Positions 1-62,457 of a stretch of DNA of 62,457 nt are shown here, one piece after another. Made by a program: the position numbers and the translations under genes. The stretch spans positions 1 through 62,457 of the forward strand of contig JBAZKA010000006.1 in NCBI GenBank assembly GCA_041651015.1. The letters are read 5' to 3'. Under the pieces are notes generated by a model. It was not told where the DNA came from. It saw only the letters and a program-made list of their open reading frames with translations, and searched no databases. How positions within the stretch are numbered: the first letter of the stretch is position 1; each line of letters opens with the position of its first letter. Source of the stretch: Patescibacteria group bacterium. GTDB lineage: Bacteria > Patescibacteriota > Patescibacteriia > Magasanikbacterales > GWA2-37-8.

Positions 1-1
1 G

Positions 2-1131
2 TGAACAAGATGAGATACATCGTGGACACATTTAATCCGCCAGACGGACGCCGTTAGGCGTCCAAATGGTAGAATATATGCGTTACCCATGTATCTCATC
101 CAGTTATGGTTTACGAACAATACCGCCGTGCCAAGAAGGACGGCCGGTCCATGTCCAAATACGATCGTTGGCGAGAAATCTCTAAGGCGATAAAACTGAG
201 CAAAGAAGCGCTGTGCCGGTTAGAATGGGTTATCTTTTACGAAACCAAGGCCGAGAAGGATGCGGCTATGGTTTGCCGGCACTTTGGTGTCGGTAAAAGC
301 ACTTTTTACAAATGGTTTAATCTCTTTAAAGAATACAATTTACGCTCGCTTGAAACCAAAAGCCGACGGCCGAAGGCCGTTCGCTCCAGAGCGGCTACGC
401 CGCTCAAAGATGAGCGGGTAATCCGTATCCGCAAGCAATACCCTTACTTTGGTAAAAAGAAGATTGCTGTTCTGTACCAAAGACAATATGGCGAGCCGGT
501 CACCGAGTGGTATGTCCAAAGAGTAATAGAACAATTCCATTTATATGCGAAAAAGAAGAAAAAACAGTATATACGGCCTAAAACAGGCGTGGTTAAAAAG
601 AGGATAACCGAATGCGAAAAACAACCGATTACCGGGTTTCTCATCCACATAGATACGGTTGTGCTGCATTTGGGCGGTGTTAAACGGTATGTCGTTACGG
701 GGCTGGACGAGCACTCCAAGATAGCCTACGCCCGTATGTATACCAACCACGGTTCCGGAGCCGCCAAAGACTTTTTTCAAAGGTTGTACTATCTGATGGA
801 AGAAAAAATTAAACACGTCCATACGGATAACGGATCCGAATTCCACAAACACTTCGACAATGCCCTCGGGGCATTGTCGTTAACCCATTGGTGGAGCCGG
901 TCTCATACGCCCAAAGACAATCCGTCCAATGAAAGGTTTAATCGTACTTTCAGAGATGAATTTCTGAGTTGGGGGAATTTCCACCCCGACGTAGATGTGT
1001 TTAACAAAAAACTAACCGATTGGTTAGTTGAATACAACGCCGTTAGACCGCACGGATCTCTCAATTATCTAACCCCCTTGCAATTTGCGGAAAAAACTAT
1101 GCACTTGTCCACGATGTGGTCATCTTGTACA
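2..1131 (+). mobile_element. IS481-like insertion sequence bounded by imperfect terminal inverted repeats
   Basis: IRL at 2-28 is TGAACAAGATGAGATACATCGTGGACA. The reverse complement of 1106-1131 is TGTACAAGATGACCACATCGTGGACA (one indel, few mismatches). A single DDE transposase ORF lies inside. Confidence 0.7.
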
Positions 1132-1140
1132 TGTTGTTGA
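106..1140 (+). CDS. DDE (rve/integrase-core) transposase, IS481-family-like
   Basis: N-terminal HTH region (GKSTFYKWF). Catalytic-core motifs HIDTV, HTDNGSEF and NERFNRTFRDEF, then the tail RPHGSLNYLTP. The ORF ends 9 nt past the right inverted repeat. Confidence 0.85.
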   Translation: MVYEQYRRAKKDGRSMSKYDRWREISKAIKLSKEALCRLEWVIFYETKAEKDAAMVCRHFGVGKSTFYKWFNLFKEYNLRSLETKSRRPKAVRSRAATPLKDERVIRIRKQYPYFGKKKIAVLYQRQYGEPVTEWYVQRVIEQFHLYAKKKKKQYIRPKTGVVKKRITECEKQPITGFLIHIDTVVLHLGGVKRYVVTGLDEHSKIAYARMYTNHGSGAAKDFFQRLYYLMEEKIKHVHTDNGSEFHKHFDNALGALSLTHWWSRSHTPKDNPSNERFNRTFRDEFLSWGNFHPDVDVFNKKLTDWLVEYNAVRPHGSLNYLTPLQFAEKTMHLSTMWSSCTCC

Positions 1141-1200
1141 CAATATGCATATATTGTGTTATTAATATATGTTCTTTAACAATTCACAGAGGAGGATGAA

Positions 1201-1902
1201 ATGGATCCGGGAATCAAAAAACGTTTGTTGTCCCTGCAGTACCGTTTAGGAGTCGAGTTTAATAATTTGAACTTGTTGCTTCAAGCGATGACACACAGAT
1301 CGTATTTGAATGAACATCGTAGTCATCCCGTAGCGCACAATGAGATTCTTGAGTTTCTTGGCGACGCGGTCATAGAGCTGGTTGTTACCGAATTCTTAAG
1401 TAGAAAATATCTCAACAAGGCGGACGAGGGTACTTTAACGAAGTGGCGCTCATGTTTGGTGAGCGGAGAAACTTGTTGTAAGGTCGCTGAGAAACTCGAA
1501 TTAGCCGACTGCCTCTTGGTCGGGTATGGTAAATTGGGAGAAACAGCTCGCCAGCGCATGTTAGCTGACTCGTTTGAAGCAGTCATCGGAGCGCTATATT
1601 TGGATCAAGGTCTTGGCGCCGTCCGTCTTGTCATGGATGCGCATCTACTCGTGTATTTTTCCAGTTCGACGATTGAAGGGACTGTTAATTTTCTGGTAAA
1701 GTCACGATTGCTGGAATTGGTGCAGAGGATTTATAAGATAGCCCCCAAATATGAGTTGCTCGTTGGACCTTCTGACGATAGGCATGCGGGTTATTTTCAA
1801 TTTGGGGTATTTGTCGGAGGTAAATTGATCGGCAAGGGGTGTGGAAAAACAAAACGACAAGCCAAAGAAGCCGCTGCAAAAAACGCTTTGGAAAATTTGT
1901 AA
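1201..1902 (+). CDS. rnc: ribonuclease III
   Basis: HRSY...NEILEFLGDAV RNase III signature and a C-terminal dsRBD (KRQAKEAAAKNALENL). GGAGG lies 6 nt upstream of the ATG. Confidence 0.9.
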   Translation: MDPGIKKRLLSLQYRLGVEFNNLNLLLQAMTHRSYLNEHRSHPVAHNEILEFLGDAVIELVVTEFLSRKYLNKADEGTLTKWRSCLVSGETCCKVAEKLELADCLLVGYGKLGETARQRMLADSFEAVIGALYLDQGLGAVRLVMDAHLLVYFSSSTIEGTVNFLVKSRLLELVQRIYKIAPKYELLVGPSDDRHAGYFQFGVFVGGKLIGKGCGKTKRQAKEAAAKNALENL

Positions 1903-1965
1903 CAACAAACAGAGCGATATATTGTTAAAGTGATAGTCATCACTTCACAATGAACCGCTCAGAAA

Positions 1966-3351
1966 ATGGAGCGACCGATGAGGCCGTCTGAACAAGCAAG
2001 AATGGATTTACCGGAATATCATGTTTCGCGTCATCTTCTGGAAAGAGTTGCGGGGACAAACACGATTGACGCGTCTAAAGATGAAGTGCATCTGTACATG
2101 GCGCCATTTATGAAGTATCCGATACCTCGCGGTGCTGATTTCACTCAATTGCACTCGCGATGGAAAGAACACGGTGATCGTTCTGCGTACGAAGCCATTG
2201 TGTATGGCAATGCTCGACTCGTACTCGCGACCGCTTATCGCTTGCTTGGTCGCGGCGTTGAGTTGCTTGATTTGTTGCAAGAAGGATTCATCGGCATGTT
2301 CGTGGCTCTTGAAAAGTATGACATCTCTTTAGGCTACGTCTTTAGCACTTATGCCTCGTGGTGGATAAGGCAGGCGATGACGCGAGCAATCATGAACAAT
2401 AATTTGCAGCGTCCCTACAGAATTCCTGTTCATATGATTGAAAAAATATGGAGGGTGGGACGTGTTATTGCGTCGTGCGTACAGCAATTCGGTCAATGGC
2501 CTGAGAGTAACACGATACTGAAGTTGATACGGCAACAGGATGGGCCGGGCTCGACGATGTCGTTGCACGAAATTCACCTATGTGTCGTGTACATCGCCGA
2601 GGGGTATATTTCCATTGATGATATCGCTAAAGAAGATGATGGACGTGTCGAGTCGGTGCTGGCAAAAAACGGTTTGTACGATCTCGGTAAAAAAGTGGAT
2701 ACGGACGTTGAAACTCGTCGGATCCTTCTCGAGTATCGCGCGGCCAAGCATAGGATTGTCGCCGAAATAAATAGCTCAACTCTCGACGCGCGGCAAAGCG
2801 TGATCATAAAGTTGCGGCTCGGTTTAGGTGATTTTGATCCGTTAACCCTCGAAGAAATCGGGTTGCGTTACGAGTTGACGCGCGAGAGAGTGCGACAGGT
2901 TGAGAAGCAGGCATTCGCGAAACTCGAACAAAAATTACATCTCAACCGTGATCAGATTGAGAGAATCGTTGCGGCAGTCGATGAATTGGCGACGTTAGCC
3001 GACGATGGCATCGAAGATGAAGATCCGCCGTCACCGGTTGCGCGTAACATCCGCCCCCAACGCATGTTTGAAATATTGTGCGAACACATTCAACTACTAC
3101 CGAATGGGCGCAAAGTTATTAAGTTTCCAGTACGGGTGTTGACTGCGAGATGTTCATTGTTGCCAAACGAAGCAAGGTCTTTGGTAGCAAAAATGTGTGG
3201 GGAGAATATGTTGCGCGGCGACTATCCGTGGTCTATTGTTGAGGTGATTCCTGATGTGAAAATACCAGATTATCACGGATACTCAGCCAGGCCGGAAAGT
3301 GCGGCCGTGTACGCCGCTAATCAGCGAACATCTAGAAAGGAGTGTTCATGA
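1966..3351 (+). CDS. sigma-70 family RNA polymerase sigma factor with a long C-terminal extension
   Basis: Region 2 (LLQEGFIGMFVALEKYD...YASWWIRQAMTRAI) and region 4 (LTLEEIGLRYELTRERVRQVEKQAFAKL). About 130 further residues follow region 4. Confidence 0.85.
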   Translation: MERPMRPSEQARMDLPEYHVSRHLLERVAGTNTIDASKDEVHLYMAPFMKYPIPRGADFTQLHSRWKEHGDRSAYEAIVYGNARLVLATAYRLLGRGVELLDLLQEGFIGMFVALEKYDISLGYVFSTYASWWIRQAMTRAIMNNNLQRPYRIPVHMIEKIWRVGRVIASCVQQFGQWPESNTILKLIRQQDGPGSTMSLHEIHLCVVYIAEGYISIDDIAKEDDGRVESVLAKNGLYDLGKKVDTDVETRRILLEYRAAKHRIVAEINSSTLDARQSVIIKLRLGLGDFDPLTLEEIGLRYELTRERVRQVEKQAFAKLEQKLHLNRDQIERIVAAVDELATLADDGIEDEDPPSPVARNIRPQRMFEILCEHIQLLPNGRKVIKFPVRVLTARCSLLPNEARSLVAKMCGENMLRGDYPWSIVEVIPDVKIPDYHGYSARPESAAVYAANQRTSRKECS

Positions 3352-3734
3352 TGAGTGGCAAATCAGTAGAGGACATGTTAGAAGGCAGAGTTTGCGAGTT
3401 ACGCGAGATTTCTGGTAGGACAGCAAGCAGCACGGGCAGTGATGGCGGTAGCAAGTTAGCAGATGAATATCGATGTGGCGACGTCTCCAATACAGGGCAA
3501 CGACCAAGGAGACACTCCACGATAGAGATGCCTCCGTCGATAGATGTTGTCTTTGATGATCCGATCTGCAAATTATGTGATCAAACAAAGACGTTTTTGT
3601 TTGATGTGTTTACTGGGATAGAGCGTTTGAAGCAGACGAGAATCGGTGTTTTGAGCGGCTTGGACATCATCGACGAATTGTTCAAGCGCAATGCAGGCTT
3701 TAGTCTCGCCAAGATGTTTGCAAAGCAAAAATAG
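3348..3734 (+). CDS. hypothetical protein, translationally coupled to the sigma factor gene
   Basis: ATGA start/stop overlap with the sigma gene. AAGGAG lies 5 nt upstream of the ATG at 3348. No recognisable domain. Confidence 0.5.
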   Translation: MMSGKSVEDMLEGRVCELREISGRTASSTGSDGGSKLADEYRCGDVSNTGQRPRRHSTIEMPPSIDVVFDDPICKLCDQTKTFLFDVFTGIERLKQTRIGVLSGLDIIDELFKRNAGFSLAKMFAKQK

Positions 3735-3773
3735 TCACAGGTTTAGTTAAGCCCTATGACTTCGCATGTATTA

Positions 3774-3802
3774 CCCCCGACCTCGGTCGGGGGCTATTTT
3801 TT
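3774..3802 (+). terminator. rho-independent terminator
   Basis: CCCCCGACC-TCGG-TCGGGGG hairpin followed by a T-run. Confidence 0.6.
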
Positions 3803-3970
3803 ATGGCAGCAAGATTATTGGTGGGACTTGAGCTGTTGAGTACGCGAAATTGCTCACGGCCTGCTTGATTTGCCGGCCGAGCAGATTATCCGCGAGGCGC
3901 TTAAGAGGTTGGGGAGATAATCTAAAATAAGCGAAAAGACGCCAGAACAGCGTCTTTTTTGTACTTACTA

Positions 3971-3999
3971 TTGACAAAATCTTAAAAATGTGCTATTCT
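3971..3999 (+). promoter_or_regulatory. sigma-70-type promoter (TTGACA-17-TATTCT with TGTGC extended -10)
   Basis: TTGACAAAATCTTAAAAATGTGCTATTCT. The same 30-nt pattern occurs at 11658, 33495 and 37116. Confidence 0.55.
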
Positions 4000-4005
4000 T
4001 ATTTC

Positions 4006-4316
4006 TACGAACTAATTCCCAGTGCCGTCTAGCGGGCAATGGGCAAGCTAACCCGATGGGTTTGTTTGACGAGACAGCTAGGGCTCTGCCGATGACGATT
4101 CCCGGTCAGGCAGGGGTGAAACAGGGATGAGTCCGGCGATTCGTATGTCCCGCGAGCCGGACAATAGATTGGGACAAGTTGTTCGTTCTGGGGTTGCCAG
4201 GCGCGGGAGATGGCATTTCGCCTCTCCGAGAAATCGCGACCACCCTCAAAGTCGTGACGAACGCGTCAGACGGCCCAACTCCTTTTCCACTTCGGTGGTT
4301 AAGGAGTTTTATTTTT
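4006..4316 (+). ncRNA. structured non-coding RNA candidate, class unresolved
   Basis: Lies between the promoter at 3971 and a plus-strand-only terminator at 4277-4316 (AACTCCTT...AAGGAGTT plus T-runs, inner UUCG hairpin). Long-range pairing GCCGUCU (about 4024) with AGACGGC (about 4268). Several GC-rich hairpins. There is no plus-strand gene downstream. Confidence 0.45.
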
Positions 4317-5910
4317 ATTTTAATTTTTCCCTTAATAGTTTCTCCGCCACAATCGGGTCGGCCGATCCTTCGGAGGAGCGCATCACCATGCCGAGTAAAA
4401 ATTTGATGAGCGGTTCTTTGCCGGCTTTGAATTGTGTAACTTGATCCGGATAACTTTTTATTACCTCGTCCACTATCGCGCCAAGTTTGCCCTCGTCGCT
4501 CACTTGGCCATAGCCTTTAGCTTCCATAATATGCGTCGGGTCCATATCCACGCCCGAGTCCAGCATCTCGCCCAATATTTTTTGCGCGTTGGTGGAATTA
4601 ACGCGATTCGTGTAAATGAGAGCGATGAGCTCGGCAAAATTTTCCGGTTTGATTTTCAAAATTTTAATATCAATTTTTCTTTCGGCCATCGCGCCCATAA
4701 GTTTGGATGTAATCCAACCGCCGGCGAGTTTGGCCAACTCTTTTTGTTTTGCCGAAGTTAAATTTTCCGTCATTGATTTTGATTCAGGCAAATTTTCCAG
4801 CCATTCCATTAATTCACCCATTGTTTTTTCGGCAAAGTCGCTCCAATTTTCATCAGAGGTGAGCAAGAACGCGTCCGCGTAAGAAAAACCGTATTCCTCG
4901 TGAAAGCGCGTCCGCCTCGCGGCCGGCAATTCGGGTAAATTAATTTTTCCGGAGATTTTTTCCGGTTCAAACGGCGGGATGTCCGGCTCGGGAAAGTAGC
5001 GATAATCAGCCGAAGTTTCTTTCTCGCGTTGCATATATGTGGCGCCCTTGGCGTCATCCCAACCGCGGGTTTGCTGTCCAGTACCAGAACTCCCCGCTGA
5101 TGCGGGTCGTTCGGTACCGGACTTCGCTTCGCTCGTTTCCGTTATCAGTTTTGTTTGGCGTTGTATTTCGTAATCAATCGCTCTTTCAACGGCCCTAAAA
5201 GAATTAATATTTTTTACCTCAATTTTGGGATATAATTTATAATCGCCGATGGGTTTGACCGTGTGGTCCGCAAATTCAAATTTGCCCTCCTCTTGCACTG
5301 AGATATTTACTTCACAGCGCATATGACCTTTTTCCATATCCGCGTCCGAAACGCCGAGGTAGCGCAAAATCATTTGTAATTCTTGGCAATAGGCTTTGGC
5401 CTCGGCCGAACTTTGAATATCCGGGTCTGAGACGATTTCCACCAAGGGTACGCCGGCGCGGTTAAAATCAACCAATGTATTATTTTTATCATCGTGCAAA
5501 AGTTTGGCAGTGTCTTCTTCCAAATGCACGCGAGTAATGCAAATACGCGGAGCCGCGCGCAAATTTTCCGTCGTGCGCATGTCCAAATTTAAAGAACCGT
5601 TTTCTCCAATTGGTTCATCGTATTGTGATATTTGGTAGCCCTTGGGCAAATCCGGATAAAAATAATGTTTGCGGTCAAATTTGCTCCACTGGCGGATGGT
5701 GCAGCCGAGCGCCTTGGCGATTTTTACCGTATCCACGATGGCCTGCTTGTTTGGCACAGGCAAAGTGCCCGGATGCGCCAGACAGATTTCGCAGATATTG
5801 GTGTTTGGTGCATCGCGGTCCGGATTGTTTGGACAAGCGCAGAACATCTTGCTTTTGGTTTTCAGCTCAACATGGATTTCCATGCCGATGATGGGAATGA
5901 ATTTTGGCAT
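4315..5910 (-). CDS. gatB: Asp/Glu-tRNA(Asn/Gln) amidotransferase subunit B
   Basis: N-terminus PIIGMEIHVELKTKSKMFC and GatB-wide similarity, including the C-terminal GatB/YqeY domain. Start moved to the internal Met (MPKFIP). Confidence 0.9.
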   Translation of the reverse strand: MPKFIPIIGMEIHVELKTKSKMFCACPNNPDRDAPNTNICEICLAHPGTLPVPNKQAIVDTVKIAKALGCTIRQWSKFDRKHYFYPDLPKGYQISQYDEPIGENGSLNLDMRTTENLRAAPRICITRVHLEEDTAKLLHDDKNNTLVDFNRAGVPLVEIVSDPDIQSSAEAKAYCQELQMILRYLGVSDADMEKGHMRCEVNISVQEEGKFEFADHTVKPIGDYKLYPKIEVKNINSFRAVERAIDYEIQRQTKLITETSEAKSGTERPASAGSSGTGQQTRGWDDAKGATYMQREKETSADYRYFPEPDIPPFEPEKISGKINLPELPAARRTRFHEEYGFSYADAFLLTSDENWSDFAEKTMGELMEWLENLPESKSMTENLTSAKQKELAKLAGGWITSKLMGAMAERKIDIKILKIKPENFAELIALIYTNRVNSTNAQKILGEMLDSGVDMDPTHIMEAKGYGQVSDEGKLGAIVDEVIKSYPDQVTQFKAGKEPLIKFLLGMVMRSSEGSADPIVAEKLLREKLK

Positions 5911-5963
5911 ATTTTGTATATTTATTAATCTAATCTTAACAAACAAGCGTTGTTTTGGCAAAT

Positions 5964-5995
5964 AAAAAAGCCGTCAGATGCGGGACGGCTTTTTG
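5964..5995 (-). terminator. rho-independent terminator (hairpin flanked by A/T runs)
   Basis: AAAAAAGCCGTC-AGATGCGG-GACGGCTTTTT, downstream of the 6003-6815 gene. Confidence 0.55.
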
Positions 5996-6002
5996 TATGT
6001 AT

Positions 6003-6815
6003 TTATTTTTTATCAGCTTCAATCACTGGATTGACCTGAACAGGATTTTCTTTGGCGCTGAAGTAAAGCAAGATGGAGGTGAGAGCGGTGAGCGGGGAGA
6101 GTAGGGAGCTTAAGATTCCGTAAAAGAAACCGCCTGTTATTTGATAGGCAATGTAATTTGAGTCTTCTGATGTATAGATAATATTTGGTTCAATTTGAAA
6201 GATTGAACCAAGTGTGTAGTTCAACAAATTATATATTATTACAAATAATACGCCGTAAAATATTCCGGGCGCGAGCATCCGCCAGAGAATTTTCCACCAG
6301 CGTCCGCTGACCATTTTTTTACTTTCTGTCAACGCTGCTACGCCGCGTTTTTCATCAAAGATAACAGCGAGATAAGAAAAGCAAAACCAAATGCTGAAAA
6401 TTATACCCGGGATGATAAGCAACAAGGTGCCGCCAAGCACGGCGAGACAAACCAAAACCGCGGTATAAATGGCCGGCCAGATTAGGTGCGATGTGTCGGA
6501 GAATGCTTCTTTCAGAGCGGCCAACGGTTTTTCGTGGACAATTAGACCGAGGTTTTTGGCGAGCGCCATTGAAGCCCAAAGCGTGAATACCAAACTGCCG
6601 ACAAAAACCGCGAGAACAACCAAGTTGTTGATCAGCATGTATACGCCGGTAGCGGCGTATTGGTCCATGTACAGAGAGAATATTCCGACCAGCCCCAACA
6701 CAAAATTCGGGATGAACAAAAGACACATCATCGGGACGAGTTTTTTAAAATTTTTCGCGTAATAACCCCAGCTTTTGTTAATGATTTCCCCTGCGTTAAT
6801 AAGCATATTATCCAA
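6003..6815 (-). CDS. polytopic integral membrane protein, function unknown
   Basis: Multiple long hydrophobic segments. No catalytic motif recognised. Confidence 0.6.
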   Translation of the reverse strand: MDNMLINAGEIINKSWGYYAKNFKKLVPMMCLLFIPNFVLGLVGIFSLYMDQYAATGVYMLINNLVVLAVFVGSLVFTLWASMALAKNLGLIVHEKPLAALKEAFSDTSHLIWPAIYTAVLVCLAVLGGTLLLIIPGIIFSIWFCFSYLAVIFDEKRGVAALTESKKMVSGRWWKILWRMLAPGIFYGVLFVIIYNLLNYTLGSIFQIEPNIIYTSEDSNYIAYQITGGFFYGILSSLLSPLTALTSILLYFSAKENPVQVNPVIEADKK

Positions 6816-6816
6816 G

Positions 6817-7521
6817 TTATTTTGTTAAAATTCTCCGTAAAAGGATTACGGCTTGCTCTTTCATTGTATCAATATTTACGTTTGTAGGCAAATCCATAAT
6901 CCGAGTGCCGCGTTCAATGAAAAGATTTCGGAATTTTTCATCGCGGTATTGCCCTTCCAAACGTTTTAGAAAATCCAATTTTTCAAAAATAGCCTCGTCT
7001 TTTTTGCCGGTGCGCCCGCTCAAGCGTTCAATCGCTTCTTCGGCCGAAAGTTCGGCCAAGATTAAATAGTCCGGACGATTTTTTAAAGCGAGATTATTTC
7101 CGGGTAATTCTGCCAAGACATCAAAAGTCAGTTCTTCATGCTGGGTTGATTGATAAGCAAGCGATGACGAAACCCCGCGGTCTTGAATGACGCATTTGCC
7201 TTGTTGGAGCAGAGGAATAATTATTTTGTGGTACAAGACTAAGCGGTCCAGAGAAAACGCGTGGGCGACGGCCTGTGGCGGGTAATCGGTGTACTTCACC
7301 AATTCATCACGAATGACTTTGCCAACGCCGGTGTAAGTCGGCTCGCAAGAAAAGATAAAATCATAAGCGCGCATTTCCGAAAGTTCGGGGTAACGGCCGG
7401 TTTCCTGCCAATAATTTTTTAAATCAAAAATTCCATTGCCTTGCGCCGAGATTTCTTTTTTCCAAGCATCAAGAATCGTGCTTTTGCCCGATCCGTCAAT
7501 GCCGTCAAGCATGATGAACAT
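6817..7521 (-). CDS. tmk: thymidylate (dTMP) kinase-like P-loop kinase
   Basis: N-terminal FIMLDGIDGSGKST P-loop typical of dTMP kinases. Sits in a pyrimidine deoxynucleotide operon. Confidence 0.65.
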   Translation of the reverse strand: MFIMLDGIDGSGKSTILDAWKKEISAQGNGIFDLKNYWQETGRYPELSEMRAYDFIFSCEPTYTGVGKVIRDELVKYTDYPPQAVAHAFSLDRLVLYHKIIIPLLQQGKCVIQDRGVSSSLAYQSTQHEELTFDVLAELPGNNLALKNRPDYLILAELSAEEAIERLSGRTGKKDEAIFEKLDFLKRLEGQYRDEKFRNLFIERGTRIMDLPTNVNIDTMKEQAVILLRRILTK

Positions 7522-7525
7522 ATGT

Positions 7526-8977
7526 TTATTTTTTTGGCATGAAATTAAATTCCGGATTAAACATAGTGGAAGCCCACGATGAAGATCCGGCCTCCATGTT
7601 TACTCTAATATATTTTGCCAACAGCGGCTGAATTTCATTTAATTTCTGCCAACAGGCTTGAGCCACACGGCGATAAGAGATGTGTCCTTTCAGTCCGCTT
7701 CGCAACGAAATGAAATGATGCAATTCGCGCAAATTCCAAGTGAATAAAGTGCGTTTGCGAAATCCGAGTGGCACGACATATTGCGCTTCATCCGGAAATG
7801 TCGCAGAAATTTTTTGATAAAGCCGCGCGGCTTTATCCATAGCGTCGCGATATTTTTGCTCCAGTCCGGCTTCAACTATTTCGTCCGGCGTTTCGTAGCC
7901 GTGGATTACCGTGACCGATTGGTTTGTTTGAGTACACATGCGATGTCGTTGCACATCGCGGAAAGCGCCGTAGTCCATCAAGATATCAAATGTGTAGTAG
8001 ACATGTTCCAACTCGCGAAGCGGCGCGTCATACGTTGCACGTCGGGACAACGATTCGTCAATTATTTTTTCTTTTTCCGCCGTGGTCATTGCTTCAACCT
8101 TCTTTAGAATTTGGGCAAAGGGTAATTGGGAAAAACGATATAATAAAGCGGCGACCAATTTATTTTCCGCGTTGTGATCATAATCCACAATTTGCACTGG
8201 GCTTGAGGGCTCGGGATTTTCCGGCAAAGCCGAATTAGCCAATTTTTGCAATTCAGGTAAAGTTTCTTTGGTAAATTGATTTTCGTCGGCAAATTTTATC
8301 AAGGTCGGAGTTATCTTCAATGCTTCGTTTTTTACGGCTCGGCCGATGTCATTGGCTTCTTCCAGTGGATGAGATAATAGTTTGGCAATGGCGTGTTCCC
8401 AATTGCGAGAGTTGGCCGTCATGCCAAGATTGGTCAAAGTGGCGGTGGGCAGGAGGTAGCGGTTGTTGTCGCAGATGCGGGCCTTGATGGTGGCGTTGTA
8501 GCCCTTCTCGGTTTCAGTTTCTTTGCGCGGATATTTTTTTGTGATAAATTCGCGCATGGGATCAAACATTGAAGTATATACATCATATATTTCATCCATG
8601 GTTTTTTCATATTCACCGGCCAATTCCGATTCCATTATTTTTTTTGGTTTGTAATACCTGTTTTTATCAAAAATTTGATAACGAGTGGATTTTTCCGTGT
8701 AGGATGATAGGCGATTGTCCTCAATAATTTTTGTTGCCAAGATGGATACATTTTCAATGGCCAAATGCAGATTGGCGTGTTCAGCCACGCTGCTATGCCC
8801 ATAACCCACCACCCATTTTTCATGAAAGTCCGCTGATTTTTCTTCGGTCAGTTCGGCGGCAATGTCGGCAAAAGATTCGGGCGAGCGGGAACATTTGGCA
8901 AACGCGACGGCGATTACTTCCGGTTTTAGATGGTCAAGGGAATACACCGATAATTTGTTGGAATTTTCTTCGGACAT
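7526..8977 (-). CDS. thyX: FAD-dependent thymidylate synthase ThyX, double-length form
   Basis: The second half has the ThyX motif (FRDVQRHRMCTQTNQS). The first half has a degenerate copy (GHSSVAEH...EDNRLSSYTEKSTRY). Confidence 0.75.
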   Translation of the reverse strand: MSEENSNKLSVYSLDHLKPEVIAVAFAKCSRSPESFADIAAELTEEKSADFHEKWVVGYGHSSVAEHANLHLAIENVSILATKIIEDNRLSSYTEKSTRYQIFDKNRYYKPKKIMESELAGEYEKTMDEIYDVYTSMFDPMREFITKKYPRKETETEKGYNATIKARICDNNRYLLPTATLTNLGMTANSRNWEHAIAKLLSHPLEEANDIGRAVKNEALKITPTLIKFADENQFTKETLPELQKLANSALPENPEPSSPVQIVDYDHNAENKLVAALLYRFSQLPFAQILKKVEAMTTAEKEKIIDESLSRRATYDAPLRELEHVYYTFDILMDYGAFRDVQRHRMCTQTNQSVTVIHGYETPDEIVEAGLEQKYRDAMDKAARLYQKISATFPDEAQYVVPLGFRKRTLFTWNLRELHHFISLRSGLKGHISYRRVAQACWQKLNEIQPLLAKYIRVNMEAGSSSWASTMFNPEFNFMPKK

Positions 8978-9003
8978 ATTTATTTATAATATTATTTATT
9001 ATT

Positions 9004-9435
9004 TTATTTTCCCGTACTGCCGAAGCCGCCGCGAGAGGGCGAGTTCATCTCATCTGTTTCATCCCATTCGCCGGTGTCAATGCGCACAAACACTCCTTGC
9101 GCGATACGCTCGCCCTTTTCTACTATGACTGTTTGCTCGGTAAAATTATACAAAAATATTTTTATTTCATCTTCGGGACCGCAAAAATCTTGGTCCACGA
9201 TGCCCACGGAATTTGGTATCATCAATCCCTTACGGCGCGGAGTAGAGGAGCGGGAAAACAAAGCCAGCATATAGCCGGGCGGGGTGGCGATAATCAGTCC
9301 GGTCGGCACCAAGGCAATTTCTTTCGGTTTTATTTCCATTGTTTCGCGCGAACAAAAATCAAATCCAACCGAGCCCGCGGTCTGGTATTGGGGCAAGGGT
9401 ACGCTTTTATCCAGTCGTTTAATTTTTATTTGCAT
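9004..9435 (-). CDS. dut: dUTP diphosphatase
   Basis: dUTPase motifs GSVGFDF, GIVDQDFCG and the C-terminal RGGFGSTGK. Confidence 0.9.
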   Translation of the reverse strand: MQIKIKRLDKSVPLPQYQTAGSVGFDFCSRETMEIKPKEIALVPTGLIIATPPGYMLALFSRSSTPRRKGLMIPNSVGIVDQDFCGPEDEIKIFLYNFTEQTVIVEKGERIAQGVFVRIDTGEWDETDEMNSPSRGGFGSTGK

Positions 9436-9563
9436 ACCCCGTAGAAGAATTTTGAATTAATTATTCGTTTTATTTGAAATCTCGTCCAAATGTTTGTGTG
9501 GTTGCCCGAGAGTAAGAGATGTTTATTTATTTTGCCCTTTGGGCAAAATATTTCAAAATTTCT

Positions 9564-10124
9564 CTACGGGGTATATTTCTCTACCAATTTATCAAGTTGT
9601 GCGTACAATTCATTGAGTGTGCCGTTGTTGTTGATGGTTTCGTCGGCTTCTTTGGCAATGTCAACGATTTGAACCTCCGCTTCTTTCAAATGGTCGGTCT
9701 TAAATTCCTCAAAAGTTTTTGCGGTGTCGTCTATGTTTTCTCCGCGTTTGGTAATGCGTTCATACCGCTTGTCCATGTCCGCGAAAATATGCACGAGAAT
9801 AAAGTTTGGAATTTCACGCAAGTTTTTTACGTCACCCGGTCGTCTGACCCCATCAATACAGATAATGTCATTGGCGTCGTGCGCCGCGTCCTCGGCCATG
9901 ACTTTTGAAAGCATATCATCGCCAAAATAATTTCTAATAGCCGTGGACATGGTTTGCAAATTATCACGGCTTTTGGCTAGATATAAACGGTCGCAAAGAT
10001 CACGCAGAGCCGTGGAAAAGCGATGGGTGCTGGCTTCATATTTTTTAATCAGATAATTGCAGGCCGTACCTTTGCCACTACTGATTTGCCCGGTGAAACC
10101 GATGATGATTTTATTGGTTGGCAT
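9564..10124 (-). CDS. P-loop nucleotide (dNMP/CoaE-like) kinase
   Basis: GFTGQISSGKGT Walker A and an IDGVRRPGDV motif. Overlaps the dCMP deaminase gene by 14 nt within the same operon. Confidence 0.5.
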   Translation of the reverse strand: MPTNKIIIGFTGQISSGKGTACNYLIKKYEASTHRFSTALRDLCDRLYLAKSRDNLQTMSTAIRNYFGDDMLSKVMAEDAAHDANDIICIDGVRRPGDVKNLREIPNFILVHIFADMDKRYERITKRGENIDDTAKTFEEFKTDHLKEAEVQIVDIAKEADETINNNGTLNELYAQLDKLVEKYTP

Positions 10125-10602
10125 AAGGTTCTATACTCTCATCAAAAAATTCCAATTTGACTCCGGCTTCCTTAAACATTTCTTCCGATTCTTGGCCGGC
10201 GTGATAACGTCGTTCGCATATTACTTTCACGACGCCTGCGTTGATAATAGATTTAGCGCAATTAAAGCAGGGGGTCATCTTGCAATAGAGTGTTGAGCCG
10301 TCAATGCCAATACCAAGTTTTGCCGCTTGGCAAATAGCGTTCTGTTCAGCGTGGGCAGTGCGTACACAGTGTTGGCGTGTGGTTCCATCAGAATGTACTG
10401 TCGCGTGCATTAAGTGTCCGATATCATCACAATGGGGTAGGCCTTTTGGCGAGCCGACATATCCGGTAACGAGAATTTGTCGATCACGCGCAATCACACA
10501 GCCGCTGCGTCCGCGATCACAAGTGGCCCGCTTTGCTATAGTGCGCGCTATTTCCATAAAATATTCGTCCCAAGACGGTCTCACGTATTTTTCTTCAGGC
10601 AT
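10111..10602 (-). CDS. deoxycytidylate (dCMP) deaminase
   Basis: Zinc-binding motifs HAEQNAI and PCFNCAKSIINAGV. Confidence 0.85.
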   Translation of the reverse strand: MPEEKYVRPSWDEYFMEIARTIAKRATCDRGRSGCVIARDRQILVTGYVGSPKGLPHCDDIGHLMHATVHSDGTTRQHCVRTAHAEQNAICQAAKLGIGIDGSTLYCKMTPCFNCAKSIINAGVVKVICERRYHAGQESEEMFKEAGVKLEFFDESIEPYANQ

Positions 10603-10817
10603 AATAAATTTGCTCTAAAAATTTAATAATTTTATATATCAAAACCGAGTTAATAATACCAATTATTTAGGTGGGTGGCAAGGAAGCTAAAGTGGACAAA
10701 ATAGGTGAAAGATTTGACCCCATCACCAATTCCAAACCAATGTTTATTGATCAGTTATTACCGACGATATACAAATCGTGTGCAGGCAGAAGCGATAAAA
10801 TTGGTGAGGGGCTTGGC

Positions 10818-10846
10818 TTGACAAATAATGCATTATTTGATATAAA
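10818..10846 (+). promoter_or_regulatory. sigma-70-type promoter for rplA (TTGACA-17-TATAAA)
   Basis: TTGACAAATAATGCATTATTTGATATAAA. It leaves a leader of about 50 nt containing GGUGGGACCUUGGGACACC. Confidence 0.5.
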
Positions 10847-10910
10847 TAACGCATTAAATCGGTGGGACCTTGGGACACCCCGGGGGCTAAAACCACTAAT
10901 ATATAGTAGT

Positions 10911-11591
10911 ATGTCCAAAAGAATGAAAGAACTTCGCGCCAAAGTGGACGCGAACCGTGTTTACGCGATTGACGACGCCATCGCGCTCGTCAAAGAAACA
11001 TCGGGCGTTAAATTTGACGCTTCGGTGGAAGTGCACGCCAACTTAGGGATTGACCCGAAAAAGGGCGAACAACAAATCCGCGCCACGATTGTCATGCCGT
11101 TTGGCACAGGCAAAAAGGTGAAAGTCGCGGCCTTTGTCTCGCCGGAAAAAGAAAAAGAAGCCAAAGACGCCGGCGCCGATGTTGTTTACGGCGAGGAAGA
11201 TATCAAAAAAATTAAAGACACGGGTAAAATTGATTTTGATGTGGCTGTCACTACTCCGGATATGATGCCGAAAATGGCCGCGGTGGCCAAAGTGCTCGGC
11301 CCGAAGGGTCTCATGCCGAATCCGAAAACCGAAACCGTGGGTCCGAATGTTAAAAAAATGATTGAAGAATTGAAAAAAGGAAAAATCACTTTCAAGAATG
11401 ACGACACCTCCAATGTCCACATCCTCATCGGCAAAGCGAGTTTTCCGGCGGAAAATTTGAAAGCGAATTACTTGGCCGTGGTGGAAGCGTTGAGCAAAGC
11501 CAAGCCGGCCACCCAAAAAGGAACTTACATCAAAAATTTGGTGATAAATACTTCCATGGGCCCGTCCATCAAGATTGCGGAAAAAATATAA
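10911..11591 (+). CDS. rplA: 50S ribosomal protein L1
   Basis: MSKRMKELRAKVD...KFDASVEVHANLGIDPKKGEQQIRATIVMPFGTGK. The start is set at ATG 10911 because the track's GTG at 10671 lies upstream of the promoter. Confidence 0.9.
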   Translation: MSKRMKELRAKVDANRVYAIDDAIALVKETSGVKFDASVEVHANLGIDPKKGEQQIRATIVMPFGTGKKVKVAAFVSPEKEKEAKDAGADVVYGEEDIKKIKDTGKIDFDVAVTTPDMMPKMAAVAKVLGPKGLMPNPKTETVGPNVKKMIEELKKGKITFKNDDTSNVHILIGKASFPAENLKANYLAVVEALSKAKPATQKGTYIKNLVINTSMGPSIKIAEKI

Positions 11592-11604
11592 TATTAAAAT
11601 AAAA

Positions 11605-11636
11605 AAATCGCCTCAAATTCCGGGCGATTTTTTTAT
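11605..11636 (+). terminator. rho-independent terminator
   Basis: AATCGCC-loop-GGCGATT followed by T7. Confidence 0.7.
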
Positions 11637-11657
11637 TAGATTTTTTGGCTAAGGGTA

Positions 11658-11686
11658 TTGACAAAATGGCCAAAATGTGCTATTAT
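11658..11686 (+). promoter_or_regulatory. sigma-70-type promoter (TTGACA-17-TATTAT, TGTGC extended -10)
   Basis: TTGACAAAATGGCCAAAATGTGCTATTAT. Confidence 0.6.
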
Positions 11687-11804
11687 ATAGCGTTAAATCG
11701 CTTATTTTAGGCGTTTTGGCATGTACCTTTTATTAATACTAGGCAAAAACGCGGTCTGTTGCAAGACCGTTTTTCCGGGCGATGAGCCCGACGGGAGACG
11801 AACA

Positions 11805-13352
11805 ATGAAAAACGTGATGTTGACGGTTTGCTCGATGATGTTTGTGGCCGGTGCTTGTGATCATGTGAGACCGGAGGTCAATGTCTGGTGCGGCGATTCC
11901 GACTCTGATGCCGACACTGACGCAGACTCGGATTCGGATTCCGATTCCGATTCGGACACGGACACAGACACAGACGCCGACACGGATTCTGATTCAGATG
12001 CTGACACTGACAGCGATTCCGATTCGGATAGCGATACGGACACTGACGCAGACTCGGATTCGGATTCCGATTCGGACACCGACACGGACTCGGATTCCGA
12101 TGCCGGAACGGACAGTGATGATACGGATACCAGTTCGGACATCGGGGCCGACGCAGGTGCAGAAACCGACAGTGGTTCCAACACCGATGCAGGCCCTGAC
12201 ACTGATACGAGTACAGTTGAATATATAGGCTGGAAATGTGAAGGGGGAAGTGGGGAACGAACTCGGAACGCTCAAGTAGATTTGCCTTTGGTCATTCAAC
12301 AAAAATGGGTGGTTGAAGTTGGCGGTGGAGTGTGGAACGCACCGGTGGTGGATGGCGATGGAAACCTATATGTATCGGCCGATACGAAATCGACGTCCGA
12401 CATTGGGAAATTGGTTTCCTTCAATTCTGTCGGGGAAAAGCGCTGGGAGTATGACGTGTCCGGGTATATGGGGTACGTGATAAACCCGGTTATCAACAAT
12501 GCCGGACAAGTCTTCGTGGCTGGAATGGGTAGTTACAAGGTTCATGGCGTCAACAGTGAAGATGGTTCTCAAATATGGGAAGCGATTCTTCCTGGTTCGG
12601 AGACATCAAGATTAAGTGTATCCGACAGCAATGTGCTATTTGAATCCTCGGGCGGAGTTGAGTCCTATGATTTTGAGGGGAATTTGGCGTGGAGGGATGG
12701 AATGCTTCCCTCGCTCTATGGCTACTTTTCAAATTTGTCGGATGGTCAAGTGTTTGAACAATACCAAAGTTGGAACGGGCAATATTCCCAGTTGTCCAAT
12801 ACCCTTTTTGACGCCACCGGTGTAAAAAAATATTTGGTTAAGGCGCCGGGGAGAAATTATCGTTATTCAACGATAAGTAATGGAAGAGTTATTACTCCGC
12901 GTTATGCGGTTGGCGATAGCTTTACCATTACGGCGTATGACCTTGAGACCGGAGAGGTGATTTGGACTTCGGCAAGTTTCACTGCCACCGACGAATCAAC
13001 GCGACCTGATGGCGTGGCTGTCGTAAACGGAACGGTTTATTATGCCACAAATAATATGGTTGTGATGATTTCGGAGACGACCGGGGAAAACATCGGGGAA
13101 TACATCATCGGCGAGGCTGATGGTTTGGCCAGCGTTTGCCCGGTGGTTGATCGGTTGGGCAACCTTGTTGTCGCGAGGGGTAATAGTTTGTATTACCGAA
13201 TGGCCGTTGATGGGGTTGTAACCACATTTCCTATTGGTGAAAACGCTACTACGGGAAATGCGACTAAGCCGTCCGGCATTGCCATCGGACCGGATGGGAC
13301 CATTTACATTGGTTCCAAAGACGGCAAGCTCTTTGCTTTCGGCGCAGAGTGA
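11805..13352 (+). CDS. lipoprotein with an 80-residue Asp-Ser/Asp-Thr dipeptide repeat and a PQQ/BamB-like beta-propeller region
   Basis: Lipobox MMFVAGAC, then a (D-S/T/A)n tract. The C-terminal part has repeated G..Y..s..g.l.a motifs ([37 protein letters not shown]). Start set at MKNVML. Confidence 0.75.
11895..12134 (+). repeat. coding hexanucleotide (GAY-WCN) tandem repeat
   Basis: GATTCCGACTCTGATGCCGACACTGAC... encoding [10 protein letters not shown]... continuously for 80 codons. Confidence 0.9.
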
Positions 13353-13378
13353 GTAGTTCTTCCGCCTAGTAACAACAC

Positions 13379-13402
13379 GGCCTCGGACAGATTGTCCGAG
13401 GC
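13379..13402. terminator. bidirectional hairpin terminator between convergent genes
   Basis: GGCCTCGGACA-GAT-TGTCCGAGGCC perfect stem. Confidence 0.65.
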
Positions 13403-13412
13403 CGCTTTTATT

Positions 13413-13766
13413 TTACATCACTTTTTTAAATTTCACCGAGAAGATGGGTTCGTATTTGTTGTCATACTCGTCGGTCAGCTCCACGGTTTCACCTTTCATC
13501 AGTTTGGTCATGGCCGCGTCCGAGAGAAGCATATTGTCTGATTTCAAGTCCAAGGCGTATTCTTCCATTTTTTCCATTTCGCCGGAGAAGTCGGCGCGGA
13601 TGGCTGCTTCAGTTTGTTGCTTCTTCACGCGCAGAGCTTTTATTTTTTCTAAAATTTCCTGATACTCGGCCGAAGTTGACATCGCGTCTCTCAATGCTTC
13701 GCGGATGTCTTTTTGTTTTTTCTTTGTCTCCTGCATGCGATTGTAAACCTCTTGGATATCCACCAT
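13413..13766 (-). CDS. hypothetical coiled-coil protein
   Basis: Charged heptad-like sequence. Clean ORF between two terminators. Confidence 0.55.
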   Translation of the reverse strand: MVDIQEVYNRMQETKKKQKDIREALRDAMSTSAEYQEILEKIKALRVKKQQTEAAIRADFSGEMEKMEEYALDLKSDNMLLSDAAMTKLMKGETVELTDEYDNKYEPIFSVKFKKVM

Positions 13767-13859
13767 AATGATAAAATATTTTTTAAGTGGCGCTATTGTA
13801 GCACAAAAAAATAAATAAAAAAAGGGGGTTGTTATACCCCTTTTTCTTTGATGTTGCGG

Positions 13860-14507
13860 TTAGATTTTCACGCTTTCCACAATTTTCTCCGCCACCGCGT
13901 CCAAGTCAAATGTTTCGCGTTCTTCCACGCAAGCGGATTGTTCGGGTTCATCATAATTAAGACATTGGACGGCTTGAACAGTGAAACTCGCGGAAACTAA
14001 TTTGCCGTTTTTAATGGTGGTATAAATGTATTTTGTGTACGTAGAACCGGCCGCACCTTCGCTCTCGGCCGAGATGCAATAGGTGCTTTGGTTAATATTT
14101 TTTTGCGCCACGCGATTGGGTAAACTGCTTTCGGCCGGCGTTTCCGCGCAGGAAAATTGTTTATCAGACACGGAAATTTTTGGCGGCCATGATTCCGTAT
14201 CAAAATACGGCGGATGCATATAAGTGGTGGAGAATTTTTCAGGATATTGAAATTTGATGCCTTGCGCGGTGGTTGACGTTATCCAATTTTCGCCATCGTT
14301 TGATGACGGACAAGCGGAGAAATCGCAATTTGGTCCGACGCGCCAAACCGTGGTGCCATCATCGCAAATTTTTGCTTCTTCAGTGCAAGCAACGGGAATA
14401 TTTTTCGGTTTTGGTTTTTGACAAGTAAAATAAAATGCTCCGACAAATAAAATTAGGACTAAAATAATCAAAGTGGCCACTTTTCTGGGAGTCATATTAA
14501 TTATCAA
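13860..14507 (-). CDS. membrane-anchored or secreted hypothetical protein with an N-terminal Cys module
   Basis: N-terminal TM helix, then CTEEAKICDDGTTVWRVGPNCDFSACP. Confidence 0.6.
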   Translation of the reverse strand: MIINMTPRKVATLIILVLILFVGAFYFTCQKPKPKNIPVACTEEAKICDDGTTVWRVGPNCDFSACPSSNDGENWITSTTAQGIKFQYPEKFSTTYMHPPYFDTESWPPKISVSDKQFSCAETPAESSLPNRVAQKNINQSTYCISAESEGAAGSTYTKYIYTTIKNGKLVSASFTVQAVQCLNYDEPEQSACVEERETFDLDAVAEKIVESVKI

Positions 14508-14510
14508 AAT

Positions 14511-14672
14511 TTAATTAAAAAGTTTAAAGGATAACCAGATGCCGAGCACGCCGCCCAATACTGTGCCAAGTATTGAATAGAGAGAAAATATGCCGGCGCC
14601 GAAAATTGTGGGCAAGTATCCGCCGATAGTTGAGCCGACGACCATGCCGAGCATTATTACTCTTTTGTCCAT
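14511..14672 (-). CDS. small (53 aa) two-helix membrane protein
   Basis: MDKRVIMLGMVVGSTIGGYL...GIWLSFKLFN. Start moved to the internal Met because the upstream part overlaps a terminator. Confidence 0.45.
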   Translation of the reverse strand: MDKRVIMLGMVVGSTIGGYLPTIFGAGIFSLYSILGTVLGGVLGIWLSFKLFN

Positions 14673-14710
14673 ATATTTATATCTACACTTTACCACGAAA
14701 TATGAAAATA

Positions 14711-14739
14711 AAAAAGCCGCGCGCCCAAAGGGCCGCGGC
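14711..14739 (-). terminator. rho-independent terminator
   Basis: On the minus strand: GCCGCGGCCC-TTT-GGGCGCGCGGC followed by T6. Confidence 0.6.
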
Positions 14740-14763
14740 AGTGCGTGTGATGTGAAGAAGGAA

Positions 14764-15285
14764 CTAGACGTTATCAATCTCGGCAAGCTGGGAATGAAGC
14801 TCGTCCTCTGCTTGCTTCAGGAGAGTGGCGAACCAGTCGGGGTTGTTTGGTACTTTGTGAATGGTGATCAGCGGGTCGCCGTTTCTATACGCGGAATGAT
14901 CATGTCGGATTTCAAGTATGTATTTTATACATTGAGGGTCATCAAATTTTTTTACACCTTCAAGCACTGTCTCACCGCGGATGCAGTAAGCGAGGGCGAA
15001 CCACGTGCTAGGCTTGAAAAATGTTCTTTTTGGCCTCACGATACGGGCCCGTTTGACTTCCGCCAACTGCGCTCCGTTGCTATCTATCAGGATATATCGT
15101 ACGCTCTCAAGAGATTCATAGATGCATTCATCGTAGTCCCAAAGTAGGTGTTGCGCGGATTGACTTAATAAGCCAGAGTCAACCCGCTGAACTTTTGGTT
15201 CTTCCTCGATGGTGTCAATATCGACGTAACGCTTGAGAAAAGGGAATTCTTTGTAAAGGAGCATGGTCTTAACTGAATTTTTCAT
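14764..15285 (-). CDS. hypothetical protein (GC-richer ORFan)
   Basis: AAGGAGGA lies 5 nt upstream of the ATG at 15285. No recognisable domain. Confidence 0.6.
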   Translation of the reverse strand: MKNSVKTMLLYKEFPFLKRYVDIDTIEEEPKVQRVDSGLLSQSAQHLLWDYDECIYESLESVRYILIDSNGAQLAEVKRARIVRPKRTFFKPSTWFALAYCIRGETVLEGVKKFDDPQCIKYILEIRHDHSAYRNGDPLITIHKVPNNPDWFATLLKQAEDELHSQLAEIDNV

Positions 15286-15296
15286 GGCTTCCTCCT

Positions 15297-15338
15297 TGTG
15301 GCATCCCGCCACAAAATGTATTACAGCATCCCGCTGTA
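15297..15338 (-). promoter_or_regulatory. 5' UTR with two 6-bp hairpins, each presenting a GGGAU pentaloop and abutting the SD
   Basis: mRNA sense: ACAGC-GGGAU-GCUGU ... UGUGGC-GGGAU-GCCACA-AGGAGGA-N5-AUG. Confidence 0.4.
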
Positions 15339-15377
15339 TTACAAAACAAAAGTAGCACTATCGTGCTACTTTGTCAA

Positions 15378-15407
15378 CCCGGCAGAATGCCTTTGGCCTC
15401 TGCCGGG
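15378..15407. repeat. palindromic intergenic element, copy 1 (CCCGGCAGAAT...CTCTGCCGGGCA)
   Basis: CCCGGCAG-N14-CTGCCGGG. A near-identical unit lies at 17137-17166. Confidence 0.55.
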
Positions 15408-15417
15408 CAAGTTTTTT

Positions 15418-16092
15418 CTAATTACTCCGGCTATACATTCCGGTCAGTTGCGCTTCGGCAATGATGTGGCCCTGCATAACCGCGAGCAAATCGGATTTCT
15501 TGGCGCCAATCGGTAAATTTAATTTTGCATTCAAAGCGTAGAGTTTGAATTGGTAATGATGCGTGCCTGAGTGCGGACAAGGTCCGCCGTAAACACTGGC
15601 GTCAAAATCTGTCACGCCTTGGTCAGCGCCGGACGGCACTGAATCCTCGGCAATAATTTTTGTATCCGCCGGCATGTTCCATACCAGCCAATGCACCCAA
15701 TCGCCCGATGGCGCGTCCGGATCGTCCACAATAAGGGCGAGCGTGAGTGTGCCTTCGGGAATATCGGCAAAACGCAACGGCGGATTTACATCTGTGCCAT
15801 CGCAAGTGTATTTGCCCGGAATGTATTCGTTGTTCTTGAAAGCGTCAGAGGCAATAATCATAGAGGAGGTGGTTATTTGAGTGATGATGGCCGGCGCTCG
15901 GGGTGGCGCTTGAATTTTTTTATTGACAAAATATATCAGCACAGTGCCAACAATAATTAATAAAATGGCCACGCCGATGACAATCAGCTGTTTATATAAT
16001 TTTTCGCCGAAACTTGGTTCGGGTAAGAGAGGGACGTTCGGCGGAGCGATTGGAGGCGTGACCGGAATATTTTGGGGGAGATTATTTTCCAT
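15418..16092 (-). CDS. PEBP/YbhB-family protein with an N-terminal membrane anchor
   Basis: DAPSGDWVHWLVWN and GPCPHSGTHHYQFKLYAL motifs. TM helix near the N-terminus. Confidence 0.8.
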   Translation of the reverse strand: MENNLPQNIPVTPPIAPPNVPLLPEPSFGEKLYKQLIVIGVAILLIIVGTVLIYFVNKKIQAPPRAPAIITQITTSSMIIASDAFKNNEYIPGKYTCDGTDVNPPLRFADIPEGTLTLALIVDDPDAPSGDWVHWLVWNMPADTKIIAEDSVPSGADQGVTDFDASVYGGPCPHSGTHHYQFKLYALNAKLNLPIGAKKSDLLAVMQGHIIAEAQLTGMYSRSN

Positions 16093-16094
16093 AA

Positions 16095-17075
16095 TTATCT
16101 AAGTCCGACAATTTTTCTGATTTCAACCATTGTCTTCTCAGCGACTTTTTGCGCTTTGCCCGCGCCCTCGGCCATAATTTTTTCCAAGGCTTTTTCGTCT
16201 TTCAATAGTTTGGCGCGTTCGGCGCGAAAGTTGGCAAAATAATTTGCGATTGATTCAGCCAAAGTTTTTTTCAGATCGCCATAACGAATAGTTTTGTCTT
16301 TTTCCGCTGTGACAAAATTTTGATGAATTTTTTCCTCGCCGAATTCCTTGAGTAAAGCCAGTAAATTCGTCACGCCCGGCGCTTCTCCTCCGCCCTCGGT
16401 GGCGGTCACGGCTTTTTTTAATTTCGTTTCAATCACGGACGGCTCATCACAGAGTTCAATCACATGTTCTTTACCCAAGCTCTTGCTCATTTTTTTGGTC
16501 GGTTCAAGCAAGCTCATCACTTTGGGAATTTGTGTGAGCAAATGCTTGGTCTCGGAAAAATATTCGCCGTATTTTTTATTAAACCAACGCGCGGTGTCAC
16601 GGGTCAATTCCACGTGTTGAATTTGGTCCTGACCGACCGGCACGAGATTACCATGATAAAGCAAAATGTCCGCGGCTTGGAGGGTGGGGTAGGTGAACAA
16701 TCCGGCGGTGGCAATTTTTAACTGCGCGGTTTTATCTTTGTATTGTGTCATCCTTTCCAATTCATTCATCGGCGTCACGCAATTAAAAACCCAAGCCAGT
16801 TCGGAATGTTCAGGAATATGTGACTGTACAAAGAAAGTTGTTTTTTGGGGGTCAATGCCGGCGGCGAGTAATTCGGCGCAAGTGATTTTAACTTGAGCGC
16901 GCAATTCTTCGGCTTTGAGTTTTCCGGTCAGGGCATGCAAATCAGCGATGAAAATATACATTTCATATTTGCCGGAATTTTGCAGGTCAACCCAATTTTT
17001 GACTGCGCCCAGATAATTACCAAGATGCAGATTGCCGGTCGGTTGGATGCCGGAGACGATTATTTGTTTGGACAT
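16095..17075 (-). CDS. trpS: tryptophan--tRNA ligase
   Basis: GIQPTGNLHLGNYLG (HIGH-type) and KMSKS motifs. Start set at MSKQIIVSG. Confidence 0.95.
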   Translation of the reverse strand: MSKQIIVSGIQPTGNLHLGNYLGAVKNWVDLQNSGKYEMYIFIADLHALTGKLKAEELRAQVKITCAELLAAGIDPQKTTFFVQSHIPEHSELAWVFNCVTPMNELERMTQYKDKTAQLKIATAGLFTYPTLQAADILLYHGNLVPVGQDQIQHVELTRDTARWFNKKYGEYFSETKHLLTQIPKVMSLLEPTKKMSKSLGKEHVIELCDEPSVIETKLKKAVTATEGGGEAPGVTNLLALLKEFGEEKIHQNFVTAEKDKTIRYGDLKKTLAESIANYFANFRAERAKLLKDEKALEKIMAEGAGKAQKVAEKTMVEIRKIVGLR

Positions 17076-17136
17076 AAAGTGATAAACAATAAACAATTAT
17101 CAGTAGTTTATCTTATTTTACTCGTGCGGTCAAAAC

Positions 17137-17166
17137 CCCGGCAGAATTCCTGCGGTCTCTGCCGGG
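17137..17166. repeat. palindromic intergenic element, copy 2
   Basis: CCCGGCAGAATTCCTGCGGTCTCTGCCGGG between trpS and rlmH. Confidence 0.55.
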
Positions 17167-17170
17167 CACG

Positions 17171-17653
17171 TTAATAATGATACTTCCGTCCATTGGTAAT
17201 CATCATGGCCCGATAAATTTGTTCCAGGAGAAATACCCGCGCCATTTGGTGAGTAAAAGTCATGGCCGAAAGCGAAAGTTTGAGGTCGGCAATTTTCAAT
17301 ATGGATTCATCCAGCCCGAGCGGTCCGCCGAGGATAAATGATATAGATGATGAAAGTGATGTATTTGATGAAGATGAGATAAGATTTGAGAAGTCCACTG
17401 ACGAAAATTGTTTACCGTGTTCATCCAAAATAATGATAAAATCATCGGCATGGCCGACCAGAACGGCTTTAATTTTCAACGCCTCGTTTTGTTTGACGGT
17501 TATCGGGTCGGATTTTTCGCCAAATGATTCTTCTTTCAGTTCCTTAATTTCCACTTTGGCAAAAGGGGAGAGGCGTTTGAGGTATTCGTCCGCGGCCTCG
17601 CGCCAATATTTTTCTTTGAGCTTGCCGAGGCAAATGATATTTATGTGTAACAT
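17171..17653 (-). CDS. rlmH: 23S rRNA (pseudouridine1915-N3)-methyltransferase RlmH (SPOUT)
   Basis: MLHINIICLGKLKEKYWREA...ILGGPLG...MTFTHQMARVFLLEQIYRA. Contains a Ser-rich insert. Confidence 0.85.
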   Translation of the reverse strand: MLHINIICLGKLKEKYWREAADEYLKRLSPFAKVEIKELKEESFGEKSDPITVKQNEALKIKAVLVGHADDFIIILDEHGKQFSSVDFSNLISSSSNTSLSSSISFILGGPLGLDESILKIADLKLSLSAMTFTHQMARVFLLEQIYRAMMITNGRKYHY

Positions 17654-17830
17654 TGATTTAGACAGATTAAAACTGATTAATACTGGCCTGCCCATGGCAG
17701 GCGCGACCCCTTCATTATATAGAAAAATAGCGCGGTTGGCAAAATAAAAAAAGCGCCTTGAGGGTTCAAGGGCTTCGTTGGTTTTGTCTGGCGGCAGGCG
17801 GGAAAGGGCGGGTATTATCGCGACGCGGGT

Positions 17831-18235
17831 TTAGGATTTGATATTAACCTCTTTTGGTTCATTGAACCAGTCCACTTCGTCTCCTTTGGTTTTCATAAAT
17901 ATGAGCGGTAGACTGGCCAACGCGTTGGTGACGCTCACAAAAGGTTCGGCGTAAACATGGCCGATGGTGAACGCCATGATGGACGGATCCATGGTGAAGT
18001 AGTTGTCGCGGAACATTACGCGCTTTAATCTGCAACCGTTTTTGGTGATCTTGTCGGGATTCCGTATGGAGATTTCTTGCGGGTTCAGAAAGAAAATGTA
18101 TTTGTTTTCCATGCCGGCGCTGCTGATGTGCGCGCAAAATATGTTCGGCGCGAGTTGCCAGATTGCTTCGCAATAGAAATTCAATTGCTTGCACTGTGAA
18201 ATAATTTTTTCAATGAACTCAAGTTCTTTATTCAT
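17831..18235 (-). CDS. hypothetical protein
   Basis: GGAGGTG SD upstream of the ATG. No recognisable domain. Confidence 0.5.
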   Translation of the reverse strand: MNKELEFIEKIISQCKQLNFYCEAIWQLAPNIFCAHISSAGMENKYIFFLNPQEISIRNPDKITKNGCRLKRVMFRDNYFTMDPSIMAFTIGHVYAEPFVSVTNALASLPLIFMKTKGDEVDWFNEPKEVNIKS

Positions 18236-18369
18236 CGTACACCTCCATTGTGTTGTTGACTTCTGTCAGAGAAGCCTATCGTAAATTTGTGTTTATGTCA
18301 ATGGCGGGTTGACTCTGGAAAATTAAAATGATAGTGTGAAATTGGTACATTCAACAAAAGAGGTGAATT

Positions 18370-18477
18370 ATGGTTATAGTCGCTACCGTTGGTGTTTTGT
18401 TGGGATGGGGTGTGGTGGCATGGATCAGGAAACTTATCCCGCGTTTTAACGATTTGCTGGATTTGTCCAAAGGATGA
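18370..18477 (+). CDS. candidate 35-aa hydrophobic peptide (below the ORF-track cutoff)
   Basis: AAGAGGTG-N5-ATG. Encodes MVIVATVGVLLGWGVVAWIRKLIPRFNDLLDLSKG. Followed by the bidirectional terminator. Confidence 0.3.
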   Translation: MVIVATVGVLLGWGVVAWIRKLIPRFNDLLDLSKG

Positions 18478-18502
18478 TATATCGTGAAAATTTTCACCTG
18501 TC

Positions 18503-18534
18503 AAAAAGCGACCCGTACGGGCCGCTGATTTTTT
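18503..18534. terminator. bidirectional terminator
   Basis: GCGACCC-GTAC-GGGCCGC flanked by an A-run and a T-run. Confidence 0.55.
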
Positions 18535-19684
18535 ATCCCATCATCTCCCCAAACCTATCCTCCAAAATCGCTTGTCGGGCTTCGCGCATCAGATTTAGCA
18601 TAAAATGCAAATTGTGAATGGAGGCGAGGCGCATGGCCGTCATTTCCTGCGCGTTAAATAAATGGTGAATATAAGCGCGGGTGTAATTTCTACAAGTATC
18701 GCAAGCGCAATTTTTATCAATCGGATTTGTGTCTTTGGCAAATTTGGAATTATTTATATTGACGCGTCCGGCTTCGTCGTTTGTAAACAACATGCCGTGA
18801 CGGGCGAGGCGGGTCGGCGCGACGCAGTCAAACATATCCGCGCCGCAGGACACGACTTTGAGCAAATCTTTGGGCGCGAGGCCCACGCCCATGGTGTAAC
18901 GCGGTTTGTCTTTGGGTAAAATCGGCTTGAGCCAATCCATAATTTCTTTGGTAGCTTCCATGTTATAACCGATGGATTCTCCGCCAATAGCCACGCCATC
19001 AAAATTCAGCGAAGAAATAAAACGGCCGGACTCTTCGCGCAGTTCACGGTGATTGGCGCCTTGAATAATGCCAAAAAGGAATTGGCGATACGGTTTGTCG
19101 GATTTTTTTTCATGTTCGGCCAAACATCTCTCGGCCCAGCGGTGCGTCCGTTCCATGGCTTCTTTGGTGTATTCATACGGCGCCGCATCCGGCGTGCACT
19201 CATCAAACGCCATAATAATATCCGCGCCAATTTTGTGTTGGATTTGCACGGCAATTTCCGGTGTGAATCTGTGGGTGGAGCCGTCTAAGTGGGATTTAAA
19301 AGTGACGCCATCCTCATCAATGGCCACCAAAGCGGCATTGTCGTTGTTTGTTTTACCGTTATTTTTTATTTCTTTTTGCAATCCCAAACTGAAAACCTGA
19401 AATCCGCCCGAGTCGGTGAGAATCGGCCGGTCCCAATTCATAAATTTATGCAAACCACCGAGCTCGTCAATCAAATCCTCGCCCGGACGCAAATGCAAAT
19501 GATAAGTGTTGCCGAGAATAATCGGCGCGTCTAATTTTTTTAAATCATCTTGGTCCAAAGTTTTCACTGTGGCCTGAGTGCCGACCGGCATAAAACAAGG
19601 GGTCGGGATATCCCCATGGTCGGTGTGCATGATGCCGGCGCGCGCGCCGGTGGTTTTGTCTTCGTGGATGAGTTCAAAAAACAT
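18533..19684 (-). CDS. tgt: tRNA-guanine transglycosylase (queuine tRNA-ribosyltransferase)
   Basis: TPCFMPVGT and DSGGFQ motifs, and the zinc site CACDTCRNYTRAYIHHL. Confidence 0.95.
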   Translation of the reverse strand: MFFELIHEDKTTGARAGIMHTDHGDIPTPCFMPVGTQATVKTLDQDDLKKLDAPIILGNTYHLHLRPGEDLIDELGGLHKFMNWDRPILTDSGGFQVFSLGLQKEIKNNGKTNNDNAALVAIDEDGVTFKSHLDGSTHRFTPEIAVQIQHKIGADIIMAFDECTPDAAPYEYTKEAMERTHRWAERCLAEHEKKSDKPYRQFLFGIIQGANHRELREESGRFISSLNFDGVAIGGESIGYNMEATKEIMDWLKPILPKDKPRYTMGVGLAPKDLLKVVSCGADMFDCVAPTRLARHGMLFTNDEAGRVNINNSKFAKDTNPIDKNCACDTCRNYTRAYIHHLFNAQEMTAMRLASIHNLHFMLNLMREARQAILEDRFGEMMG

Positions 19685-19828
19685 ATGCGATACAAATATA
19701 CAAATTCATGCGAATGATACGAGCGCCCTATAATGTATAACTTTTTAATTATTTTTTCAAGTGTCGCAAAATAAAAGTGCCCCACATCATTCGCGTCTGA
19801 TGCGGGGCTGTGAGCCGTGGAAAATCCG

Positions 19829-20413
19829 TTAGAGAAAGAGCTGTGCGCGCATTTGGAACTCCAGAGCCGCGTCGCCCTCAAGACGACGAGAGTACAGGGC
19901 GAGATCGAAACCGATTTTTCCGAAGCGCAGGAGCAAATTCGGTCCGCCACCATAAGCCCATGCGGCGCCGCTTTTGTAGTCGCCCCAGCCGTCGCCTTCG
20001 GCACCAATATGAAGCCAGTCCGTGAGCTTGTATTCCGCCTGGATGAAAAGGTACCCGCTTTCGCTGCGAAGATACGAATCCCACATAACGAAAGCCCAGA
20101 ACTGACCGATGTAAGGCGAAAGCGCGAGCGACACGAGCGGATCCTCGGTGTTGAAGATCCAACCCGCGTACACAGTGGTGTCGAGCCATTTGGTCGCGTG
20201 CCACGTCGGGCCGAGATAAAGCGACGGATTGAATCCGTTGACGAGGTCGCTCGAGGGAGCGAATATGGCGCTCAAGCCGACGTCGTCGTTGAGTTTGATA
20301 CCGCCGTTGATGAACAACTTCACCACGGACGGGTTGAAGGTGTCGTCCGCGTGCGCTACATACGCCGTGGAAAAGAACATCGCTATCGTCATCACCGCCA
20401 GGATTCTTTTCAT
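19829..20413 (-). CDS. secreted beta-strand-rich protein (outer-membrane-barrel-like pattern), GC-richer ORFan
   Basis: Signal peptide MKRILAVMTIAMFFSTAYVAHA. Alternating hydrophobic pattern. C-terminus ...QMRAQLFL. AGGAGGA SD. Confidence 0.6.
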   Translation of the reverse strand: MKRILAVMTIAMFFSTAYVAHADDTFNPSVVKLFINGGIKLNDDVGLSAIFAPSSDLVNGFNPSLYLGPTWHATKWLDTTVYAGWIFNTEDPLVSLALSPYIGQFWAFVMWDSYLRSESGYLFIQAEYKLTDWLHIGAEGDGWGDYKSGAAWAYGGGPNLLLRFGKIGFDLALYSRRLEGDAALEFQMRAQLFL

Positions 20414-20506
20414 TTCTTCCTCCTGCCCTCAAAGGGGCGGCTGTTGCTTATCCGAGTCGGATAAGACATTATAATAAAACATAAAATATGATTTTTGTCA
20501 AGTGTT

Positions 20507-20535
20507 TTGACCAATATATCAATATCTGATAATAT
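20507..20535 (+). promoter_or_regulatory. sigma-70-type promoter (TTGACC-17-TAATAT)
   Basis: TTGACCAATATATCAATATCTGATAATAT. Confidence 0.45.
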
Positions 20536-20560
20536 GGGTGTGAAATTAATAATTACTATT

Positions 20561-21181
20561 ATGAGCGTAGAAAAATTTAGTCCGAGTCAGGAGACCGGTA
20601 GCGATCAGGAAGTAGATTTATTTTTTGATGGTATTGGAGATCTTCCCGAGTGCGAAAAGTATTTGTCAAACGAAATTGATCCGAAAACCGGCCAGCCGTG
20701 GTTAGATGTGATTTTTGAAATCAAGCGCGCATCTGATGGAAAGATTATTGAAGCAAAAATTAAAGATCCGGACGCCAAAGTAAGATTTGTGAATCAACAG
20801 AGGCAACTTGGCGCACGGAGAGCCGCGGCTTTGGGGAAGAATTCCATTAGAAATTATGGAGTATCACCATGGAAACGCAATCAAGCCGAAGCGGACGCCG
20901 GTTATCTTAAACCCGAAGAAGAAATTGATTTGGCAAAATTTACTGAATTACTGGAATCAAAAATCGAAGAAGACGTGTGGGCGCGCGATGTAATTCGCGG
21001 TTGGAATTTAATCCCGATAAGTTCTAAGAAAAGTAAAGAACCGATTTTCAAGTTAGTTGTAGAGTTTAATGATTATGGCCGAAAATTATTTCAAGGCACG
21101 CATAAAGAAATAGAAGATGGCCTAAATGCTGAATTGGATCGCATTGAAGACTTTGAACGCGGCGAAGCGGCGGAAGAATAA
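20561..21181 (+). CDS. hypothetical acidic protein
   Basis: Start set at the ATG downstream of the promoter (MSVEKFSP). No recognisable domain. Confidence 0.55.
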   Translation: MSVEKFSPSQETGSDQEVDLFFDGIGDLPECEKYLSNEIDPKTGQPWLDVIFEIKRASDGKIIEAKIKDPDAKVRFVNQQRQLGARRAAALGKNSIRNYGVSPWKRNQAEADAGYLKPEEEIDLAKFTELLESKIEEDVWARDVIRGWNLIPISSKKSKEPIFKLVVEFNDYGRKLFQGTHKEIEDGLNAELDRIEDFERGEAAEE

Positions 21182-21187
21182 AATCGC

Positions 21188-23215
21188 ATGATAGATTTTT
21201 CCAAAGAATTAAATCAGGAACAATTGGCCGTTGTCTATATGGGCGACGGTCCTTGTTTAGTACTGGCCGGCGCGGGTTCGGGCAAGACGCGGACGATTGT
21301 TTATCGCGTGGCGTATTTGTTGGAACAGGGCGTCGCGCCGGAAAATATTTTGCTGGTGACGTTTACCAACAAAGCGGCCGGTGAAATGGTGAAGCGGGTC
21401 CGTGAATTGACCGGCGCGGAAAGCAATTTACCCTGGGCCGGCACTTTTCATAGCATTGCGAACAAAATTTTACGCCATCACGCTGATGCGCTCGGCTATC
21501 AAAATAATTTTACAATTTTGGATGAGGACGACGCCGAAGCCCTGATTAAAATCGCCGTTAAAAAAAATAAAAATGAAGAAAACGACGGGAAAAAGTTTCC
21601 CTCAGCTTCAGCAATAAAAAATATTTTCAGTTTTGCCCGCAATGCCGAACGTCCACTCGCTGAAGTTTTGGAAATTAAAAATTATTTGTGGTTGGATTAT
21701 CTGCCCGAGCTGGAACGCGTGCGCGCAGATTATGAACGGGCCAAAAAAGAAGCCAATGCCATGGATTTTGACGATTTACTTATCAATTTTCTTTTGCTTT
21801 TGCAAATGCCGGACATCCAACGGCAGTATGCCTCGCAATTCAAATATATTTTGGTGGATGAATATCAGGACACCAATAAATTACAGGCGTCTGTCATCAG
21901 TTTGCTTTCGTCCGTGCATGGCAATGTGCTCGCGGTCGGTGATGACGCGCAAAGCATTTATTCCTTCCGCGCGGCGGACGTAAAAAATATTTTGAATTTT
22001 GAAAAATCATACCCCAACGCGAAAATTTTTAAATTGGAAACGAATTATCGTTCCAGCCAAGAAATTTTGGATGTGGCGAATTGTGTCATTGCGAACAACG
22101 TCAAGCAATATCCAAAAGAATTAAAAACAATTTTTACGGGCGGGGTCAAGCCGGTTTTACATCCGATGATAGATCAGATTATGGAAGCGAAATTTGTCGC
22201 CGATGAAGTGGAAAAGCAAACCGAAGAAAATATCCCGCGCCGAGAAATGGCAGTGTTATTCCGCGCCTCGCATCATTCGCAACAACTGGAATTGGAGTTA
22301 ATGCGTCGTGGTTTGAGTTATGATTACCGCGGAGGTCTTAGGTTTTTTGAACGGGCGCATGTGAAAGACGCGCTGGCGTATTTGCGCTTGGTTCAAAATC
22401 CGGCGGACACGTCCGCCTGGTTGCGCGCTCTTTTGCATGAGGAGGGGATTGGTCCGGCCGGCGCCATGAAAATTATTGATATGGTCAAAGGCAACGCCGA
22501 GAGCACGGATATTTTGCTTCCGCCCAAAGCCCAAACTGGTTGGAATAATTTTATAAAAATCCGCGATGAACTGATGAAAGCGGGCGATCAGCCGGCCGTC
22601 ATGATGCGAGTGATTTTGGAATCGTCATATCGGGATTATTTGGAAAAAGAATATTTAGACGCGCCTGAGCGGATTGCCGATTTGGAACAAATGATAACTT
22701 TTGCCGAGCAGTACGATTCATTGGAAAAATTCTTGGCCGAGACCGCGCTCGCGGAAAATTATAATTTGAAAAATAGCGGACAAAAAAATCGCGGTGATAA
22801 AATAATTTTGTCCACCATTCATCAAGCCAAGGGTTTGGAGTGGCAGACCGTGTTTGTGATAAATATGGCGAGCGGAGCGTTTCCCAATGACCGCGCTTTG
22901 CGCGAGGATGGCGGGGTGGAAGAAGAACGCCGGTTGTTTTATGTGGCTATCACCCGCGCCAAGAAAAAACTTTTTCTCACCTATCCGCTATCGTCGGCCC
23001 AAGGCCGACCAGCCTCGGGCTGGGGACCGAGCATGTTTGTGGACGAAATTCATCCGGATTTGATTGACGACCGATCCACTCTTTCGTCCGCGCGTTCCAC
23101 CGCGTTTAATGATTCGGATGTTACTTATGTTTCCGAAGACGAAGAATATTCCGCCAGCTGGCGGACAAAAAAAATATCCCCCGGGAGTTTTCTGAGGGAT
23201 TTGGATGATTTGTAA
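21188..23215 (+). CDS. UvrD/PcrA/Rep-family ATP-dependent DNA helicase
   Basis: Helicase motifs AGAGSGKT, VDEYQDTN, TIHQAKGLEW and YVAITRAKKKL. Confidence 0.9.
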   Translation: MIDFSKELNQEQLAVVYMGDGPCLVLAGAGSGKTRTIVYRVAYLLEQGVAPENILLVTFTNKAAGEMVKRVRELTGAESNLPWAGTFHSIANKILRHHADALGYQNNFTILDEDDAEALIKIAVKKNKNEENDGKKFPSASAIKNIFSFARNAERPLAEVLEIKNYLWLDYLPELERVRADYERAKKEANAMDFDDLLINFLLLLQMPDIQRQYASQFKYILVDEYQDTNKLQASVISLLSSVHGNVLAVGDDAQSIYSFRAADVKNILNFEKSYPNAKIFKLETNYRSSQEILDVANCVIANNVKQYPKELKTIFTGGVKPVLHPMIDQIMEAKFVADEVEKQTEENIPRREMAVLFRASHHSQQLELELMRRGLSYDYRGGLRFFERAHVKDALAYLRLVQNPADTSAWLRALLHEEGIGPAGAMKIIDMVKGNAESTDILLPPKAQTGWNNFIKIRDELMKAGDQPAVMMRVILESSYRDYLEKEYLDAPERIADLEQMITFAEQYDSLEKFLAETALAENYNLKNSGQKNRGDKIILSTIHQAKGLEWQTVFVINMASGAFPNDRALREDGGVEEERRLFYVAITRAKKKLFLTYPLSSAQGRPASGWGPSMFVDEIHPDLIDDRSTLSSARSTAFNDSDVTYVSEDEEYSASWRTKKISPGSFLRDLDDL

Positions 23216-23335
23216 TTTTTAATATAGTTTTTATTGCAGTGTGTGAGTTGAGAGAACAATTGACTAAAAGACGAAAATATAATATAAGTATATTGTTTTG
23301 AAACAAACAAGTTCTTTTCACCGGGGAGGTGTAAA

Positions 23336-23836
23336 ATGCCGAAGCAAAGGCGAAACTCAGAAAAAGATTTTAGGATTGATGATTTCGCATTGACACCGGA
23401 GGAGGTGGCAAAAATTTTGAGGGTCAACCCGAGGACTGTGACCAATTGGCTTCGTTCTGGAGAAGTGCCGGGGTTCCGAGCGGGTCGTTGCTGGCGTATT
23501 GCGGCCTCCGTAGTTCAGAAACTTATGACTGGCGAATTAGAATTGAAGTTTGTGCAAGAGAAAAATGAAAAAAAGAAAATGTCCGGTCGGAGAGCCAAGA
23601 ACAAGCGGCGGTCAATAAAAAAAGTGGCGCCCGAGTCGGACAAAAAGCATCAAAGTCCAGGAATTGAAATGGCCACAGGGTGCGGTGCATGTCGCGTGGT
23701 ACCAACCTCGCTGCATCACATGTTAGGCGTGACTGAGGGAAAAGAGGCAGAGGCGTTAAGCCGTGACTTAAAAAAGTCGCGTCGGCGACATGAGAAAATG
23801 GCGCGAATGACGGCCCCCAAAGATAAGGTTTGCTAG
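23336..23836 (+). CDS. excisionase/MerR-type HTH DNA-binding protein with a Lys/Arg-rich tail
   Basis: LTPEEVAKILRVNPRTVTNWLRSGEVPGFRAGRCWRI, followed by a basic region. Confidence 0.6.
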   Translation: MPKQRRNSEKDFRIDDFALTPEEVAKILRVNPRTVTNWLRSGEVPGFRAGRCWRIAASVVQKLMTGELELKFVQEKNEKKKMSGRRAKNKRRSIKKVAPESDKKHQSPGIEMATGCGACRVVPTSLHHMLGVTEGKEAEALSRDLKKSRRRHEKMARMTAPKDKVC

Positions 23837-23967
23837 TAAGTTCGTTTTTATGTGCAACGTAGAGTCGTGACCCGAATGGACGTGTTCTGTTCGGGTTTTA
23901 TTTATGTTTGACATTTTTTGATAAATCCGTTAAAATCCCGCTAACGTTTAGTTTAAAATTATCAAAT

Positions 23968-24528
23968 ATGGCTTCAACAAGTGAAATCAGAAAAGGCGTG
24001 GTTATCCGCCATCAAAATGATTTATACGTGGTGGTGGAATTTCAGCATGTCAATCCGGGCAAGGGCGCGGCATTTGTGCGTACCCGCATGAAATCTTTGG
24101 CCACGGGCAAAGTGATTGAAATTACCTACAAAACCGTGGAATCCGTGGATATCGTGTCCGTGGATTTTATGACCATGCAGTTTCTCTACAAAACCGGCGA
24201 CAATTTCGCCTTCATGAATATGCAGTCGTATGAGCAGATTGAAATGAATGGCGACTTGATCGGCGATGAAGCCAAATACCTAAAAGAGGGTTTGGAAGTG
24301 ATTGTCGGTATTTATGAAAATCGTCCGGTTAGCATCCAATTGCCGAAAAAAGTTCAATACAAAGTGGTGGAGGCTCCACCGGCTGTGAAGGGCGATAGCG
24401 CCTCGGGCAATGTGACCAAAGAAATTGTTTTGGAAAACGGTCTGCACATCGCCGCCCCGATATTTATCAAAGAAGGCGAAGAAATTTTGGTCAATACCGA
24501 AACCGGTGACTACTCGGCCAGAGCGTAA
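23968..24528 (+). CDS. efp: elongation factor P
   Basis: MASTSEIRKGVVI...FQHVNPGKGAAFVRTRMKSLATGKV. Start set at MAST. Confidence 0.95.
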   Translation: MASTSEIRKGVVIRHQNDLYVVVEFQHVNPGKGAAFVRTRMKSLATGKVIEITYKTVESVDIVSVDFMTMQFLYKTGDNFAFMNMQSYEQIEMNGDLIGDEAKYLKEGLEVIVGIYENRPVSIQLPKKVQYKVVEAPPAVKGDSASGNVTKEIVLENGLHIAAPIFIKEGEEILVNTETGDYSARA

Positions 24529-24542
24529 AAAAATAAATTAAA

Positions 24543-24569
24543 ACGCCACGCGAAAGCGGGGCGTTTTTT
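24543..24569 (+). terminator. rho-independent terminator
   Basis: ACGCCACGC-GAAA-GCGGGGCGT followed by T6. Confidence 0.7.
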
Positions 24570-24572
24570 GAT

Positions 24573-24647
24573 TGGAGCGGGTAAGGGGAGTCGAACCCCT
24601 GTCACGAGTTTGGAAAACTCGGATAATAGCCGTTATATGATACCCGC
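24573..24647 (-). tRNA. tRNA-Gly(UCC), CCA encoded
   Basis: Manual cloverleaf: acceptor GCGGGUA/UACCCGC, anticodon arm CGAGU-UUUCCAA-ACUCG, T arm AGGGG-UUCGACU-CCCCU, discriminator U. Confidence 0.85.
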
Positions 24648-24742
24648 GAAATGAGCGGAATGGAAAAACGAAGTTTTTACATTTCCGAGCGAGGAACCTA
24701 ATATACCTAAGTATATTATGCCCGCTTGTTTTAACCCTAAGG
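24648..24742 (-). promoter_or_regulatory. structured 5' leader of tRNA-Gly(UCC), homologous to the leader at 28454-28544
   Basis: Two hairpins (TAATATAC-TTAG-GTATATTA and GGAAATGTAAAAAC-TTC-GTTTTTCCATTCC), then CCGCTCATTTC immediately before the tRNA. Confidence 0.4.
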
Positions 24743-24749
24743 TGAAAAT

Positions 24750-24778
24750 ATATTACAAAAAATTAGCCGTTTAGTCAA
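24750..24778 (-). promoter_or_regulatory. sigma-70-type promoter (TTGACT-17-TAATAT) for tRNA-Gly(UCC)
   Basis: Minus strand: TTGACTAAACGGCTAATTTTTTGTAATAT. Confidence 0.5.
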
Positions 24779-24819
24779 CCCCGGTTTTATGTTTTGCACA
24801 AATTTGCTATACTATCCCC

Positions 24820-25113
24820 ATGACTATCGCCGTATTTTATCAACAATTTTATTGGTTGATTTGGTACTTGCTCGCCATAAACGTGGCGACAATGTTTGTT
24901 TACGGCCTGGACAAAGCCAAGGCCAACAATTATAAAGCCCGGAGGATCAGCGAGCGTACCTTGCTTATCCTCGCGCTCATCGGCGGGTCAATTGGCGCGC
25001 TTATCGGTATGAAGTTGTTCAGGCACAAGACGCAAAAATTGTCTTTTCAGGCTCCACTGGCCGTAATTATTGGCCTGCAAATACTTTTAATCTGGTTGGT
25101 GTTTTTTAGGTGA
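24820..25113 (+). CDS. DUF1294-family membrane protein
   Basis: YGLDKAKANNYKARRISERTLLILALIGGSIGALIGMKLFRHKTQKLSF. Confidence 0.8.
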   Translation: MTIAVFYQQFYWLIWYLLAINVATMFVYGLDKAKANNYKARRISERTLLILALIGGSIGALIGMKLFRHKTQKLSFQAPLAVIIGLQILLIWLVFFR

Positions 25114-25124
25114 TAGGGGTCTGA

Positions 25125-25248
25125 CCCCACACCCAGAGGCCACTTTTCCCGGACTAATGCGTTTAAATTTACCTCAAAGAATAAGTTTGGTTATCGCTGA
25201 GCATAAACCTTTGAGTGGCGCAAAGCGCCGTGGCTTCTGGGTGTGGGG
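25125..25248. repeat. 124-bp element closed by 19-nt inverted repeats
   Basis: CCCCACACCCAGAGGCCAC (25125-25143) against GTGGCTTCTGGGTGTGGGG (25230-25248), one mismatch. Internal CTCAAAG/CTTTGAG and GGCGCAAAGCGCC hairpins. Confidence 0.45.
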
Positions 25249-25249
25249 C

Positions 25250-25278
25250 TTGACAAAAAATTGACGGCGTAGTATTAT
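25250..25278 (+). promoter_or_regulatory. sigma-70-type promoter (TTGACA-17-TATTAT)
   Basis: TTGACAAAAAATTGACGGCGTAGTATTAT. Confidence 0.6.
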
Positions 25279-25316
25279 GTTTACCGATTTAACTAATTTA
25301 AGCTCCCACAAAGCTT

Positions 25317-25538
25317 ATGACAGCAAACAAACAAAACATCGATTTAAATGACGATGATAATCTCTTGGAAGACGAGGAAGATGAAGAACTCGGTTTTCAC
25401 GAGGTTGACGAAAACGAAGACGAAGAGTCGGAAGACGAAGAAGATGAGTATGAAGATGAGGAAGACGAAGAATCCGATGACGAATTGGACGAAGAAGATG
25501 AAGACGATGACGACGACTCGGCCAAGGACGACATGTAG
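25317..25538 (+). CDS. 73-aa poly-acidic (Asp/Glu-rich) protein
   Basis: Has its own promoter and a downstream hairpin with a T-run (about 25547-25578). Sequence is ...EDEEDEELGFHEVDENEDEESEDEEDEYEDEEDEESDDELDEEDEDDDDD.... Confidence 0.55.
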   Translation: MTANKQNIDLNDDDNLLEDEEDEELGFHEVDENEDEESEDEEDEYEDEEDEESDDELDEEDEDDDDDSAKDDM

Positions 25539-25611
25539 AATATAAAATCATCCCGTTAGACGCGGGGTGATTTTTTGTTGAGTTTCGGTTGGCAGTGTAT
25601 AATATGTAAAT

Positions 25612-25851
25612 ATGTATTATTTATATATTTTGGAATGCCAAGATAAAACATTGTACACCGGCATCACGGTGGATTTGGCGCGCCGTTTGCGCGAACACAA
25701 TTCGTCCAAACTTGGGGCGAAATATACGCGAGCGCGCCGGCCGGTCAAATTAGTTTATTCCAAAAAATTCCGTAACCGCTCGCTCGCGTCAAAAGCTGAG
25801 AGCGAGGTGAAGAAATTATCGCGAGCGGAAAAATTAAAATTGATTTTGTGA
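25612..25851 (+). CDS. GIY-YIG nuclease-domain protein (UPF0213-like)
   Basis: YYLYILECQDKTLYTGITVDLARRLREHN. Confidence 0.85.
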   Translation: MYYLYILECQDKTLYTGITVDLARRLREHNSSKLGAKYTRARRPVKLVYSKKFRNRSLASKAESEVKKLSRAEKLKLIL

Positions 25852-25864
25852 TATAATATACCCG

Positions 25865-28414
25865 ATGCTAAATATTAGCGCAGGGGATATGAACGTGCTT
25901 AACTTCAGCGGACGGAGCAGTAAAAATTTAATGACCGAGTTGGAAACATCGGAGAACGGCTTGTCCATGTCCGAAGTTTTGTCGCGCCAAAAAAAATACG
26001 GGCTGAATGAAATAGGCGGGCGTGAAACTCACTGGTGGGACATTCTCGGCCGACAATTTAAGTCGCCGTTTATATATTTATTGATCGGGGCGGCCGCGCT
26101 TTCCATCGCCATGCGCGAGACGATTGACGGGATTATGGTGATTTGTTTTATTGTCATCAACAGCGGCTTGGGTTTCATACAAGAATTTCATTCCGAGAAA
26201 TCGGTTAAACTCCTAAAAAAATTTGTGATTGCCCGAACACGCGTGCGGCGCGATGGGCACGAATATTTGGCGGGGAGCAAAGACTTAACTTTAGGTGATG
26301 TAATAATCGTGGGTACGGGCGATGTCTTGCCGGCTGATGTTAGATTTTTTGAAGCCAATGATTTGATGGTGGATGAATCCATATTGACCGGCGAGTCGGC
26401 GCCCGCGGAAAAGAGCGCCGGTGATTTGGCGCAAGCGGCCGCGGATATTTATGCCGCGAAAAATATGGGATTCTCCGGCACCTGCATCGCGAGCGGTCGG
26501 GGTATGGGCGTGGTAGTGGCTATTGGTCAAGATACAATCATTGGGGATGCCGCCAAAATGACCACCGAGACGCAACGTGTCAGTCCGTTTGAAAAAGGCA
26601 TCAACAATTTTAGCAAGATCATTTTGCGCATGGTCGTTGTGATCATTATGTTTATTTTTGCGGCCAATGTTTTGATTAAAGGCCATGGAACAGATATCGC
26701 GGAATTGGTTTTATTTTCTATTGCTCTCGCAGTAAGTGTGATTCCCGAAGCTTTGCCGGTCGTCACCACGTTGTCACTTTCGCGCGGCGCTTTGCGTTTG
26801 GCTCGGGAACAGGTGGTGGTCAAGCGTTTATCCGCGGTGGAAGATTTAGGTAGTATTGAAGTTTTATGCACGGATAAAACCGGTACGATCACGGAAAATA
26901 AATTACAAGTGGCCGGCACCTACGGCCAGGCAGATCGGGCGATATATTTAGCCGCGCTGGCCTCATCGTTTCTGGGCGAAAAAAAACGCGAACCGAACAA
27001 TGCTTTTGATCTGGCCCTTTGGAATAAAATTTCTGCGGATAAAAAACAAGAAATCACGATCATTAAACGCGTAAGCGAGTTACCTTTTGACCCGGACCGT
27101 CGGCGCAATAGCGTGCTCGTGGAAAAAGGCCAAGAACGGCAGATGATTGTCCGTGGCGCGTTTGAATCTATCGCTCCTTTGTGTGCTGATCTGGATGAAA
27201 TTAAACACGCGGAATTGGGCAAATGGATTAAGGCCGAAGGCATGCAAGGCCGCCGGACAATTATTCTCGCCGAGCGAGCTTGTCCGTCAATGATAAATTA
27301 CAAAGAAAAGGACGAACAAATGCTCTCGTTTGTTGGCGCGATTTCCTTTGAAGATCCGATTAAGGCCACGACAAAAAGCGCGATTCAACAAGCGGCTATG
27401 CTTGGCGTGATGGTCAAAATTATTACCGGCGACAGTCCGGAGGTAGCCGGCGCCGTAGCCGCGCGCATTGGTTTGATTCAAAGCGCTGAAGCGGTGTTGA
27501 CCGGCGAGAGGTTGGAAAAGATGAATGACGAAGAACAGTTGGAAGCCGTGGAAAAATATTCTGTGTTTGCCCGTGTGTCTCCACGGCAAAAATTTTTAAT
27601 TATACAAACCCTGCAAAGAAAATTTGAAGTGGGATTTTTGGGCGAGGGAATTAATGACGCACCGGCTTTGAAATTAGCCAACGTGGCCTTGGCCGTGGAC
27701 GGCGCCTCGGACATTGCTCGCGAAGCCTCGGACATTATTTTGCTTAACCCCAGTTTAGCTGTAATCATTGACGGCATCAGGAGCGGGCGGGAAATTTTTG
27801 CCAACACGGTAAAATATTTGAAAATAACTTTGATATCCAATTTCGGAAATTTTTACGCCATTGCCGTGGCGTCGCTCATCATTTCATTTTTGCCCATGTT
27901 GCCGGCGCAACTTTTACTTTTGAATTTATTGTCGGATTTTCCCATGATTGCCATTGCTATGGACACGGTGGACAAAAATGAATTAAAACGTCCGCGTTCG
28001 TACAATGTGCGTGAAGTTGTGTTGATGGCTGTGTTGCTCGGCCTTGTCAGCACAGTGTTTGATTTTATATTTTTTGGTTTATATTTTCGTAAAGACCCGT
28101 CAGTCTTGCAGACAAACTGGTTCATCGGTTCGGTGCTGACTGAATTGGTTTTAATTTATTCAATCAGGACGCGCGGTTTATTTATCAAGGCGCGGCGCCC
28201 GTCCACGATTTTATCCGCCTTGTCCATTGTGGCAATCGGAGCAACTCTGTTATTGCCTTTTACTCCGCTTGGCATTGGTTTGTTTAAATTTACACCACCG
28301 ACTGCGTATTTCCTCATTACAATTTTTAGTGTGGTGATTTGCTATTTTATTATCACGGAAATTTTAAAAAGAGTTTACTATCGTTTCGCGGGCAATGGGG
28401 ACGGGGGGAAATAG
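25865..28414 (+). CDS. cation-transporting P-type ATPase (MgtA/Ca-ATPase-like)
   Basis: TGES, CTDKTGTITENK (DKTGT), GEGINDAPALK, and about 10 TM helices. The exact start is uncertain. Confidence 0.9.
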   Translation: MLNISAGDMNVLNFSGRSSKNLMTELETSENGLSMSEVLSRQKKYGLNEIGGRETHWWDILGRQFKSPFIYLLIGAAALSIAMRETIDGIMVICFIVINSGLGFIQEFHSEKSVKLLKKFVIARTRVRRDGHEYLAGSKDLTLGDVIIVGTGDVLPADVRFFEANDLMVDESILTGESAPAEKSAGDLAQAAADIYAAKNMGFSGTCIASGRGMGVVVAIGQDTIIGDAAKMTTETQRVSPFEKGINNFSKIILRMVVVIIMFIFAANVLIKGHGTDIAELVLFSIALAVSVIPEALPVVTTLSLSRGALRLAREQVVVKRLSAVEDLGSIEVLCTDKTGTITENKLQVAGTYGQADRAIYLAALASSFLGEKKREPNNAFDLALWNKISADKKQEITIIKRVSELPFDPDRRRNSVLVEKGQERQMIVRGAFESIAPLCADLDEIKHAELGKWIKAEGMQGRRTIILAERACPSMINYKEKDEQMLSFVGAISFEDPIKATTKSAIQQAAMLGVMVKIITGDSPEVAGAVAARIGLIQSAEAVLTGERLEKMNDEEQLEAVEKYSVFARVSPRQKFLIIQTLQRKFEVGFLGEGINDAPALKLANVALAVDGASDIAREASDIILLNPSLAVIIDGIRSGREIFANTVKYLKITLISNFGNFYAIAVASLIISFLPMLPAQLLLLNLLSDFPMIAIAMDTVDKNELKRPRSYNVREVVLMAVLLGLVSTVFDFIFFGLYFRKDPSVLQTNWFIGSVLTELVLIYSIRTRGLFIKARRPSTILSALSIVAIGATLLLPFTPLGIGLFKFTPPTAYFLITIFSVVICYFIITEILKRVYYRFAGNGDGGK

Positions 28415-28418
28415 GATA

Positions 28419-28447
28419 TTGACAAAATTTCGTTTTTCTTATATAAT
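28419..28447 (+). promoter_or_regulatory. sigma-70-type promoter (TTGACA-17-TATAAT) for the tRNA-Gly/tRNA-fMet operon
   Basis: TTGACAAAATTTCGTTTTTCTTATATAAT. Confidence 0.6.
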
Positions 28448-28453
28448 CTAACC

Positions 28454-28544
28454 CAGAGTAAATAGATTTCGCGGGTATACTAAGGTATACCCGCTCATTC
28501 GCGGAAAATGTCAAAATAAATTTTGCCATTTTGCCGCTCATTTC
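28454..28544 (+). promoter_or_regulatory. structured 5' leader of tRNA-Gly(GCC), including an acceptor-stem-like minihelix
   Basis: GCGGGTATAC-TAAG-GTATACCCGCTCA (tRNA 5' and 3' acceptor strands joined). Also AAAATGTCAAAA-TAAA-TTTTGCCATTTT. CCGCTCATTTC lies directly before the tRNA. Confidence 0.4.
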
Positions 28545-28616
28545 GCGGGTATAGTACAACGGTTAGTATACGTCCTTGCCAAGGATGAGATGGCGGTTCG
28601 ATTCCGCTTACCCGCT
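28545..28616 (+). tRNA. tRNA-Gly(GCC), no encoded CCA
   Basis: Manual cloverleaf: acceptor GCGGGUA/UACCCGC, anticodon arm CGUCC-UUGCCAA-GGAUG, T arm GGCGG-UUCGAUU-CCGCU. Confidence 0.85.
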
Positions 28617-28660
28617 CAAGACGACCCATAATTAAGATATGGGTCGCGCTATACATATAT

Positions 28661-28733
28661 AGCGGGGTAGAGCAATTGGCAGCTCGTCGGGCCCATAACC
28701 CGAAGGTTCCCGGTTCAAGTCCGGGCCCCGCAA
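28661..28733 (+). tRNA. initiator tRNA-fMet(CAU), no encoded CCA
   Basis: Nearly identical to the E. coli tRNA-fMet core (GCUCGUCGGGC-C-CAUAACCCGAAGG). Has the three G-C pairs in the anticodon stem and an unpaired 1:72 (A:A). Confidence 0.8.
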
Positions 28734-28734
28734 C

Positions 28735-28770
28735 AAAAGAGTTCAATTATAATAATTGAACTTTTGTTTT
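28735..28770 (+). terminator. rho-independent terminator
   Basis: AAAAGAGTTCAATT-loop-AATTGAACTTTT followed by a T-run. Confidence 0.65.
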
Positions 28771-28818
28771 ATTGGGGATATACTAAGTGGATATAATAAT
28801 TTTTTAAAGTAATGTAGT

Positions 28819-29946
28819 ATGTCAACTAAAGAATTCTTTAATGATCAAAGTGACGGCACTGCCGTAAAGATAAACTTTTATGAAGATTACATAGAGAGTT
28901 ATCTATTCAAGATATTATTATCTTTTGGTAGTTGTATGATCGCAGACTTATTCTGTGGACCGGGCAAAAATGGCGATAAAGATGGAAGCCCGTTAATTTT
29001 GCTTAAAAAAGCAACGGAAGTTTTAAAAGACGAGAAATTTAGTAACAGTGTAAAATCATCCTCGGAAATTATCGTTATTTTTAATGACATTAATAAAGAA
29101 AATATTAATAAGTTAAAAAGTGAGTTATCAGCCATAAGTCTTCCGGGAAATATAAAAATAATTGAACCGCAGAATAATAAATTTAGTGATATCGCCGCAG
29201 AAATTGTTAAGCTTAATATTTCAATGCCCAAATTTTTTTTCTTAGACCCGTTTACATATGGCGACATTCAGCTGTCTGAGATCAAGCAATTAATGGATAT
29301 AAATTGTTCCGAAGTGATGTTATTTATGCCTACATTCTTGGCTTATCGTTTTGCGACGTCAATTAAGAACCCGCAAAAATTGATAAGTTTTTTAAATAAT
29401 TTTACCGACAAAGGAGTTTATGATTATGAAGATATATATGATTTTGTTAATTCAATTAAACGAAAAATTAAGATGGAGCTTGGTTTAAAATTTGTGCAGG
29501 ATGCTCTAATTGATGTCGGCAAAAATAAAAATTCACTTTTTTTATTAACAAAAAACACGAAAGGCGCCATGCTTTTTAATAATCTTTTTTGGAAGGAGTC
29601 TTATGACGGTAAATCATTAAATGTTTCTGAAATTAAACACAATGAAAAAGAACCGAGATTATTTTCTAAAGATGTTCTGCCAACGGCCGAACTTGAAGAA
29701 CGCGTTCTTAACTTTCAGACAAAGGTCATTGATGAATTAAAGAAGAAGCGCAAGATGTGTAATACGGAAGTAATAGAATTTACAGTCGTCGAGGGTTTTA
29801 AGCCGAAACACGCGAACGACGTTCTTATAAAATTAAAAAAAGAAAATAAAATTAGAGTAAATTATTTTAGTGCCTTAAAAGTTAAGGGTTTTTATGTATC
29901 TGAAAAGATGTTCGATCAGAAATTGTGTGAAATAGTATTTTTATAG
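28819..29946 (+). CDS. TcmP-like (three-Cys-motif partner) protein
   Basis: N-terminus ...KINFYEDYIESYLFKIL...IADLFCGPGKNGDKDGSPLILL resembles the TcmP family as I recall it. Paired with the atypical radical-SAM-like gene. Visibly AT-rich. Confidence 0.5.
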   Translation: MSTKEFFNDQSDGTAVKINFYEDYIESYLFKILLSFGSCMIADLFCGPGKNGDKDGSPLILLKKATEVLKDEKFSNSVKSSSEIIVIFNDINKENINKLKSELSAISLPGNIKIIEPQNNKFSDIAAEIVKLNISMPKFFFLDPFTYGDIQLSEIKQLMDINCSEVMLFMPTFLAYRFATSIKNPQKLISFLNNFTDKGVYDYEDIYDFVNSIKRKIKMELGLKFVQDALIDVGKNKNSLFLLTKNTKGAMLFNNLFWKESYDGKSLNVSEIKHNEKEPRLFSKDVLPTAELEERVLNFQTKVIDELKKKRKMCNTEVIEFTVVEGFKPKHANDVLIKLKKENKIRVNYFSALKVKGFYVSEKMFDQKLCEIVFL

Positions 29947-29962
29947 TATAATTACTATATAG

Positions 29963-30814
29963 ATGTTTATGCTTACCATAAAGCGGAAATCCCTACTTTA
30001 TAAAAGCGGTGTTGAATACGCTGATTTTTGCGTTAATCATGTTGAGGGGTGTGCCCACGGTTGCCGGTTTCCTTGCTACGCCATGATGATGAAAAAACGC
30101 TGCGGCATTATCAAAGATTATAAAGATTGGATAAAACCAAAATTAGTGAGTAACGCGTTGGAATTACTGGATAAAGAAATACCCAAATACAAGGATAAAA
30201 TTAAATTTGTCCATCTTTGTTTTACCACTGATCCTTTTATGTATGAGTATCCGGAAGTCAGCGATTTAAGTTTAAAAATCATTGAACGATTTAATAAGGA
30301 TAACATACGCCTAACCGTGTTGACGAAAGGGGTTTATCCGAAAGATTTAGCCGACGGCGAAAAGTATGGAAAAAGGAACGAATATGGTATTACTTTGGTT
30401 TCGTTGAGCGACAAATTTAAAAGAGACTTCGAACCGTTTACTGCATCGTACAGAGAACGAATAAAATCATTAAAATATTTGCATGATAAGGGTTTAAAAA
30501 CATGGATTAGTATGGAGCCGTATCCGACGCCGAATATAGTTTGGCAGGATCTAAATAAAATATTAAAAGAGGTTAGTTTTGTTGATAAAATTATTTTTGG
30601 TAAGTTAAATTACAACGTTGACGCGTCACAGTCCGTTTTTAGGGCCAGTAAAGAATTTTATGATGAGCAGGCGAACATTGTCATAGATTTTTGCAAGGAA
30701 CGAGGTATAGAATATCATATTAAATTTGGCACGCAAAAAAAAGATAGTAAAAAAACCGACAAGATATTTGTTCGTGACGCTACGTCCGTTAGAAGAATTG
30801 CTTACGCAATTTAG
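29963..30814 (+). CDS. radical-SAM-like protein (SplB/DNA-photolyase-like fold) with a CxxxCxxxC motif
   Basis: VEGCAHGCRFPCYAM in place of the canonical CxxxCxxC. Confidence 0.6.
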   Translation: MFMLTIKRKSLLYKSGVEYADFCVNHVEGCAHGCRFPCYAMMMKKRCGIIKDYKDWIKPKLVSNALELLDKEIPKYKDKIKFVHLCFTTDPFMYEYPEVSDLSLKIIERFNKDNIRLTVLTKGVYPKDLADGEKYGKRNEYGITLVSLSDKFKRDFEPFTASYRERIKSLKYLHDKGLKTWISMEPYPTPNIVWQDLNKILKEVSFVDKIIFGKLNYNVDASQSVFRASKEFYDEQANIVIDFCKERGIEYHIKFGTQKKDSKKTDKIFVRDATSVRRIAYAI

Positions 30815-30830
30815 AATAAACTTCCTAACA

Positions 30831-30864
30831 AAAAAACACCCCGCTTTTCGCGGGGTATTTTGTT
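30831..30864. terminator. bidirectional terminator
   Basis: A-run, ACCCCGC-TTTTC-GCGGGGT, T-run, between convergent genes. Confidence 0.7.
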
Positions 30865-30869
30865 TAATA

Positions 30870-31922
30870 CTAATTTTCCTCCAACTCTTTCCTATAATGC
30901 GCTTCGTACATTTCCCAGAACGCCAGCATGAGCGAAGCAATAATCGGCCCGATGATAAATCCGGAAATGCCGAATACGGCAATACCGCCCAGAGTGGAAA
31001 GCAAAACCAAAAGAGGATGCATTTGCGAATCTTTGCCCACCAGCATGGGGCGCAAAATGTTGTCAATTGTGCCGATAACCAGCGCGCCGAATAAAATCAT
31101 GCCGATACCAATCCAAGTGTGTCCGATAATGATCATAATAATCGCGGCTGGCAACCAAACAAAGTAAGGCCCGATACCCGGCACTGAGGAGAGGAGCACC
31201 ATGAGGAGTCCCCAGATGACCGCGCCGTTAATACCGGAGACCCAAAACATTAGTCCGCCGAGCGTGCCCTGAATCAAGCCAATAATCAAAGAACCCTTTA
31301 TAGTGGCGCGCGTCGTGGAAGTAAATTTGTTGTAAAGCATTTTTTCCTGTTCATCTCCCAACGGGCAGAGATACATTATTTTTTTCAATAATTTTTCGCC
31401 ATCGCGGATAAAGAAAAACAAGGAATAAAATGTGATAAAGAACATAATAAGAAATACGACCGAATTTTGTGTGAAACTTTTCGCGCTGTTTAACAAGAAC
31501 GAAGTGAGGGATTGAGCCAATTCGGTAAATTTTTGGGTGATCGCCGATTGATCAATGTTTAATTGCGCGGTCAGCGGATTGTCGCGTATCCATTCAACGG
31601 CCGCGTTAATGCTAGTCTTAAGAGTACCGGAATTTTGCGACAGGGAATTATACATGTCAATTGATTGACTGACTACCAACGTGCCGATGAGGACAATTGG
31701 CACCACGATTATCGCCAGGACAATCATCATGGTGATGGCCGTACTCAGATTTGGGACTTTTAATTTGCGATTCAGAAATGAGTATAACGGATAAAAAATG
31801 CCGGCAATAATTGCCGCCCAAAAAATCGGATAAGCAAAGGTTTTGATTATCCAAAGAAAAGCCACGGTGACGACAGCGAGCAGGGCAACGAATAAAAAGT
31901 TGCGCATTTTGGAAAAGTCCAT
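30870..31922 (-). CDS. AI-2E family transporter (PerM/UPF0118)
   Basis: About 8 TM helices. IGLIQGTLGGLMFWVSGINGAVIWGLLMVLLSSVPGIGPYFVWLPAAI. Confidence 0.85.
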   Translation of the reverse strand: MDFSKMRNFLFVALLAVVTVAFLWIIKTFAYPIFWAAIIAGIFYPLYSFLNRKLKVPNLSTAITMMIVLAIIVVPIVLIGTLVVSQSIDMYNSLSQNSGTLKTSINAAVEWIRDNPLTAQLNIDQSAITQKFTELAQSLTSFLLNSAKSFTQNSVVFLIMFFITFYSLFFFIRDGEKLLKKIMYLCPLGDEQEKMLYNKFTSTTRATIKGSLIIGLIQGTLGGLMFWVSGINGAVIWGLLMVLLSSVPGIGPYFVWLPAAIIMIIIGHTWIGIGMILFGALVIGTIDNILRPMLVGKDSQMHPLLVLLSTLGGIAVFGISGFIIGPIIASLMLAFWEMYEAHYRKELEEN

Positions 31923-31967
31923 ATTTTTACAGTTATCAATTAACAGTTATATATTATCAGACAATTA

Positions 31968-33380
31968 TCATTTTTTCAAAGCCGGCAAAATCTCCCGTAA
32001 AGTTTGCTTGGAAATAACGCGTAGAGCTAAGACCAAAACCGTGTAAATTATCACACCGATGATAATGGAAACGAACAGTCCAAGTTGTAATTTGATAATA
32101 ACAAAAGCCATAATGGCCGAGGCCAGACAAATTTTCAAAAAGGCAAACGGACGGGGCCAAAAACCCGAATAGCATCCGGCCATAATGAGGAGTCCCAAAC
32201 CGGCAAAAGTTTCCGAACCCACGCGCACCCAGGCCGCGCCAAAACCGCCAAGCATTGGAATAAAAATAAAATAAGCGACCACCGCCAGAATCGCATTCGC
32301 CAAATAAATCCACAGAGATTTTTTTTGTTTGCCCAGCGCCAAGTTCACATGGCCGAAAACCGTGCCAAATAATATTCCCAGCATAGTAAGAATCTGCACG
32401 CGCAAATACGCGCCCGAGCCAATAAATTTGTCACTCGCGACAAAACGCATAATCGGAGTGGCGAGAGCCAGCACGCCCGCGACCATGGGGATAATAAAGA
32501 GCGACATCAAATCAAAACCGCGTTGTACTTGCATTTTGAAATCATCTTTTAATCCGCGGGACCAAGCAAAGGCGATAAGCGGTAAAAACATGCCCATGAG
32601 CATGGATGATACCTGGATGCAGATATCAATCACGCGATAAGCCGCGCCATAAAGCCCGACTTCTGTTTGTGAGACAAAGAGCGGTAAAATCACGCGATCG
32701 CCTTGCAAATAAAAACAATTGAAAATTACCGACAAAGCCACGGGCCAAAGTTTTTTGAAAATTGATTTGCTAATGGCGCGGTCAATTTGAAAATGAATTG
32801 GTTCGGATTTGTACCAAAGATACGCGGTGTAAGACAGAGAGCCTAAAGTAATCACGGCCATCATTGGTAAAAATCCCAAGTGCCCGGTGGCCACCAGCGC
32901 AAGACCGGCGACCAGCACCACGCGCCCGATAACTTCGCCCATGGCCTGAATGTGCATTTTTAATTTGGTCTGGTAATAGGCGACAAGGACTTGGTTGAGC
33001 GACACGCCGATAAAAGAAAACGACATTATCACCGCCGCCCATTTAATCGGCGCGGGATAAGGAAATAAAAATATCGTCAGCGGAGCAATGCCTTGCGTAA
33101 GTACGGCTGTAATTATCCTCCAGGTAAACAAATTGCTGAGGAGTTTGGATTTATCGTGCGCCGGTTCGGCGAGCATACTGGAAGTAATGACCGTAAAACC
33201 AAAATCCGTGAAGATGCCGATGAATTGTAAAAATCCGATGGCCGTGGAATACCAGCCAAATTGTTCCACGCCCAAAGCGCGGGTCATGATGGCGATGGCG
33301 ATCAAACCCAAAAGCGTGCTGACGGTTTTTCCACCCAGTTGCCACATGGTATTGTGCGCGATAGCGCGGACTTGGGACAT
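31968..33380 (-). CDS. MOP-superfamily oligosaccharide/polysaccharide flippase
   Basis: About 12-14 TM helices. N-terminus ...NTMWQLGGKTVSTLLGLIAIAIMTRALGVEQFG. Confidence 0.7.
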   Translation of the reverse strand: MSQVRAIAHNTMWQLGGKTVSTLLGLIAIAIMTRALGVEQFGWYSTAIGFLQFIGIFTDFGFTVITSSMLAEPAHDKSKLLSNLFTWRIITAVLTQGIAPLTIFLFPYPAPIKWAAVIMSFSFIGVSLNQVLVAYYQTKLKMHIQAMGEVIGRVVLVAGLALVATGHLGFLPMMAVITLGSLSYTAYLWYKSEPIHFQIDRAISKSIFKKLWPVALSVIFNCFYLQGDRVILPLFVSQTEVGLYGAAYRVIDICIQVSSMLMGMFLPLIAFAWSRGLKDDFKMQVQRGFDLMSLFIIPMVAGVLALATPIMRFVASDKFIGSGAYLRVQILTMLGILFGTVFGHVNLALGKQKKSLWIYLANAILAVVAYFIFIPMLGGFGAAWVRVGSETFAGLGLLIMAGCYSGFWPRPFAFLKICLASAIMAFVIIKLQLGLFVSIIIGVIIYTVLVLALRVISKQTLREILPALKK

Positions 33381-33429
33381 AATGATGAGAGAATTCTGAA
33401 ATTTGTGTATTAACTGGATATACGAAATA

Positions 33430-33449
33430 CCTGCCTGCCGGCAGGCAGG
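33430..33449. repeat. perfect 20-bp GC palindrome CCTGCCTGCCGGCAGGCAGG
   Basis: The identical 20-mer occurs at 62060-62079. Confidence 0.8.
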
Positions 33450-33494
33450 CGAAAGCTACGAAATATACGAATATTTTATCACACATATACACTA

Positions 33495-33523
33495 TTGACA
33501 AAACCGCCAAAATGCGCTTAACT
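33495..33523 (+). promoter_or_regulatory. candidate promoter (TTGACA-17-TTAACT), same template as 3971, 11658 and 37116
   Basis: TTGACAAAACCGCCAAAATGCGCTTAACT. Confidence 0.4.
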
Positions 33524-33655
33524 TATATTATCATTATTAAATTTTCGCTCATTTTACACTAAAACCGAAAAAGAGAATCAAAATCCCCATTTCGGGGAAA
33601 ACCCTTCCCTTTTAGGGAAAGGAATTACAGGGCCTTTGGCCCCGGGAGAACGAAG

Positions 33656-34558
33656 ATGGGTAAGTCGAACGAAGACAAACTGGGAATAAACACGTTGACG
33701 TTCCAAGAGATTAAGTTTCTCGCAAGTATGTTGGGCGGTGCCAGCAGAATACGCGAGATGATCCCGAGTTTTCACATCAACGGCGGTTGGGATGCGAAAC
33801 ACCCCGACATTACATATGGGCAGGTGGAAGCGCTCATCAACATGCTTGGCGGTGAGGAAAACGTTTTTGCTGTTTTGAACGGCCGTAAGATTGTGCAGAT
33901 CAAGGACACACCGAGCGGAAAAGTGGAACAAAAAATGAAGGGGGACTACTTTGCGTCCGTCGCTACGGACGAGAAAACTGTTACTCGTTTGGTGTCGAGT
34001 TGCGAGTACAATGTAAACGCGGCATCATACACTGTCGCAATGGGGCGCGCGTTGGCGGACGATCTCGACTACACCGGCCCGGTGTTCTGGCGGGTCAAGG
34101 TAGGCTTCACCTTGAAGTCGCACACCCCGCTCGCCGGTCCCTGCTACGAGAAGTTCGCATATCTGCAAGATTGGAATTTGCAGAACGACGAGTCCACGGC
34201 CGACTGCATGGTGTTCTTTATCCCGCGCATCATTGCGACGGGTAAGAATGCCGGGGAGCAGAAGCAGGCTCTCGTCGAGCTTCGCGCGAAGTACGGTCTG
34301 CCCACGAAATACTTGTCCTCGTTCGGCTCGGCGGCTCTCGTGTCCGGCCTCATCCTGGCGCACTTCAAGCGCACGGGCGAGCGCGCCCCGCTCAACACCA
34401 AGTGGGTGCGGACGGATACCCTCAGCTCGGACGGCGGCCGGCTCAACCTCGGCGGCTTTGACGGGATCGGGCTCCGCTGCTGCAGCGGCCACTGGGATGA
34501 CAACCGCGGCGGCAGCCTGGGCGTCTTCCCGCTGGGGGTGGTGAAAATCGCCGCCTGA
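33656..34558 (+). CDS. hypothetical protein, strongly GC-richer than its flanks
   Basis: GGGAGAACGAAG-ATG. Two MLGG-containing repeats near the N-terminus. Many shadow ORFs in other frames, typical of a high-GC insert. Confidence 0.6.
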   Translation: MGKSNEDKLGINTLTFQEIKFLASMLGGASRIREMIPSFHINGGWDAKHPDITYGQVEALINMLGGEENVFAVLNGRKIVQIKDTPSGKVEQKMKGDYFASVATDEKTVTRLVSSCEYNVNAASYTVAMGRALADDLDYTGPVFWRVKVGFTLKSHTPLAGPCYEKFAYLQDWNLQNDESTADCMVFFIPRIIATGKNAGEQKQALVELRAKYGLPTKYLSSFGSAALVSGLILAHFKRTGERAPLNTKWVRTDTLSSDGGRLNLGGFDGIGLRCCSGHWDDNRGGSLGVFPLGVVKIAA

Positions 34559-34733
34559 TTCTCAATTCGGTTTTCCATTGGCCTTGGCGCATCCGCGTCA
34601 TGGCCTTTTTTATTTTTTGTCACAAATACATTCGCTAAATCGTAATAAATACAGGACTTCACCAAGAGGGTTTTTTCTGATATACTTTGTGTACGATACA
34701 ACATTCTGTATTCTACATCCAAAATACAAAAAC

Positions 34734-36617
34734 ATGTCAAAATATAGCAAAATTTTATCATTATTTGCCATCATCACCGGTGTATTTTTCGCATCCACGG
34801 CCTCGGCCATCAGTTTTACCCCGCCGAAATTCAATGACACGGGTTATTTGGGTAGTTATGTCAGTGTGTCCGTGGCCGAGCCGATTGTAATGGAAGCGGG
34901 CACAACCAAAGAAATAATTGTCAAAATAAAAAATAAAGGAACGAAAACTTGGTATCCGACCGGGACGAATTATGTTTCCGCCTATACAGTCAATCCGAAT
35001 TACCGGTCTAGTGTTTTTTCCGGGACTGGGTGGCTCTCCAAAAATCAGGCGGCCAAAATTCTCACCACCACCAAGTCGGGCGAAACCGCGCAAATCAAAA
35101 TTAAATTGACCGCGCCAACCAAAATCGGAACTTATCGCGAAGATTTTTATTTGGCCGCGGAAAATAAAACTTGGATTAAATCCAGTTATTTTTATTTGGA
35201 TATCAAAGTTACGCCCGCGACTGCCAAGCCCACTGCGACCGCCACCACCACGGTGAGTGACGCATCCGGTAATTCCACTGAGGGAGTAAATGACACTGCT
35301 TCGGAAGTTTCCGCCGAATACAAAGCTAATCTGTTGGCATTTTCCGCGAGACAAGTATCCGCGGTGGGCGGTGGTATAATCAGCTTTACAGTTAGATACA
35401 AAAATATTGGCACCGAGACCTGGAAAAATTATTTATGGCAAGAATCAGGCAGTACAATTTCCGGCGACACGCAAATTGCCGGAGTGACTCGCGTGGCCTT
35501 GGCTGATTCCACCTGGTTGAACGAAAAAACTATTGTGTCAAAAACCCAAACAGTCGCGCCGGACGGCGTGACTGAAATCACTTTTAATTTCCGCGCGCCC
35601 AAGAGCCAAGGCGCGTACATCGCGCGTTTCCAACTTACGGCTGACAGCCATACGCTTGACGGCGGTACTTTGGAATTGCCGGTGACAGTCACGGCTGACG
35701 CGCCGATTGGTTATGTGGAACCGGTTTTTACCACGGCCGCGCGCGCTCTTATTACCGAACCGAAAATCAGAGTCGGACTTTATAAAAGCGAAGACGCGGT
35801 GAAATTTATTTCGCCGTTTGTGTATCAGGTTTGGAGCGGAGAAATTTTGAAAGGCGAATTGTTAACCAACGAGACTGCGACATTGAGTTATGATAGCGGG
35901 ACATATCAATTCAAAAGCGCGGAATTAAATTTTTCCGGTGAAGACAAAATTCGTTTGGTGCCGGTAAATCCCGACAGCTACTTTACCTTAACTAATTACA
36001 GCCGATTGGTTAGTTGGAAAGGCAATAAAAATTTTAATGCTTATCGTAATACTTTTGAATACGTTTATTCCAACAAGAGCGCGACCACTTGGGTGGTGAA
36101 TGAATTATTGTTGGATGAATACACAGCCGGTATCGCCGAGACCTCCAACGGCGCGGCCATGGAATATATCAAAGCCTTGCTCACAGCCGCGCGGTCGTAT
36201 GCGTATTATCATATGAACAACGGCGTGGCGGCGGACCAGCGCACTTATGATGTGGTGGCGACCACGGCCGACCAATTATATTTGGGTTATAATTCCGAAG
36301 TTTTGATGCCCCGCGTGGTGCAAGCGGCCCGCGCCACTTATGGCGAGATGGTGACTTACAAAAATACGCCGGTCATCACGCCATACTTTGGCCATTCGGA
36401 TGGAAGCACCCGCACTTGGAAATCAGTTTGGGGCGGGACAGACAAAGATTGGTTGAAGTCAGTCGCGTGTAAATACGACGAAGGCGAATCAATGTTTGGG
36501 CATGGCGTGGGTATGAGCGCGCAGGATGCTTCGCAACGCGCGGACAAAGACGGTTGGACTTATGATCAATTGTTGAAATATTATTATACGGGCGTGGATG
36601 TACAGAGGATATACTGA
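34734..36617 (+). CDS. secreted SpoIID/LytB-domain protein with N-terminal Ig-like repeats
   Basis: Signal peptide MSKYSKILSLFAIITGVFFASTASA. C-terminus ...LTAARSYAYYHM...TPYFGHSDGSTRTW...GHGVGMSAQDA.... Confidence 0.85.
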   Translation: MSKYSKILSLFAIITGVFFASTASAISFTPPKFNDTGYLGSYVSVSVAEPIVMEAGTTKEIIVKIKNKGTKTWYPTGTNYVSAYTVNPNYRSSVFSGTGWLSKNQAAKILTTTKSGETAQIKIKLTAPTKIGTYREDFYLAAENKTWIKSSYFYLDIKVTPATAKPTATATTTVSDASGNSTEGVNDTASEVSAEYKANLLAFSARQVSAVGGGIISFTVRYKNIGTETWKNYLWQESGSTISGDTQIAGVTRVALADSTWLNEKTIVSKTQTVAPDGVTEITFNFRAPKSQGAYIARFQLTADSHTLDGGTLELPVTVTADAPIGYVEPVFTTAARALITEPKIRVGLYKSEDAVKFISPFVYQVWSGEILKGELLTNETATLSYDSGTYQFKSAELNFSGEDKIRLVPVNPDSYFTLTNYSRLVSWKGNKNFNAYRNTFEYVYSNKSATTWVVNELLLDEYTAGIAETSNGAAMEYIKALLTAARSYAYYHMNNGVAADQRTYDVVATTADQLYLGYNSEVLMPRVVQAARATYGEMVTYKNTPVITPYFGHSDGSTRTWKSVWGGTDKDWLKSVACKYDEGESMFGHGVGMSAQDASQRADKDGWTYDQLLKYYYTGVDVQRIY

Positions 36618-36620
36618 TTT

Positions 36621-36660
36621 GTCATTGCGAGGAGCGAGGGACGAGCGACGCGGCAATCTA
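36621..36660. repeat. REP-like hairpin unit (GTCATTGC...GCAATC family)
   Basis: GTCATTGCGAGGAGCGAGGGACGAGCGACGCGGCAATCTA. Related units lie at 61948-62092. Confidence 0.55.
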
Positions 36661-36666
36661 TTTGAT

Positions 36667-36704
36667 TAAAAAATTCCGTCCGCCTATGCGGACGGAATTT
36701 TTTT
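36667..36704. terminator. bidirectional terminator
   Basis: AATTCCGTCCGC-CTAT-GCGGACGGAATT flanked by A/T runs. Confidence 0.75.
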
Positions 36705-36715
36705 GCGTTACCGTC

Positions 36716-36982
36716 TTATAATTTCTCCAGCATTTCCAATGTGGCTTTTACCGAAGAATTTTGACTGGGCAAAAGAAATAAATTATTTCCAAATTCATTT
36801 TTTATCGGTGTAATAAATTCGTCGGCCCAAGCAGGTGATAGTACATCAACACCCGCGAAATCTATCTTGATGATTTCGTTTGGCGTTTTCGGTAGGTGGT
36901 AAGCTCGGAAAACCAAATACGCTTCTCTGCCGGCAGGTCGAGAAGTCAAAATATTGCCAAACTTTTTTAGTTCAATTTTCAT
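36716..36982 (-). CDS. STAS-like domain protein (DUF4325-like)
   Basis: ILTSRPAGREAY...IKIDFAGVDVLSPAWADEFI. Confidence 0.6.
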   Translation of the reverse strand: MKIELKKFGNILTSRPAGREAYLVFRAYHLPKTPNEIIKIDFAGVDVLSPAWADEFITPIKNEFGNNLFLLPSQNSSVKATLEMLEKL

Positions 36983-37115
36983 AATGATGTTATTAATATT
37001 GAATTATACCAAAATAGTAGTGAAATAGTAAAATATGCTAATTTAACTTTAAAAATGTAATTATTTCATGAATTATTGGTTTATAGGATTGGCTTATTTT
37101 AGCCCAATTTTACTC

Positions 37116-37169
37116 TTGACAAAACCCTCATTTTGTGCTATTGACAAAGTGTCAATACTTTGTTATGAT
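37116..37169 (+). promoter_or_regulatory. two overlapping sigma-70-type promoters facing the 3' end of the NYN gene
   Basis: TTGACAAAACCCTCATTTTGTGCTATTGA and TTGACAAAGTGTCAATACTTTGTTATGAT. Confidence 0.4.
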
Positions 37170-37175
37170 ATAAAT

Positions 37176-37228
37176 ATCACTACGAAAAGAACCCCTACAA
37201 GGTATCGTCCTTGTCGGGGGTTTTTTCT
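37176..37228 (+). ncRNA. candidate short antisense or terminated RNA
   Basis: The promoters are followed within about 20 nt by CCCCTACAAGG-TATCGT-CCTTGTCGGGG plus T7. The hairpin overlaps the stop codon of the minus-strand NYN gene. Confidence 0.3.
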
Positions 37229-37719
37229 TTTAATTGCAAAATTGATTTTTGGTCATGGATGTAAGAAATCGGCGCGTTAGTTCGTTTGAGCAGGATAGAA
37301 CATTTTTTTACTTGTGCCGGAGATAATATTATTTTAAGTTTACTTTTTCCGAGCAAAAATTTAATCATGCCGGCATAATCGCCGTCACTGGATACAATGA
37401 TTGCTTGATCAAAAATATTTTCGTAAGCGTCTTGTGTCACTTTCAAGACCAAATCGGCATCGCAGTTCCCTTTGGCTTTACCGTCGCTGTCGTAAACGAC
37501 TTCTTTAAAAATTAATGTAAACCCGGCCTCTTGCAGGTTGGTATAAATATCTTTATGTTTTGGAATTAATCCGATAAATATGTAAGCGGTAGTGACGGAA
37601 TATTTTTCCCGCAACCAAACTCTGAATCTTTTATAATTCATTTTCCAGCCCAACCCTGTTATGCCTTTATGCAAATTCGCTCCGTCAATGTATGCGTGGT
37701 TGTTAAATTTATTTATCAT
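37195..37719 (-). CDS. NYN/LabA-like (PIN-related) ribonuclease-domain protein
   Basis: AYIDGANLHKG...CDADLVLKV...AIIVSSDGDYAGMIKFL. Confidence 0.8.
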   Translation of the reverse strand: MINKFNNHAYIDGANLHKGITGLGWKMNYKRFRVWLREKYSVTTAYIFIGLIPKHKDIYTNLQEAGFTLIFKEVVYDSDGKAKGNCDADLVLKVTQDAYENIFDQAIIVSSDGDYAGMIKFLLGKSKLKIILSPAQVKKCSILLKRTNAPISYIHDQKSILQLKEKTPDKDDTL

Positions 37720-37736
37720 AGCCCTCCTTAATAATT

Positions 37737-38273
37737 TTATTTCGCATGATACTTCCGATCCTCCTCAGCCAAGTCCATCAGTTCTATACGCAAGTGATGC
37801 GGGTCTTTGATATTGTGCACGATAAACTTCGGCACACTGCCCGCGGTTTGAATAGTCATGTCGCCATAATTAAATAAAGTCGCAAACACGCCTTTGATTT
37901 CGGAAGTGACGTCTTGGATTTGATACAAATCCACCTCGGCAACTGTGCGCGAAAACAAACCATTCTGCTCCATATCCACTAAGCGGTCGTTGGTGACGAC
38001 GAGCAAATCCAAATAAAAATCCACAAAATTTGTAAAAAAGAAAATAAGCGCGCCAATGTAATAAATACTGCCGAGCAAAATTAGCGCAGTAAAAATTGCT
38101 TCGTTCGCGAGCCAAGTGGACAGTTGCGTCTTGATTAGAAAACCAATCGCGATTGGTAAAATTAATAGCACGGCAAAGAAAAGCGCAGTCGGTAAAAATG
38201 TAAAAGGATGCCGGCGAAGTTTATGCAAAACTTTTTCGTAATCCTTGGCGTGGATAAAAGATTCAATACTCAT
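37737..38273 (-). CDS. membrane protein with a bacterial PH (bPH_2/YdbS-like) domain
   Basis: Two N-terminal TM helices followed by a PH-like soluble domain pattern. Confidence 0.5.
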   Translation of the reverse strand: MSIESFIHAKDYEKVLHKLRRHPFTFLPTALFFAVLLILPIAIGFLIKTQLSTWLANEAIFTALILLGSIYYIGALIFFFTNFVDFYLDLLVVTNDRLVDMEQNGLFSRTVAEVDLYQIQDVTSEIKGVFATLFNYGDMTIQTAGSVPKFIVHNIKDPHHLRIELMDLAEEDRKYHAK

Positions 38274-38279
38274 ATAGAT

Positions 38280-38552
38280 TTAATAAATTTGATTGTTTGA
38301 AACAATTCCTCCAAACCATTCTTTGTTAAAAATTGTCAGGCCTTGCGTCCAATCCATATTTTGTAAGATATACCAAGTAAACCAAAGCACAGCCAAGGAC
38401 GCGAGCAAAATAAACATGGTCATAATAAAACTGCCAAACGTGATGGAGCCGGTGGCGACGATATGGCCGACGTTTACCAAGAAGAAAAAGACAAAAAATA
38501 GAAATAGTATCGCGTAGATGATGAGAAATGAATACAGAGGGATGGTGAGCAT
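38280..38552 (-). CDS. small three-helix membrane protein
   Basis: Hydrophobic 90-aa ORF, tightly spaced within the operon. Confidence 0.5.
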   Translation of the reverse strand: MLTIPLYSFLIIYAILFLFFVFFFLVNVGHIVATGSITFGSFIMTMFILLASLAVLWFTWYILQNMDWTQGLTIFNKEWFGGIVSNNQIY

Positions 38553-38557
38553 AGAAA

Positions 38558-39595
38558 TTAAAATAATGAATCTATTTTTGGCGCGTCAAATCCCAAATGT
38601 TTGTAAGCCAGGGGCGTGGCCTTGCGTCCGCGCGGGGTGCGTTCCAAGAATCCGGTTTGCAAGAGATACGGCTCAAGTACATCTTCTATTGTGTCAATTT
38701 CCTCGGCAATGGAAGCGGCAATTGTGCCCAGTCCGACCGGTCCGCCGTTGAATTTTTCAATCAAGGCTGTCAGCATCCGTCTGTCCGTATCATCCAGCCC
38801 ATGTTCGTCAATCGCCAATAAATTCAAAGCGGCTTTGGCCGCGATAATATCAATTTTTCCATTGCAATGAACTTCTGCATAATCGCGGACGCGTTTCAGC
38901 AGGCGATTAGCCACTCTCGGCGTCCGGCGGGCGCGCTCGGCAATGACGGCCGTTGATTCAGGGTCTATTTCCACGCCCAAAATTTGCGCGTTGCGGGTCA
39001 GGATTTTTTCAATGTCGCCTTGTTCATAAAAACTCAAATGAAAACTGTGGCCAAAGCGATCTCTCAACGGCCCGGATATCATACTCATCTTGGTGGTGGC
39101 GCCGATCAGAGTAAAACGATTGAGAGGCATACGAATAGTCCGGGCAGCCGGACCCGAACCAATGATAATATCCAGTGAATAATCTTCCATGGCCGGATAA
39201 AGCACTTCTTCAATGGTTTTGTTGAGCCGATGAATTTCATCAATGAACAAAACATCGCCGGTTTCCAAATTGGAAAGTATGGCCGCGAGGTCGCCGACTT
39301 TTTCCAAGGTCGGGCCGGACGTCACTTTGACATTGGCGTTCATTTCGCGGGCGATAATGTGGGCGAGTGTGGTCTTGCCCAAGCCCGGATTGCCATAAAG
39401 CAAAATATGTTCCAACGGTTCCTCGCGTTTTTTGGCCGCTTGGATGGAAATGGTCAGATTTTGTTTGATTTGTTCTTGACCGACAAAATCACCGAGCTCT
39501 TTTGGGCGCAAAGTGTTTTCCAAAACGACTTCTTCATCGCGCGGGTCGGGCGCGACCGCGCGGTCGTCGGTTAATTGTTCAAATTCTTCTTCCAT
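38558..39595 (-). CDS. ruvB: Holliday junction branch migration helicase RuvB
   Basis: [42 protein letters not shown]. Confidence 0.95.
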
Positions 39596-39647
39596 AGTGA
39601 ACTTATGTTAGCATTTTGAAAGGAAAATGTCTATTATTAGTCTATAA

Positions 39648-39723
39648 AGTTAAAAAGTTATAAAGTTCATAAAGTTATAGTGGTGGCGACTTTTAACTTT
39701 ACAAACTTTATAACTTTTTAACT
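39648..39723. repeat. large imperfect palindrome built from TAAAGTT 9-mers (30-nt arms, 16-nt loop)
   Basis: AGTTAAAAAGTTATAAAGTTCATAAAGTTA against the reverse complement AGTTAAAAAGTTATAAAGTTTGTAAAGTTA (2 mismatches). Confidence 0.7.
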
Positions 39724-39831
39724 GGCGCGAAGCGCCTGCTGTGGATAAGTCCGCGCATTTTTCATTTTCCCTTGCAAAATCACCATTTGGCGCGATTTAC
39801 AAAAAAGTGTTATAATGAATTCGGTCAAGAA

Positions 39832-39879
39832 ATACAAGATGTTGTGTTCCGCGAAACGTTTAAACACAATATATAGGGT
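39832..39879 (+). promoter_or_regulatory. two NrdR boxes upstream of nrdD
   Basis: ATACAAGATGTTGTGT and ACACAATATATAGGGT compared with the consensus acaCwAtATaTwGtgt. Centres are 32 bp apart. They lie just downstream of the GTGTTATAAT extended -10. Confidence 0.65.
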
Positions 39880-39958
39880 GGGGAAAAAACCCGAAAAATG
39901 GCCAAAAAATCCTTAAAAACAAAATATTTTAAATATTGTTTCTAATTTTGAACTTCTT

Positions 39959-42070
39959 ATGTTCAAGAAAATAAAAAAGCGCGACGGACGCTTGGAAGAT
40001 TTTGACGCCAAGAAAATAATCAAAGCCATCACCAAGGCCGGCGAGGCCACCGGTGAGTTTGGCGAGAAAGAAGCCGAGCGTTTGGCCGCCAGAGCATTGG
40101 CCATGGCCGGTGATCTTTTGAATGAAGAAGCTCCGACCGTGGAACAGTTGCAAGATATTGTGGAAGAGGCTTTGCTTTCTTCGTCATACAAAAAAACGGC
40201 CAAGGCTTACATCATTTACCGCGACCAGCATAATCAATTGCGCGAATTGAACAACAAAGCCAGCGTCACTTTGGTGGACCAATATTTGGATCAATTAGAT
40301 TGGCAGGTCAACGAAAATTCCAACATGACTTTTTCGTTGCAAGGCCTCAACAATTATATTTCATCCGAAATCAGCAAGGTCTATTGGTTGAACAAAATTT
40401 ACCCCAAGGAAATAAAAGAAGCGTATTTATCCGGTGATTTTCATTTGCATGATTTAAACATTTTGTCCGTGTATTGCGTGGGTTGGGATTTGCATGATTT
40501 GCTAATGGAAGGATTCCGCGGTGTGCCGGGGAAGATTGAGTGCAAACCGCCGAAACATTTGCGCAGCGCCTTGGGTCAAGTGGTGAATTTTTTCTACACT
40601 TTGCAAGGCGAAGCAGCAGGCGCGCAAGCCTTTTCCAATTTTGATACTTTGCTCGCGCCATTCATCCGTTATGATGGGTTGGATTACGAAGGCACCAAGC
40701 AGGCCTTGCAGGAATTTATGTTCAACATGAATGTGCCGACTCGCGTTGGCTTTCAGACGCCGTTTACGAATGTCACCTTGGACATGGAAGTGCCGAGTTA
40801 TTACAAAGATCAACCGGTCATCTCCGGCGGAAAACCGCAAAAAGAAACTTACGGCGAATTTCAAACCGAGATGGACATGTTTAACAAAGCATTTTTTGAA
40901 GTGATGATGAACGGAGACGCTAAAGGCCGCGTCTTTACATTCCCGATTCCGACCTACAACATTACCAAGGGATTTAATTGGGACAACCCTCGCGTTCAGC
41001 CGTTGTGGGAAATAACGGCCAAATACGGCATTCCGTATTTTTCCAACTTTGTTAATTCAGACATGAGTCCCGAAGACGCGCGTTCCATGTGTTGCCGTCT
41101 GCGCATTGACAATCGCCAATTGGAAAAACGCGGCGGCGGTTTGTTTGGCGCCAATCCTTTGACCGGTTCCATTGGAGTAGTGACTTTAAATCTGCCACGC
41201 CTTGGCTACACTTCAAAAACCGAAGAAGAGTTTTTGGAAAAACTTTCCAAACTCATGAATTTGGCCAAGGAAAGTTTGGAAATCAAACGCAAGGTTTTGG
41301 AAAATTTCACCGAGAAAAATCTTTATCCGTATTCCAAATATTATTTGCGCAACATGAAAGAACGCCATGGCGTGTATTGGAAAAATCATTTTAACACCAT
41401 CGGCATCCTCGGCATGAATGAAGCGATTATAAATTTAATGGATGGTGAAAACATTGCCACGGAAAAAGGCCGGGCTTTTGCCGAACGGGTCTTGAATTAT
41501 ATGCGCGATAAAATGGTGGAATTCCAACAAGAAACCGGCAATAACTTCAATTTGGAAGCCACGCCGGCCGAAGGCACGTCGTATCGTTTGGCCCAAAAAG
41601 ACAAAGAAAAATATCCGGAAATCGTCGTGGCCAATGAGGATCTATACAAGAGCGCCAAAGCCGACCCGTTCTATACCAATTCCACGCATCTGCCGGTCAA
41701 TTATACGGATGATATTTTTGAAGCCTTGGATTTGCAGGACCCTCTGCAAACCAAATACACCGGCGGTACGGTCATGCATTTGTTTGTCGGTGAAAAAATT
41801 ACCGACCCATCCGCGGTAAAAAATATGGTCAAGAAAATTTGCGAAACATATCATTTGCCGTATTTCACAATTTCGCCGACCTTTAGCGTTTGCCCGACTC
41901 ACGGCTACATCGCCGGCGAGCATTATAAATGTCCGGAGTGCGAGGCCAAATGTGAAGTTTATTCCCGCGTAGTCGGCTATCTGCGTCCGGTGGACCAGTG
42001 GAACAAGGGCAAGCGCGCCGAATTCCAAATGCGTAAAACATACAAAACCGTAATGCCGCTTGACGTATGA
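39959..42070 (+). CDS. nrdD: anaerobic (class III) ribonucleoside-triphosphate reductase
   Basis: N-terminal ATP-cone (KIKKRDGRLEDFDAKKIIKAI). C-terminal Zn ribbon CPECEAKC and glycyl-radical region SRVVGYLRP. Confidence 0.95.
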   Translation: MFKKIKKRDGRLEDFDAKKIIKAITKAGEATGEFGEKEAERLAARALAMAGDLLNEEAPTVEQLQDIVEEALLSSSYKKTAKAYIIYRDQHNQLRELNNKASVTLVDQYLDQLDWQVNENSNMTFSLQGLNNYISSEISKVYWLNKIYPKEIKEAYLSGDFHLHDLNILSVYCVGWDLHDLLMEGFRGVPGKIECKPPKHLRSALGQVVNFFYTLQGEAAGAQAFSNFDTLLAPFIRYDGLDYEGTKQALQEFMFNMNVPTRVGFQTPFTNVTLDMEVPSYYKDQPVISGGKPQKETYGEFQTEMDMFNKAFFEVMMNGDAKGRVFTFPIPTYNITKGFNWDNPRVQPLWEITAKYGIPYFSNFVNSDMSPEDARSMCCRLRIDNRQLEKRGGGLFGANPLTGSIGVVTLNLPRLGYTSKTEEEFLEKLSKLMNLAKESLEIKRKVLENFTEKNLYPYSKYYLRNMKERHGVYWKNHFNTIGILGMNEAIINLMDGENIATEKGRAFAERVLNYMRDKMVEFQQETGNNFNLEATPAEGTSYRLAQKDKEKYPEIVVANEDLYKSAKADPFYTNSTHLPVNYTDDIFEALDLQDPLQTKYTGGTVMHLFVGEKITDPSAVKNMVKKICETYHLPYFTISPTFSVCPTHGYIAGEHYKCPECEAKCEVYSRVVGYLRPVDQWNKGKRAEFQMRKTYKTVMPLDV

Positions 42071-42759
42071 TCTTCGGTGGGTGGCAAAAATTTTCCATGA
42101 TAGATTTTCCGGCGCGGACTTCAGCCATTCTCTTTACCCAAGGCTGTCCGTTCCGCTGTCCGTTCTGTCATAATCCCGAATTGCTCAATGCCGCGCAAGG
42201 CATGTTCGCGCCAATCACCGAAGAAGAAATTTTGGAATTTTTACAAACGCGCCGAGGCAAGCTGGACGGCGTGGTCATCACCGGCGGTGAGCCGACTTTG
42301 CATCATGATTTGATTGACTTCATCCGCCGGCTCAAAGAAATGGAATTCGCGGTGAAACTGGATACCAATGGTAGTAATCCGGAAATGTTGGAGCGGATTA
42401 TCAGGAATGATTTGTTGGATTATATTGCCATGGATTACAAAGCGCCTTTGGAGAAATACCAAACGCATACCAATTCATCAATCATGTCCGAGCATATTCG
42501 TGAAAGCGCGAGGATGATAAAAGAATCGGGCGTTGATTACGAATTTAGAACGACTGTGGTGCGCGAGCAATTATCACCCGAAGACATAATGCAGATCGGC
42601 CAAGAAATTCAAGGCGCAAAAAAATACGTCTTGCAAAAATTCTTGCCGGGCAAAACATTGAACCCGGATTATGCGAATATGACCACCTATGAAGACCATG
42701 AGTTTGAACAATTTTGTTTGCAATTAAAACCGTTTGTCGCGCAGTGCCTGTGGCGATAA
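42067..42759 (+). CDS. nrdG: anaerobic RNR activating radical-SAM enzyme
   Basis: GCPFRCPFCHNPEL cluster motif. 4-nt overlap with nrdD. Confidence 0.9.
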   Translation: MIFGGWQKFSMIDFPARTSAILFTQGCPFRCPFCHNPELLNAAQGMFAPITEEEILEFLQTRRGKLDGVVITGGEPTLHHDLIDFIRRLKEMEFAVKLDTNGSNPEMLERIIRNDLLDYIAMDYKAPLEKYQTHTNSSIMSEHIRESARMIKESGVDYEFRTTVVREQLSPEDIMQIGQEIQGAKKYVLQKFLPGKTLNPDYANMTTYEDHEFEQFCLQLKPFVAQCLWR

Positions 42760-42764
42760 ATGAG

Positions 42765-42802
42765 TTTATAAAGTTAGTAAAGTTTGTAAAGTTCATAAAG
42801 TC
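42765..42802. repeat. tandem TAAAGTT 9-mer repeat (4 units)
   Basis: TTTATAAAGTTAGTAAAGTTTGTAAAGTTCATAAAGTC. Confidence 0.6.
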
Positions 42803-42833
42803 TCTCGGCCTCGGGCTGAGGGATTTTATGTAT

Positions 42834-42866
42834 AAAAAAAGAGGGGCCGGTTTTATCCGGCTCCTC
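42834..42866 (-). terminator. rho-independent terminator for the NUDIX gene
   Basis: Minus strand: GAGGAGCCGG-ATAAAA-CCGGCCCCTC followed by T7. Confidence 0.6.
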
Positions 42867-42888
42867 GGATGAAAAGCGTCGCTGGCTT

Positions 42889-43446
42889 TCAAAAAGAGGC
42901 GAGGAGACGATGTTCGATGCAGAATCGCCTGAGGCCCGGCTGCATGTTGCGTGGCGCCGCATGAACGAAGCGGAACCGGCCGCCCTGCTCGTCCAAGCTA
43001 ATGCGTGCCTTTTCCTCGCTGGTGATCTTGATGCGGTATACGTTGCTCACCGAATGAACGAAAGGTCCATCGTGGATGAACTCCATCTCACCGACGAGTT
43101 GAGGCTTGCCATCGACCTTGATGCCGAGTTCCTTTTTGAGGATACGAGCGATTGTTTTTCTCACATTCTCTTTGTAAAGTCGCCGTCCGCCCGGGAGACA
43201 CCATCGTCCTTTGTGCGGCTTGATCGTCCTTTTCACGATCAGCATTGCGCCGTCAGGATCGATGATAGCGAGGTCAAGGCACAGTCGCGGCACGCGGCTG
43301 TAATACGTCTTATACTCATCGTCAGTCAGCCAATTTGTGGATTTTTTCAACGTACACCCCTTTTTTGGCGCGTTTTGAAGCGCGCTTTTTTGTCTTTCTG
43401 TAGAGTTGGCCCAAAATTGGGTACCCAACGGGTCAGTATAGCACAA
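42889..43446 (-). CDS. NUDIX hydrolase (GDP-mannose mannosyl hydrolase-like)
   Basis: Degenerate Nudix box GGRRLYKENVRKTIARILKKELGI. The track start is a TTG, so the start is uncertain. GC-richer. Confidence 0.7.
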   Translation of the reverse strand: MCYTDPLGTQFWANSTERQKSALQNAPKKGCTLKKSTNWLTDDEYKTYYSRVPRLCLDLAIIDPDGAMLIVKRTIKPHKGRWCLPGGRRLYKENVRKTIARILKKELGIKVDGKPQLVGEMEFIHDGPFVHSVSNVYRIKITSEEKARISLDEQGGRFRFVHAAPRNMQPGLRRFCIEHRLLASF

Positions 43447-43548
43447 AATAGGGGTTTTGTCAAGATTAAAAAACGGGATATCCGATTTCGGATTCCCGTG
43501 TTGAAGGTGCCAATTTGCGTTCGGCTGTTTTGGTGCGTTGTCGCTGAT

Positions 43549-43755
43549 TTAGGCCTCGGCGATGAGGCGGTCGAGGTGAGCAAGGAACGCCGCGTCAGCT
43601 CTTGCAAGCGTTCGTCCGGCTGCGGCTTCCGTTTCCTCATCCGTCATGGCATCCCCATCTTTGCCACGGAAATGAATCGGCCCAGATCCTTGTACGAGCT
43701 CCCGCACCGCTTGTGAAAAGTCGGACGCATGTACGCGCAGTATGCTTTTATCCAT
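43549..43755 (-). CDS. small hypothetical protein (antitoxin-like size and charge)
   Basis: AAGGAG-N7-ATG. MDKSILRVHASDFSQAVRELVQGSGPIHFRGKDG.... The track ORF was truncated because its N-terminus reads through tRNA-Leu. Confidence 0.45.
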   Translation of the reverse strand: MDKSILRVHASDFSQAVRELVQGSGPIHFRGKDGDAMTDEETEAAAGRTLARADAAFLAHLDRLIAEA

Positions 43756-43817
43756 CTCGTTTCTCCTTCCGAGCAGTGCTCGGTGTTGTCGTGATAAAGG
43801 ACGAATTATTATTTCTG

Positions 43818-43899
43818 TGGTCCGGGTGGGAATCGAACCCACACGCCTTGCGGCAAGGGATTTTAAGTCCCTCGTGTATACCAGTTTCACCACCGGACC
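43818..43899 (-). tRNA. tRNA-Leu(UAA), no encoded CCA
   Basis: Manual fold: acceptor GGUCCGG/CCGGACC, anticodon arm AGGGA-CUUAAAA-UCCCU, long variable arm UGCCGCAAGGCGU, T arm GUGGG-UUCGAUU-CCCAC. Confidence 0.85.
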
Positions 43900-43987
43900 G
43901 TTTTGATTTGCCGATAATATAACAAATTATCCGCTATTAATCAATAGTTGAATTTATGGTATAATTGAATCAACAAAAAATATCCGC

Positions 43988-45781
43988 ATGAAGAAACTTG
44001 ATTCCCGAGGAGTGATGATCATTGAGGTGATTGTGGCAATCGCCGTTTTTGTAGTTTTTGCAATTGGTGTATATGAGGGGATTAGGTATTTATATAAAAT
44101 AGTTTTCCTATCGCGTTTGCGTATTATTGAAACATCAATTCTCGCCGAGCGAATGGAAATAATTCGCAATGTGCCATACGCAAGCGTCGGCATTGTCGGC
44201 GGTGTGCCGTCCGGAGTTTTTTCTCACGCCACCACGACCGTGCGCAATGGAATTAATTTTACCCTGACGACGTATATCCGAAATGTTGATGACGCGTATG
44301 ATGGTATGGCCACCGGCACCGCTGTCAAAGATACTTCGCCGGCTGATTATAAATTAGTTCAATTGGAAATTATTGCTCAAAATTCCATTCAAGCCAAAGC
44401 TGTTTCGCTCACCACTATTGTCGCGCCAAAAGGTTTAGAAGGAGCTTCAAATAATGGCTCGCTTTTTATCAATGTTTTTGACGCCAATGGTTTGGCCGTA
44501 GTTGGGGCTAATGTTCATGTGGTAAATTCATCAACCAATCCGGCGACTGTGATTGATGATGTCACGGATAATGATGGCATGCTTCGTATCATTGATGTTC
44601 CGACCGGCACGCAAAAATATTTAATTCAGGTGTCAAAGGCCGGATATTCGGCGGATTACAGCGTCAGCACGACCGCGAGTAATCCGTCGCCGACCAAACC
44701 GTATTCCACCGTGGTCAAACAAACCGTTACGGATATTAGTTTTTCCATAGATTTGACGGGTGCGATTAGCCTGAATACGATTTACGATAATTGCGCGATA
44801 GCGCCGAACATCTCGTGGAACTTGCGTGGTGCCAAAAAGATTGGCAACTCCCCGATTGTTTATAAAAATGATGTAGTTTACAACAGCGGTTCGTCGGCTG
44901 TGAACGCTTTGAGCAACGTGGAATGGGATACGTATTATTTGCTTGGTACCACCACGGCTTATTCGGTCGGCGGCACCATCCCAATTTCTCCGTTTTATTT
45001 GTCACCCGGGCAAACGCAAACAGCGTATGTGATTATTCAACCGCGCACCACCAATAATTTATTGGTGAAAATTTTAGATAATTCCACTAATTTGCCGATT
45101 TCCAGTTCAAGTATCCGTCTGGTGGGGGCGGGCTATGATAAAACTCTAATTACCGACCTTGGTTATTCCGCGCAGACCGATTGGTCCGGCGGTTCCGGGC
45201 AAGTGGATTATAGCGACACGGCCAAATACGCGAGTGACGATGGTAATATTGATGCGACTTTGGTCGCCGGAGATTTGAAATTAAAAATTGCGGCCGGAAA
45301 ATATATGCCGAGTGGTTGGTTGGAATCGTCAACTTTTGATCTTGGTTCCTCGGTTGATTTTAGAAATTTGGTTTTTACTCCCATTAGCCAGCCGATACAA
45401 ACCGGCGCGGATTCAGTATTGGCGCAACTGGCCACTTCTAATAGCAGCACGCCGGCTTCGTGGGATTATTACGGTCCGGACGGTACGAGCGCCACATATT
45501 ATTCGCCGACCAGCACTGAGATTAACAGTATCCACGACGGGCAAAGATATATGCGCTATAAAATATTTTTATCCACGGCCAGTACCAGCTACACACCGAC
45601 ATTTTCCGAACTTTCGGTCACCTACACCAACGGTTGTATGCCGCCCGGCCAGGTATTTTTTGACGATGTCGCTTCCTCAACTTACACCTACACGATTTCG
45701 CGCAACGGTTATCTGACAGTCACCGGCACGGTCGCGACCGGAGGGCAAGCGGAATTAACCGCAAGATTAATTGTTAATTGA
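43988..45781 (+). CDS. large type IV pilin-like protein (prepilin-type N-terminus plus carboxypeptidase-regulatory-like domain)
   Basis: SRG/VMIIEVIVAIAVFVV with Glu at +5. VHVVNSSTNPATVIDDVTDNDGMLRIIDVPTGTQKYLIQVSKAGY. Confidence 0.7.
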   Translation: MKKLDSRGVMIIEVIVAIAVFVVFAIGVYEGIRYLYKIVFLSRLRIIETSILAERMEIIRNVPYASVGIVGGVPSGVFSHATTTVRNGINFTLTTYIRNVDDAYDGMATGTAVKDTSPADYKLVQLEIIAQNSIQAKAVSLTTIVAPKGLEGASNNGSLFINVFDANGLAVVGANVHVVNSSTNPATVIDDVTDNDGMLRIIDVPTGTQKYLIQVSKAGYSADYSVSTTASNPSPTKPYSTVVKQTVTDISFSIDLTGAISLNTIYDNCAIAPNISWNLRGAKKIGNSPIVYKNDVVYNSGSSAVNALSNVEWDTYYLLGTTTAYSVGGTIPISPFYLSPGQTQTAYVIIQPRTTNNLLVKILDNSTNLPISSSSIRLVGAGYDKTLITDLGYSAQTDWSGGSGQVDYSDTAKYASDDGNIDATLVAGDLKLKIAAGKYMPSGWLESSTFDLGSSVDFRNLVFTPISQPIQTGADSVLAQLATSNSSTPASWDYYGPDGTSATYYSPTSTEINSIHDGQRYMRYKIFLSTASTSYTPTFSELSVTYTNGCMPPGQVFFDDVASSTYTYTISRNGYLTVTGTVATGGQAELTARLIVN

Positions 45782-45783
45782 TT

Positions 45784-46392
45784 ATGAAAGCGATAAATCG
45801 CCGCGGAATTTCACTGATTGAAACCATGGTGGCCGTGGCCTTAACCGCGGTTTTTGTCGTCGGCATCGCTTCTTTGTTCACCACCAGCATCCAGTCGCGG
45901 AAAATTATTTGGGAACAATTATCCACTCAAGAAGAAGGACGAAAGATCGTGCAAGATTTTGCCACTGAAGTTCGCGGCGCTTGTTATTCCGGCACCGGTG
46001 CTTATCCTTTGGAAATTGCCACCAGTACTGAAGTGGCCTTTTTTTCCAATATAGATACTGATAACGCGATTGAGAGAATTCATTACAAGTTGGTTGGCAC
46101 GTTTCTAAACAAAAGTATTATTAAACCTGCCGGCGACCCGCCATCTTACGTCACCACTACTGAAACGTTTATCACCATGGTGCATGATGTCGTGTACGAG
46201 ACCAGCACTCCGATTTTTACTTACTATCCGGCGACTTACGACGGCACCGGCAGTGCCATGACTTCCACGATATTCAAACCGTATGTCCGAATGATTGGGA
46301 TTAAATTACAACTGGAAGAGCGGCCGAATTTTTCGCCGACTCCTTTTAACATTGAATCAAAAGTTTTGATGAGAAATTTGAAAGATAATTAA
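45784..46392 (+). CDS. type IV minor pilin/pseudopilin
   Basis: RRG/ISLIETMVAVALTAVFVV prepilin cleavage/methylation motif with Glu at +5. ATG start at 45784. Confidence 0.7.
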   Translation: MKAINRRGISLIETMVAVALTAVFVVGIASLFTTSIQSRKIIWEQLSTQEEGRKIVQDFATEVRGACYSGTGAYPLEIATSTEVAFFSNIDTDNAIERIHYKLVGTFLNKSIIKPAGDPPSYVTTTETFITMVHDVVYETSTPIFTYYPATYDGTGSAMTSTIFKPYVRMIGIKLQLEERPNFSPTPFNIESKVLMRNLKDN

Positions 46393-46394
46393 CT

Positions 46395-47771
46395 ATGAAA
46401 TTACCACGCGGACTAAAAAATAATCTTGATAATCGCGGCAATATATTGCTGGTCGCGACCATGTTTGGCTTACTCGCGTTTTCATTCACGGTCGCGGCTA
46501 TTTCCAATTATGCTTTAAGCGAGAACCGCGCTTCAGTTTATAAGCATAATCGCGAACGCGCTTTTCAAATTTCTGAAGCCGGTACTAATTATTATCGTTG
46601 GCATTTAGCGCACAACAACACTGATTATAAAGACGGCACTTCCTCCACCGGTCCGTATTATCATGATTTTGAAGACAAAGACGGAAATGTGATCGGTCGT
46701 TATGCTTTGACCGTCACCCAACCGCCGACCGGCACGACTGTAGTGACGATTGACTCGCAAGGTTGGCTTTTGTCCCAAGAAAACAGCAAAAGAAATATTA
46801 AAATCCAAGTCGGTTTTCCCTCGCTCACAGATTATTCATTTTTAACCAATTCGCAAATTTGGATCGGCAACACTGAATCAACACACGGAAAATTTCAATC
46901 CAATGACGGAGTGCATTTTGATGGCGTGTGCGATGCGCCGGTAATGAGCGCGGTACCCACTTTTTATTGCGATTCATCAATCGGTTGCTCAGGGAAACAA
47001 AACGGAGTTTTTGGCAGCGGCGGTCCGTCACAATTTTTTATTTATCCAATGCCATCAAAAGATTTTTCCGCGGTGACAGCTAAACTTTCCACCATCAAAA
47101 CAAACGCCGGAATTTCTTTATCCAGTTCCGGCGCCTATGGTTGGTATTTAAAATTTTTATCCAGCGGGAAAATATATATCAGTAAAGTGACCGGAGTGAC
47201 CAAGTGTTTGAGCGGTGGTGGTTGGGGTGGTTGGGGTGGTTGGGGTGCAAGCGATTGTTGGGATATTACTTCCACGAGTTCCGGCGCGACCCATGATATG
47301 CCGACTTCAACCTATATTTATGTGGCCGATAATACTTGGGTTGACGGGGTGGTCAAAGGGCGAGTGACTGTGGGCGCGGCTTCGGATACGAAAAATCCCT
47401 CCATAGTTGTTAACGGAAATTTAACCTATGCGGCCAAGGATGGGACAAACGCGATTGGTCTGATTGCCGAGGATGATATTATTGTACCGTATTACTCTCC
47501 GGATAATTTGGAAATTGATGCGGCTATGTTGGCGCAATATGGTAAGGTTTATCGGCCGGAATATAGTAATACAAAAAAAACCATTACGATTTACGGTTCC
47601 ATTTTGACATACGACCAATGGACTTGGTCATATGTGAATTCCAGCAATGTGGTTATTTCCGGTTATATCACCACGACAAATATGTATGATGGAAATTTAA
47701 CTTACAGTCCGCCGCCGGGTTTTCCGGTCGGTTCTGAATATAGTCCAATCAGTTGGGAAGAAACCGATTAA
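46395..47771 (+). CDS. PilX-like pilus-associated protein containing a GGW tandem repeat
   Basis: N-terminal hydrophobic helix NILLVATMFGLLAFSFTVAAI. GGGWGGWGGWG is encoded by a GGTGGTTGG 9-nt repeat at 47214-47247. Confidence 0.55.
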   Translation: MKLPRGLKNNLDNRGNILLVATMFGLLAFSFTVAAISNYALSENRASVYKHNRERAFQISEAGTNYYRWHLAHNNTDYKDGTSSTGPYYHDFEDKDGNVIGRYALTVTQPPTGTTVVTIDSQGWLLSQENSKRNIKIQVGFPSLTDYSFLTNSQIWIGNTESTHGKFQSNDGVHFDGVCDAPVMSAVPTFYCDSSIGCSGKQNGVFGSGGPSQFFIYPMPSKDFSAVTAKLSTIKTNAGISLSSSGAYGWYLKFLSSGKIYISKVTGVTKCLSGGGWGGWGGWGASDCWDITSTSSGATHDMPTSTYIYVADNTWVDGVVKGRVTVGAASDTKNPSIVVNGNLTYAAKDGTNAIGLIAEDDIIVPYYSPDNLEIDAAMLAQYGKVYRPEYSNTKKTITIYGSILTYDQWTWSYVNSSNVVISGYITTTNMYDGNLTYSPPPGFPVGSEYSPISWEETD

Positions 47772-47839
47772 TATTTGCAGAGTGGTGATAAAATTTGATA
47801 GAATAGAAAAGTGTTATAAATTTCACTAATAACTGTTTT

Positions 47840-48703
47840 ATGCCTATAAAAAAACTTGTCATTCCCGTAGCCGGACTTGGCACCAGATTTTTACCCGCGA
47901 CCAAAGCCCAACCCAAAGAAATGTTGCCTGTGGTGGATAAGCCGATTATCCAATACGTGGTGGAAGACGCGGTGCGCGCCGGCATCACGGATATTATTTT
48001 TATTACCGGCCCGTCCAAACGCGCGGTGGAGGATCATTTTAGCCCGAACTACGAATTGATAAATATATTAAAAAAACAGGGCAAAGAAGATGTGGCTGAA
48101 GAAGTGAAAAAAATCGCGGACATGGCCAATTTTATTTTTATCCGTCAAAAGGGTCCTTATGGCAATGGCACTCCGGTGCTCTGCGCCAAGCCGATTGTTG
48201 GAAATGAACCGTTTGCGGTGATGTGGGGTGATGAATTCTTCTACACACCGAGAAAATCCCAGTTGCAACAACTGATTGAAGTCTATGAAAAATATGGTGA
48301 TCCGGTAATTACTACGCGTGAAGTTGATGCCGAAGGAACGAAAAAGTACGGCATTATTGATGGGATTAAAGTGGAAAATGGCGTCTATCAATTGAAAAGC
48401 ATTGTGGAAAAACCCGGTCCGGAAAATGCGCCTTCGCGCCTCGCTTGCCTTGGCGGGTTTATCTTAACGCCGGATATTTTTGACGCGCTTGAACATACCA
48501 AGCTTGGTAAAGACGGCGAACTTTGGTTGTCTGACGCAAACGCCAAAGTGCTGAAAAAACGTCCGATTTATGCTCGGTTGATTGATGGCGAATATTATGA
48601 TACCGGTTCCAAACTCGGATATTTGCGCGCCAATGTTGATTTTGCTTTGCGCAATCCGAAATTAGCCAAAGACTTTCGGAAATATTTGAAAAGTGTGGTA
48701 TAA
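47840..48703 (+). CDS. galU: UTP--glucose-1-phosphate uridylyltransferase
   Basis: KKLVIPVAGLGTRFLPATKAQPKEMLPVVDKPIIQYVVEDA. Confidence 0.95.
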   Translation: MPIKKLVIPVAGLGTRFLPATKAQPKEMLPVVDKPIIQYVVEDAVRAGITDIIFITGPSKRAVEDHFSPNYELINILKKQGKEDVAEEVKKIADMANFIFIRQKGPYGNGTPVLCAKPIVGNEPFAVMWGDEFFYTPRKSQLQQLIEVYEKYGDPVITTREVDAEGTKKYGIIDGIKVENGVYQLKSIVEKPGPENAPSRLACLGGFILTPDIFDALEHTKLGKDGELWLSDANAKVLKKRPIYARLIDGEYYDTGSKLGYLRANVDFALRNPKLAKDFRKYLKSVV

Positions 48704-48707
48704 TGGA

Positions 48708-48746
48708 GTTGAAAGTTCGTAAAGTTATAAAGTTCATAAAGTTGCG
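48708..48746. repeat. tandem TAAAGTT 9-mer repeat
   Basis: GTTGAAAGTTCGTAAAGTTATAAAGTTCATAAAGTTGCG. Confidence 0.6.
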
Positions 48747-48767
48747 AATTTTTTAGGCGTAAAAAAT

Positions 48768-50171
48768 ATGGTTTTAAATAAAAAATATTTATTGGCATCC
48801 GCGATGATGGTTTGTCTTTTTGTATTCGCCGGTTTTGGCTGTAAAGGCCAGACCGCCGAGGAAAAACAAGCCACCAAAGCCGTGAGTTTGGAGTATTGGA
48901 CGGTGTATGATGACGTAGATCAGATCAACGCCCAAATTGCCAAATACACGGCCAGCCGTCCGTATCTCACCGTGACCGTGCGCCAACTTCGTTCCGATGA
49001 ATTGTACGATCGTTTGGTGGAAGCGTTGGCCGAAGATAAAGGACCGGATATTATTTCTATCAATGTCCGTGATTTGGCGCGTTTCAAAAGCAAACTATCG
49101 GCCATGCCGCCAAGTTATTCCGATACCACGGTGACGACCCAAAAAAATATTATTAATCAAGTTGAGACCACGGTGGCCACCAAGTCATTGGCATTGCCCA
49201 CCGCGTTTCAAATCGGCAACGAATATTTGCAAACTGTCAAAAAAGACGTGATTATTGATAATAAAATTTACGGCTTGCCATTGTCTTTGGATACTATGGC
49301 AATTTATTACAACAAAGATTTATTGGATAGAGCGCAAGTGGCCGAGCCGCCGGAAACCTGGACTGAATTTCAGGATGCGGTGAAAAAAATCAGCAAATAC
49401 AATGCCGAGAGCGGCAAGATTACCCAATCGGGCGCGGCGCTCGGTTCGGCCAACAATATAGAAGGGGTGGATGATATTTTAAATATTTTGTTCAAACAAA
49501 ATTCAGTCAGTTTGATTTCCAGCGATAATCGCGCGGCCTTTAACACAGTCGCACGAGATTCCTCGGGTGCGAACATCTCTCCGGCCATATCAGTGATGGA
49601 TTTTTATACGGATTTTGCCAATGCCACGCGCGATACATATTCTTGGAATGAATCCATGGATAATTCCGTGGACGCTTTTGTGCAAGGCAAACTGGGATTT
49701 TTATTTGGTTATAGTTACAATAACGCGCAAATTAAATCGCGCGCGCCGCAACTAAATTATGGAATTTTGCCCATGATTCAATTGGACCCGGACAATCCGG
49801 TCAATGCGGCCAATTATTGGGTGCAGTGCGTGGTGAGCAAATCCGCCGGCCAAAACACGGCTTGGGGTCTGATCAATTTTTTGTCGCGAACTTCGGCCAA
49901 CAAAGAATACTTGACTGCGACCGCGCGCCCAACCGCTTTGCGCGCGAACGTGGCTTCGCAAAAAGAAGATGTAAATTTACAGCCTTTTGTTTCTCAGTTG
50001 CTCGTGGCCGAAAATTGGTATCGGGGCAATGATTACGCCGGCGCATCTCAAGCGCTCAAAGATATGATTTCCGAATGGCTGCAAGTTCCGCCAAAATACG
50101 AAAGCAAAGTAATGCAATGGGACCAAGAAGTTTTGAATCGCGCGGCTGCGAAAATAAACCAGACACTGTAA
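48768..50171 (+). CDS. lipoprotein, ABC-type extracellular solute-binding protein (family 1-like)
   Basis: Lipobox FAGFGCKG. LPLSLDTMAIYYNKDLLD-type SBP pattern. No permease or ATPase genes adjacent. Confidence 0.7.
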   Translation: MVLNKKYLLASAMMVCLFVFAGFGCKGQTAEEKQATKAVSLEYWTVYDDVDQINAQIAKYTASRPYLTVTVRQLRSDELYDRLVEALAEDKGPDIISINVRDLARFKSKLSAMPPSYSDTTVTTQKNIINQVETTVATKSLALPTAFQIGNEYLQTVKKDVIIDNKIYGLPLSLDTMAIYYNKDLLDRAQVAEPPETWTEFQDAVKKISKYNAESGKITQSGAALGSANNIEGVDDILNILFKQNSVSLISSDNRAAFNTVARDSSGANISPAISVMDFYTDFANATRDTYSWNESMDNSVDAFVQGKLGFLFGYSYNNAQIKSRAPQLNYGILPMIQLDPDNPVNAANYWVQCVVSKSAGQNTAWGLINFLSRTSANKEYLTATARPTALRANVASQKEDVNLQPFVSQLLVAENWYRGNDYAGASQALKDMISEWLQVPPKYESKVMQWDQEVLNRAAAKINQTL

Positions 50172-50175
50172 TGAT

Positions 50176-51069
50176 ATGAAAAATTTTTCCAAAATAATTT
50201 TATTTGCCGTGATTATCAGTGGTTTGACCGCGGCCAAGGTTGCGTTTGCCTCCAATCTTATCCCCGAGTGTTTGCTCGGTACCACTTTTAGCGCTGAGTG
50301 TGACAACATCAATCAATTCATTATTTTGGGCATCAATGTTGGCACATATATTTTTGGGTTTATCGGCGCGTTGGCGTTGTTGTTTTTTGTCTATGGCGGT
50401 TTTATTTTGATATTATCTCAAGGCAATCAAGAAAAAATCAAGCAAGGCACCGGCGCCATGACGGCGGCCGTTATCGGTTTGGTGATTGCGTTTGGCGCGT
50501 ATGCCCTGATTACATTTTTGGGCAATACCGTCGGGCTCAAAGCGGAAAAAAGTTTGAATTTTGTGGAAACGGCTTGGGCTGGTGACACGACGCCGCAAAG
50601 ATGTACCTTGGCAGAAGGGTGTTATTGTCTGGACGAAGACAGCAATGAGTGTTCGGCGATTATCAACGATGACGATTGTTATGGCACGCTCACAACCGAA
50701 CCGTGTGAAGACAGTTCTGTCGGCACCGGTTCAAACGCGGCCGGAGTAATGACCGAAGAGGTCGGCACAGCCACCGGAGACACTTCGGGCAATATTTCGG
50801 CTTTGAAGCAAGCGGCCATGAGTTTAAATCCAGCTGACATTGGCGAGCCGGCAGATTTATTTGCCCGCGCCATCAACGCGATGACGGCATTTATGGGGTC
50901 AATCGCCTTAATTTTGTATATTTACGCCGGTTTTATTTGGATGTCGGCCGGAGGCGCGGCTGATAAAATTACCAAAGCCAAAAATATTTTAATTTGGACC
51001 ACGCTTGGTGCTGTGGCCATGGGCGCCGGTTATATGATTATTCGCACGGTGTTGGAAAAAATCGGGTGA
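50176..51069 (+). CDS. T4SS-pilin-like (VirB2/TrbC-type) protein with two pilin modules joined by a Cys-rich acidic linker
   Basis: Module 1 is YGGFILILSQGNQEKIKQG. Module 2 is YAGFIWMSAGGAADKITKAK. The linker is CTLAEGCYCLDEDSNECSAIINDDDCYGTLTTEPC. Confidence 0.65.
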   Translation: MKNFSKIILFAVIISGLTAAKVAFASNLIPECLLGTTFSAECDNINQFIILGINVGTYIFGFIGALALLFFVYGGFILILSQGNQEKIKQGTGAMTAAVIGLVIAFGAYALITFLGNTVGLKAEKSLNFVETAWAGDTTPQRCTLAEGCYCLDEDSNECSAIINDDDCYGTLTTEPCEDSSVGTGSNAAGVMTEEVGTATGDTSGNISALKQAAMSLNPADIGEPADLFARAINAMTAFMGSIALILYIYAGFIWMSAGGAADKITKAKNILIWTTLGAVAMGAGYMIIRTVLEKIG

Positions 51070-51084
51070 TATTTTAGTTATATT

Positions 51085-51450
51085 ATGAAAAAAAATTTAT
51101 TATTTATTTGCGCGCTGCTCTCCTTGGGTCTATTTTGTGCTTCACCGGTTTTGGCGGCCACTTCAAGCGATGCCGGCGCAACTGTATCATTGGATAACCC
51201 GCTTAACACGAACACTACCGATCCGGCGCAAATTATTGGTCTTGTTATTAAATCAGTGTTGGGCATTGTCGGCGGCGCGGCTTTGGTAATGGTGGTATGG
51301 GGAGGGTTCCAATGGCTCACTTCAGCCGGCAATCCGGAAAAAGTTAAAAAAGGTTCGTCCACGATGATTTGGTCGGTAATCGGTTTAATTTTGGTGTTGG
51401 GAAGTTATTTATTGGTGCAGAATGTTTTGAATTTTATTACGGGAACATGA
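51085..51450 (+). CDS. T4SS-pilin-like small membrane protein
   Basis: Signal peptide plus WGGFQWLTSAGNPEKVKKG between two hydrophobic helices. Confidence 0.65.
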   Translation: MKKNLLFICALLSLGLFCASPVLAATSSDAGATVSLDNPLNTNTTDPAQIIGLVIKSVLGIVGGAALVMVVWGGFQWLTSAGNPEKVKKGSSTMIWSVIGLILVLGSYLLVQNVLNFITGT

Positions 51451-51548
51451 AATGACAATAAATACAAATATCAGTTGCGGAAAAGTTGATAATAATGTAT
51501 CATTATACATATGAAAAAAAATCAAAAATTGCGAAGGGAGGTGACATT

Positions 51549-51941
51549 ATGAAGAAATTATTATATGGATTAGCCACCTTTGCTTTGATTTTCGGCGGAT
51601 ACATCGGTTTGGCCATCCCGGCTCACGCCGCTGATACCAGTCCGATTGAGGTTGGAGATTTGGGCTTGTCTTATGGCGAAGAAACCGGTCTCGGCACAGC
51701 AGATGTGCGCAGCACAATCGCGTCAATTATCCGTGTGGCCATGGGCCTCTTGGGTATCGTCGCAGTGGTGATTATCCTCATCGGCGGCTTCAAATGGATG
51801 ACGGCCGGCGGTAACGAAGACCAAGTCGGAGAAGCCAAGAAATGGATTTTCTCAGGCGTGATCGGTCTCGTGATCATCTTGTCTGCCTACGCCCTCGCCA
51901 GCTTTATTATCACTCAGCTTGTTCAAGCAACAACAGAATAA
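51549..51941 (+). CDS. T4SS-pilin-like small membrane protein
   Basis: GGGAGGTG SD. IGGFKWMTAGGNEDQVGEAK core. Start set at MKKLLYG. Confidence 0.65.
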   Translation: MKKLLYGLATFALIFGGYIGLAIPAHAADTSPIEVGDLGLSYGEETGLGTADVRSTIASIIRVAMGLLGIVAVVIILIGGFKWMTAGGNEDQVGEAKKWIFSGVIGLVIILSAYALASFIITQLVQATTE

Positions 51942-51946
51942 AAATT

Positions 51947-51991
51947 TTTCTGTCAGGGGGTTCGCGCGCGCAATCCCCTGACAGAAATTTT
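51947..51991 (+). terminator. strong rho-independent terminator inside the pilin-like array
   Basis: TTTCTGTCAGGGG-N15-CCCCTGACAGAAA followed by TTTT. Confidence 0.75.
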
Positions 51992-52029
51992 GGATTGCAT
52001 TTCACCTAAATTGGAATACAGTTCAAAGT

Positions 52030-52410
52030 ATGTTATCAGTAAAAAAAATAATCGTAGGCATTTTATTGGCGATGGCTTTGGCATTGCCGATTTTTGTTTT
52101 AGCCGCAGACAAATATGGCGCAAGCGCCACGGCCGAACAAACCAGTTTGTCGCGCTTGAGCCTTAGTAACAAAACTCCCGAATCGCTCGCCTCGCAAATT
52201 GTCACTATAGTCCTCGGATTTACGGCCACGATTTTTTTTCTAATGGTTTTATATGGCGGTATCACTTGGATGACGGCCATGGGTGCGCCGGACAAAGTAA
52301 ACAAAGCTAAAGATATTTTGATTACCGCCATTCTTGGCATGGTCATTGTGGCCGCGTCATACGCTATCAGCGTGTTTATTTTTAGTAAAATATCGTCAGC
52401 CGGCGCTTAA
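52030..52410 (+). CDS. T4SS-pilin-like small membrane protein
   Basis: YGGITWMTAMGAPDKVNKAK core between two hydrophobic helices. Confidence 0.65.
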   Translation: MLSVKKIIVGILLAMALALPIFVLAADKYGASATAEQTSLSRLSLSNKTPESLASQIVTIVLGFTATIFFLMVLYGGITWMTAMGAPDKVNKAKDILITAILGMVIVAASYAISVFIFSKISSAGA

Positions 52411-52414
52411 GGTT

Positions 52415-53359
52415 ATGAAAAAATTTTTATTGTCTACATTTATTTTTGCCGTTTCATTGGTTGCTCTGCCTTCAATTGTTTTTGGCGCCGGTGATTATGG
52501 TTTGGGTATGGCGGCCACCACCGGCGGTTTGACTTCCTCAACTATCAGCCAAGCGGGCGACATACCGACCATGCTCGGTTATATTATATCAATCGCCTTA
52601 TCACTGGTCGGCGTATTCTTTTTTATTTTGATTTTATACGCGGGAATTATTTGGATGACAGCAGCCGGCGCGGCCGATCGAGTGGAAAGCGCCAAGAAAA
52701 AAATGATGTCCGCGGCCATTGGTCTGGTGATTGTTTTGTCGGCTTATGCCATTGCCAATTTTGTTTTCAGCAATTTACTTCGGGATCAATCGGCGGTGGA
52801 TGCGGATAACTTATCATCTTTCTGCGCCGCTTCACCGGCCGGCACGGTTTGCGCCGCGAATAAAGTTTGCGACGGCAATCAGTGTGTTGAAGAATGTCTG
52901 TATACTTTCAAAGAACACAATGGTTCGTGTATCAACATGGCGTCTGATCCTTGCGCCGGCGTGATTTTAAGCGGCAAATGTTCGGGCGGTAAAAAATGTT
53001 GCGTGCCATCCGCTGATTACGATAATTGGGAAACTTCGGTGCTGACGGACACAAGTGAAACGACGAATTTAGTCAGCGAAGAATCAGGGACCAGTGCGTG
53101 CGAAAAGAAAGCCGGACATTTCTGTGCCACCAAGGCCATCTGCGAGAGTGGAGCTTACAACGGCGCCGGTACCGAGCAAAATGGTTGTGATAGTGGTGAA
53201 GTCTGTTGTAATAATTGTGTTCAACTGGGCGGCAACTGCATTGATAATACTAAATATACATGCGGACCGGATAATGTAAATTTTGAACCCGGTTATTGCC
53301 ACGGCGCGTTTGGCGCGAATAAATTTCAATGTTGTTTAGGTACATACACACTCAAATAA
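52415..53359 (+). CDS. T4SS-pilin-like module fused to a C-terminal region of about 190 aa with 22 Cys
   Basis: YAGIIWMTAAGAADRVESAK core. The tail has two Cys-rich halves, one ending KKCCVPS and the other ending QCCLGTYTLK. Start set at MKKFLLS. Confidence 0.65.
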   Translation: MKKFLLSTFIFAVSLVALPSIVFGAGDYGLGMAATTGGLTSSTISQAGDIPTMLGYIISIALSLVGVFFFILILYAGIIWMTAAGAADRVESAKKKMMSAAIGLVIVLSAYAIANFVFSNLLRDQSAVDADNLSSFCAASPAGTVCAANKVCDGNQCVEECLYTFKEHNGSCINMASDPCAGVILSGKCSGGKKCCVPSADYDNWETSVLTDTSETTNLVSEESGTSACEKKAGHFCATKAICESGAYNGAGTEQNGCDSGEVCCNNCVQLGGNCIDNTKYTCGPDNVNFEPGYCHGAFGANKFQCCLGTYTLK

Positions 53360-53383
53360 ATTGCCAATAATTATTTATTATTT

Positions 53384-53881
53384 ATGAAAAAATTATTACT
53401 TACGTTTATTATAATCAGCGCGCTGATTCCCTTGTCTGCTTTGGCGGCCGACACATTTGGTTCCGGAATGTTGACCGGCTCGGCCGGCAATCTGGGCTTG
53501 CAAAGTGATTTAAACACCGGCGTAGCCGCCGTGATATCCGCGATTCTTGCAGTCACCGGCACGATATTTTTGGTGCTGACAATTGTCGGTGGTATTATTT
53601 GGATGACAGCTTCGGGCAATGATGAAAAAATCAGCCAAGCCAAAAAAATTATTATTGGCGCGGCCGTGGGCTTGGCTGTTTGTTTGTTTGCTTATACAAT
53701 TACCTGGTTTGTGGCCAACAATTTAGGCAACGCTTCATCGGCTGGATCAACGAGCGGCAGCGAGACCACCGGTTGTTGTGTTTGGTCTACAGGTGGTAGT
53801 GACACCAGTCAAGGAACCATGACTGAAAACGCCTGTGATCTGCATGATGGTTCATCATGGAGTTCAGGTGCATCTTGTTGA
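53384..53881 (+). CDS. T4SS-pilin-like protein with a CC...C...W...C C-terminal mini-domain
   Basis: VGGIIWMTASGNDEKISQAK core. Tail GCCVWSTGGSDTSQGTMTENACDLHDGSSWSSGASC. Confidence 0.65.
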   Translation: MKKLLLTFIIISALIPLSALAADTFGSGMLTGSAGNLGLQSDLNTGVAAVISAILAVTGTIFLVLTIVGGIIWMTASGNDEKISQAKKIIIGAAVGLAVCLFAYTITWFVANNLGNASSAGSTSGSETTGCCVWSTGGSDTSQGTMTENACDLHDGSSWSSGASC

Positions 53882-53893
53882 TAATCCAGATAT

Positions 53894-54445
53894 ATGAATA
53901 TTTTTTTTAAAAAATATTTTACTTTGTCTCTCATTGGTTTATTGTTGATGGCGGGATTTTTATTCCCTTTGTCTGCGTCAGCTCAAGGGCTCAAAGATGC
54001 CGGCGCCACTTTGGGCGATATGCAAAATCAAGGTGTGACTCTTTCCGGTGATTTGTCGGGCACGGCCAACACAGTGGTTAAAACAATTTTTTATTTAGTC
54101 GGTACAATTTTTTTAGTCTTGGTGATTTACGGCGGTATTGTTTGGATGAAATCCGCCGGACGTGACGCCGAAGTGGCCCGCGCCAAACGGATTGTCGCCA
54201 CGTCGGTGATTGGCGTGGTCATACTCTTGCTTTCATACGCCATTACGACTTTTGTCATGGGAAGATTGACTGGAAGCTCCACCGGCACGAGCAACGGCTC
54301 GGGAACTCCGGTGGATACATCCTCTTTGGGTTGTTGTTATTCATCCAGTGAATCTGATGACGGGCTAAATCATTTCCCCTCAAGTAAATCCACTTGCGAA
54401 GACAATGGCGGCGCATACTACTGGAGCAGTTCGCAATGTCATTAA
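53894..54445 (+). CDS. T4SS-pilin-like protein with a CC...C...W...C C-terminal mini-domain
   Basis: YGGIVWMKSAGRDAEVARAK core. Tail GCCYSSSESDDGLNHFPSSKSTCEDNGGAYYWSSSQCH. Confidence 0.65.
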   Translation: MNIFFKKYFTLSLIGLLLMAGFLFPLSASAQGLKDAGATLGDMQNQGVTLSGDLSGTANTVVKTIFYLVGTIFLVLVIYGGIVWMKSAGRDAEVARAKRIVATSVIGVVILLLSYAITTFVMGRLTGSSTGTSNGSGTPVDTSSLGCCYSSSESDDGLNHFPSSKSTCEDNGGAYYWSSSQCH

Positions 54446-54540
54446 TTGCTTTATTTTTTTTGAATTTTTAATTTTTTAAAATTAGAAATTAGGATATTTA
54501 TTAAAAATTACAAAATTATAAAAATTAAAAATTTTCATAT

Positions 54541-55155
54541 ATGTCCACCTCAAAAAAATTAATTTTATTTTTCGCCATTGCCTCGGGTGTTATGCTTTTT
54601 ACCACGCTGGTTTTTGCCGCCTCGGTTTCAGCCGCCGACATCGGTTTCGGTTCGGGTGGTATGGCCGCGGATATTGCCAGCAAGGCCGGTTACGACACGG
54701 CGCAAACCAGCACCTCGTTGTCCCAAACAGTCGGCGGAATTATTCGCGCCGTGCTCTCGGTCATCGGGGTTTTATTTTTGGGTTTGACCATTTTCGCCGG
54801 CTTTATGTGGATGACGGCCTCGGGCAACGAAGACAAGGTGACCAAGGCAAAAAGTATTTTGACTTCCTCGGTGATCGGCCTCGTAATCGTGGTTGCGTCT
54901 TATGGCATTACCGCTTTAGTATTTTCTTTTTTCTTTCAAGCCACCGCGCCGGCCACTGATGTAAGCACCGGTAGTGCCGGCGATGGAGAAATGGGTTGTT
55001 GTGTGAGCGAAGACGAATCAAAATGCGGCCAAACAAATACGCGCAGTTCCTGTACAACAAAATCCGGGTGGGGCAATGCCTCGTGGTATGCCGGTGAATC
55101 TTGCACGCCATATATTACCTTGAATACCAATTGTGAAATTCAAAATGATTTATAA
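54541..55155 (+). CDS. T4SS-pilin-like protein with an extended Cys-rich C-terminal mini-domain
   Basis: FAGFMWMTASGNEDKVTKAK core. Tail GCCVSEDESKCGQTNTRSSCTTKSGWGNASWYAGESCTPYITLNTNC. Confidence 0.65.
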   Translation: MSTSKKLILFFAIASGVMLFTTLVFAASVSAADIGFGSGGMAADIASKAGYDTAQTSTSLSQTVGGIIRAVLSVIGVLFLGLTIFAGFMWMTASGNEDKVTKAKSILTSSVIGLVIVVASYGITALVFSFFFQATAPATDVSTGSAGDGEMGCCVSEDESKCGQTNTRSSCTTKSGWGNASWYAGESCTPYITLNTNCEIQNDL

Positions 55156-55177
55156 CCGCTCTGTCAATTAAAATTGT

Positions 55178-55600
55178 ATGAAAAAAATAAAATTACTCGC
55201 CTTGTTCGCGGTATTGGGATTATCTTGTTTGATGCCGTTCGCGGTTTCGGCCGCCGATAGCACTGTGGGCGCGATAGAAAGTAATTTGCAAGCCGCGGCC
55301 GAGACCGGTGCCGGGTTTGCTTCGCCGGTTGATCCGCGTGTGCAAGCGGCAATTTATATTCGCTATGCTTTACAAGTAGTCGGGATTTTGTTTGTCTGTC
55401 TCATGGTTTACGCCGGCTTCCTTTGGATGACGGCCGGCGGTAATGAGGACAATATTGATAAGGCCAAAAAATTAATAATGGCGGCCGTCATCGGGCTTGT
55501 CATTGTTTTGACTTCGTATAGTATCACTTATTTTGTCGCTAAGTTGGTGACCGGCGATGATGATAATTTTTCTTCCAACGACGCCACAATTTTTAAGTAA
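55178..55600 (+). CDS. T4SS-pilin-like small membrane protein
   Basis: YAGFLWMTAGGNEDNIDKAK core. Acidic tail without Cys. Confidence 0.65.
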   Translation: MKKIKLLALFAVLGLSCLMPFAVSAADSTVGAIESNLQAAAETGAGFASPVDPRVQAAIYIRYALQVVGILFVCLMVYAGFLWMTAGGNEDNIDKAKKLIMAAVIGLVIVLTSYSITYFVAKLVTGDDDNFSSNDATIFK

Positions 55601-56714
55601 ACGCTTTCTCTAAAATATCGCCGGCCGCGTCTTTGGGCATAAGCGGTTCGGCGAATTTTATTTTTCCGGCGAGCACGTCGGAAATTTTTTTCGCCAGTGT
55701 TTCCAAATCAAAGACGTAAAGTCCATAATTGTTTGTTTCCACAAAGGTGACGTTGGCGTCTTCGTTGCCTGGAATGGGGGACACCAGTAGTAAAGGCTTT
55801 TTCATGGTTAAGGCTTCGGTCGTGGTCAGTCCGCCCGGTTTGGTGATAATAACATCGGCCGCGGCCATCAGTTCGTGAATCTTATTGGTGTATTCTATCG
55901 GATGAAAATTATTGTATTTGTCGGCGAGGTTGGATAATTTTTTGAACAAACGCGGATTGCCTCGGCCGGATACCGCGATAAAATTCGCGCGCGGATGCGC
56001 CTCAAGACAATTTTTTAGCGCCCAAGTGTAATCGGCAAAACCGGATCCGCCGGAAAGAGATAAAATTACCGGTTCATTAAAATCCAAATTTAAATTTCGT
56101 TTTATTTCTTCAATATTTTTTGTTTCTTTGAAAATTGGGTGAATCGGGATGCCGGTATAAAATGCCGTTTGTCCGTAAGCGATCAACTTGTTTTTTATTT
56201 CTTCGGTTGGCGCGTAAAGACGGCGCGTGTTGGGCGAGACAAACACGCGATTAAAATCATAATCGGTCAGAGTCATGTCAAAAGGCGTATCGCCGAGCGC
56301 GTGGCTAAGCATGGCCGGGGCGAGAAAGTTGGTGCATATCACCAAGTCCGGATTAATTTCTTTAACCTGCTTGGTCGCTCGGCGCAAATCAATTTTTAAA
56401 ATTTTTGCCAGTTGGTAAATCAGTTTTGTGCTTTGGTCGCGATTAAATTGGCGATAAAGTTCGCCGTATATTGTCGGAACATGTTTAGCAATTTTTTCGT
56501 AGGATGATGTGGTGATTTGTTTTGTCAACCAACCGCAAGAAGACGCCAGATCCAAATGATGCGCCTCGACCTCAGGATATTTTTGTTTGCACGCCTCAAG
56601 CAGGGCTTCAGCTGCGCGGACATGTCCGCCACCGGCCGAAAGCGAAGCAAATAAGACACGTTTGGGTGGATTCATAGTAATTAGTAATATATCAGGATGA
56701 CGGGAGTTTTTCAA
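55593..56714 (-). CDS. GT28-family glycosyltransferase (MGDG-synthase/UgtP-like)
   Basis: RVLFASLSAGGGHVRAAEALLEA N-terminal motif. C-terminal GT28 pattern ...ITKPGGLTTTEAL.... Confidence 0.75.
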   Translation of the reverse strand: MKNSRHPDILLITMNPPKRVLFASLSAGGGHVRAAEALLEACKQKYPEVEAHHLDLASSCGWLTKQITTSSYEKIAKHVPTIYGELYRQFNRDQSTKLIYQLAKILKIDLRRATKQVKEINPDLVICTNFLAPAMLSHALGDTPFDMTLTDYDFNRVFVSPNTRRLYAPTEEIKNKLIAYGQTAFYTGIPIHPIFKETKNIEEIKRNLNLDFNEPVILSLSGGSGFADYTWALKNCLEAHPRANFIAVSGRGNPRLFKKLSNLADKYNNFHPIEYTNKIHELMAAADVIITKPGGLTTTEALTMKKPLLLVSPIPGNEDANVTFVETNNYGLYVFDLETLAKKISDVLAGKIKFAEPLMPKDAAGDILEKAFT

Positions 56715-56788
56715 TACTTGGGTATGAAATAAAAAAAGAACGCCGTCCGCAGATTATCTGCGAGCGGCGTGAAGAGCCAACTGCCTTC

Positions 56789-57271
56789 TCACGAACCATA
56801 AATTCTGGCTCGTTGGAAGAAATGACGTTTACTGATAGAGGAGGGCGCGAGTGTCTGATCCTCGTCTGAACTTGTGACATGTACTCCGCCGGCGACTTTT
56901 CTATCAAGCAGAAACTGGAATAGAACCGGCTTATTTCCGAAATGGGTATTTACAACAGCGATGTGTTGGCCTGTTCCATTGGCGTATCTTGATTCGGCAC
57001 GATTGTAGCAGTAAAACCCCTCGCCAAATATCGGAGCTTTCAGCCAAAATCCAATCATGATATTGAAGGGTTCTTCGCCGCGGAGAACAATGTTACGCAT
57101 GCCTCGCGGTTTTCCACCGAATCGCGCGCCCTTGTGAAAAAATTCCACTGGAGCGGGGTTGTGTGTTGCCGCGAATATGCGCAGGAATTGCTGTTTCTTC
57201 ATCAGTTCCTTTATGAGAAACAGACAGAAACCAAAGAGGAATATATCTATGCTCAAATGAACGGTTGCCAT
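56789..57271 (-). CDS. hypothetical protein (GC-richer ORFan)
   Basis: N-terminal hydrophobic segment. No recognisable domain. GGAGAGA upstream of the ATG. Confidence 0.5.
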   Translation of the reverse strand: MATVHLSIDIFLFGFCLFLIKELMKKQQFLRIFAATHNPAPVEFFHKGARFGGKPRGMRNIVLRGEEPFNIMIGFWLKAPIFGEGFYCYNRAESRYANGTGQHIAVVNTHFGNKPVLFQFLLDRKVAGGVHVTSSDEDQTLAPSSISKRHFFQRARIYGS

Positions 57272-57456
57272 TGTTATCTCTCCTTCCGCTTGCTTAGCGG
57301 GGTTGAATTGTCAACGTTTTATAAATAGCATATTTTGGGGTTTTTGTCAACCCCGACGCCCCTTAGGGTCGGGGTCCCGACCTTGCGTCGGGAGGGTCTG
57401 ATTAGGCTAATTTTAGGGAAAAACAAAAACAAGCCTGATATGAATTAGGATTGTTT

Positions 57457-57514
57457 TTAGGGCGGCTCGGCTACTGGGAATGTCACTAAGTATTTAGGGC
57501 GGCTACTGGGAATT
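57457..57514 (-). repeat. two partial direct duplications of the tRNA-His 3' end (att-like)
   Basis: TATTTAGGGCGGCTACTGGGAATT (57491-57514) is identical to 57665-57688 at the real gene. A degenerate copy with a CGG insertion lies at 57457-57486. An inverted T-arm fragment GTTCAATTCCCAGTA lies at 57607-57621. Confidence 0.7.
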
Positions 57515-57672
57515 TCACTCGGCGCTCTGCGCCTCTCGCGGAAACCTTCGGGTTTCCGCGGACCTTCCTCGGCAATGCGGGGAAATACTTTCCCCGCCAC
57601 CCCTTTGTTCAATTCCCAGTACACTCACAAAAATATATAACCCCAGCACTTCGGCTGGGGTTATATATTTAG

Positions 57673-57744
57673 GGCGGCTACTGGGAATTGAACCCAGGTG
57701 ACTGGTACCACAAACCAGTGTTCTACCATTGAACTATAGCCGCC
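57673..57744 (-). tRNA. tRNA-His(GUG) with encoded G-1
   Basis: G-1 pairs with C73. Anticodon arm CUGGU-UUGUGGU-ACCAG. T arm CUGGG-UUCAAUU-CCCAG. A terminator hairpin follows at 57637-57665. Confidence 0.85.
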
Positions 57745-57814
57745 ATGTATTTGGAGCCAACTGCTCCATTTTCAATAAAATGATTTTATCAAATATTTTT
57801 TGAAAAATCAAGTC

Positions 57815-57889
57815 TGGTGACCCCAGTAGGAATCGAACCTACATTATCTCGTTAGAAGCGAGGTGTCCTATCCGTTGAACGATGGGGTC
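57815..57889 (-). tRNA. tRNA-Arg(UCU), CCA encoded
   Basis: Acceptor GACCCCA/UGGGGUC. Anticodon loop CUUCUAA. T arm GUAGG-UUCGAUU-CCUAC. Confidence 0.85.
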
Positions 57890-57971
57890 TTGTGGCAAAA
57901 CAAAGCCATTCTATCACATTTTGCTCAAATATTCAAGATGGGGTATAATATCCATACATTTAAACAATTTT

Positions 57972-58466
57972 ATGAAAAAGAAAATTTTACTTATTATCAT
58001 TATTGCCCTGTTTTTGGCCTTTGCTCGCGAAGCATTGGCCGCCGGCGGATTTGGCTTGGATACCACAGCCCAGCAAGCCGGCTATGAGACATCCGGCACA
58101 ACGGCTTCTCTCTCGGGGCGCGTGGAAATCATTATTTCCACTGTGCTCGGTTTTGTCGCTCTCGGATTTTTTGCTCTAACTCTATACGGCGGAATTATTT
58201 GGCTGACCGCCCGAGGCAAAGAAGAAAAAGTCACGCAGGCCAAAGAAATTTTGGAAGCGGCGGTCATTGGTTTGGTGGTCATTAGTGCATCATATGCAAT
58301 CGCCAAATTTGTGTTTGCGCAATTGAGCACTGTCGGTGATAGTACTACCGGCACGTATTGTTATTGGTATGATACGACTTGTACTCCGATAAATAGCGAG
58401 GCCGACAGCCAAGCCTGTGTCGCTGATCCGAGTCTTGGCCAGATAGTCAGTTCGTGTGGAGGATAA
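57972..58466 (+). CDS. T4SS-pilin-like protein with a 4-Cys C-terminal tail (tenth paralogue, detached from the array)
   Basis: YGGIIWLTARGKEEKVTQAK core. Tail YCYWYDTTCTPINSEADSQACVADPSLGQIVSSCGG. Start set at MKKKILL. Confidence 0.65.
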   Translation: MKKKILLIIIIALFLAFAREALAAGGFGLDTTAQQAGYETSGTTASLSGRVEIIISTVLGFVALGFFALTLYGGIIWLTARGKEEKVTQAKEILEAAVIGLVVISASYAIAKFVFAQLSTVGDSTTGTYCYWYDTTCTPINSEADSQACVADPSLGQIVSSCGG

Positions 58467-58478
58467 ACATTCTTGACC

Positions 58479-58507
58479 TTGACAATTTTACTCAATTCTG
58501 TTATTCT
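58479..58507 (+). promoter_or_regulatory. sigma-70-type promoter (TTGACA-17-TATTCT) for rpsO
   Basis: TTGACAATTTTACTCAATTCTGTTATTCT. It leaves a GC-rich leader of about 75 nt. Confidence 0.55.
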
Positions 58508-58588
58508 GAAATAGTTAAATTCAGGGCGAGGGGCCCCCGAACCGACGAAGCACATGCCTTTGTTGCGCTCGGTAAATATACGCATGTT

Positions 58589-58954
58589 ATGTTGGAAACC
58601 AAAAAGAAGCAGCAGCTCATCAAGAAGTATGCCACCCATGATGGCGACACCGGTTCAAGCGAGGTGCAAATCGCGATTTTGACCGCTGAAATTGACGAGC
58701 TTATCAAACATTTGAAGTTGCACCCAAAGGATCATTCATCCCGCCGTGGTTTGCTCCGCAAAGTGAGCATGCGCCGCCGTTTGATGAGATATTTGAAGAA
58801 AGAAAATCCGGAATCCTACGAAGAATTGACCAAAAAATTGAAAATCAAACAACCGCGCCAAATGAAGAGCACTCGTTCCGATGAAGTCGGCGAGGACGAA
58901 GCGGTTGACGAGGATGTGTTAATTGATGAAGGAGATGAAACCCAACCTGAATAA
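58589..58954 (+). CDS. rpsO: 30S ribosomal protein S15 with an acidic C-terminal extension
   Basis: TGSSEVQIAILTAEIDELIKHLKLHPKDHSSRRGLLRKVSMRRRLMRYL. About 30 extra acidic residues at the C-terminus. Confidence 0.9.
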   Translation: MLETKKKQQLIKKYATHDGDTGSSEVQIAILTAEIDELIKHLKLHPKDHSSRRGLLRKVSMRRRLMRYLKKENPESYEELTKKLKIKQPRQMKSTRSDEVGEDEAVDEDVLIDEGDETQPE

Positions 58955-59507
58955 AAAGAATCCGCTTAAACATCCCGACCAACGCGTCGGGGTGTTTATT
59001 GATGTACAAAATATGTATTATAGCGCCAAAAATTTATTTGGCGCCAAAGTTGATTTTGGCAATATCGTCAAAGAAGCGACAGCCGGACGCAAGTTGATTC
59101 GCGCCATTGCCTATGTCGTTTCCACCGAGAGCAAAGAAGAACAGCCGTTTTTTGATGCCCTGTACAATCTCGGCATTGAAACCAAAGAGCGCCCTCTGCA
59201 AATTTTCTACGGCGGTGAGAAAAAGGCTGACTGGGATGTGGGCATTACAGTGGACGCAATTCGTTTGTCGCCAAGTTTGGACGCGGTGGTGCTGGTTTCG
59301 GGCGACGGCGACTACATTCCGTTGATTGATTATTTGCAAAACCAAGGTAAGCAAGTGGAAGTAATCGCTTTTGGCGAGACCACTTCCAGCAAGATGCGAG
59401 AGTTGGTGGATGATTTCACGGATATGAGTTCGGAAAAAGGCAAGTTTTTGATTCAGGATAGACGGTTCATTAAGCCGGCGAAAAAGTCTAACCTTATTAC
59501 CTTATAA
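58923..59507 (+). CDS. NYN/LabA-like ribonuclease-domain protein
   Basis: VGVFIDVQNMYYSAKNL...LVSGDGDYIPLIDYLQNQGKQVEVIAF. Its 5' end overlaps rpsO, and the exact Met is uncertain. Confidence 0.8.
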   Translation: MMKEMKPNLNKKNPLKHPDQRVGVFIDVQNMYYSAKNLFGAKVDFGNIVKEATAGRKLIRAIAYVVSTESKEEQPFFDALYNLGIETKERPLQIFYGGEKKADWDVGITVDAIRLSPSLDAVVLVSGDGDYIPLIDYLQNQGKQVEVIAFGETTSSKMRELVDDFTDMSSEKGKFLIQDRRFIKPAKKSNLITL

Positions 59508-59648
59508 AATTTAATTCACCCTGTTAAATCCTCGCAAAGCGAGGGCCGCCCACGCGGCATTTTACAGGGTAAAGAAGCTGGTGCGCGGACAGATAGACTC
59601 TTACTTGAGCGTCTGTAGTTCGCGGATCAGTTTCATATCATAATATAT

Positions 59649-61880
59649 ATGACAGTGAAAAACTGGTCCATGGAATGGGGCGGCCGAACACTTTCCGTAG
59701 AAATCGGAAAATTGGCTCTGCAGACCCAGTCCTCATGTGTGGTGCGCTATGGCGACACCGTAATTTTAGCGACTGCCGCGATGAGCAAGAACACTCGCGA
59801 CGGTATTGATTTTTTTCCTCTGATGGTGAATTTTGAGGAAAAATTATACGCGGCCGGCAAAATCAAAGGCAGTAGATTTATCAAACGCGAGGGCCGTCCG
59901 AGCGAAGAAGCAATTCTTTCCGGTCGTATGGTTGATCGCGCCATCCGCCCGTTGTTTGATGATTCCATGCGCAATGATACTCAAGTAATTTTGACCGCGC
60001 TGTCTTGGGATGGCGAGAATGATTCGCAGGTGCCGGCGTTTGTCGCCGCGTCGCTCGCCTTGGCCATTTCTCCGATTCCGTGGAACGGTCCGATTGCGGC
60101 CGCCCGTGTTGGCCGTAAGGAAGGCAGATTAATATTGAACCCAAGTTTCAAAGAGCGCGCCGAAGGTGATTTGGATTTGATGGTTTCGGGCACACCGGAA
60201 AAAGTCATTATGGTGGAAGCCGAAGTCAAAGAGGTCCCGGAAGAAGAAGTGATTGCCGCCATGCAGTTTGGCGCGATTGAAATGGGACCGGTTTTGGATT
60301 TTATCAAAAAAATTCAATCGGAAATTGGGCAAACAAAAATTGATTTACATGCGAATTTATCCGAGAATGAAATTAAATTGCGCGCAGTGGAACAACAAGT
60401 CCGTGAATTTGTCGGCTCGCATGTGGATGATTGGATTTTTGACGCGCCGAAAAAAGGCCGTCCGGAACGCGTGGCCTTAATTGAAAAATTTTCCTCTGCC
60501 ATCAAAGAAAAATTAGTGGCTGAAGAAACCGAAGAAAAAATAATTACCATTGTGCTCGGTAGAATAAAAATTTACGTGGAAGAATATATTTCCAAAAGAA
60601 TTTTGGAACAAGGCGAACGTCTTGATGGACGCGGTCTTACCGATGTGCGTGAATTGTATAGCGAGATCGGACTCTTGCCGCGCACACACGGCACCGGACT
60701 TTTCCAACGCGGCGATACACAAGTGTTGTCCGTGGTCACTCTCGGCGCGCCGGGTGATGTGCAAACTTTGGATACCATGGAAGAAGAAGGCACCAAGCGC
60801 TACATGCATCATTATAATGACACTCCGGCCACTTATGGCGAGACCGGCCCGCTTCGCGGTCCGGGCAACCGCGCCATCGGGCACGGCGCTTTGGCTGAAC
60901 GAGCCTTGATTCCGGTTTTGCCGGATGAGAAAGATTTCCCGTACGCTATCCGCGTGGTTTCCGAAGTGCTTGGCTCCAATGGTTCCAGTTCCATGGCCTC
61001 AACTTGCGGTTCCACTCTCGCCCTCATGGACGCGGGTGTGCCGATTCGTAAACCGGTCGCCGGCATTGCCATGGGCTTGGCTTCGGACAAAAATGGTAAA
61101 TGGCAAATCATTACTGATCTGCAAGATGTGGAAGACGGTCCGGGCGGTATGGATTTCAAAATCACCGGCACTGACTTTGGCATCACCGCCATCCAAATGG
61201 ATACCAAGACCGATGGTTTATCTTGGGACATTGTCAAACAAACTTTTGCGCAATCGCGTGAAGCTCGTTTGAAAATTTTGGATGTCATGGCTCAGACAAT
61301 CGCCGAACCGCATAAAGATTTGTCACCGTACGCTCCGCGCATCGTGACCATTCAAATCAATCCGGATAAAATCCGCGATGTGATTGGCCCGGGCGGAAAA
61401 ATCATCAACAAAATTATTGCCGATACAGGCGTGTCCATTGACATTGAACAAGACGGACGTGTGAATATTACTTCGGCCGATGCGATTGGTTTGGAAAAAG
61501 CCATCAAGATGGTGAAAGACATCACGCACGAAGTGACAGCCGGCGAACAATACGAAGGTACGGTCGTCCGCTTGGAAGACTTTGGCGCGTTTATAAATAT
61601 TTTACCGGGTCAGGACGGGTTGGTGCATGTCTCGGACATTGCTTGGGAACGTACTAACCGACCGAGTGATGTGTTGCATCTTAATGACAAAGTCAATGTG
61701 GTGGTGAAGGAAATTGACAGTTTGGGCCGGGTTAATTTGAGTATGAAAATGCTTACACCCAAGCCCGAAGGTTATGTGGAACAACCGCCCATGGAAAGAC
61801 GAAGCTTTGGCGGTGGCGGACGAGGCGGTCATGGCGCCACCGGTTCCCGCGGCGGCCACAGTGGTGGACGAGGAAGATAA
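59649..61880 (+). CDS. pnp: polyribonucleotide nucleotidyltransferase (PNPase) with an Arg/Gly-rich tail
   Basis: Two RNase PH domains, KH (IRDVIGPGGKIINKI) and S1 (GTVVRLEDFGAFINI), plus a GGGGRGGHG...GGRGR tail. Confidence 0.95.
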   Translation: MTVKNWSMEWGGRTLSVEIGKLALQTQSSCVVRYGDTVILATAAMSKNTRDGIDFFPLMVNFEEKLYAAGKIKGSRFIKREGRPSEEAILSGRMVDRAIRPLFDDSMRNDTQVILTALSWDGENDSQVPAFVAASLALAISPIPWNGPIAAARVGRKEGRLILNPSFKERAEGDLDLMVSGTPEKVIMVEAEVKEVPEEEVIAAMQFGAIEMGPVLDFIKKIQSEIGQTKIDLHANLSENEIKLRAVEQQVREFVGSHVDDWIFDAPKKGRPERVALIEKFSSAIKEKLVAEETEEKIITIVLGRIKIYVEEYISKRILEQGERLDGRGLTDVRELYSEIGLLPRTHGTGLFQRGDTQVLSVVTLGAPGDVQTLDTMEEEGTKRYMHHYNDTPATYGETGPLRGPGNRAIGHGALAERALIPVLPDEKDFPYAIRVVSEVLGSNGSSSMASTCGSTLALMDAGVPIRKPVAGIAMGLASDKNGKWQIITDLQDVEDGPGGMDFKITGTDFGITAIQMDTKTDGLSWDIVKQTFAQSREARLKILDVMAQTIAEPHKDLSPYAPRIVTIQINPDKIRDVIGPGGKIINKIIADTGVSIDIEQDGRVNITSADAIGLEKAIKMVKDITHEVTAGEQYEGTVVRLEDFGAFINILPGQDGLVHVSDIAWERTNRPSDVLHLNDKVNVVVKEIDSLGRVNLSMKMLTPKPEGYVEQPPMERRSFGGGGRGGHGATGSRGGHSGGRGR

Positions 61881-61947
61881 AATTGATGGAAGTGATAAAG
61901 TTGATGAATCGCCGCGCTTGATGAAAATGATGAAATGTCCGTTACGA

Positions 61948-62092
61948 GTCATCCTGAATTTATTTCAGGATCTTGGGCGGTTTGTCATTCCGAGCCGCAG
62001 CGAGGAATCCCTTCGGCAATGTCGCGCATCGTTGCGTGTCATTGCGAGAAGCGGAGCGACCTGCCTGCCGGCAGGCAGGCGTGGCAATCTAT
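61948..62092. repeat. three tandem REP-like hairpin units (GTCATYCY...RGRATC family)
   Basis: The units are GTCATCCTGAATTTATTTCAGGATC, GTCATTCCGAGCCGCAGCGAGGAATC, and GTCATTGCGAG...CCTGCCTGCCGGCAGGCAGG...GGCAATC. Confidence 0.6.
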
Positions 62093-62194
62093 CGGCGTGT
62101 GGTCGCAAAAAAATAATAAAAAATACTCCGATTTAAGTCGGGGTATTTTTGTTATCTTGATTTATCACTTAATATATTGTATAGTTTTCACAAT

Positions 62195-62278
62195 GCCGTG
62201 GTGGCGGAATTGGTATACGCGCAGGTCTTAGAAGCCTGTTCCCGCAAGGGATTGAGAGTTCGAGTCTCTCCCACGGCA
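62195..62278 (+). tRNA. tRNA-Leu(UAG), no encoded CCA
   Basis: Acceptor GCCGUGG/CCACGGC. Anticodon arm CAGGU-CUUAGAA-GCCUG. Long variable arm. T arm GAGAG-UUCGAGU-CUCUC. Confidence 0.85.
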
Positions 62279-62345
62279 CAACGCTCGGCGCTGTGAAAGT
62301 GACGCTCAGCGTCACACAGGCGACGCAATAACCAAAGTCAAGTTT

Positions 62346-62457
62346 TCAATGCACCACTTTATTAAATACTTCGTTCGGCGTTTGGTAGTTTAAACACTTC
62401 CTCGGCCGGTTATTTAGCTTCTCTTGGATTAGATAAATATCCTCATCCGTCATTTGG
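62346..62457 (-). CDS. IS30-family transposase, C-terminal fragment (continues beyond the window)
   Basis: Minus-strand translation ...QMTDEDIYLIQEKLNNRPRKCLNYQTPNEVFNKVVH* matches the characteristic IS30 C-terminal LNNRPRK...TPNEVF motif. Confidence 0.7.
   Translation of the reverse strand, partial: QMTDEDIYLIQEKLNNRPRKCLNYQTPNEVFNKVVH

Follow-up and report, generated by a model that had tools for sequence, protein, structure and literature searches.

The leaders of the two tRNA-Gly genes in the window (the whole stretch of 62,457 nt of Patescibacteria DNA that we analyzed) belong to a real, conserved, and structure-constrained family of two-hairpin units. The first hairpin of a unit is made from the gene that follows: the first 6 to 14 nt of that gene are copied in its 5' strand, and its 3' strand is the complement. 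On our best reading, the family consists of cassettes of 74 to 80 nt that belong to Magasanikbacteria-like Patescibacteria and form a spreading module rather than a glycine sensor. Our preferred, if tentative, explanation of the two leaders is that they are copies of a gene-front cassette that spreads by duplication, is co-transcribed with the gene, and is cut off together with the leader by RNase P.

Table 1. Parts of the two tRNA-Gly loci, in positions of the window
Feature	Position	Strand	Remarks
tRNA-Gly(GCC)	28545-28617	+	ARAGORN and Rfam; CCA not encoded
tRNA-Gly(UCC)	24573-24647	-	ARAGORN and Rfam; CCA encoded
Sigma-70-like promoter of the tRNA-Gly(GCC)-tRNA-Met transcript	28419..28447	+	TTGACA-17-TATAAT, 12/12 consensus
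Promoter-like site of the tRNA-Gly(UCC) transcript	24750..24778	-	TTGACT-17-TAATAT, 9/12
Whole GCC-locus unit	28471-28544	+	
Whole UCC-locus unit	24725-24648	-	
GCC-locus hairpin 1	28471..28494	+	10 bp, 4-nt loop
GCC-locus linker UCAUUC, single-stranded, conserved	28495..28500	+	Unpaired in MFE fold
GCC-locus hairpin 2	28501..28537	+	~16 bp, U.C mismatch 28511/28526, bulged G 28533
GCC-locus single-stranded conserved tail, adjoins tRNA +1	28538..28544	+	Unpaired in fold
UCC-locus hairpin 1	24689..24725	-	Outer 5-bp helix, internal loop, inner 8-bp helix, 4-nt loop
UCC-locus hairpin 2	24656..24687	-	U.C mismatch, one bulged A
UCC-locus single-stranded tail, adjoins tRNA +1	24648..24655	-	

At the two tRNA-Gly genes, the unit is 74 to 78 nt long; a short linker joins hairpin 1 to the long hairpin 2, which is followed by a single-stranded tail (Table 1). 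The initial annotation had drawn attention to the likeness of the two leaders, and most of that comparison held up: each leader opens with the 5' pentamer of its own tRNA, both contain a first hairpin with a 4-nt loop and a long second hairpin with a U.C mismatch at an equal relative position, and an identical 11-nt string closes both leaders and is joined to tRNA +1. The proposed pairing of the terminal CCGC with the 5' end of the tRNA was not borne out; in the predicted fold, CCGC instead closes hairpin 2. Folding with RNAfold revealed three separate modules at both loci (hairpin 1, hairpin 2, and the cloverleaf), with z-scores of -5.2 and -3.75 for the two leaders and none of 200 shuffled sequences as stable. 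The 5' strand of hairpin 1 at the GCC locus repeats nucleotides 1 to 9 of the tRNA and has one further base, and the 3' strand is complementary to it. This unit begins 23 nt past the -10 box and therefore lies within the transcribed leader. Upstream of orthologous units in relatives, the promoter layout is as at the UCC locus. No terminator-like site was found within the unit.

An internal promoter in the unit was rejected because the hexamers are 21 nt apart or the start would fall inside the tRNA. Two mini-ORFs were also discarded: hairpin 1 of the protein-gene subtype encodes Met-Gly-stop, and hairpin 2 in the window encodes Met-Ser-Lys-stop, but neither is conserved across subtypes. Downstream of the GCC locus, the 43-nt spacer between tRNA-Gly(GCC) and tRNA-Met (28618-28660, + strand) contains an 8-bp hairpin at ~28623-28648; tRNA-Met itself (28661-28734) has position 1:72 unpaired and its CCA is not encoded.

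Is the two-hairpin structure maintained in relatives? The initial annotation had made its proposal of a functional element depend on conservation there. A covariance model (R1) built from 18 curated units scored the two leaders at 97 and 58 bits (58.5 at UCC), with E values of 3e-18 and 1e-9, and gave no further sense-strand match at E <= 0.01 in the 1.03-Mb genome. Units were indeed found in relatives: R1 matched 65 of the 151 genomes from this order (49/59 in family f1, 6/7 in f8, and 6/58 in f5) and also had matches in a few families elsewhere in the class. Across the 18 units, 89% of the cells at paired positions were paired, against 36 to 54% when partners were slid, and compensatory changes were present in 20 of 26 base pairs; none of 500 shuffles scored as high as the observed alignment. 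Compensatory changes affected 15 of the 16 pairs of hairpin 2, and the pairs of hairpin 1 at the GCC locus are either kept or compensated in relatives. These data uphold the claim that the element is constrained in structure beyond simple promoter conservation.

The unpaired parts of the unit are conserved as well. The tail T-C-A-Y-T-K-C is nearly invariant across 45 distinct units, 25 of which have a pyrimidine-pyrimidine mismatch at the hairpin 2 site. The linker, conserved columns 44 to 49 of alignment A3, begins with UCA in all subtypes. These nearly invariant single-stranded motifs sit exactly on the borders of the modules. Both hairpins are followed by the conserved UCA and a spacer, and the next helix starts with G. 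Non-Watson-Crick cells comprised 55 G.U and 71 A.C, with no RNA-type excess of wobble pairs, a comparison that is unable to tell RNA from DNA-level constraint because the mismatches cluster at a few inherited positions. The unit of this genome is 72/74 identical to that of G005, while the DNA of the neighboring ATPase gene is 71% identical; the named relatives of a neighboring gene are from Candidatus Magasanikbacteria and other Patescibacteria. A recent segmental duplication had been raised as another source of the similarity between the leaders. When leader and tRNA are taken together, the likeness of the two loci is only 72%, with poor alignment upstream of the unit and flanks that do not align, and we therefore conclude that no recent segmental duplication took place.

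No Rfam 15 family was detected on 28454-28544 or 24648-24745, and cmscan of 24000-29500 at E <= 10 returned only the three tRNAs and chance-level matches. We found no description of the family in the full-text literature searches or the databases searched.

The dependence of hairpin 1 on the gene that follows was seen by comparing genomes. Five different tRNA-Gly 5' octamers occur among them, and each is mirrored by its own unit in ~23 of 28 cases. At tRNA-Gly genes the identical prefix measures 8 to 9 or 14 nt, and the copy always stops after ...TAT(A). The copy spans the first 7 to 9 nt of non-Gly tRNAs, and at protein genes it consists of the 4 nt before the ATG and the first two bases of the codon. 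At the UCC locus, the 5' strand of hairpin 1 matches tRNA-Gly(UCC) of the sister genomes G001 and G003 at 14 of 14 positions and its own tRNA at 12 of 14. Which copy the complement strand follows varies: it is the upstream one at tRNA-linked units and the downstream one in several protein-gene units, and no rule emerged. The cargo that the cassettes share comprises the linker, the long hairpin 2, and a tail rich in pyrimidines. The initial annotation had described hairpin 1 of the GCC locus as a mimic of the acceptor stem and discriminator. The pairs and the U after them are present as described, but they arise from a general rule: the acceptor-plus-discriminator look at tRNA-Gly results from general copying of 5' ends combined with a family-wide linker that starts with UCA.

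We then asked where units are found. Among the 24 best loci, which come from different genomes, 19 lie directly 5' of a tRNA-Gly gene (GCC, UCC, or CCC). Units also stand 5' of tRNA-Ala(CGC), Pro(GGG), Pro(CGG), and Lys(UUU), and in each case the tRNA concerned supplies the sequence of hairpin 1; tRNA-Arg(UCU) has a copy of its 5' end upstream but no clear complementary strand. Protein genes are preceded by units in many genera of the family, with dozens of copies in some genomes (38 model matches in G042 and 26 in G125; at least 34 copies by BLAST in G042, 75 to 92% alike). In 31 of the 37 non-tRNA copies read, the distance from the unit to the start of the ATG is exactly 5 nt. The cassette is flush with the 5' end of the gene's RNA product, at tRNA +1 or 4 nt before the ATG, and the tRNA-abutting and ATG-abutting copies share one covariance model and one anatomy. 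Units are always oriented in the sense of their gene and occur between genes inside operons, including tRNA operons.

The number and presence of units vary between genomes. Arrays of one to four units in tandem, often two to four, occur at tRNA-Gly, and the second hairpins of tandem units differ completely yet stay paired. One intergenic site was compared across 16 genomes of the same genus; an intact unit is present there in G042 alone, and G073 has a remnant. An rplX-like gene has a unit in front of it in the sister genome G001 and none in this genome. Hairpin-1-only and tail-only remnants were seen as products of decay. In G004 (L003:1275-1647), tRNA-Gly(UCC) has four units in tandem in front of it. 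The third unit is of the UCC type and the others are of the GCC-locus type, and units have therefore been exchanged between different tRNA-Gly loci. A minimal unit precedes tRNA-Gly(CCC) in G008 (L034:311-340), where hairpin 1 and four linker bases are present and hairpin 2 and the tail are absent.

Several known classes were compared with the unit and rejected. A tRNA gene or pseudogene gave no match in the leaders with ARAGORN or the Rfam tRNA model, and the conserved fold is two hairpins. A T-box leader was dismissed since there is no Rfam T-box match and the unit precedes tRNAs and unrelated protein genes with no terminator-like site; the leaders had no glycine-riboswitch match in Rfam either. 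CRISPR arrays do not fit, the variable part being itself a hairpin and the "repeats" differing; the sole match to a CRISPR direct repeat was at chance level and lay elsewhere. Dispersed similar copies with presence/absence polymorphism, as expected of a MITE, were found in relatives, and this genome holds two copies. A MITE with fixed terminal inverted repeats or target-site duplication was rejected; the sole inverted pair is the target-derived hairpin 1, or the complement with the downstream copy. The direct duplication measures 6, 8 to 9, or 14 nt and always runs from the first base of the gene, as opposed to a target-site duplication of fixed length.

How, then, would such units spread and be tolerated? 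In the explanation we prefer, a duplicative DNA element would spread by insertion or by short-homology recombination. At the two tRNA-Gly genes, the cassette would be transcribed from the tRNA promoter within the precursor and would fold as two self-contained hairpins, leaving its last 7 to 8 nt single-stranded and the cloverleaf undisturbed. RNase P would cleave at +1, and the cassette would be discarded. It would be a tolerated, self-insulating leader that senses neither glycine nor tRNA charging. The dispersal of the units, their presence/absence polymorphism, the variable arrays, and the remnants count for the DNA-element side of this explanation, as do the sharp junctions of identity, the contrast in identity to G005 between the unit and the ATPase gene, and the lack of a G.U excess.

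Several points count against the cassette explanation. The first is that no mobilizing enzyme was identified among the candidates checked, the Y1 transposase and the small GIY-YIG genes. The Y1 transposase (PF01797) was not found in G000, G005, G042, G125, and G077, in a search with positive controls, and the small GIY-YIG genes were rejected, as they are bounded by a different hairpin-repeat family. The second is that the direct and inverted copies of the target 5' end, with the direct copy always from +1, fit no insertion mechanism known to us.

The unit was also compared with described elements. The Correia/NEMIS repeats of Neisseria, RUP, ERIC, and REP/BIME are short, gene-less, multi-copy intergenic repeats that are co-transcribed and form RNA hairpins. 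Correia/NEMIS-like repeats are often near gene starts and polymorphic between strains; their terminal inverted repeats are fixed, they have a TA duplication of 2 bp, and they are found in both orientations and do not copy the 5' end of the target. The unit is likewise short, multi-copy, hairpin-forming, near gene starts, and polymorphic, but it differs in its strict orientation, in directly abutting the RNA 5' end or start codon, and in having one target-derived hairpin. Palindrome-associated elements derived from IS200/IS605 are strand-specific, have sub-terminal hairpins, and insert beside a short specific word. Integrative elements duplicate the end of the target gene, which stays intact, and their integrases normally regenerate the 3' end of a tRNA over kilobases. 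Like these two classes, the unit is strand-specific with hairpins and duplicates the end of its target. It differs from the IS200/IS605 type in that no Y1 transposase was found in the five genomes and from integrative elements in that it duplicates the 5' end across 75 nt and adds an inverted target copy. The rtT repeats of E. coli tyrT (Rfam RF00391) are tandem, contain a tRNA fragment, and are co-transcribed; they lie 3' of the tRNA, measure 178 bp, contain the 3' end of the tRNA, and are not a dispersed family. The unit is also found in tandem beside a tRNA gene and has a tRNA fragment, whereas it lies 5' of the tRNA, has no Rfam match, and belongs to a dispersed family. Described MITEs, REPs, and integrative elements are not known to rebuild a hairpin from the 5' end of each target. 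The target-derived hairpin points to either an unknown insertion or repair mechanism, leaving direct and inverted copies, or a natural programmable guide for RNA-end processing.

Some of our observations concern the transcript. The retention of the unit at tRNA-Gly in most genomes of the family, the intact hairpins in a genome with only two copies, and the nearly invariant border motifs argue for selection on the transcript and also count against the cassette explanation. The strict sense orientation within transcription units counts for a role of the transcript. Among public RNA runs, only two contained 5 to 7% of the sampled words; both consisted of contigs, with the flanks uncovered and ends not shown. 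A 318-nt contig from a sediment metatranscriptome spans the unit and tRNA of a relative, a hint of transcription that counts for the cassette explanation but is weak because such libraries can contain DNA. The copy on this contig is near-identical and has two fully compensatory double changes as well as a swap of U.C to C.U, which also counts for a role of the transcript and against the cassette explanation.

Could the host make use of the units? The main alternative, which is possible though somewhat less likely than the cassette explanation, is that they are markers of RNA ends used by the host, with hairpins that mimic a minihelix of tRNA acceptor and T-arm. The marker would be a helix closed by G...C, followed by UCA and a short U/C spacer, and would be recognized by RNase P on the 5' side and by RNase Z or exonucleases on the 3' side. 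It would set the 5' end of tRNA-Gly and, in relatives, free near-leaderless mRNAs (with a leader of 4 to 10 nt) from operon transcripts. Its favorable evidence includes the length of hairpin 1 (10 to 14 bp, near a 12-bp minihelix), the conserved UCA and spacer after both hairpins with G opening the next helix, the end of the unit always exactly at tRNA +1 or 4 nt before the ATG, and the units between genes in operons and in tRNA operons. However, the cleavage is a predicted one, helices show no excess of G.U over A.C, the outer pairs of hairpin 1 are mismatched in many copies, and orthologous sites can do without a copy. In addition, RNase P alone would not cut at the 5' end of the mRNA, since no minihelix-like structure is present there.

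Minihelix substrates and external guide sequences of RNase P were reportedly described by McClain, Guerrier-Takada, and Altman in 1987 and by Forster and Altman in 1990. The unit resembles the model substrates in its helix of ~12 bp that starts with G and in its unpaired, N-C-A-like 3' end, and its complement strand plus UCA resembles a built-in guide for the downstream 5' end. It differs from them in that its 3' extension is UCA and not RCCA and in that the guide-like strand is in cis, upstream, and already paired. Compared with the RNase P minihelix, hairpin 1 has 10 bp (GCC) or 13 bp plus an internal loop (UCC), followed by U-C-A or U and not by RCCA. A full-length RNase P RNA of type A is present, although sub-threshold: at L218:1501-1946 (G000 contig C5:7928-8373), the bacterial type-A model matches end to end at 49 bits (threshold, 100). 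It spans 446 nt against 367 model positions; this RNA is divergent and probably carries an insertion.

Control of RNase P cleavage and access by leader structure (PMC8925977) is consistent with the marker alternative as well as with the cassette explanation. The leaders in that study are designed RNase P riboswitches fused to tRNAs; they are synthetic, ligand-binding, and made of a single hairpin (PMC8925977). As in those leaders, folding decides whether the stretch before +1 is single-stranded and RNase P has access; the natural unit, by contrast, has its last 7 to 8 nt open in the predicted fold and no aptamer-like conserved pocket. A putative role of the unit in tRNA 5' processing, which the initial annotation had also suggested, is possible.

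A combination of spreading and marking is doubtful. Here, the units would be re-targetable, spreading markers of RNA ends, in which the target-made hairpin acts as a mimic of a minihelix or external guide and is cut by tRNA-processing enzymes. If true, such a marker would be a bacterial counterpart of mitochondrial tRNA punctuation, trimming pre-tRNAs and freeing near-leaderless mRNAs in CPR bacteria, in which Shine-Dalgarno sequences are little used. The tRNA punctuation of polycistronic mitochondrial transcripts is said to have been proposed by Ojala, Montoya, and Attardi in 1981. There, tRNAs abut coding regions, and tRNA-processing enzymes free leaderless or near-leaderless mRNAs. The units differ from this system in being hairpins and not tRNAs and in being optional at orthologous sites, and their processing is putative.

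The copy-complement-target layout of the unit could also be read as a platform of anti-sequestor, sequestor, and target. In this improbable alternative, the unit is a three-part RNA switch: the complement strand of hairpin 1 would pair either with the upstream copy, leaving the gene start free, or with the real downstream 5' end or start codon, which would be sequestered. The switch would tune tRNA maturation or the start of translation, with hairpin 2 as a sensing or timing module. In protein-gene units whose copies differ, the complement fits the downstream copy in five cases and the upstream copy in one (read by eye), in agreement with such a switch; at tRNA-linked units, however, it follows the upstream copy. 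The long-range helix at mRNAs would have just ~6 AU-rich pairs, the tRNA-Gly case would require hairpin 1 and the acceptor stem to be broken while the MFE fold shows independent modules, and the sequence of hairpin 2 is too variable for a ligand pocket.

The initial annotation had suggested a role linked to glycine or aminoacylation. Such a function, either a minihelix-Gly decoy or a sensor of GlyRS or aminoacyl-tRNA acting on the acceptor identity set (G1-C72, C2-G71, G3-C70, and U73), is very improbable, the non-Gly copies having largely refuted it. In its favor, the pairs of the identity set, followed by U, are indeed present in hairpin 1 of the GCC locus, and most units in the family are at tRNA-Gly genes. 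Nevertheless, tRNA-Ala, -Pro, -Lys, and -Arg and many protein genes carry units, with hairpin 1 re-made accordingly. In addition, 12 of 45 units have A opposite C2, the U that follows the helix is part of a linker conserved whatever the target, and no T-box or glycine-riboswitch match was found.

The idea that the leaders are unconstrained remains of decayed tandem tRNA-Gly pseudogenes or of a recent segmental duplication is hardly credible: the unit is about the length of a tRNA, starts like tRNA-Gly, and ends like its 3' end, but the tRNA model has no match in the leaders at E <= 10, compensatory change maintains the two-hairpin fold, the second hairpins of tandem units are wholly different yet paired, and the 72% likeness and unrelated flanks of the loci speak against a duplication.

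For gene organization, the finding would mean that streamlined CPR genomes of ~1 Mb put up with, or make use of, a structured cassette located exactly where essential RNAs begin and, on the protein-gene side, 4 nt before start codons. For annotation, units could be mis-called as tRNA fragments or promoters, and their presence or absence could be a lineage marker for comparative genomics.

Other repeats and small ORFs were observed near tRNA genes. A 79-aa ORF for a GIY-YIG mini-nuclease (25612-25851, + strand) lies between the two tRNA-Gly loci, and no link to the unit was found. This genome has seven GIY-YIG mini-ORFs, several of which adjoin tRNA genes. A GIY-YIG ORF of 86 aa is located just upstream of the repeats of tRNA-Lys(UUU) at L128:1766-1948 (G000 contig C3:15624-15806). 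In front of that tRNA, its first 8 nt occur twice more; after each copy comes a perfect hairpin of ~40 nt, either complete or as a single arm, which ends flush with tRNA +1. About a dozen other tRNAs of this genome (Asp, two Val, two Arg, Lys-CUU, Cys, Ser-GCU, and Thr) are likewise preceded by their own 5' end and GC-rich hairpins with GNRA or UNCG loops. The GC-rich hairpins of the tRNA-Lys type form a family distinct from the Gly unit.

Follow-up and report, generated by a model that had tools for sequence, protein, structure and literature searches.

A TcmP/radical-SAM gene cassette with a Cx3Cx3C cluster motif at an initiator tRNA gene in a Patescibacteria genome

Directly behind a tRNA operon in a 1.03-Mb Patescibacteria genome lies a short AT-rich block with two genes, which raises the question of where this block came from and on what its products act. 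An earlier reading of the window (the whole stretch of DNA analysed, 62,457 nucleotides), made from sequence only, had proposed a horizontally acquired nucleic-acid modification or defence-type pair inserted at a tRNA locus. The two-gene block that it placed after the tRNA operon terminator is found as described: two co-oriented ORFs, forming one operon, lie between the tRNA-fMet gene and an AI-2E transporter gene. ORF1 (28,819 to 29,946, plus strand, 375 aa) encodes a protein matching the TcmP profile TIGR04474, and ORF2 (29,963 to 30,814, plus strand, 283 aa) encodes a spore photoproduct lyase (SPL)-like radical-SAM enzyme matching PF04055. ORF2 begins 16 nt downstream of ORF1, and its probable true start is 29,969 (MLTIKRK..., P0001, 281 aa), two codons later, according to gene callers and homologues.

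The tRNA operon on the left has a sigma-70-type promoter with full consensus (TTGACA-17-TATAAT, 28,419 to 28,447, plus strand, 12/12 match), followed on the same strand by tRNA-Gly(GCC) (28,545 to 28,617) and the initiator tRNA-Met(CAT) (28,661 to 28,734). The label tRNA-fMet holds because the initiator hallmarks can be read in the tRNA-Met sequence, namely an A1xA72 mismatch, A11:U24 and the three G-C pairs G29-31:C39-41. Directly after the tRNA, an AT-rich hairpin with 19-nt arms (28,732 to 28,770, plus strand) terminates the tRNA operon and bounds the foreign block on the left. On the right, the islet is closed by a bidirectional intrinsic terminator (30,833 to 30,861) common to ORF2 and the convergent AI-2E gene, positionally equivalent to the one directly after the tRNA in the empty-site genomes G003 and G002. 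The AI-2E family transporter gene itself (30,870 to 31,922, minus strand) is a conserved flank that adjoins the tRNA region in 5/5 congeners. Upstream of ORF1 there is a candidate weak promoter-like site (TTGAAC-17-TATACT, 28,756 to 28,784, plus strand, 9/12); matches of such a weak kind are not commoner here than in shuffled sequence. Read-through from the tRNA-operon promoter could also reach the islet; that promoter is otherwise context.

Composition and distribution argue for the proposed foreign origin. The islet has 32.7% GC compared to a mean of 44.5% for the whole genome (z = –2.8, based on 2-kb genome windows with an sd of 4.2%), and GC as low as this occurs in merely 0.35% of those windows. 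In windowed GC the islet runs at 0.30–0.34 against 0.42–0.50 in the flanks, and GC3 is lowered too (0.31 and 0.37 in the two genes, mean 0.48). The pair is missing from 5/5 congener genomes, and TcmP is present in 2 of the 201 genomes of the order. This is not the picture of a core pair, syntenic and compositionally normal in relatives, that had been named as the contrary outcome.

The same tRNA site is unoccupied in G002 and G003 and has other contents in three congeners: G001 carries ~7 kb with a serine recombinase, IceA-type restriction-modification genes, methylases and a 25-nt tRNA repeat, and G004 and G005 carry repeat scars of the tRNA 3' end. The tRNA-Met 3' end (~28,711 to 28,735) thus serves as an attachment sequence for other islands in the genus. 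Insertion at the tRNA locus stands in so far as this 3' end is a proven integration site in the genus, but the copy in the window lacks an att repeat and an integrase. The att-like repeat of the tRNA-fMet 3' end expected downstream of 30,814 is absent: a direct-repeat search found none downstream of the islet, a search of the window with the 24-nt tRNA end at up to 3 mismatches returned no second copy, and the islet contains no recombinase or integrase ORF. Our best explanation as a whole, in which the block at ~28,736 to 30,830 is a self-contained two-gene cassette acquired horizontally at the initiator tRNA 3' end, an integration hotspot, and in which its products have a joint nucleic-acid function, is in our estimate about evenly poised between right and wrong.

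Two other models of origin were considered and rejected. The classical 'integrase plus att' island does not describe this copy, in which neither repeat nor integrase is present. A phage origin of the pair was set aside on three results: TcmP gave no tblastn match in 50,697 phage records, the close phage-record matches of the radical-SAM protein are two metagenomic contigs of unverified status and no others, and the viral fold search returned generic radical-SAM matches only.

ORF1 contains ...ADLFCGPGKNGDKDGSPLILL... and scores 99.9 bits against the NCBIfam profile TIGR04474 (three-Cys-motif partner protein), well above the curated cutoff of 53, with residues 14–260 aligned to profile positions 3–262 of 263; in the genome-wide search the score is 100.7 bits. 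PADLOC PDC-M30A also matches (175 bits), and PF22560 GMT-wHTH matches weakly. The resemblance to TcmP that the sequence-only reading had noted is thereby borne out, and judged by these profiles ORF1 is a bona fide TcmP. The AF2 model (pLDDT 91.8), whose Foldseek matches are SAM-methyltransferases, shows the Rossmann fold of a class I SAM-methyltransferase, in which motif I is D43-L-F-C-G-P-G49, beta2 ends in the acidic residue D90 and motif IV is D143-P144-F, and there is a C-terminal winged helix (wHTH) at residues ~290–349. D-x-F-x-G-x-G, the acidic beta2 residue, D-P, E165 and R177 are family-wide in TcmP, although its classes share only ~20% identity. Motif IV of TcmP, D-P-F/Y/A/E, departs from the canonical (D/N/S)PP(Y/F/W) of amino-methyltransferases, and therefore TcmP may bind SAM without methylating. 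A profile search of PDB-chain sequences gave no match for TcmP. RlmJ was absent from its best 50 fold matches and from the PDB sequence search, and an 'RlmJ-like' label for TcmP was rejected on this ground. As the sequence-only reading had stated, no function of TcmP has been demonstrated: we found no functional study in the open literature and no biochemical or genetic test of any member.

ORF2 matches PF04055 at residues 24–202 with 48.7 bits (GA 29.5). The best PDB fold match of its AF2 model (pLDDT 82.7) is spore photoproduct lyase (4fhc, 4fhf; Foldseek E = 1.6e-7, TMq 0.61–0.64), followed by PFL-AE, NifB, viperin and others with a partial TIM-barrel. Pfam and fold together agree with its earlier placement in the SPL/'DNA repair photolyase' branch of radical-SAM enzymes. 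The similarity to SPL is at the fold level, with 13–15% identity, and a family-profile search of PDB chain sequences gave no match. ORF2 also matches phrog_13321. Its best NCBIfam matches all fall far under their curated cutoffs: 43.4 bits for TIGR04470 (cutoff 410), 41.0 for NF033668 (360) and 40.3 for NF038135 (430). None of the PADLOC models matches ORF2 at E ≤ 0.01. The suggestion that the profile of the canonical TcmP partner might recognize ORF2 did not hold, as DUF5131 (PF07505) stays below its gathering score (18.7 vs 28.9 bits, E = 1.3e-3) and aligns with residues 15–98 alone; a search of the whole genome found DUF5131 to be absent.

The cluster motif of ORF2, VEGCAHGCRFPCYA (V27–A40, codons at 30,041 to 30,082, plus strand), has Cys30, Cys34 and Cys38 at spacings of 3 and 3. 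The departure from CxxxCxxC seen at first sight is therefore real: C30-x3-C34-x3-C38 corresponds to the canonical motif plus one conserved residue, Pro37, inserted before the third cysteine. Cx3Cx3C is kept in 119 of 120 close homologues. Among 99 representatives (N-terminally complete sequences from 50%-identity clusters) it occurs in 82, with the canonical spacing in 16 and Cx4Cx3C in 1. The three motif cysteines are the only ones that never vary in either motif class, and the upstream cysteine is not kept, which fits a site-differentiated cluster. A four-cysteine site, Cx6Cx3Cx3C via C23 of the 283-aa ORF, was rejected, since most relatives have Ala or Thr there. One comparison is with a sister clade of the same family that has the canonical motif (for example the G036 homologue, P0255 and P0265), at 33–51% identity, with 29% for the G036 copy. 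This clade shares N23, G27, H30, Y34, Y37-A38, D88-P89, T119-K120, E155-P156, R164 and E183-P184 but keeps CxxxCxxC, the proline being missing. The copy in G036, the sole one inspected in its context, has GIY-YIG and Type III Res genes beside it and no TcmP. Literature searches on Cx3Cx3C returned only a passing mention for NifB and cysteines in peptide substrates. In the bolder and more tentative reading given further below, the proline-inserted motif would also be a radical-SAM cluster site with a new functional variation.

The two proteins are linked across phyla and sometimes fused. Of 48 informative loci, which come from many phyla, 40 have TcmP directly upstream of the radical-SAM gene, so that the conserved neighbourhood described in the sequence-only reading does exist elsewhere; in the other 8 loci the radical-SAM gene is without TcmP. 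The same order is seen on one phage contig of unverified status, and P0244 and P0246 are fused TcmP–radical-SAM proteins. The solo two-gene layout recurs in most loci. When all ORFs in the 6 kb on either side of 51 loci were clustered, no third gene proved consistently linked, and bulk Pfam and PADLOC scans of the 142 nearest neighbours found no conserved third component. By homology, the cassette belongs to a widespread TcmP/radical-SAM cassette family, with more than 7,000 database proteins in 2,111 clusters at 50% identity from many bacterial phyla; one locus of the pair is in a MAG labelled archaeal.

Within this family the radical-SAM subunit is conserved, and its TcmP partner is either swapped or evolves very rapidly. 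Mean identity is 64.7% for the radical-SAM protein vs 26.1% for TcmP (Spearman 0.16). In G023 the radical-SAM protein is 87% identical to that of the window and the TcmP 22% identical at E = 0.02. G023 offers a natural 'partner-swap' relative, with a TcmP unrelated in sequence.

A phage or defence context of homologous loci, which the sequence-only reading had suggested surveying, is seen in part. At least 15 of 51 loci have genes of the kinds Type IIG, Type I, Type ISP, N6/N4 methylase, NACHT, PIN and SocA next to the pair, but restriction-modification neighbours are found in a minority of loci. The large ORFs upstream of the pair do not form one family but are a mixture of Type I, IIG and ISP enzymes. 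Immediate neighbours are mostly not defence genes, many loci lie among housekeeping genes, and there is no third conserved component; the link to defence is therefore statistical at best. PADLOC carries TcmP as candidate PDC-M30A, and the full PDC-M30 system is not called here, as ORF2 has no match. PDC systems are mostly unvalidated (PMC12988326).

What, then, do the two proteins do? Most likely, TcmP and the radical-SAM protein work together on DNA, and our best guess is a two-subunit DNA-modifying module. The two would assemble into a complex on a double-stranded nucleic acid, which is most likely DNA. TcmP would be the variable subunit that recognizes the target and presents a base, and it may also methylate. 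The [4Fe-4S] cluster of the radical-SAM protein would cleave SAM, followed by 5'-deoxyadenosyl-radical chemistry on the presented base. The outcome would be a DNA modification or the conversion of an existing mark, and might matter in phage, restriction or mobile-DNA conflict. The cassette in the window would be a solo copy, with restriction partner, integrase and att scar all gone.

A DNA-repair module, in which the SPL-like enzyme reverses or processes a lesion and TcmP, an inert protein derived from a methyltransferase, recognizes the lesion and flips the base, is an unlikely but serious alternative. The best fold match of ORF2 is itself a repair enzyme, sources annotate homologues as 'DNA repair photolyase', and the loci of the pair among housekeeping genes would suit such a role. 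In M. tuberculosis, Rv2734, Rv2735c, recX and recA form a mitomycin-C-induced cluster (PMC5057432). The extremely patchy distribution (2/201 for TcmP in the order), the foreign composition of the islet and the position of the cassette at an integration hotspot, beside sites used by restriction-modification islands, all count against repair, and wholesale exchange, as seen for TcmP, typifies subunits involved in conflict or specificity rather than repair factors.

We regard it as improbable that the substrate is tRNA or rRNA, with TcmP resembling an RNA methyltransferase and the radical-SAM protein modifying a base in the manner of RlmN/Cfr, MiaB or TYW1. It is true that KsgA, TrmR, MnmM and putative rRNA methylases are found among the Foldseek matches of TcmP, that RNA is the substrate of many radical-SAM enzymes and that the weaker fold matches of ORF2 include TYW1, and TIGR04474 has a sub-threshold match in E. 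coli, which is without the pair. Set against this, the top fold match of the radical-SAM protein is a DNA enzyme, TcmP has the C-terminal winged helix, and restriction-modification genes recur near the pair. An RNA-modification gene would also be expected to be inherited more vertically, and site-specific integration accounts for the closeness to tRNA genes here.

That the pair is an anti-phage effector whose product is a small molecule, for example a viperin-like modified nucleotide, and leaves polymeric DNA unmodified has a slim chance of being right. Viperins appear among the fold matches of ORF2 (TMq ~0.5), although much more weakly than SPL, and the status of TcmP as a PADLOC defence candidate and the defence genes near the pair in some loci would be in keeping with an effector; a hypervariable TcmP with a wHTH points instead to recognition of a macromolecule, and no gene for a nucleotide kinase or the like is linked to the pair. 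That the cassette is a functionless passenger, the decaying remnant of a larger island, is very hard to credit despite the lack of integrase, att repeat and restriction partner and the weakness of the sole promoter candidate, as both ORFs have their full length, every family-invariant residue is in place and most loci have the same solo arrangement.

Returning to the two-subunit DNA-modifying module, a bolder and more tentative form of it would be a programmable radical-chemistry DNA modifier, in which a single, almost invariant SPL-like catalytic engine is steered to differing DNA sequences by interchangeable, rapidly evolving TcmPs and writes or converts an undescribed DNA base modification. 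If true, this would be a new epigenetic or immunity module small enough to last as a solo cassette in 1-Mb symbiont genomes. The combination of a radical-SAM protein with a partner that has the shape of a methyltransferase and bears a wHTH points to a still uncatalogued nucleic-acid chemistry, and the conserved one-residue change in a hallmark cluster motif poses a question for radical-SAM enzymology. The copy described here, 2.1 kb long, is minimal and self-contained, with clean borders and both genes intact, and thus a good starting point. Comparison of the congeners shows the initiator-tRNA 3' end to be a hotspot for the exchange of restriction-modification and related cargo among CPR genomes of the Magasanikbacteria type.

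The COG1533-type families PA0069 (NF033668), Rv2578c (NF038135) and TIGR04470 share an SPL-like architecture with ORF2, and TIGR04470, 'radical SAM mobile pair protein B', also belongs to a mobile pair of genes, but ORF2 scores an order of magnitude under their cutoffs, and the partner and the cysteine spacing differ. With SplB, whose substrate is DNA, ORF2 has in common the radical-SAM partial TIM barrel and a cluster motif near the N-terminus. Unlike SplB, to which it is 13–15% identical, it has the Cx3Cx3C motif, is ~60 residues shorter, goes with a methyltransferase-like partner and has a mobile, patchy distribution. The remaining comparison is with the pairs of TcmP and DUF5131 (PF07505, formerly 'phage Gp37/Gp68'), the pairing behind TIGR04474 and PADLOC PDC-M30. 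In DUF5131 the first spacer of the motif is probably longer. In RadicalSAM.org, DUF5131 (Megacluster-5-2) is found beside SPL (5-3) (PMC9477430). As in these pairs, ORF1 is by its profile matches a bona fide TcmP, matches PDC-M30A and adjoins a three-Cys iron-sulfur-type protein, and the pair is mobile; the partner here, in contrast to DUF5131, is a PF04055/SPL-like protein with Cx3Cx3C.

ORF1 (28819-29946, 375 aa) and ORF2 (29963-30814, 283 aa) are co-oriented genes, 16 nt apart, situated between a tRNA-Gly(GCC)/tRNA-Met(CAT) pair (28545-28617 and 28661-28734) and a convergent gene. Both the homologues and the gene callers place the ORF2 start at 29969. According to Pfam, the flanks encode a P-type ATPase, an AI-2E family transporter and a polysaccharide-synthesis/flippase protein. 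The sequence-only reading had labeled the tRNA-Met as tRNA-fMet, and the A1xA72 mismatch together with A11:U24 and G29-31:C39-41 identifies it as the initiator type. The tRNAs have a consensus promoter at 28419-28447, a hairpin lies 3' of tRNA-Met (28732-28770), and a bidirectional terminator is found 3' of ORF2 (30833-30861). The sole promoter-like site 5' of ORF1 is weak (28756-28784), and such sites are no more frequent here than in shuffled sequence. At position 33 of tRNA-fMet (window 28693), C33 replaces the near-universal U33, giving the anticodon loop CCCAUAA. Among five other genomes of the genus (G001-G005), C33 is likewise present in the initiator tRNA of G002, G003 and G004, and U33 (CUCAUAA) in that of G005. 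The segment that straddles the 5' end of tRNA-Gly (28540-28556) has a 17-nt copy, 94% identical, 74 nt upstream within a hairpin (28466-28482), and the region upstream of tRNA-Gly has several tandem matches in G004 and G005.

The tRNA-Gly, tRNA-fMet and AI-2E transporter genes remain neighbors in all five congeners. In G002 and G003 the site is empty, with 66-77 bp from the tRNA to the terminator and the transporter stop codon. G001 carries about 7 kb between tRNA-fMet and the transporter gene (L069:1720-8977, on contig G001:C11, which terminates at the tRNA). This island encodes a large serine recombinase (Resolvase, Recombinase and Zn ribbon), an XRE-type HTH protein, an N4/N6 DNA methylase, a Dam-like methylase, an IceA/NlaIII-type endonuclease and unknown ORFs, and 25 nt of the tRNA 3' end recur beside the transporter gene. 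In G004 the distance is 645 bp, and an 85-aa GIY-YIG ORF lies between two partial copies of the tRNA-fMet end (L071:640-1215, G004:C4). G005 has three perfect tandem 120-bp units directly 3' of tRNA-fMet (L070:1127-1395, G005:C1), each of which closes with the final ~25 nt of the initiator tRNA (CGGTTCAAGTCCGGGCCCCGCAACA); these could be scars of serial integration and excision, or else a short repetitive element that duplicates the att sequence. This pattern of occupancy makes the initiator-tRNA 3' end an attachment hotspot in the genus. The islet sits exactly between the tRNA end and a terminator positionally equivalent to that of the empty sites, in agreement with the proposed insertion at a tRNA locus. 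The islet contains no integrase, and the anticipated att-like repeat of the tRNA-fMet 3' end is absent from its vicinity: a search of the window for a second copy (24 nt, up to 3 mismatches) found none.

The block is foreign both by composition and by distribution, in agreement with the earlier proposal of an AT-rich, horizontally acquired islet. Its windowed GC content is 0.30-0.34 compared to 0.42-0.50 in the flanks. Overall, it has 32.7% GC against 44.5% for the whole 1.03-Mb genome (z = -2.8), and 0.35% of 2-kb windows are equally low. The GC3 values of ORF1 and ORF2 (0.31 and 0.37) lie below the mean of 0.48. Neither gene was found in the five congeners, and the TcmP (three-Cys-motif partner protein) family model matches in only two of 201 genomes of the order, the source genome, which has a single TcmP, and G023, a Ca. 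Magasanikiibacteriota MAG. The corresponding region of G023 has about 33% GC and resembles the islet, so a low-GC Patescibacteria donor is compatible with the data. Elsewhere in the window, a sharp GC-rich spike (0.61-0.65) at 34000-34600 falls within a 300-aa ORF (33656-34558), in its C-terminal half; Pfam gave no match to the ORF and Rfam none to its GC-rich region. An NYN-domain ORF (37195-37719, minus strand) lies in a second stretch of low GC (0.32-0.38, 36800-37719). The ORF just 3' of the G023 pair (L005:4456-5472) looks NYN/LabA-like by eye, and NCBIfam gave no match to it.

ORF1 is a TcmP, as had been suspected from its N-terminus: it scores 99.9 bits on TIGR04474 (cutoff 53), and 175 bits on the PADLOC candidate PDC-M30A. 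The match to Pfam GMT-wHTH is weak (22.6 bits compared to a threshold of 27, which many homologues exceed). In the AlphaFold model (pLDDT 91.8), a Rossmann alpha/beta domain precedes a winged-helix module at approximately residues 290-349. Foldseek retrieves exclusively class I SAM-methyltransferases (HNMT, KsgA, COMT-type, TrmR and MnmM), with TM of 0.5 or lower, and a sequence-level search of the PDB found no relative. In 36 TcmPs sharing ~20% identity, the conserved residues are K17, Y24, D43-x-F45-x-G47-x-G49, G56-S57, an acidic residue at 90, D143-P144, E165 and R177. These residues provide both a complete SAM-binding signature and a motif IV of the "DP" type, which differs from the canonical (D/N/S)PP(Y/F/W).

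ORF2 scores 48.7 bits on Pfam Radical_SAM (gathering score 29.5). Its model (pLDDT 82.7) is nearest to spore photoproduct lyase (SPL; E = 1.6e-7, TMq 0.61-0.64), followed by PFL-activating enzyme, NifB, viperin and others, and the initial assignment to SPL-like radical-SAM (rSAM) proteins thus holds. DUF5131 matches below threshold (18.7 bits versus 28.9), and its model finds no member in the genome. The NCBIfam models for mobile pair B, the PA0069 family and the Rv2578c family give 40-43 bits against cutoffs of 360-430. The PADLOC models gave no match to ORF2, and phrog_13321 gave 82 bits. The three cysteines noted at spacings of 3 and 3 are C30-x3-C34-x3-C38 (VEGCAHGCRFPCYA), a spacing shared by all but one of 120 close homologues. 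In the best 150 representatives at 50% identity, GC[AS]HGCx[YF]PCYA occurs in 82, the canonical GCxHxCxYCYA in 16 that are more distant, and Cx4Cx3C in one; the remainder are fragments. When both motif classes are aligned, the three motif cysteines are the sole invariant ones, the upstream Cys of ORF2 is Ala or Thr in others, Pro37 is confined to one class, and the other conserved residues are mostly common to both. Since the cysteines are invariant and Pro37 is class-specific, the ORF2 motif is the canonical one of radical-SAM proteins, in which a proline has become fixed before the third Cys, and it retains a three-Cys site. We found no description of such a proline-inserted motif in the searchable literature. 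One rSAM homologue (L054:6115-6846) starts MMMKKRC, without the Cys motif or an upstream TcmP; it is probably a pseudogene truncated at the N-terminus, or else its start was miscalled. A 29%-identity relative in genome G036 (L006:5714-9889, G036:C11) has canonical CxxxCxxC and no TcmP; it adjoins genes for a GIY-YIG/T5orf172-like protein and a 905-aa Type III restriction Res-like protein.

An iterated HMM was used to seek TcmP at 51 genomic loci encoding ORF2 relatives, mostly in Patescibacteria but also in Actinomycetota, Planctomycetota, Clostridiales, Brocadiales and others. TcmP lies directly upstream of the rSAM gene at 40 of the 51 loci, or 40 of 48 judgeable ones, since three of the remaining 11 have too short an upstream sequence. 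It is on the same strand in 39 of these 40 and divergent in one. Two proteins, P0244 (634 aa) and P0246 (592 aa), are fusions with TcmP N-terminal and rSAM C-terminal, and the pair also occurs on an unverified fecal "Bacteriophage sp." contig. Two TcmP-less Planctomycetota/Brocadiaceae loci (L045:3515-5254 and L057:3628-5336) have a Cx3Cx3C rSAM near an NAD-dependent epimerase and a flavodoxin-like FMN reductase, which might supply electrons to the cluster.

Across 34 loci, mean identity is 64.7% for the rSAM proteins (minimum 51%) compared to 26.1% for the adjacent TcmPs (minimum 13%), with little correlation between the two (Spearman 0.16). The rSAM subunit is conserved, and its TcmP partner is exchanged or evolves very fast. 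The rSAM nearest to ORF2, at 87% identity, is that of G023, whose partner TcmP (281 aa, with a Cys-rich insertion; 153 bits on TIGR04474) is only 22% identical to ORF1 (E = 0.02). The TcmP nearest to ORF1 (65%) accompanies an rSAM only 71% identical to ORF2. Restriction-modification-type genes occur within ±6 kb at no fewer than 15 of the 51 loci: N6/N4 methylases at seven, Type IIG Eco57I/MmeI-like at four, Type I HsdR at two, and Type ISP and ResIII helicase at one each. NACHT, PIN, SocA and DUF3800 genes also lie near some pairs. When the 142 nearest neighbors were scanned in bulk, no family recurred in more than four of them, and restriction-modification genes and housekeeping genes (MreB, aminoacyl-tRNA synthetases, GNATs) proved equally frequent. 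The TcmP–rSAM pair is thus an autonomous cassette, sometimes but not always embedded in defense islands.

We are highly confident that the islet is an acquired TcmP/radical-SAM cassette acting as one unit; that it is a two-subunit enzyme modifying DNA has a roughly even chance. In such an enzyme TcmP and rSAM would associate in a complex, the variable, wHTH-bearing TcmP would pick the site and then present or methylate a base, and the conserved SPL-like rSAM would perform 5'-deoxyadenosyl-radical chemistry on the base presented. An SPL-type fold, a wHTH and neighbors of the restriction-modification type make DNA the likeliest substrate. Set beside DNA modification, a role of the pair in lesion repair is rather improbable. 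Modification of RNA is unlikely, and production of a small-molecule effector is more doubtful still. That the islet is an inert remnant is very improbable.

To our knowledge, TcmP is catalogued solely as a neighbor of three-Cys proteins. In the papers that mention it, TcmP figures only as a gene-list entry, such as SMa2243, which adjoins the gene for the Hna helicase in S. meliloti (PMC12445080). The PDC candidates of PADLOC stem from a guilt-by-embedding screen, and most of them lack validation (PMC12988326). In RadicalSAM.org, DUF5131 (Megacluster-5-2) adjoins SPL (5-3) (PMC9477430), and a placement of ORF2 between DUF5131 and SPL fits this arrangement.

Follow-up and report, generated by a model that had tools for sequence, protein, structure and literature searches.

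An order-conserved array of VirB2-like pilin paralogues with a candidate major subunit in a housekeeping locus of Candidatus Magasanikbacteria

Background

VirB2-like pilin arrays have already been published for Patescibacteria. According to the cited passages of a 2025 survey (PMC12102498), 441 such arrays, with 2-11 genes each, are present in 383 Patescibacteria assemblies. A pilin series located inside the T4SS cluster of Ca. Southlakia epibionticum ML1 is described, in the part of PMC10633639 drawn upon here, as essential for epibiotic growth, and the "Sec secreted array" of TM7x figures in the cited excerpts as another Patescibacteria VirB2-like pilin array. For the VirB2 paralogues of Bartonella and Anaplasma, a variation repertoire has been proposed, and the same has been suggested for Patescibacteria (PMC12102498, cited passages). 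Monoderm (MPF-FATA) T4SSs, the source of the Patescibacteria system, normally lack pili, and such a pilus has yet to be observed in any Patescibacterium, as stated in excerpts of PMC12102498 and PMC12857230. The array analyzed here belongs to an ultrasmall bacterium, Candidatus Magasanikbacteria (Patescibacteria, class ABY1), in agreement with the link to CPR genomes drawn in an earlier sequence-only reading, and constitutes an old, order-conserved set.

Organization of the locus

The window, i.e., the whole 62,457-nucleotide stretch of DNA that was analyzed, contains ten ORFs (p1-p10) on its + strand, all of which are VirB2-like pilin paralogues of the Pfam T4SS_pilin family. The features of the locus are as follows, with PF18895 scores for the pilin genes.

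48768..50171, + strand: solute-binding lipoprotein gene (SBP_bac_1, lipobox AGFGC; Pfam PF01547)
50176..51069, + strand: p1, fused double pilin, 297 aa (35.8 bits)
51085..51450, + strand: p2, plain pilin without tail, 121 aa (47.1 bits)
51534..51544, + strand: strong Shine-Dalgarno site AAGGGAGGTGA, ending 4 nt upstream of the p3 start
51549..51941, + strand: p3, plain pilin without Cys or tail, 130 aa (44.8 bits)
51947..51991, + strand: stem-loop and T-tract directly 3' of p3, core GGGGGTTCGCGCGCGCAATCCCC (-29.4 kcal/mol, z -4.5)
52030..52410, + strand: p4, plain pilin, 126 aa (28.3 bits)
52415..53359, + strand: p5, pilin with C-terminal tail, 314 aa (33.1 bits)
53384..53881, + strand: p6, pilin with tail, 165 aa (35.8 bits)
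53894..54445, + strand: p7, pilin with tail, 183 aa (32.3 bits)
54446..54540, + strand: p7-p8 intergenic spacer, ~92% A+T (sequence reading)
54541..55155, + strand: p8, pilin with tail, 204 aa (35.1 bits)
55178..55600, + strand: p9, pilin with short Cys-free tail, 140 aa (31.0 bits)
57972..58466, + strand: p10, solitary pilin, 164 aa (28.7 bits)

The lipoprotein gene stops 4 nt short of p1 and probably shares a transcript with p1 and p2; in every relative for which enough DNA is available, it is directly 5' of the array. At the other end, p9 closes the contiguous array and is convergent with a glycosyltransferase gene, while p10 is located ~2.4 kb downstream of the array, past the glycosyltransferase gene and two tRNA genes and just 5' of rpsO. 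The p7-p8 spacer, previously described as AT-only, is not quite so, and may possibly serve as a promoter region for p8-p9.

Family membership and topology

Both the ten same-strand ORFs listed in the sequence-only reading and their proposed assignment to T4SS_pilin hold: in a Pfam search, 10/10 ORFs scored above the PF18895 gathering cut-off (28.3-47.1 vs 26.6 bits). The TrbC/VirB2 model named alongside it (PF04956) also matched p2 (22.8 bits, E 1e-4) and p3 (20.3 bits, E 7e-4), but below its gathering threshold of 27.9 bits; some p3 orthologues carry a PF04956 annotation. When a six-frame translation of the window was searched with an HMM made from the array copies, 11 domains were detected in the 10 ORFs and none elsewhere (next best E-value 2.7), with the array ORFs matching one another at E 1e-30 to 1e-42. 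The ten-member family is thus correct for genes but not for domains, since p1 holds two of them (5e-14 and 1.7e-28). Its product consists of a signal peptide, a first hairpin (residues ~54-115), an acidic Cys-rich linker and a second hairpin (residues ~227-297); the p1 counterpart is fused in loci L005-L007, and most other relatives, L060 and L027 among them, have two separate genes.

The signal peptide and two-helix hairpin of VirB2/TrbC type that had been read from the sequence were recovered as well. Hydropathy gives every copy an N-terminal signal-like helix followed by two long hydrophobic helices, and the AF2 model of p3 is a hairpin of helices 53-85 and 90-129, mostly with pLDDT above 90. 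The loop motif and the helix-2 glycines are conserved in all copies, and the loop consensus can be written [GA]-G-[FI]-x-W-[ML]-T-[AS]-x-G-x-x-[ED]-x-[VI]-x-x-[AG]-K, although p1, p2, p7 and p10 deviate from it, a correction to the "almost invariant" loop of the sequence-only reading. Similarly, the SYA[IL] motif assigned to the end of helix 2 is better written [SA]-Y-x-[IL] and occurs in the middle of that helix. A profile search of PDB sequences matched no VirB2, TraA or TrbC chain, and Foldseek returned generic helical-hairpin matches only (best E 0.5), the nearest being ATP synthase subunit c and proteins resembling it; the structural tie to solved pilins is therefore provided by Pfam only.

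Pfam annotation of about 55 ORFs in the window, a few of which matched no family, recognized no VirB4, VirB6, VirD4 or other T4SS machinery, as the sequence-only reading had also reported; within the window, this covers 50 kb upstream and 7 kb downstream of the array. In GCA_000992085.1, which has a syntenic array, VirB4-TrsD-VirB3 are encoded by genes 794-796 (Table S3, PMC12102498). In the one syntenic genome checked, this same assembly, the array protein KKQ40372.1 is absent from that table.

Synteny and age of the array

A collinear p1-p10 set with positional orthologues is found at the same housekeeping locus, GalU-SBP-[array]-GT-p10-rpsO-NYN-pnp, in about 30 related species whose PNPase identity is 70-87%. 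Orthologues are kept in frame in dozens of species, and relatives contain 8 to 12 domains. The position of p10, ~1.3 kb 5' of pnp, is retained in relatives, including three loci without the main array, and p4 is confined to closer relatives (orthologues in 10 loci). Within the window, core identity between copies is 21-44% (32% on average), and the best 90-nt DNA segment common to copies is only 60-70% identical. Because of this divergence at both levels and the collinearity in about 30 species, the array reads not as a recent expansion but as a set of distinct subunits that is old and has been maintained. The "locally amplified, diverging repertoire" of the sequence-only reading is not borne out, and the comparison of copy number and order that it recommended revealed conserved order instead of local amplification.

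p3 as a candidate major subunit

Among the copies, p3 is the most conserved, with a median identity of 65% to its orthologues vs 39-49% for the others; its homologues number >2800, and their source names are "pilin" or "TrbC/VIRB2 family protein". Of the 26 relatives shown, nearly all carry GAAAGGGGGTGA-N4-5-ATG, or a version almost identical to it, in front of the p3 orthologue, and no Shine-Dalgarno site comparable to that of p3 was found before the other nine copies. The region upstream of p3 in the window yielded no canonical promoter match. On the 3' side, the hairpin previously called a terminator is real and may act as a terminator, attenuator or mRNA stabilizer. Downstream of p3 orthologues, a hairpin of <= -18 kcal/mol occurs in 85% of cases, compared with 43% for p9 and 0-14% for the eight other groups. 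Its stem has compensatory double changes in 10/18 pairs (14 species), and its motif occurs once in the window and once in each locus that carries it. Polymer subunits are usually marked by one highly conserved copy that has very strong translation signals and a terminator of its own, and p3 is, on the strength of its expression signals and conservation, probably the major filament subunit. Since these signals are distinct and conserved, fixed, non-equivalent roles of the copies are argued.

Cysteine-rich C-terminal tails

Half of the copies, p5-p8 and p10, bear Cys-rich C-terminal tails, which are near-universal in the p5, p6 and p10 orthologue groups and lacking in the p2 and p3 groups. The longest, that of p5 (190 aa, 52784-53356), contains 22 Cys with three C..C..C..CC pattern matches; its Cys pattern is invariant among orthologues, only 13 relatives were found among 1.84 billion representatives, and its AF2 model is poor (pLDDT 59). 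The p6 tail (48 aa) is Ser/Gly- and Cys-rich and includes a GCC motif; 17/18 members of the p6 group have a Cys-rich tail, the sequence of which varies between species. A GCC motif is also present in the Cys-containing p7 tail (55 aa), which is missing in some relatives (e.g., L007, L027 and L060). The p8 tail (70 aa) has a GCC..C..C..W[YF][AP]GESCTPY motif conserved in close relatives, and the p10 tail (43 aa) has 4 Cys. The outer surface of F-type pili carries both pilin termini, and peptides fused to the C terminus of F-pilin are displayed there; by analogy, the tails of p5-p8 and p10 should be located on the filament surface.

Proposed role and alternative explanations

We regard as reasonably probable an account in which the array encodes VirB2-like pilins built into a filament by a T4SS, with p3 as major subunit, the other copies as accessory ones and the Cys-rich tails on display. 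Sec would export each product, and cleavage of the signal peptide behind an AxA-type site would leave a two-helix hairpin in the membrane, its two ends outside and its short conserved loop (W-M-T-A-x-G ... A-K-K) on the cytoplasmic side. A Patescibacteria-type T4SS (VirB4, TrsD, VirB3/PrgI, VirB6), presumably encoded elsewhere in the genome, would extract and polymerize the pilins. Abundant p3 would then form the bulk of the filament, the remaining nine copies would be low-abundance accessory or alternative subunits, and the disulfide-rich modules of p5-p8 and p10 would be outside the filament, probably binding host-cell surfaces. Such adhesion is in line with the host-contact or cell-surface role anticipated by the sequence-only reading, which is also proposed in the cited parts of PMC10633639 and PMC12102498.

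The copies could instead be interchangeable major subunits that have expanded and diversified so as to escape recognition or suit different host strains. This explanation, which is close to the view of the sequence-only reading, is considered unlikely. It accounts for the many divergent tandem copies, for the range of domain numbers among relatives, for tails gained, lost or replaced across species (loss in p7, change in p6), and for pilins other than p3 diverging faster than their housekeeping neighbors (39-49% median identity vs 70-87% for PNPase). However, order and positional orthology are held in about 30 species, neither a recent duplicate nor DNA-level homogenization is seen among the copies, there is no sign of silent cassettes or invertible promoters, and p3 alone has distinct, conserved expression signals.

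Rather improbable, in our estimate, is that no filament is formed and that "pilin" denotes distant homology only, the hairpin proteins remaining part of the cytoplasmic membrane or of the T4SS channel, for instance as a lining of the translocation channel or as membrane anchors for Cys-rich surface domains. The pilus-free monoderm T4SSs and the lack of an imaged Patescibacteria T4SS pilus (excerpts of PMC12102498 and PMC12857230) fit this possibility, as do the generic hairpin fold, with ATP synthase subunit c among its nearest structural neighbors, the separation of the array from virB4, and a nearest NCBIfam relative from a Mycoplasma ICE, i.e., a wall-less monoderm with no known pilus. Against it stand the VirB2-related Pfam family, the additional TrbC/VirB2 matches of several orthologues, the polymer-subunit features of p3 (conservation, very strong translation signals and own terminator), and the conserved loop motif and helix-2 glycines, which fit the constraints of filament packing.

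Short hydrophobic proteins may give weak spurious HMM matches, and three copies score only 28-31 bits vs 26.6, but chance or mis-called ORFs or unrelated inner-membrane proteins, of practically negligible probability, are refuted by PF18895 membership of all ten, their mutual E-values and their in-frame orthologues.

Comparison with known systems

Like VirB2/TrbC/TraA (PF04956; T-pilus, F-pilus and RP4 pilus), the array products are small and Sec-exported and combine a signal peptide with a hydrophobic two-helix hairpin and a short polar loop, and p2 and p3 give PF04956 matches; unlike them, these matches are sub-threshold, there is no sequence match to solved pilins, and ten paralogues occur in a monoderm-type host instead of one pilin in a diderm. 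Classical VirB2/TraA, to our knowledge, lack Cys-rich extensions at the C terminus.

The best NCBIfam match of 9/10 copies is the Mbov_0395 family (NF045849, Mycoplasma ICE pilin-like conjugal transfer protein), matched over almost the whole 80-position model (p2 E 1e-9, 38.0 bits; p3 E 7e-10). It shares a monoderm MPF-FATA-type context, the proposed origin of Patescibacteria T4SSs. However, no score reaches the curated cut-off (highest 38.4 vs 40 bits), and NF045849 is an equivalog for a single ICE gene, whereas the present genes form an array without ICE context.

Divergent tandem VirB2-type genes, thought to diversify surface interactions, are shared with Bartonella Trw (TrwL copies) and Anaplasma phagocytophilum (PMC12102498, cited passages). 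These are diderm animal pathogens with arrays in or beside the T4SS operon, whereas in the present case orthologous copies keep a collinear order from species to species and one conserved copy stands out.

Published Patescibacteria arrays are similar in phylum, PF18895 membership, a tandem layout with an occasional intervening non-pilin gene, and copy number, which here falls inside the published range; their copy identity, averaging 25% with a maximum of 54% in the cited part of PMC12102498, is comparable to the average of 32% found here. The cited passages of PMC12102498 and PMC10633639 mention no clade-wide collinearity, distinct probable major subunit, Cys-rich C-terminal tails or fused double pilin. 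Survey arrays are mostly from Microgenomatia and Saccharimonadia (PMC12102498, same passages), whereas the present one is from Magasanikbacteria and, unlike published arrays, is located away from any virB4 cluster, in the housekeeping locus between GalU-SBP and rpsO-pnp.

Family membership and architecture of the pilin genes

Ten T4SS-pilin-like genes (p1 to p10) appear in the ORF list of the window, all on the forward strand, in agreement with the sequence-only reading of this DNA.

Pilin genes and their upstream neighbours (p1, p2 and p4 to p10 as in the ORF list)
43988-47771, + strand: three consecutive genes (597, 204 and 458 aa) with leaders RG↓VMIIE, RG↓ISLIE and RG↓NILLV, one of them matching Pfam N_methyl
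48768-50171, + strand: solute-binding lipoprotein SBP_bac_1, lipobox AGFGC, 4-nt gap to p1
50176-51069, + strand: p1, fused double pilin
51085-51450, + strand: p2
51549-51941, + strand: p3, ATG start within a longer TTG-initiated ORF beginning at 51486
52030-52410, + strand: p4
52415-53359, + strand: p5
53384-53881, + strand: p6
53894-54445, + strand: p7
54541-55155, + strand: p8
55178-55600, + strand: p9, last gene of the array
57972-58466, + strand: p10, about 2.4 kb from the nine contiguous genes

A protein was counted as a member of PF18895 ("Type IV secretion system pilin") when its full-length score reached the curated gathering cut-off of 26.6 bits, and all ten ORFs score between 28.3 and 47.1 bits, which bears out the suggested link to T4SS_pilin; precomputed PF18895 matches are found on the same genes in independent assemblies. 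Sequence membership of TrbC/VirB2 did not hold at threshold. Against PF04956 (TrbC/VIRB2; 27.9 bits), the best scores were 22.8 bits for p2 and 20.3 bits for p3, and the other eight window copies were without any match. Some p3 orthologues carry a precomputed PF04956 match, and judged by sequence the window pilins are kin of this family rather than members. An HMM built from the window copies recovered 11 domains in the 10 ORFs (E 1e-30 to 1e-42), and none outside them in a six-frame translation of the window. The eleventh domain comes from p1, which consists of a signal peptide, a hairpin, an acidic Cys-rich linker and a second hairpin.

The proposed layout of a signal peptide followed by two helices was recovered in all ten copies, whose Kyte-Doolittle profiles show a signal-like stretch at the N-terminus and then two long hydrophobic ones, and predicted AxA-type cleavage sites could be read from the sequences (e.g., AHA↓AD in p3). 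The G-G-...-K loop motif, described as almost invariant, is a good consensus with exceptions among the copies, and the SYA[IL] motif placed at the end of helix 2 is in fact [SA]-Y-x-[IL] and sits within that helix. An AlphaFold 2 model from the p3 alignment contains helices at residues 2-22 (signal), 53-85 and 90-129, the latter two joined by a 4-residue loop into a hairpin mostly above pLDDT 90. A Foldseek search of this model against the PDB returned generic hairpins only (best E 0.5), with no pilin among the best 50, and a p3-orthologue profile run against PDB sequences likewise retrieved no pilin, only chance Pumilio matches at E 0.36 or worse. A fold as simple as a two-helix hairpin does not discriminate; it is compatible with VirB2 without proving it.

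Conservation and age of the array

A PNPase-anchored scan with one genome per GTDB species yielded 80 loci, the closest named ones belonging to Candidatus Magasanikbacteria or Magasanikiibacteriota (PNPase identity up to 87-91%). On these PNPase relatives, the window is assigned to Candidatus Magasanikbacteria. Almost all loci at about 70% PNPase identity or higher with enough upstream DNA contain 8-12 pilin domains at the same place, as detected with our HMM, together with a solitary p10-like copy about 1.3 kb upstream of pnp. At 66% or less, loci with enough upstream DNA contain zero pilin domains by the same HMM. Three loci at 68-71% (L041, L042 and L044) keep the solitary copy alone; L043 keeps the array, its PNPase identity being listed as 63-75% depending on the segment scored.

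Best-hit assignment shows the order p1 to p10 to be collinear across arrays, so the members are positional orthologues, and the flanks u458-GalU-SBP ... GT ... rpsO-NYN-pnp are also conserved among relatives. The comparison of copy number and order that had been proposed thus gave a constant order and a domain count that varies from 8 to 12. Within the window, core domains are 21-44% identical (mean 32%), and at the DNA level the best shared 90-nt segment of any copies is 60-70% identical; on this repeat analysis, recent duplication or gene conversion was rejected. With PNPase at 70-87% amino-acid identity, the species have diverged too far to offer informative synonymous sites. Low identity among copies, combined with collinear orthologues, marks the array as an old, maintained set, and the earlier description of a locally amplified repertoire is not supported.

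Several side observations concern the relatives. In L060, the closest full-length relative, p1 is represented by two genes with separate signal peptides, whereas the window p1 is a fusion; the p9 orthologue of the same locus (6068-6290) seems to be broken up into overlapping ORFs of 126 and 61 aa, possibly through a frameshift or an assembly error. Several loci (L003, L007-L009, L016 and many others) come from genomes filed under Methanoregula sp., Candidatus Udaeobacter sp. or "uncultured Gammaproteobacteria"; they show 72-91% PNPase identity to the window, and many of them also bear the Magasanikbacteria pilin array; evidently these MAG titles are wrong or the bins are contaminated.

A candidate major pilin

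One member of the set, p3, is by far the best conserved, with a median orthologue identity of 65% (up to 85%) versus 39-49% for the others. When 52 p3 sequences (the window copy and 51 orthologues) were aligned with three window paralogues, the alignment proved nearly invariant along the entire mature protein. Its expression signals are also distinctive. A strong Shine-Dalgarno sequence, AAGGGAGGTGA, ends 4 nt before the ATG of p3 only, while the other nine pilin starts of the window have a weak one or none, and the pattern GAAAGGGGGTGA-N4-5-ATG recurs at the start of p3 orthologues in nearly all relatives listed. Gaps around p3 have medians of about 86 and 115 nt, compared with usually 0-25 nt between other genes.

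Directly 3' of p3 lies a hairpin (51947-51991; -29.4 kcal/mol, z -4.5), noted at first reading as a strong terminator; the "AT-only" spacer noted with it, at 54446-54540, has an A+T content of about 92%. A strong hairpin (median -25.8 kcal/mol) follows 85% of p3 orthologues; eight other groups have one in 0-14% of cases, and p9, at the end of the array, in 43%. The hairpin core GGGGGTTCGCGCGCGCAACCCCC is common to 14 species and the lower stem varies, with compensatory double substitutions at 10 of the 18 pairs among these species. In the 62-kb window and in each locus bearing it, the motif is single-copy and always located after p3. Genes for major structural subunits are usually highly conserved and have strong signals for translation and a terminator or stabiliser of their own; since p3 combines these marks, we infer that it is a candidate major pilin.

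Plain and decorated pilins

The copies differ in what follows helix 2. In p2, p3, p4 and the two halves of p1, the chain stops at most a few residues beyond this helix, p9 has a short, Cys-free tail, and p5, p6, p7, p8 and p10 have Cys-containing C-terminal tails of 43-190 residues. Across about 30 species, a tail is never present in the p2 and p3 groups, a Cys-rich tail is nearly always present in the p5, p6 and p10 groups, and about half of p7 and p8 group members have one. No Pfam family was found over the pilin tails.

Six Cys residues (C152, C161, C172, C189, C195 and C196) are invariant among p5 orthologues. A word-indexed search with the tail found only itself and one orthologue, and an exhaustive HMMER search of 1.84 billion representative proteins retrieved only 13 relatives, comprising pilin-sized orthologues, WD40 matches and one secreted protein (P0133). 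The giant WD40 proteins were discarded as spurious repeat matches. P0133, a secreted protein of 423 aa without any Pfam family, carries five tandem copies of the module (C..QGSC.D....C.G....G.CPG.ANIKCC.P) and a C-terminal domain beyond them, so the Cys module of the p5 tail also exists outside pilins. The quality of an AlphaFold 2 model of p5 from 9 sequences (mean pLDDT 59; tail 50-73) was too low to base a fold search on it.

Once the signal peptide has been cleaved off, the mature pilin is left with two membrane helices, and both of its ends are predicted to be extracellular. The subunits of F-type pili have their two termini on the outer surface, where peptides fused to the C-terminus are displayed. 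By analogy, the tails should decorate the filament or, if no filament is formed, the cell surface.

Genomic context and the search for secretion machinery

In line with the sequence-only reading, a Pfam scan of about 55 further ORFs revealed no VirB4, VirB6, VirB8, VirD4 or relaxase family. These ORFs describe an ordinary chromosome, with genes for NrdD/NrdG, RuvB, UvrD, GatB, TrpRS, TGT, ThyX, Tmk, dUTPase, ribosomal proteins L1 and S15, EF-P, PNPase, a sigma factor and a P-type ATPase. The sole mobile-element gene recognised in the 62 kb encodes an rve-family (DDE integrase) transposase and sits at the window start (106-1140, + strand). A tblastn search of p3 against 72,556 plasmids gave no match at E up to 1; nothing at the sequence level points to a plasmid or ICE origin.

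Upstream of the array, the SBP_bac_1 gene is an orphan with no ABC permease or ATPase gene beside it; it lies immediately 5' of the array in all relatives examined and may be expressed together with the array or linked to it in function. It is preceded by galU and, before that, by the three prepilin-leader genes, which on their sequences look like type IV pilus minor-pilin genes, of a system distinct from the T4SS; they lie two genes 5' of the array, a neighbourhood kept in relatives. Downstream are a convergent MGDG-synthase-like glycosyltransferase gene, tRNA-His, tRNA-Arg, p10, rpsO, a NYN-domain gene and pnp.

Other features of the window were also recorded. The segment 57330-57700, 3' of tRNA-His (57672-57743, - strand), repeats part of the tRNA 3' end twice in direct orientation, once as a perfect 24-nt repeat (57491 and 57666) and once more at 57468; it also contains several G+C-rich hairpins and a sub-threshold Rfam match to Clostridiales-2 RNA (29.6 bits versus 58.6), and may represent an integration scar at the tRNA or a small RNA. 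Region 28001-30000 (G+C 0.35 versus about 0.45 elsewhere) comprises tRNA-Gly, tRNA-Met, a 375-aa ORF whose one match, to GMT-wHTH, is weak and then a radical SAM gene, and may be a small foreign insert beside tRNA genes. The ThyX protein (483 aa; 7526-8977, - strand) has two Thy1 stretches and is therefore a duplicated or fused flavin-dependent thymidylate synthase; its gene belongs to a nucleotide-salvage cluster that also encodes Tmk, dUTPase and dCMP deaminase.

In two close relatives (L005 and L006), no VirB4-sized ORF was found within 10 kb downstream of pnp. About 3.7 kb there are without an ORF of at least 150 aa (13.9-17.7 kb in L005, 13.4-17.1 kb in L006), a stretch that could be a putative rRNA operon. 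Across 84 relatives' loci, ORFs of at least 450 aa with a Walker A motif were considered as VirB4 candidates and rejected, their N-termini, the only part compared, resembling ComM/YifB-type ATPases and SMC.

Among the p3 orthologues, P0114 corresponds to KKQ40372.1 from Ca. Magasanikbacteria GW2011_GWA2_37_8. On the contig encoding exactly this protein the locus recurs, with 9 pilin domains, and the PNPase shares 78% identity with that of the window. For this genome (GCA_000992085.1, class ABY1), a published survey (Quinonero-Coronel et al. 2025, PMC12102498) records VirB4 as present in Table S1 and VirB4, TrsD and VirB3 as genes 794-796 in Table S3. The Table S3 entries for this assembly list a single VirB2, gene 380, annotated "VirB4 proximity: No", and do not include KKQ40372.1. 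Since the rows of Table S3 examined give PF18895 in the Pfam column solely for genes near virB4, virB4-distant arrays were probably under-detected, and orphan arrays of the Magasanikbacteria type seem to have been missed by the survey (PMC12102498).

A model of the locus and comparison with known systems

In the model that we favour, one major and nine accessory VirB2-like subunits, conserved as a set, would serve a T4SS encoded elsewhere, half of the subunits bearing Cys-rich surface modules. We entertain only tentatively, as a rather improbable extension, that the locus is an orphan cassette from which a monoderm-type cell would build a composite T4SS pilus with built-in adhesins. The shaft of such a pilus would consist of p3. 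Up to nine conserved accessory pilins would each bring a disulfide-rich surface module of their own, covalently fused or associated, and p1 would act as a covalent pilin dimer. The subunits would be passed on together in a cassette of fixed content and conserved order, without genetic coupling to the secretion machinery.

Features that deserve further attention are the signature of the candidate major pilin, the tails, the double pilin p1 and the orphan location. The locus suggests a concrete, testable division of labour between one highly conserved, strongly signalled subunit and a fixed accessory set, half of which carries cysteine-rich modules that probably face outward. The conserved RNA hairpin and Shine-Dalgarno signature could be used to find candidate major pilins in other lineages, and surveys centred on the virB4 neighbourhood may undercount arrays because these can sit far from virB4.

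Patescibacteria pilin arrays as such are a kind already known. VirB2-like pilins have been reported in 1,948 Patescibacteria assemblies, close to virB4 in 1,135, with 441 arrays of 2-11 genes at a mean identity of 25% and a proposed role in host-range versatility (PMC12102498). That survey defines an array as at least two VirB2-like genes of low inter-copy identity in Patescibacteria, in tandem or with one non-pilin gene between them; the nine contiguous genes and one about 2.4 kb away, with a mean core identity of 32%, constitute an array in this sense. A predicted pilin series within the Southlakia T4SS cluster was shown to be essential (Wang et al. 2023, PMC10633639); in this, the only genetically manipulable Patescibacterium, epibiotic growth requires the T4SS and its pilin series. 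A 2025 review likewise mentions the "potential to elaborate conjugative pili" (PMC12857230).

In the composite reading, the adhesin role performed by separate proteins elsewhere (VirB5, PrgB) would here be integral to the pilins. The nearest NCBIfam model to the window pilins is NF045849, the Mbov_0395 family pilin-like conjugal transfer protein of a Mycoplasma ICE, with best scores of 38.4 bits (p3) and 38.0 bits (p2) below the curated cut-off of 40 bits. This proximity fits the proposal that the T4SS of Patescibacteria descends from monoderm (MPF-FATA) systems.
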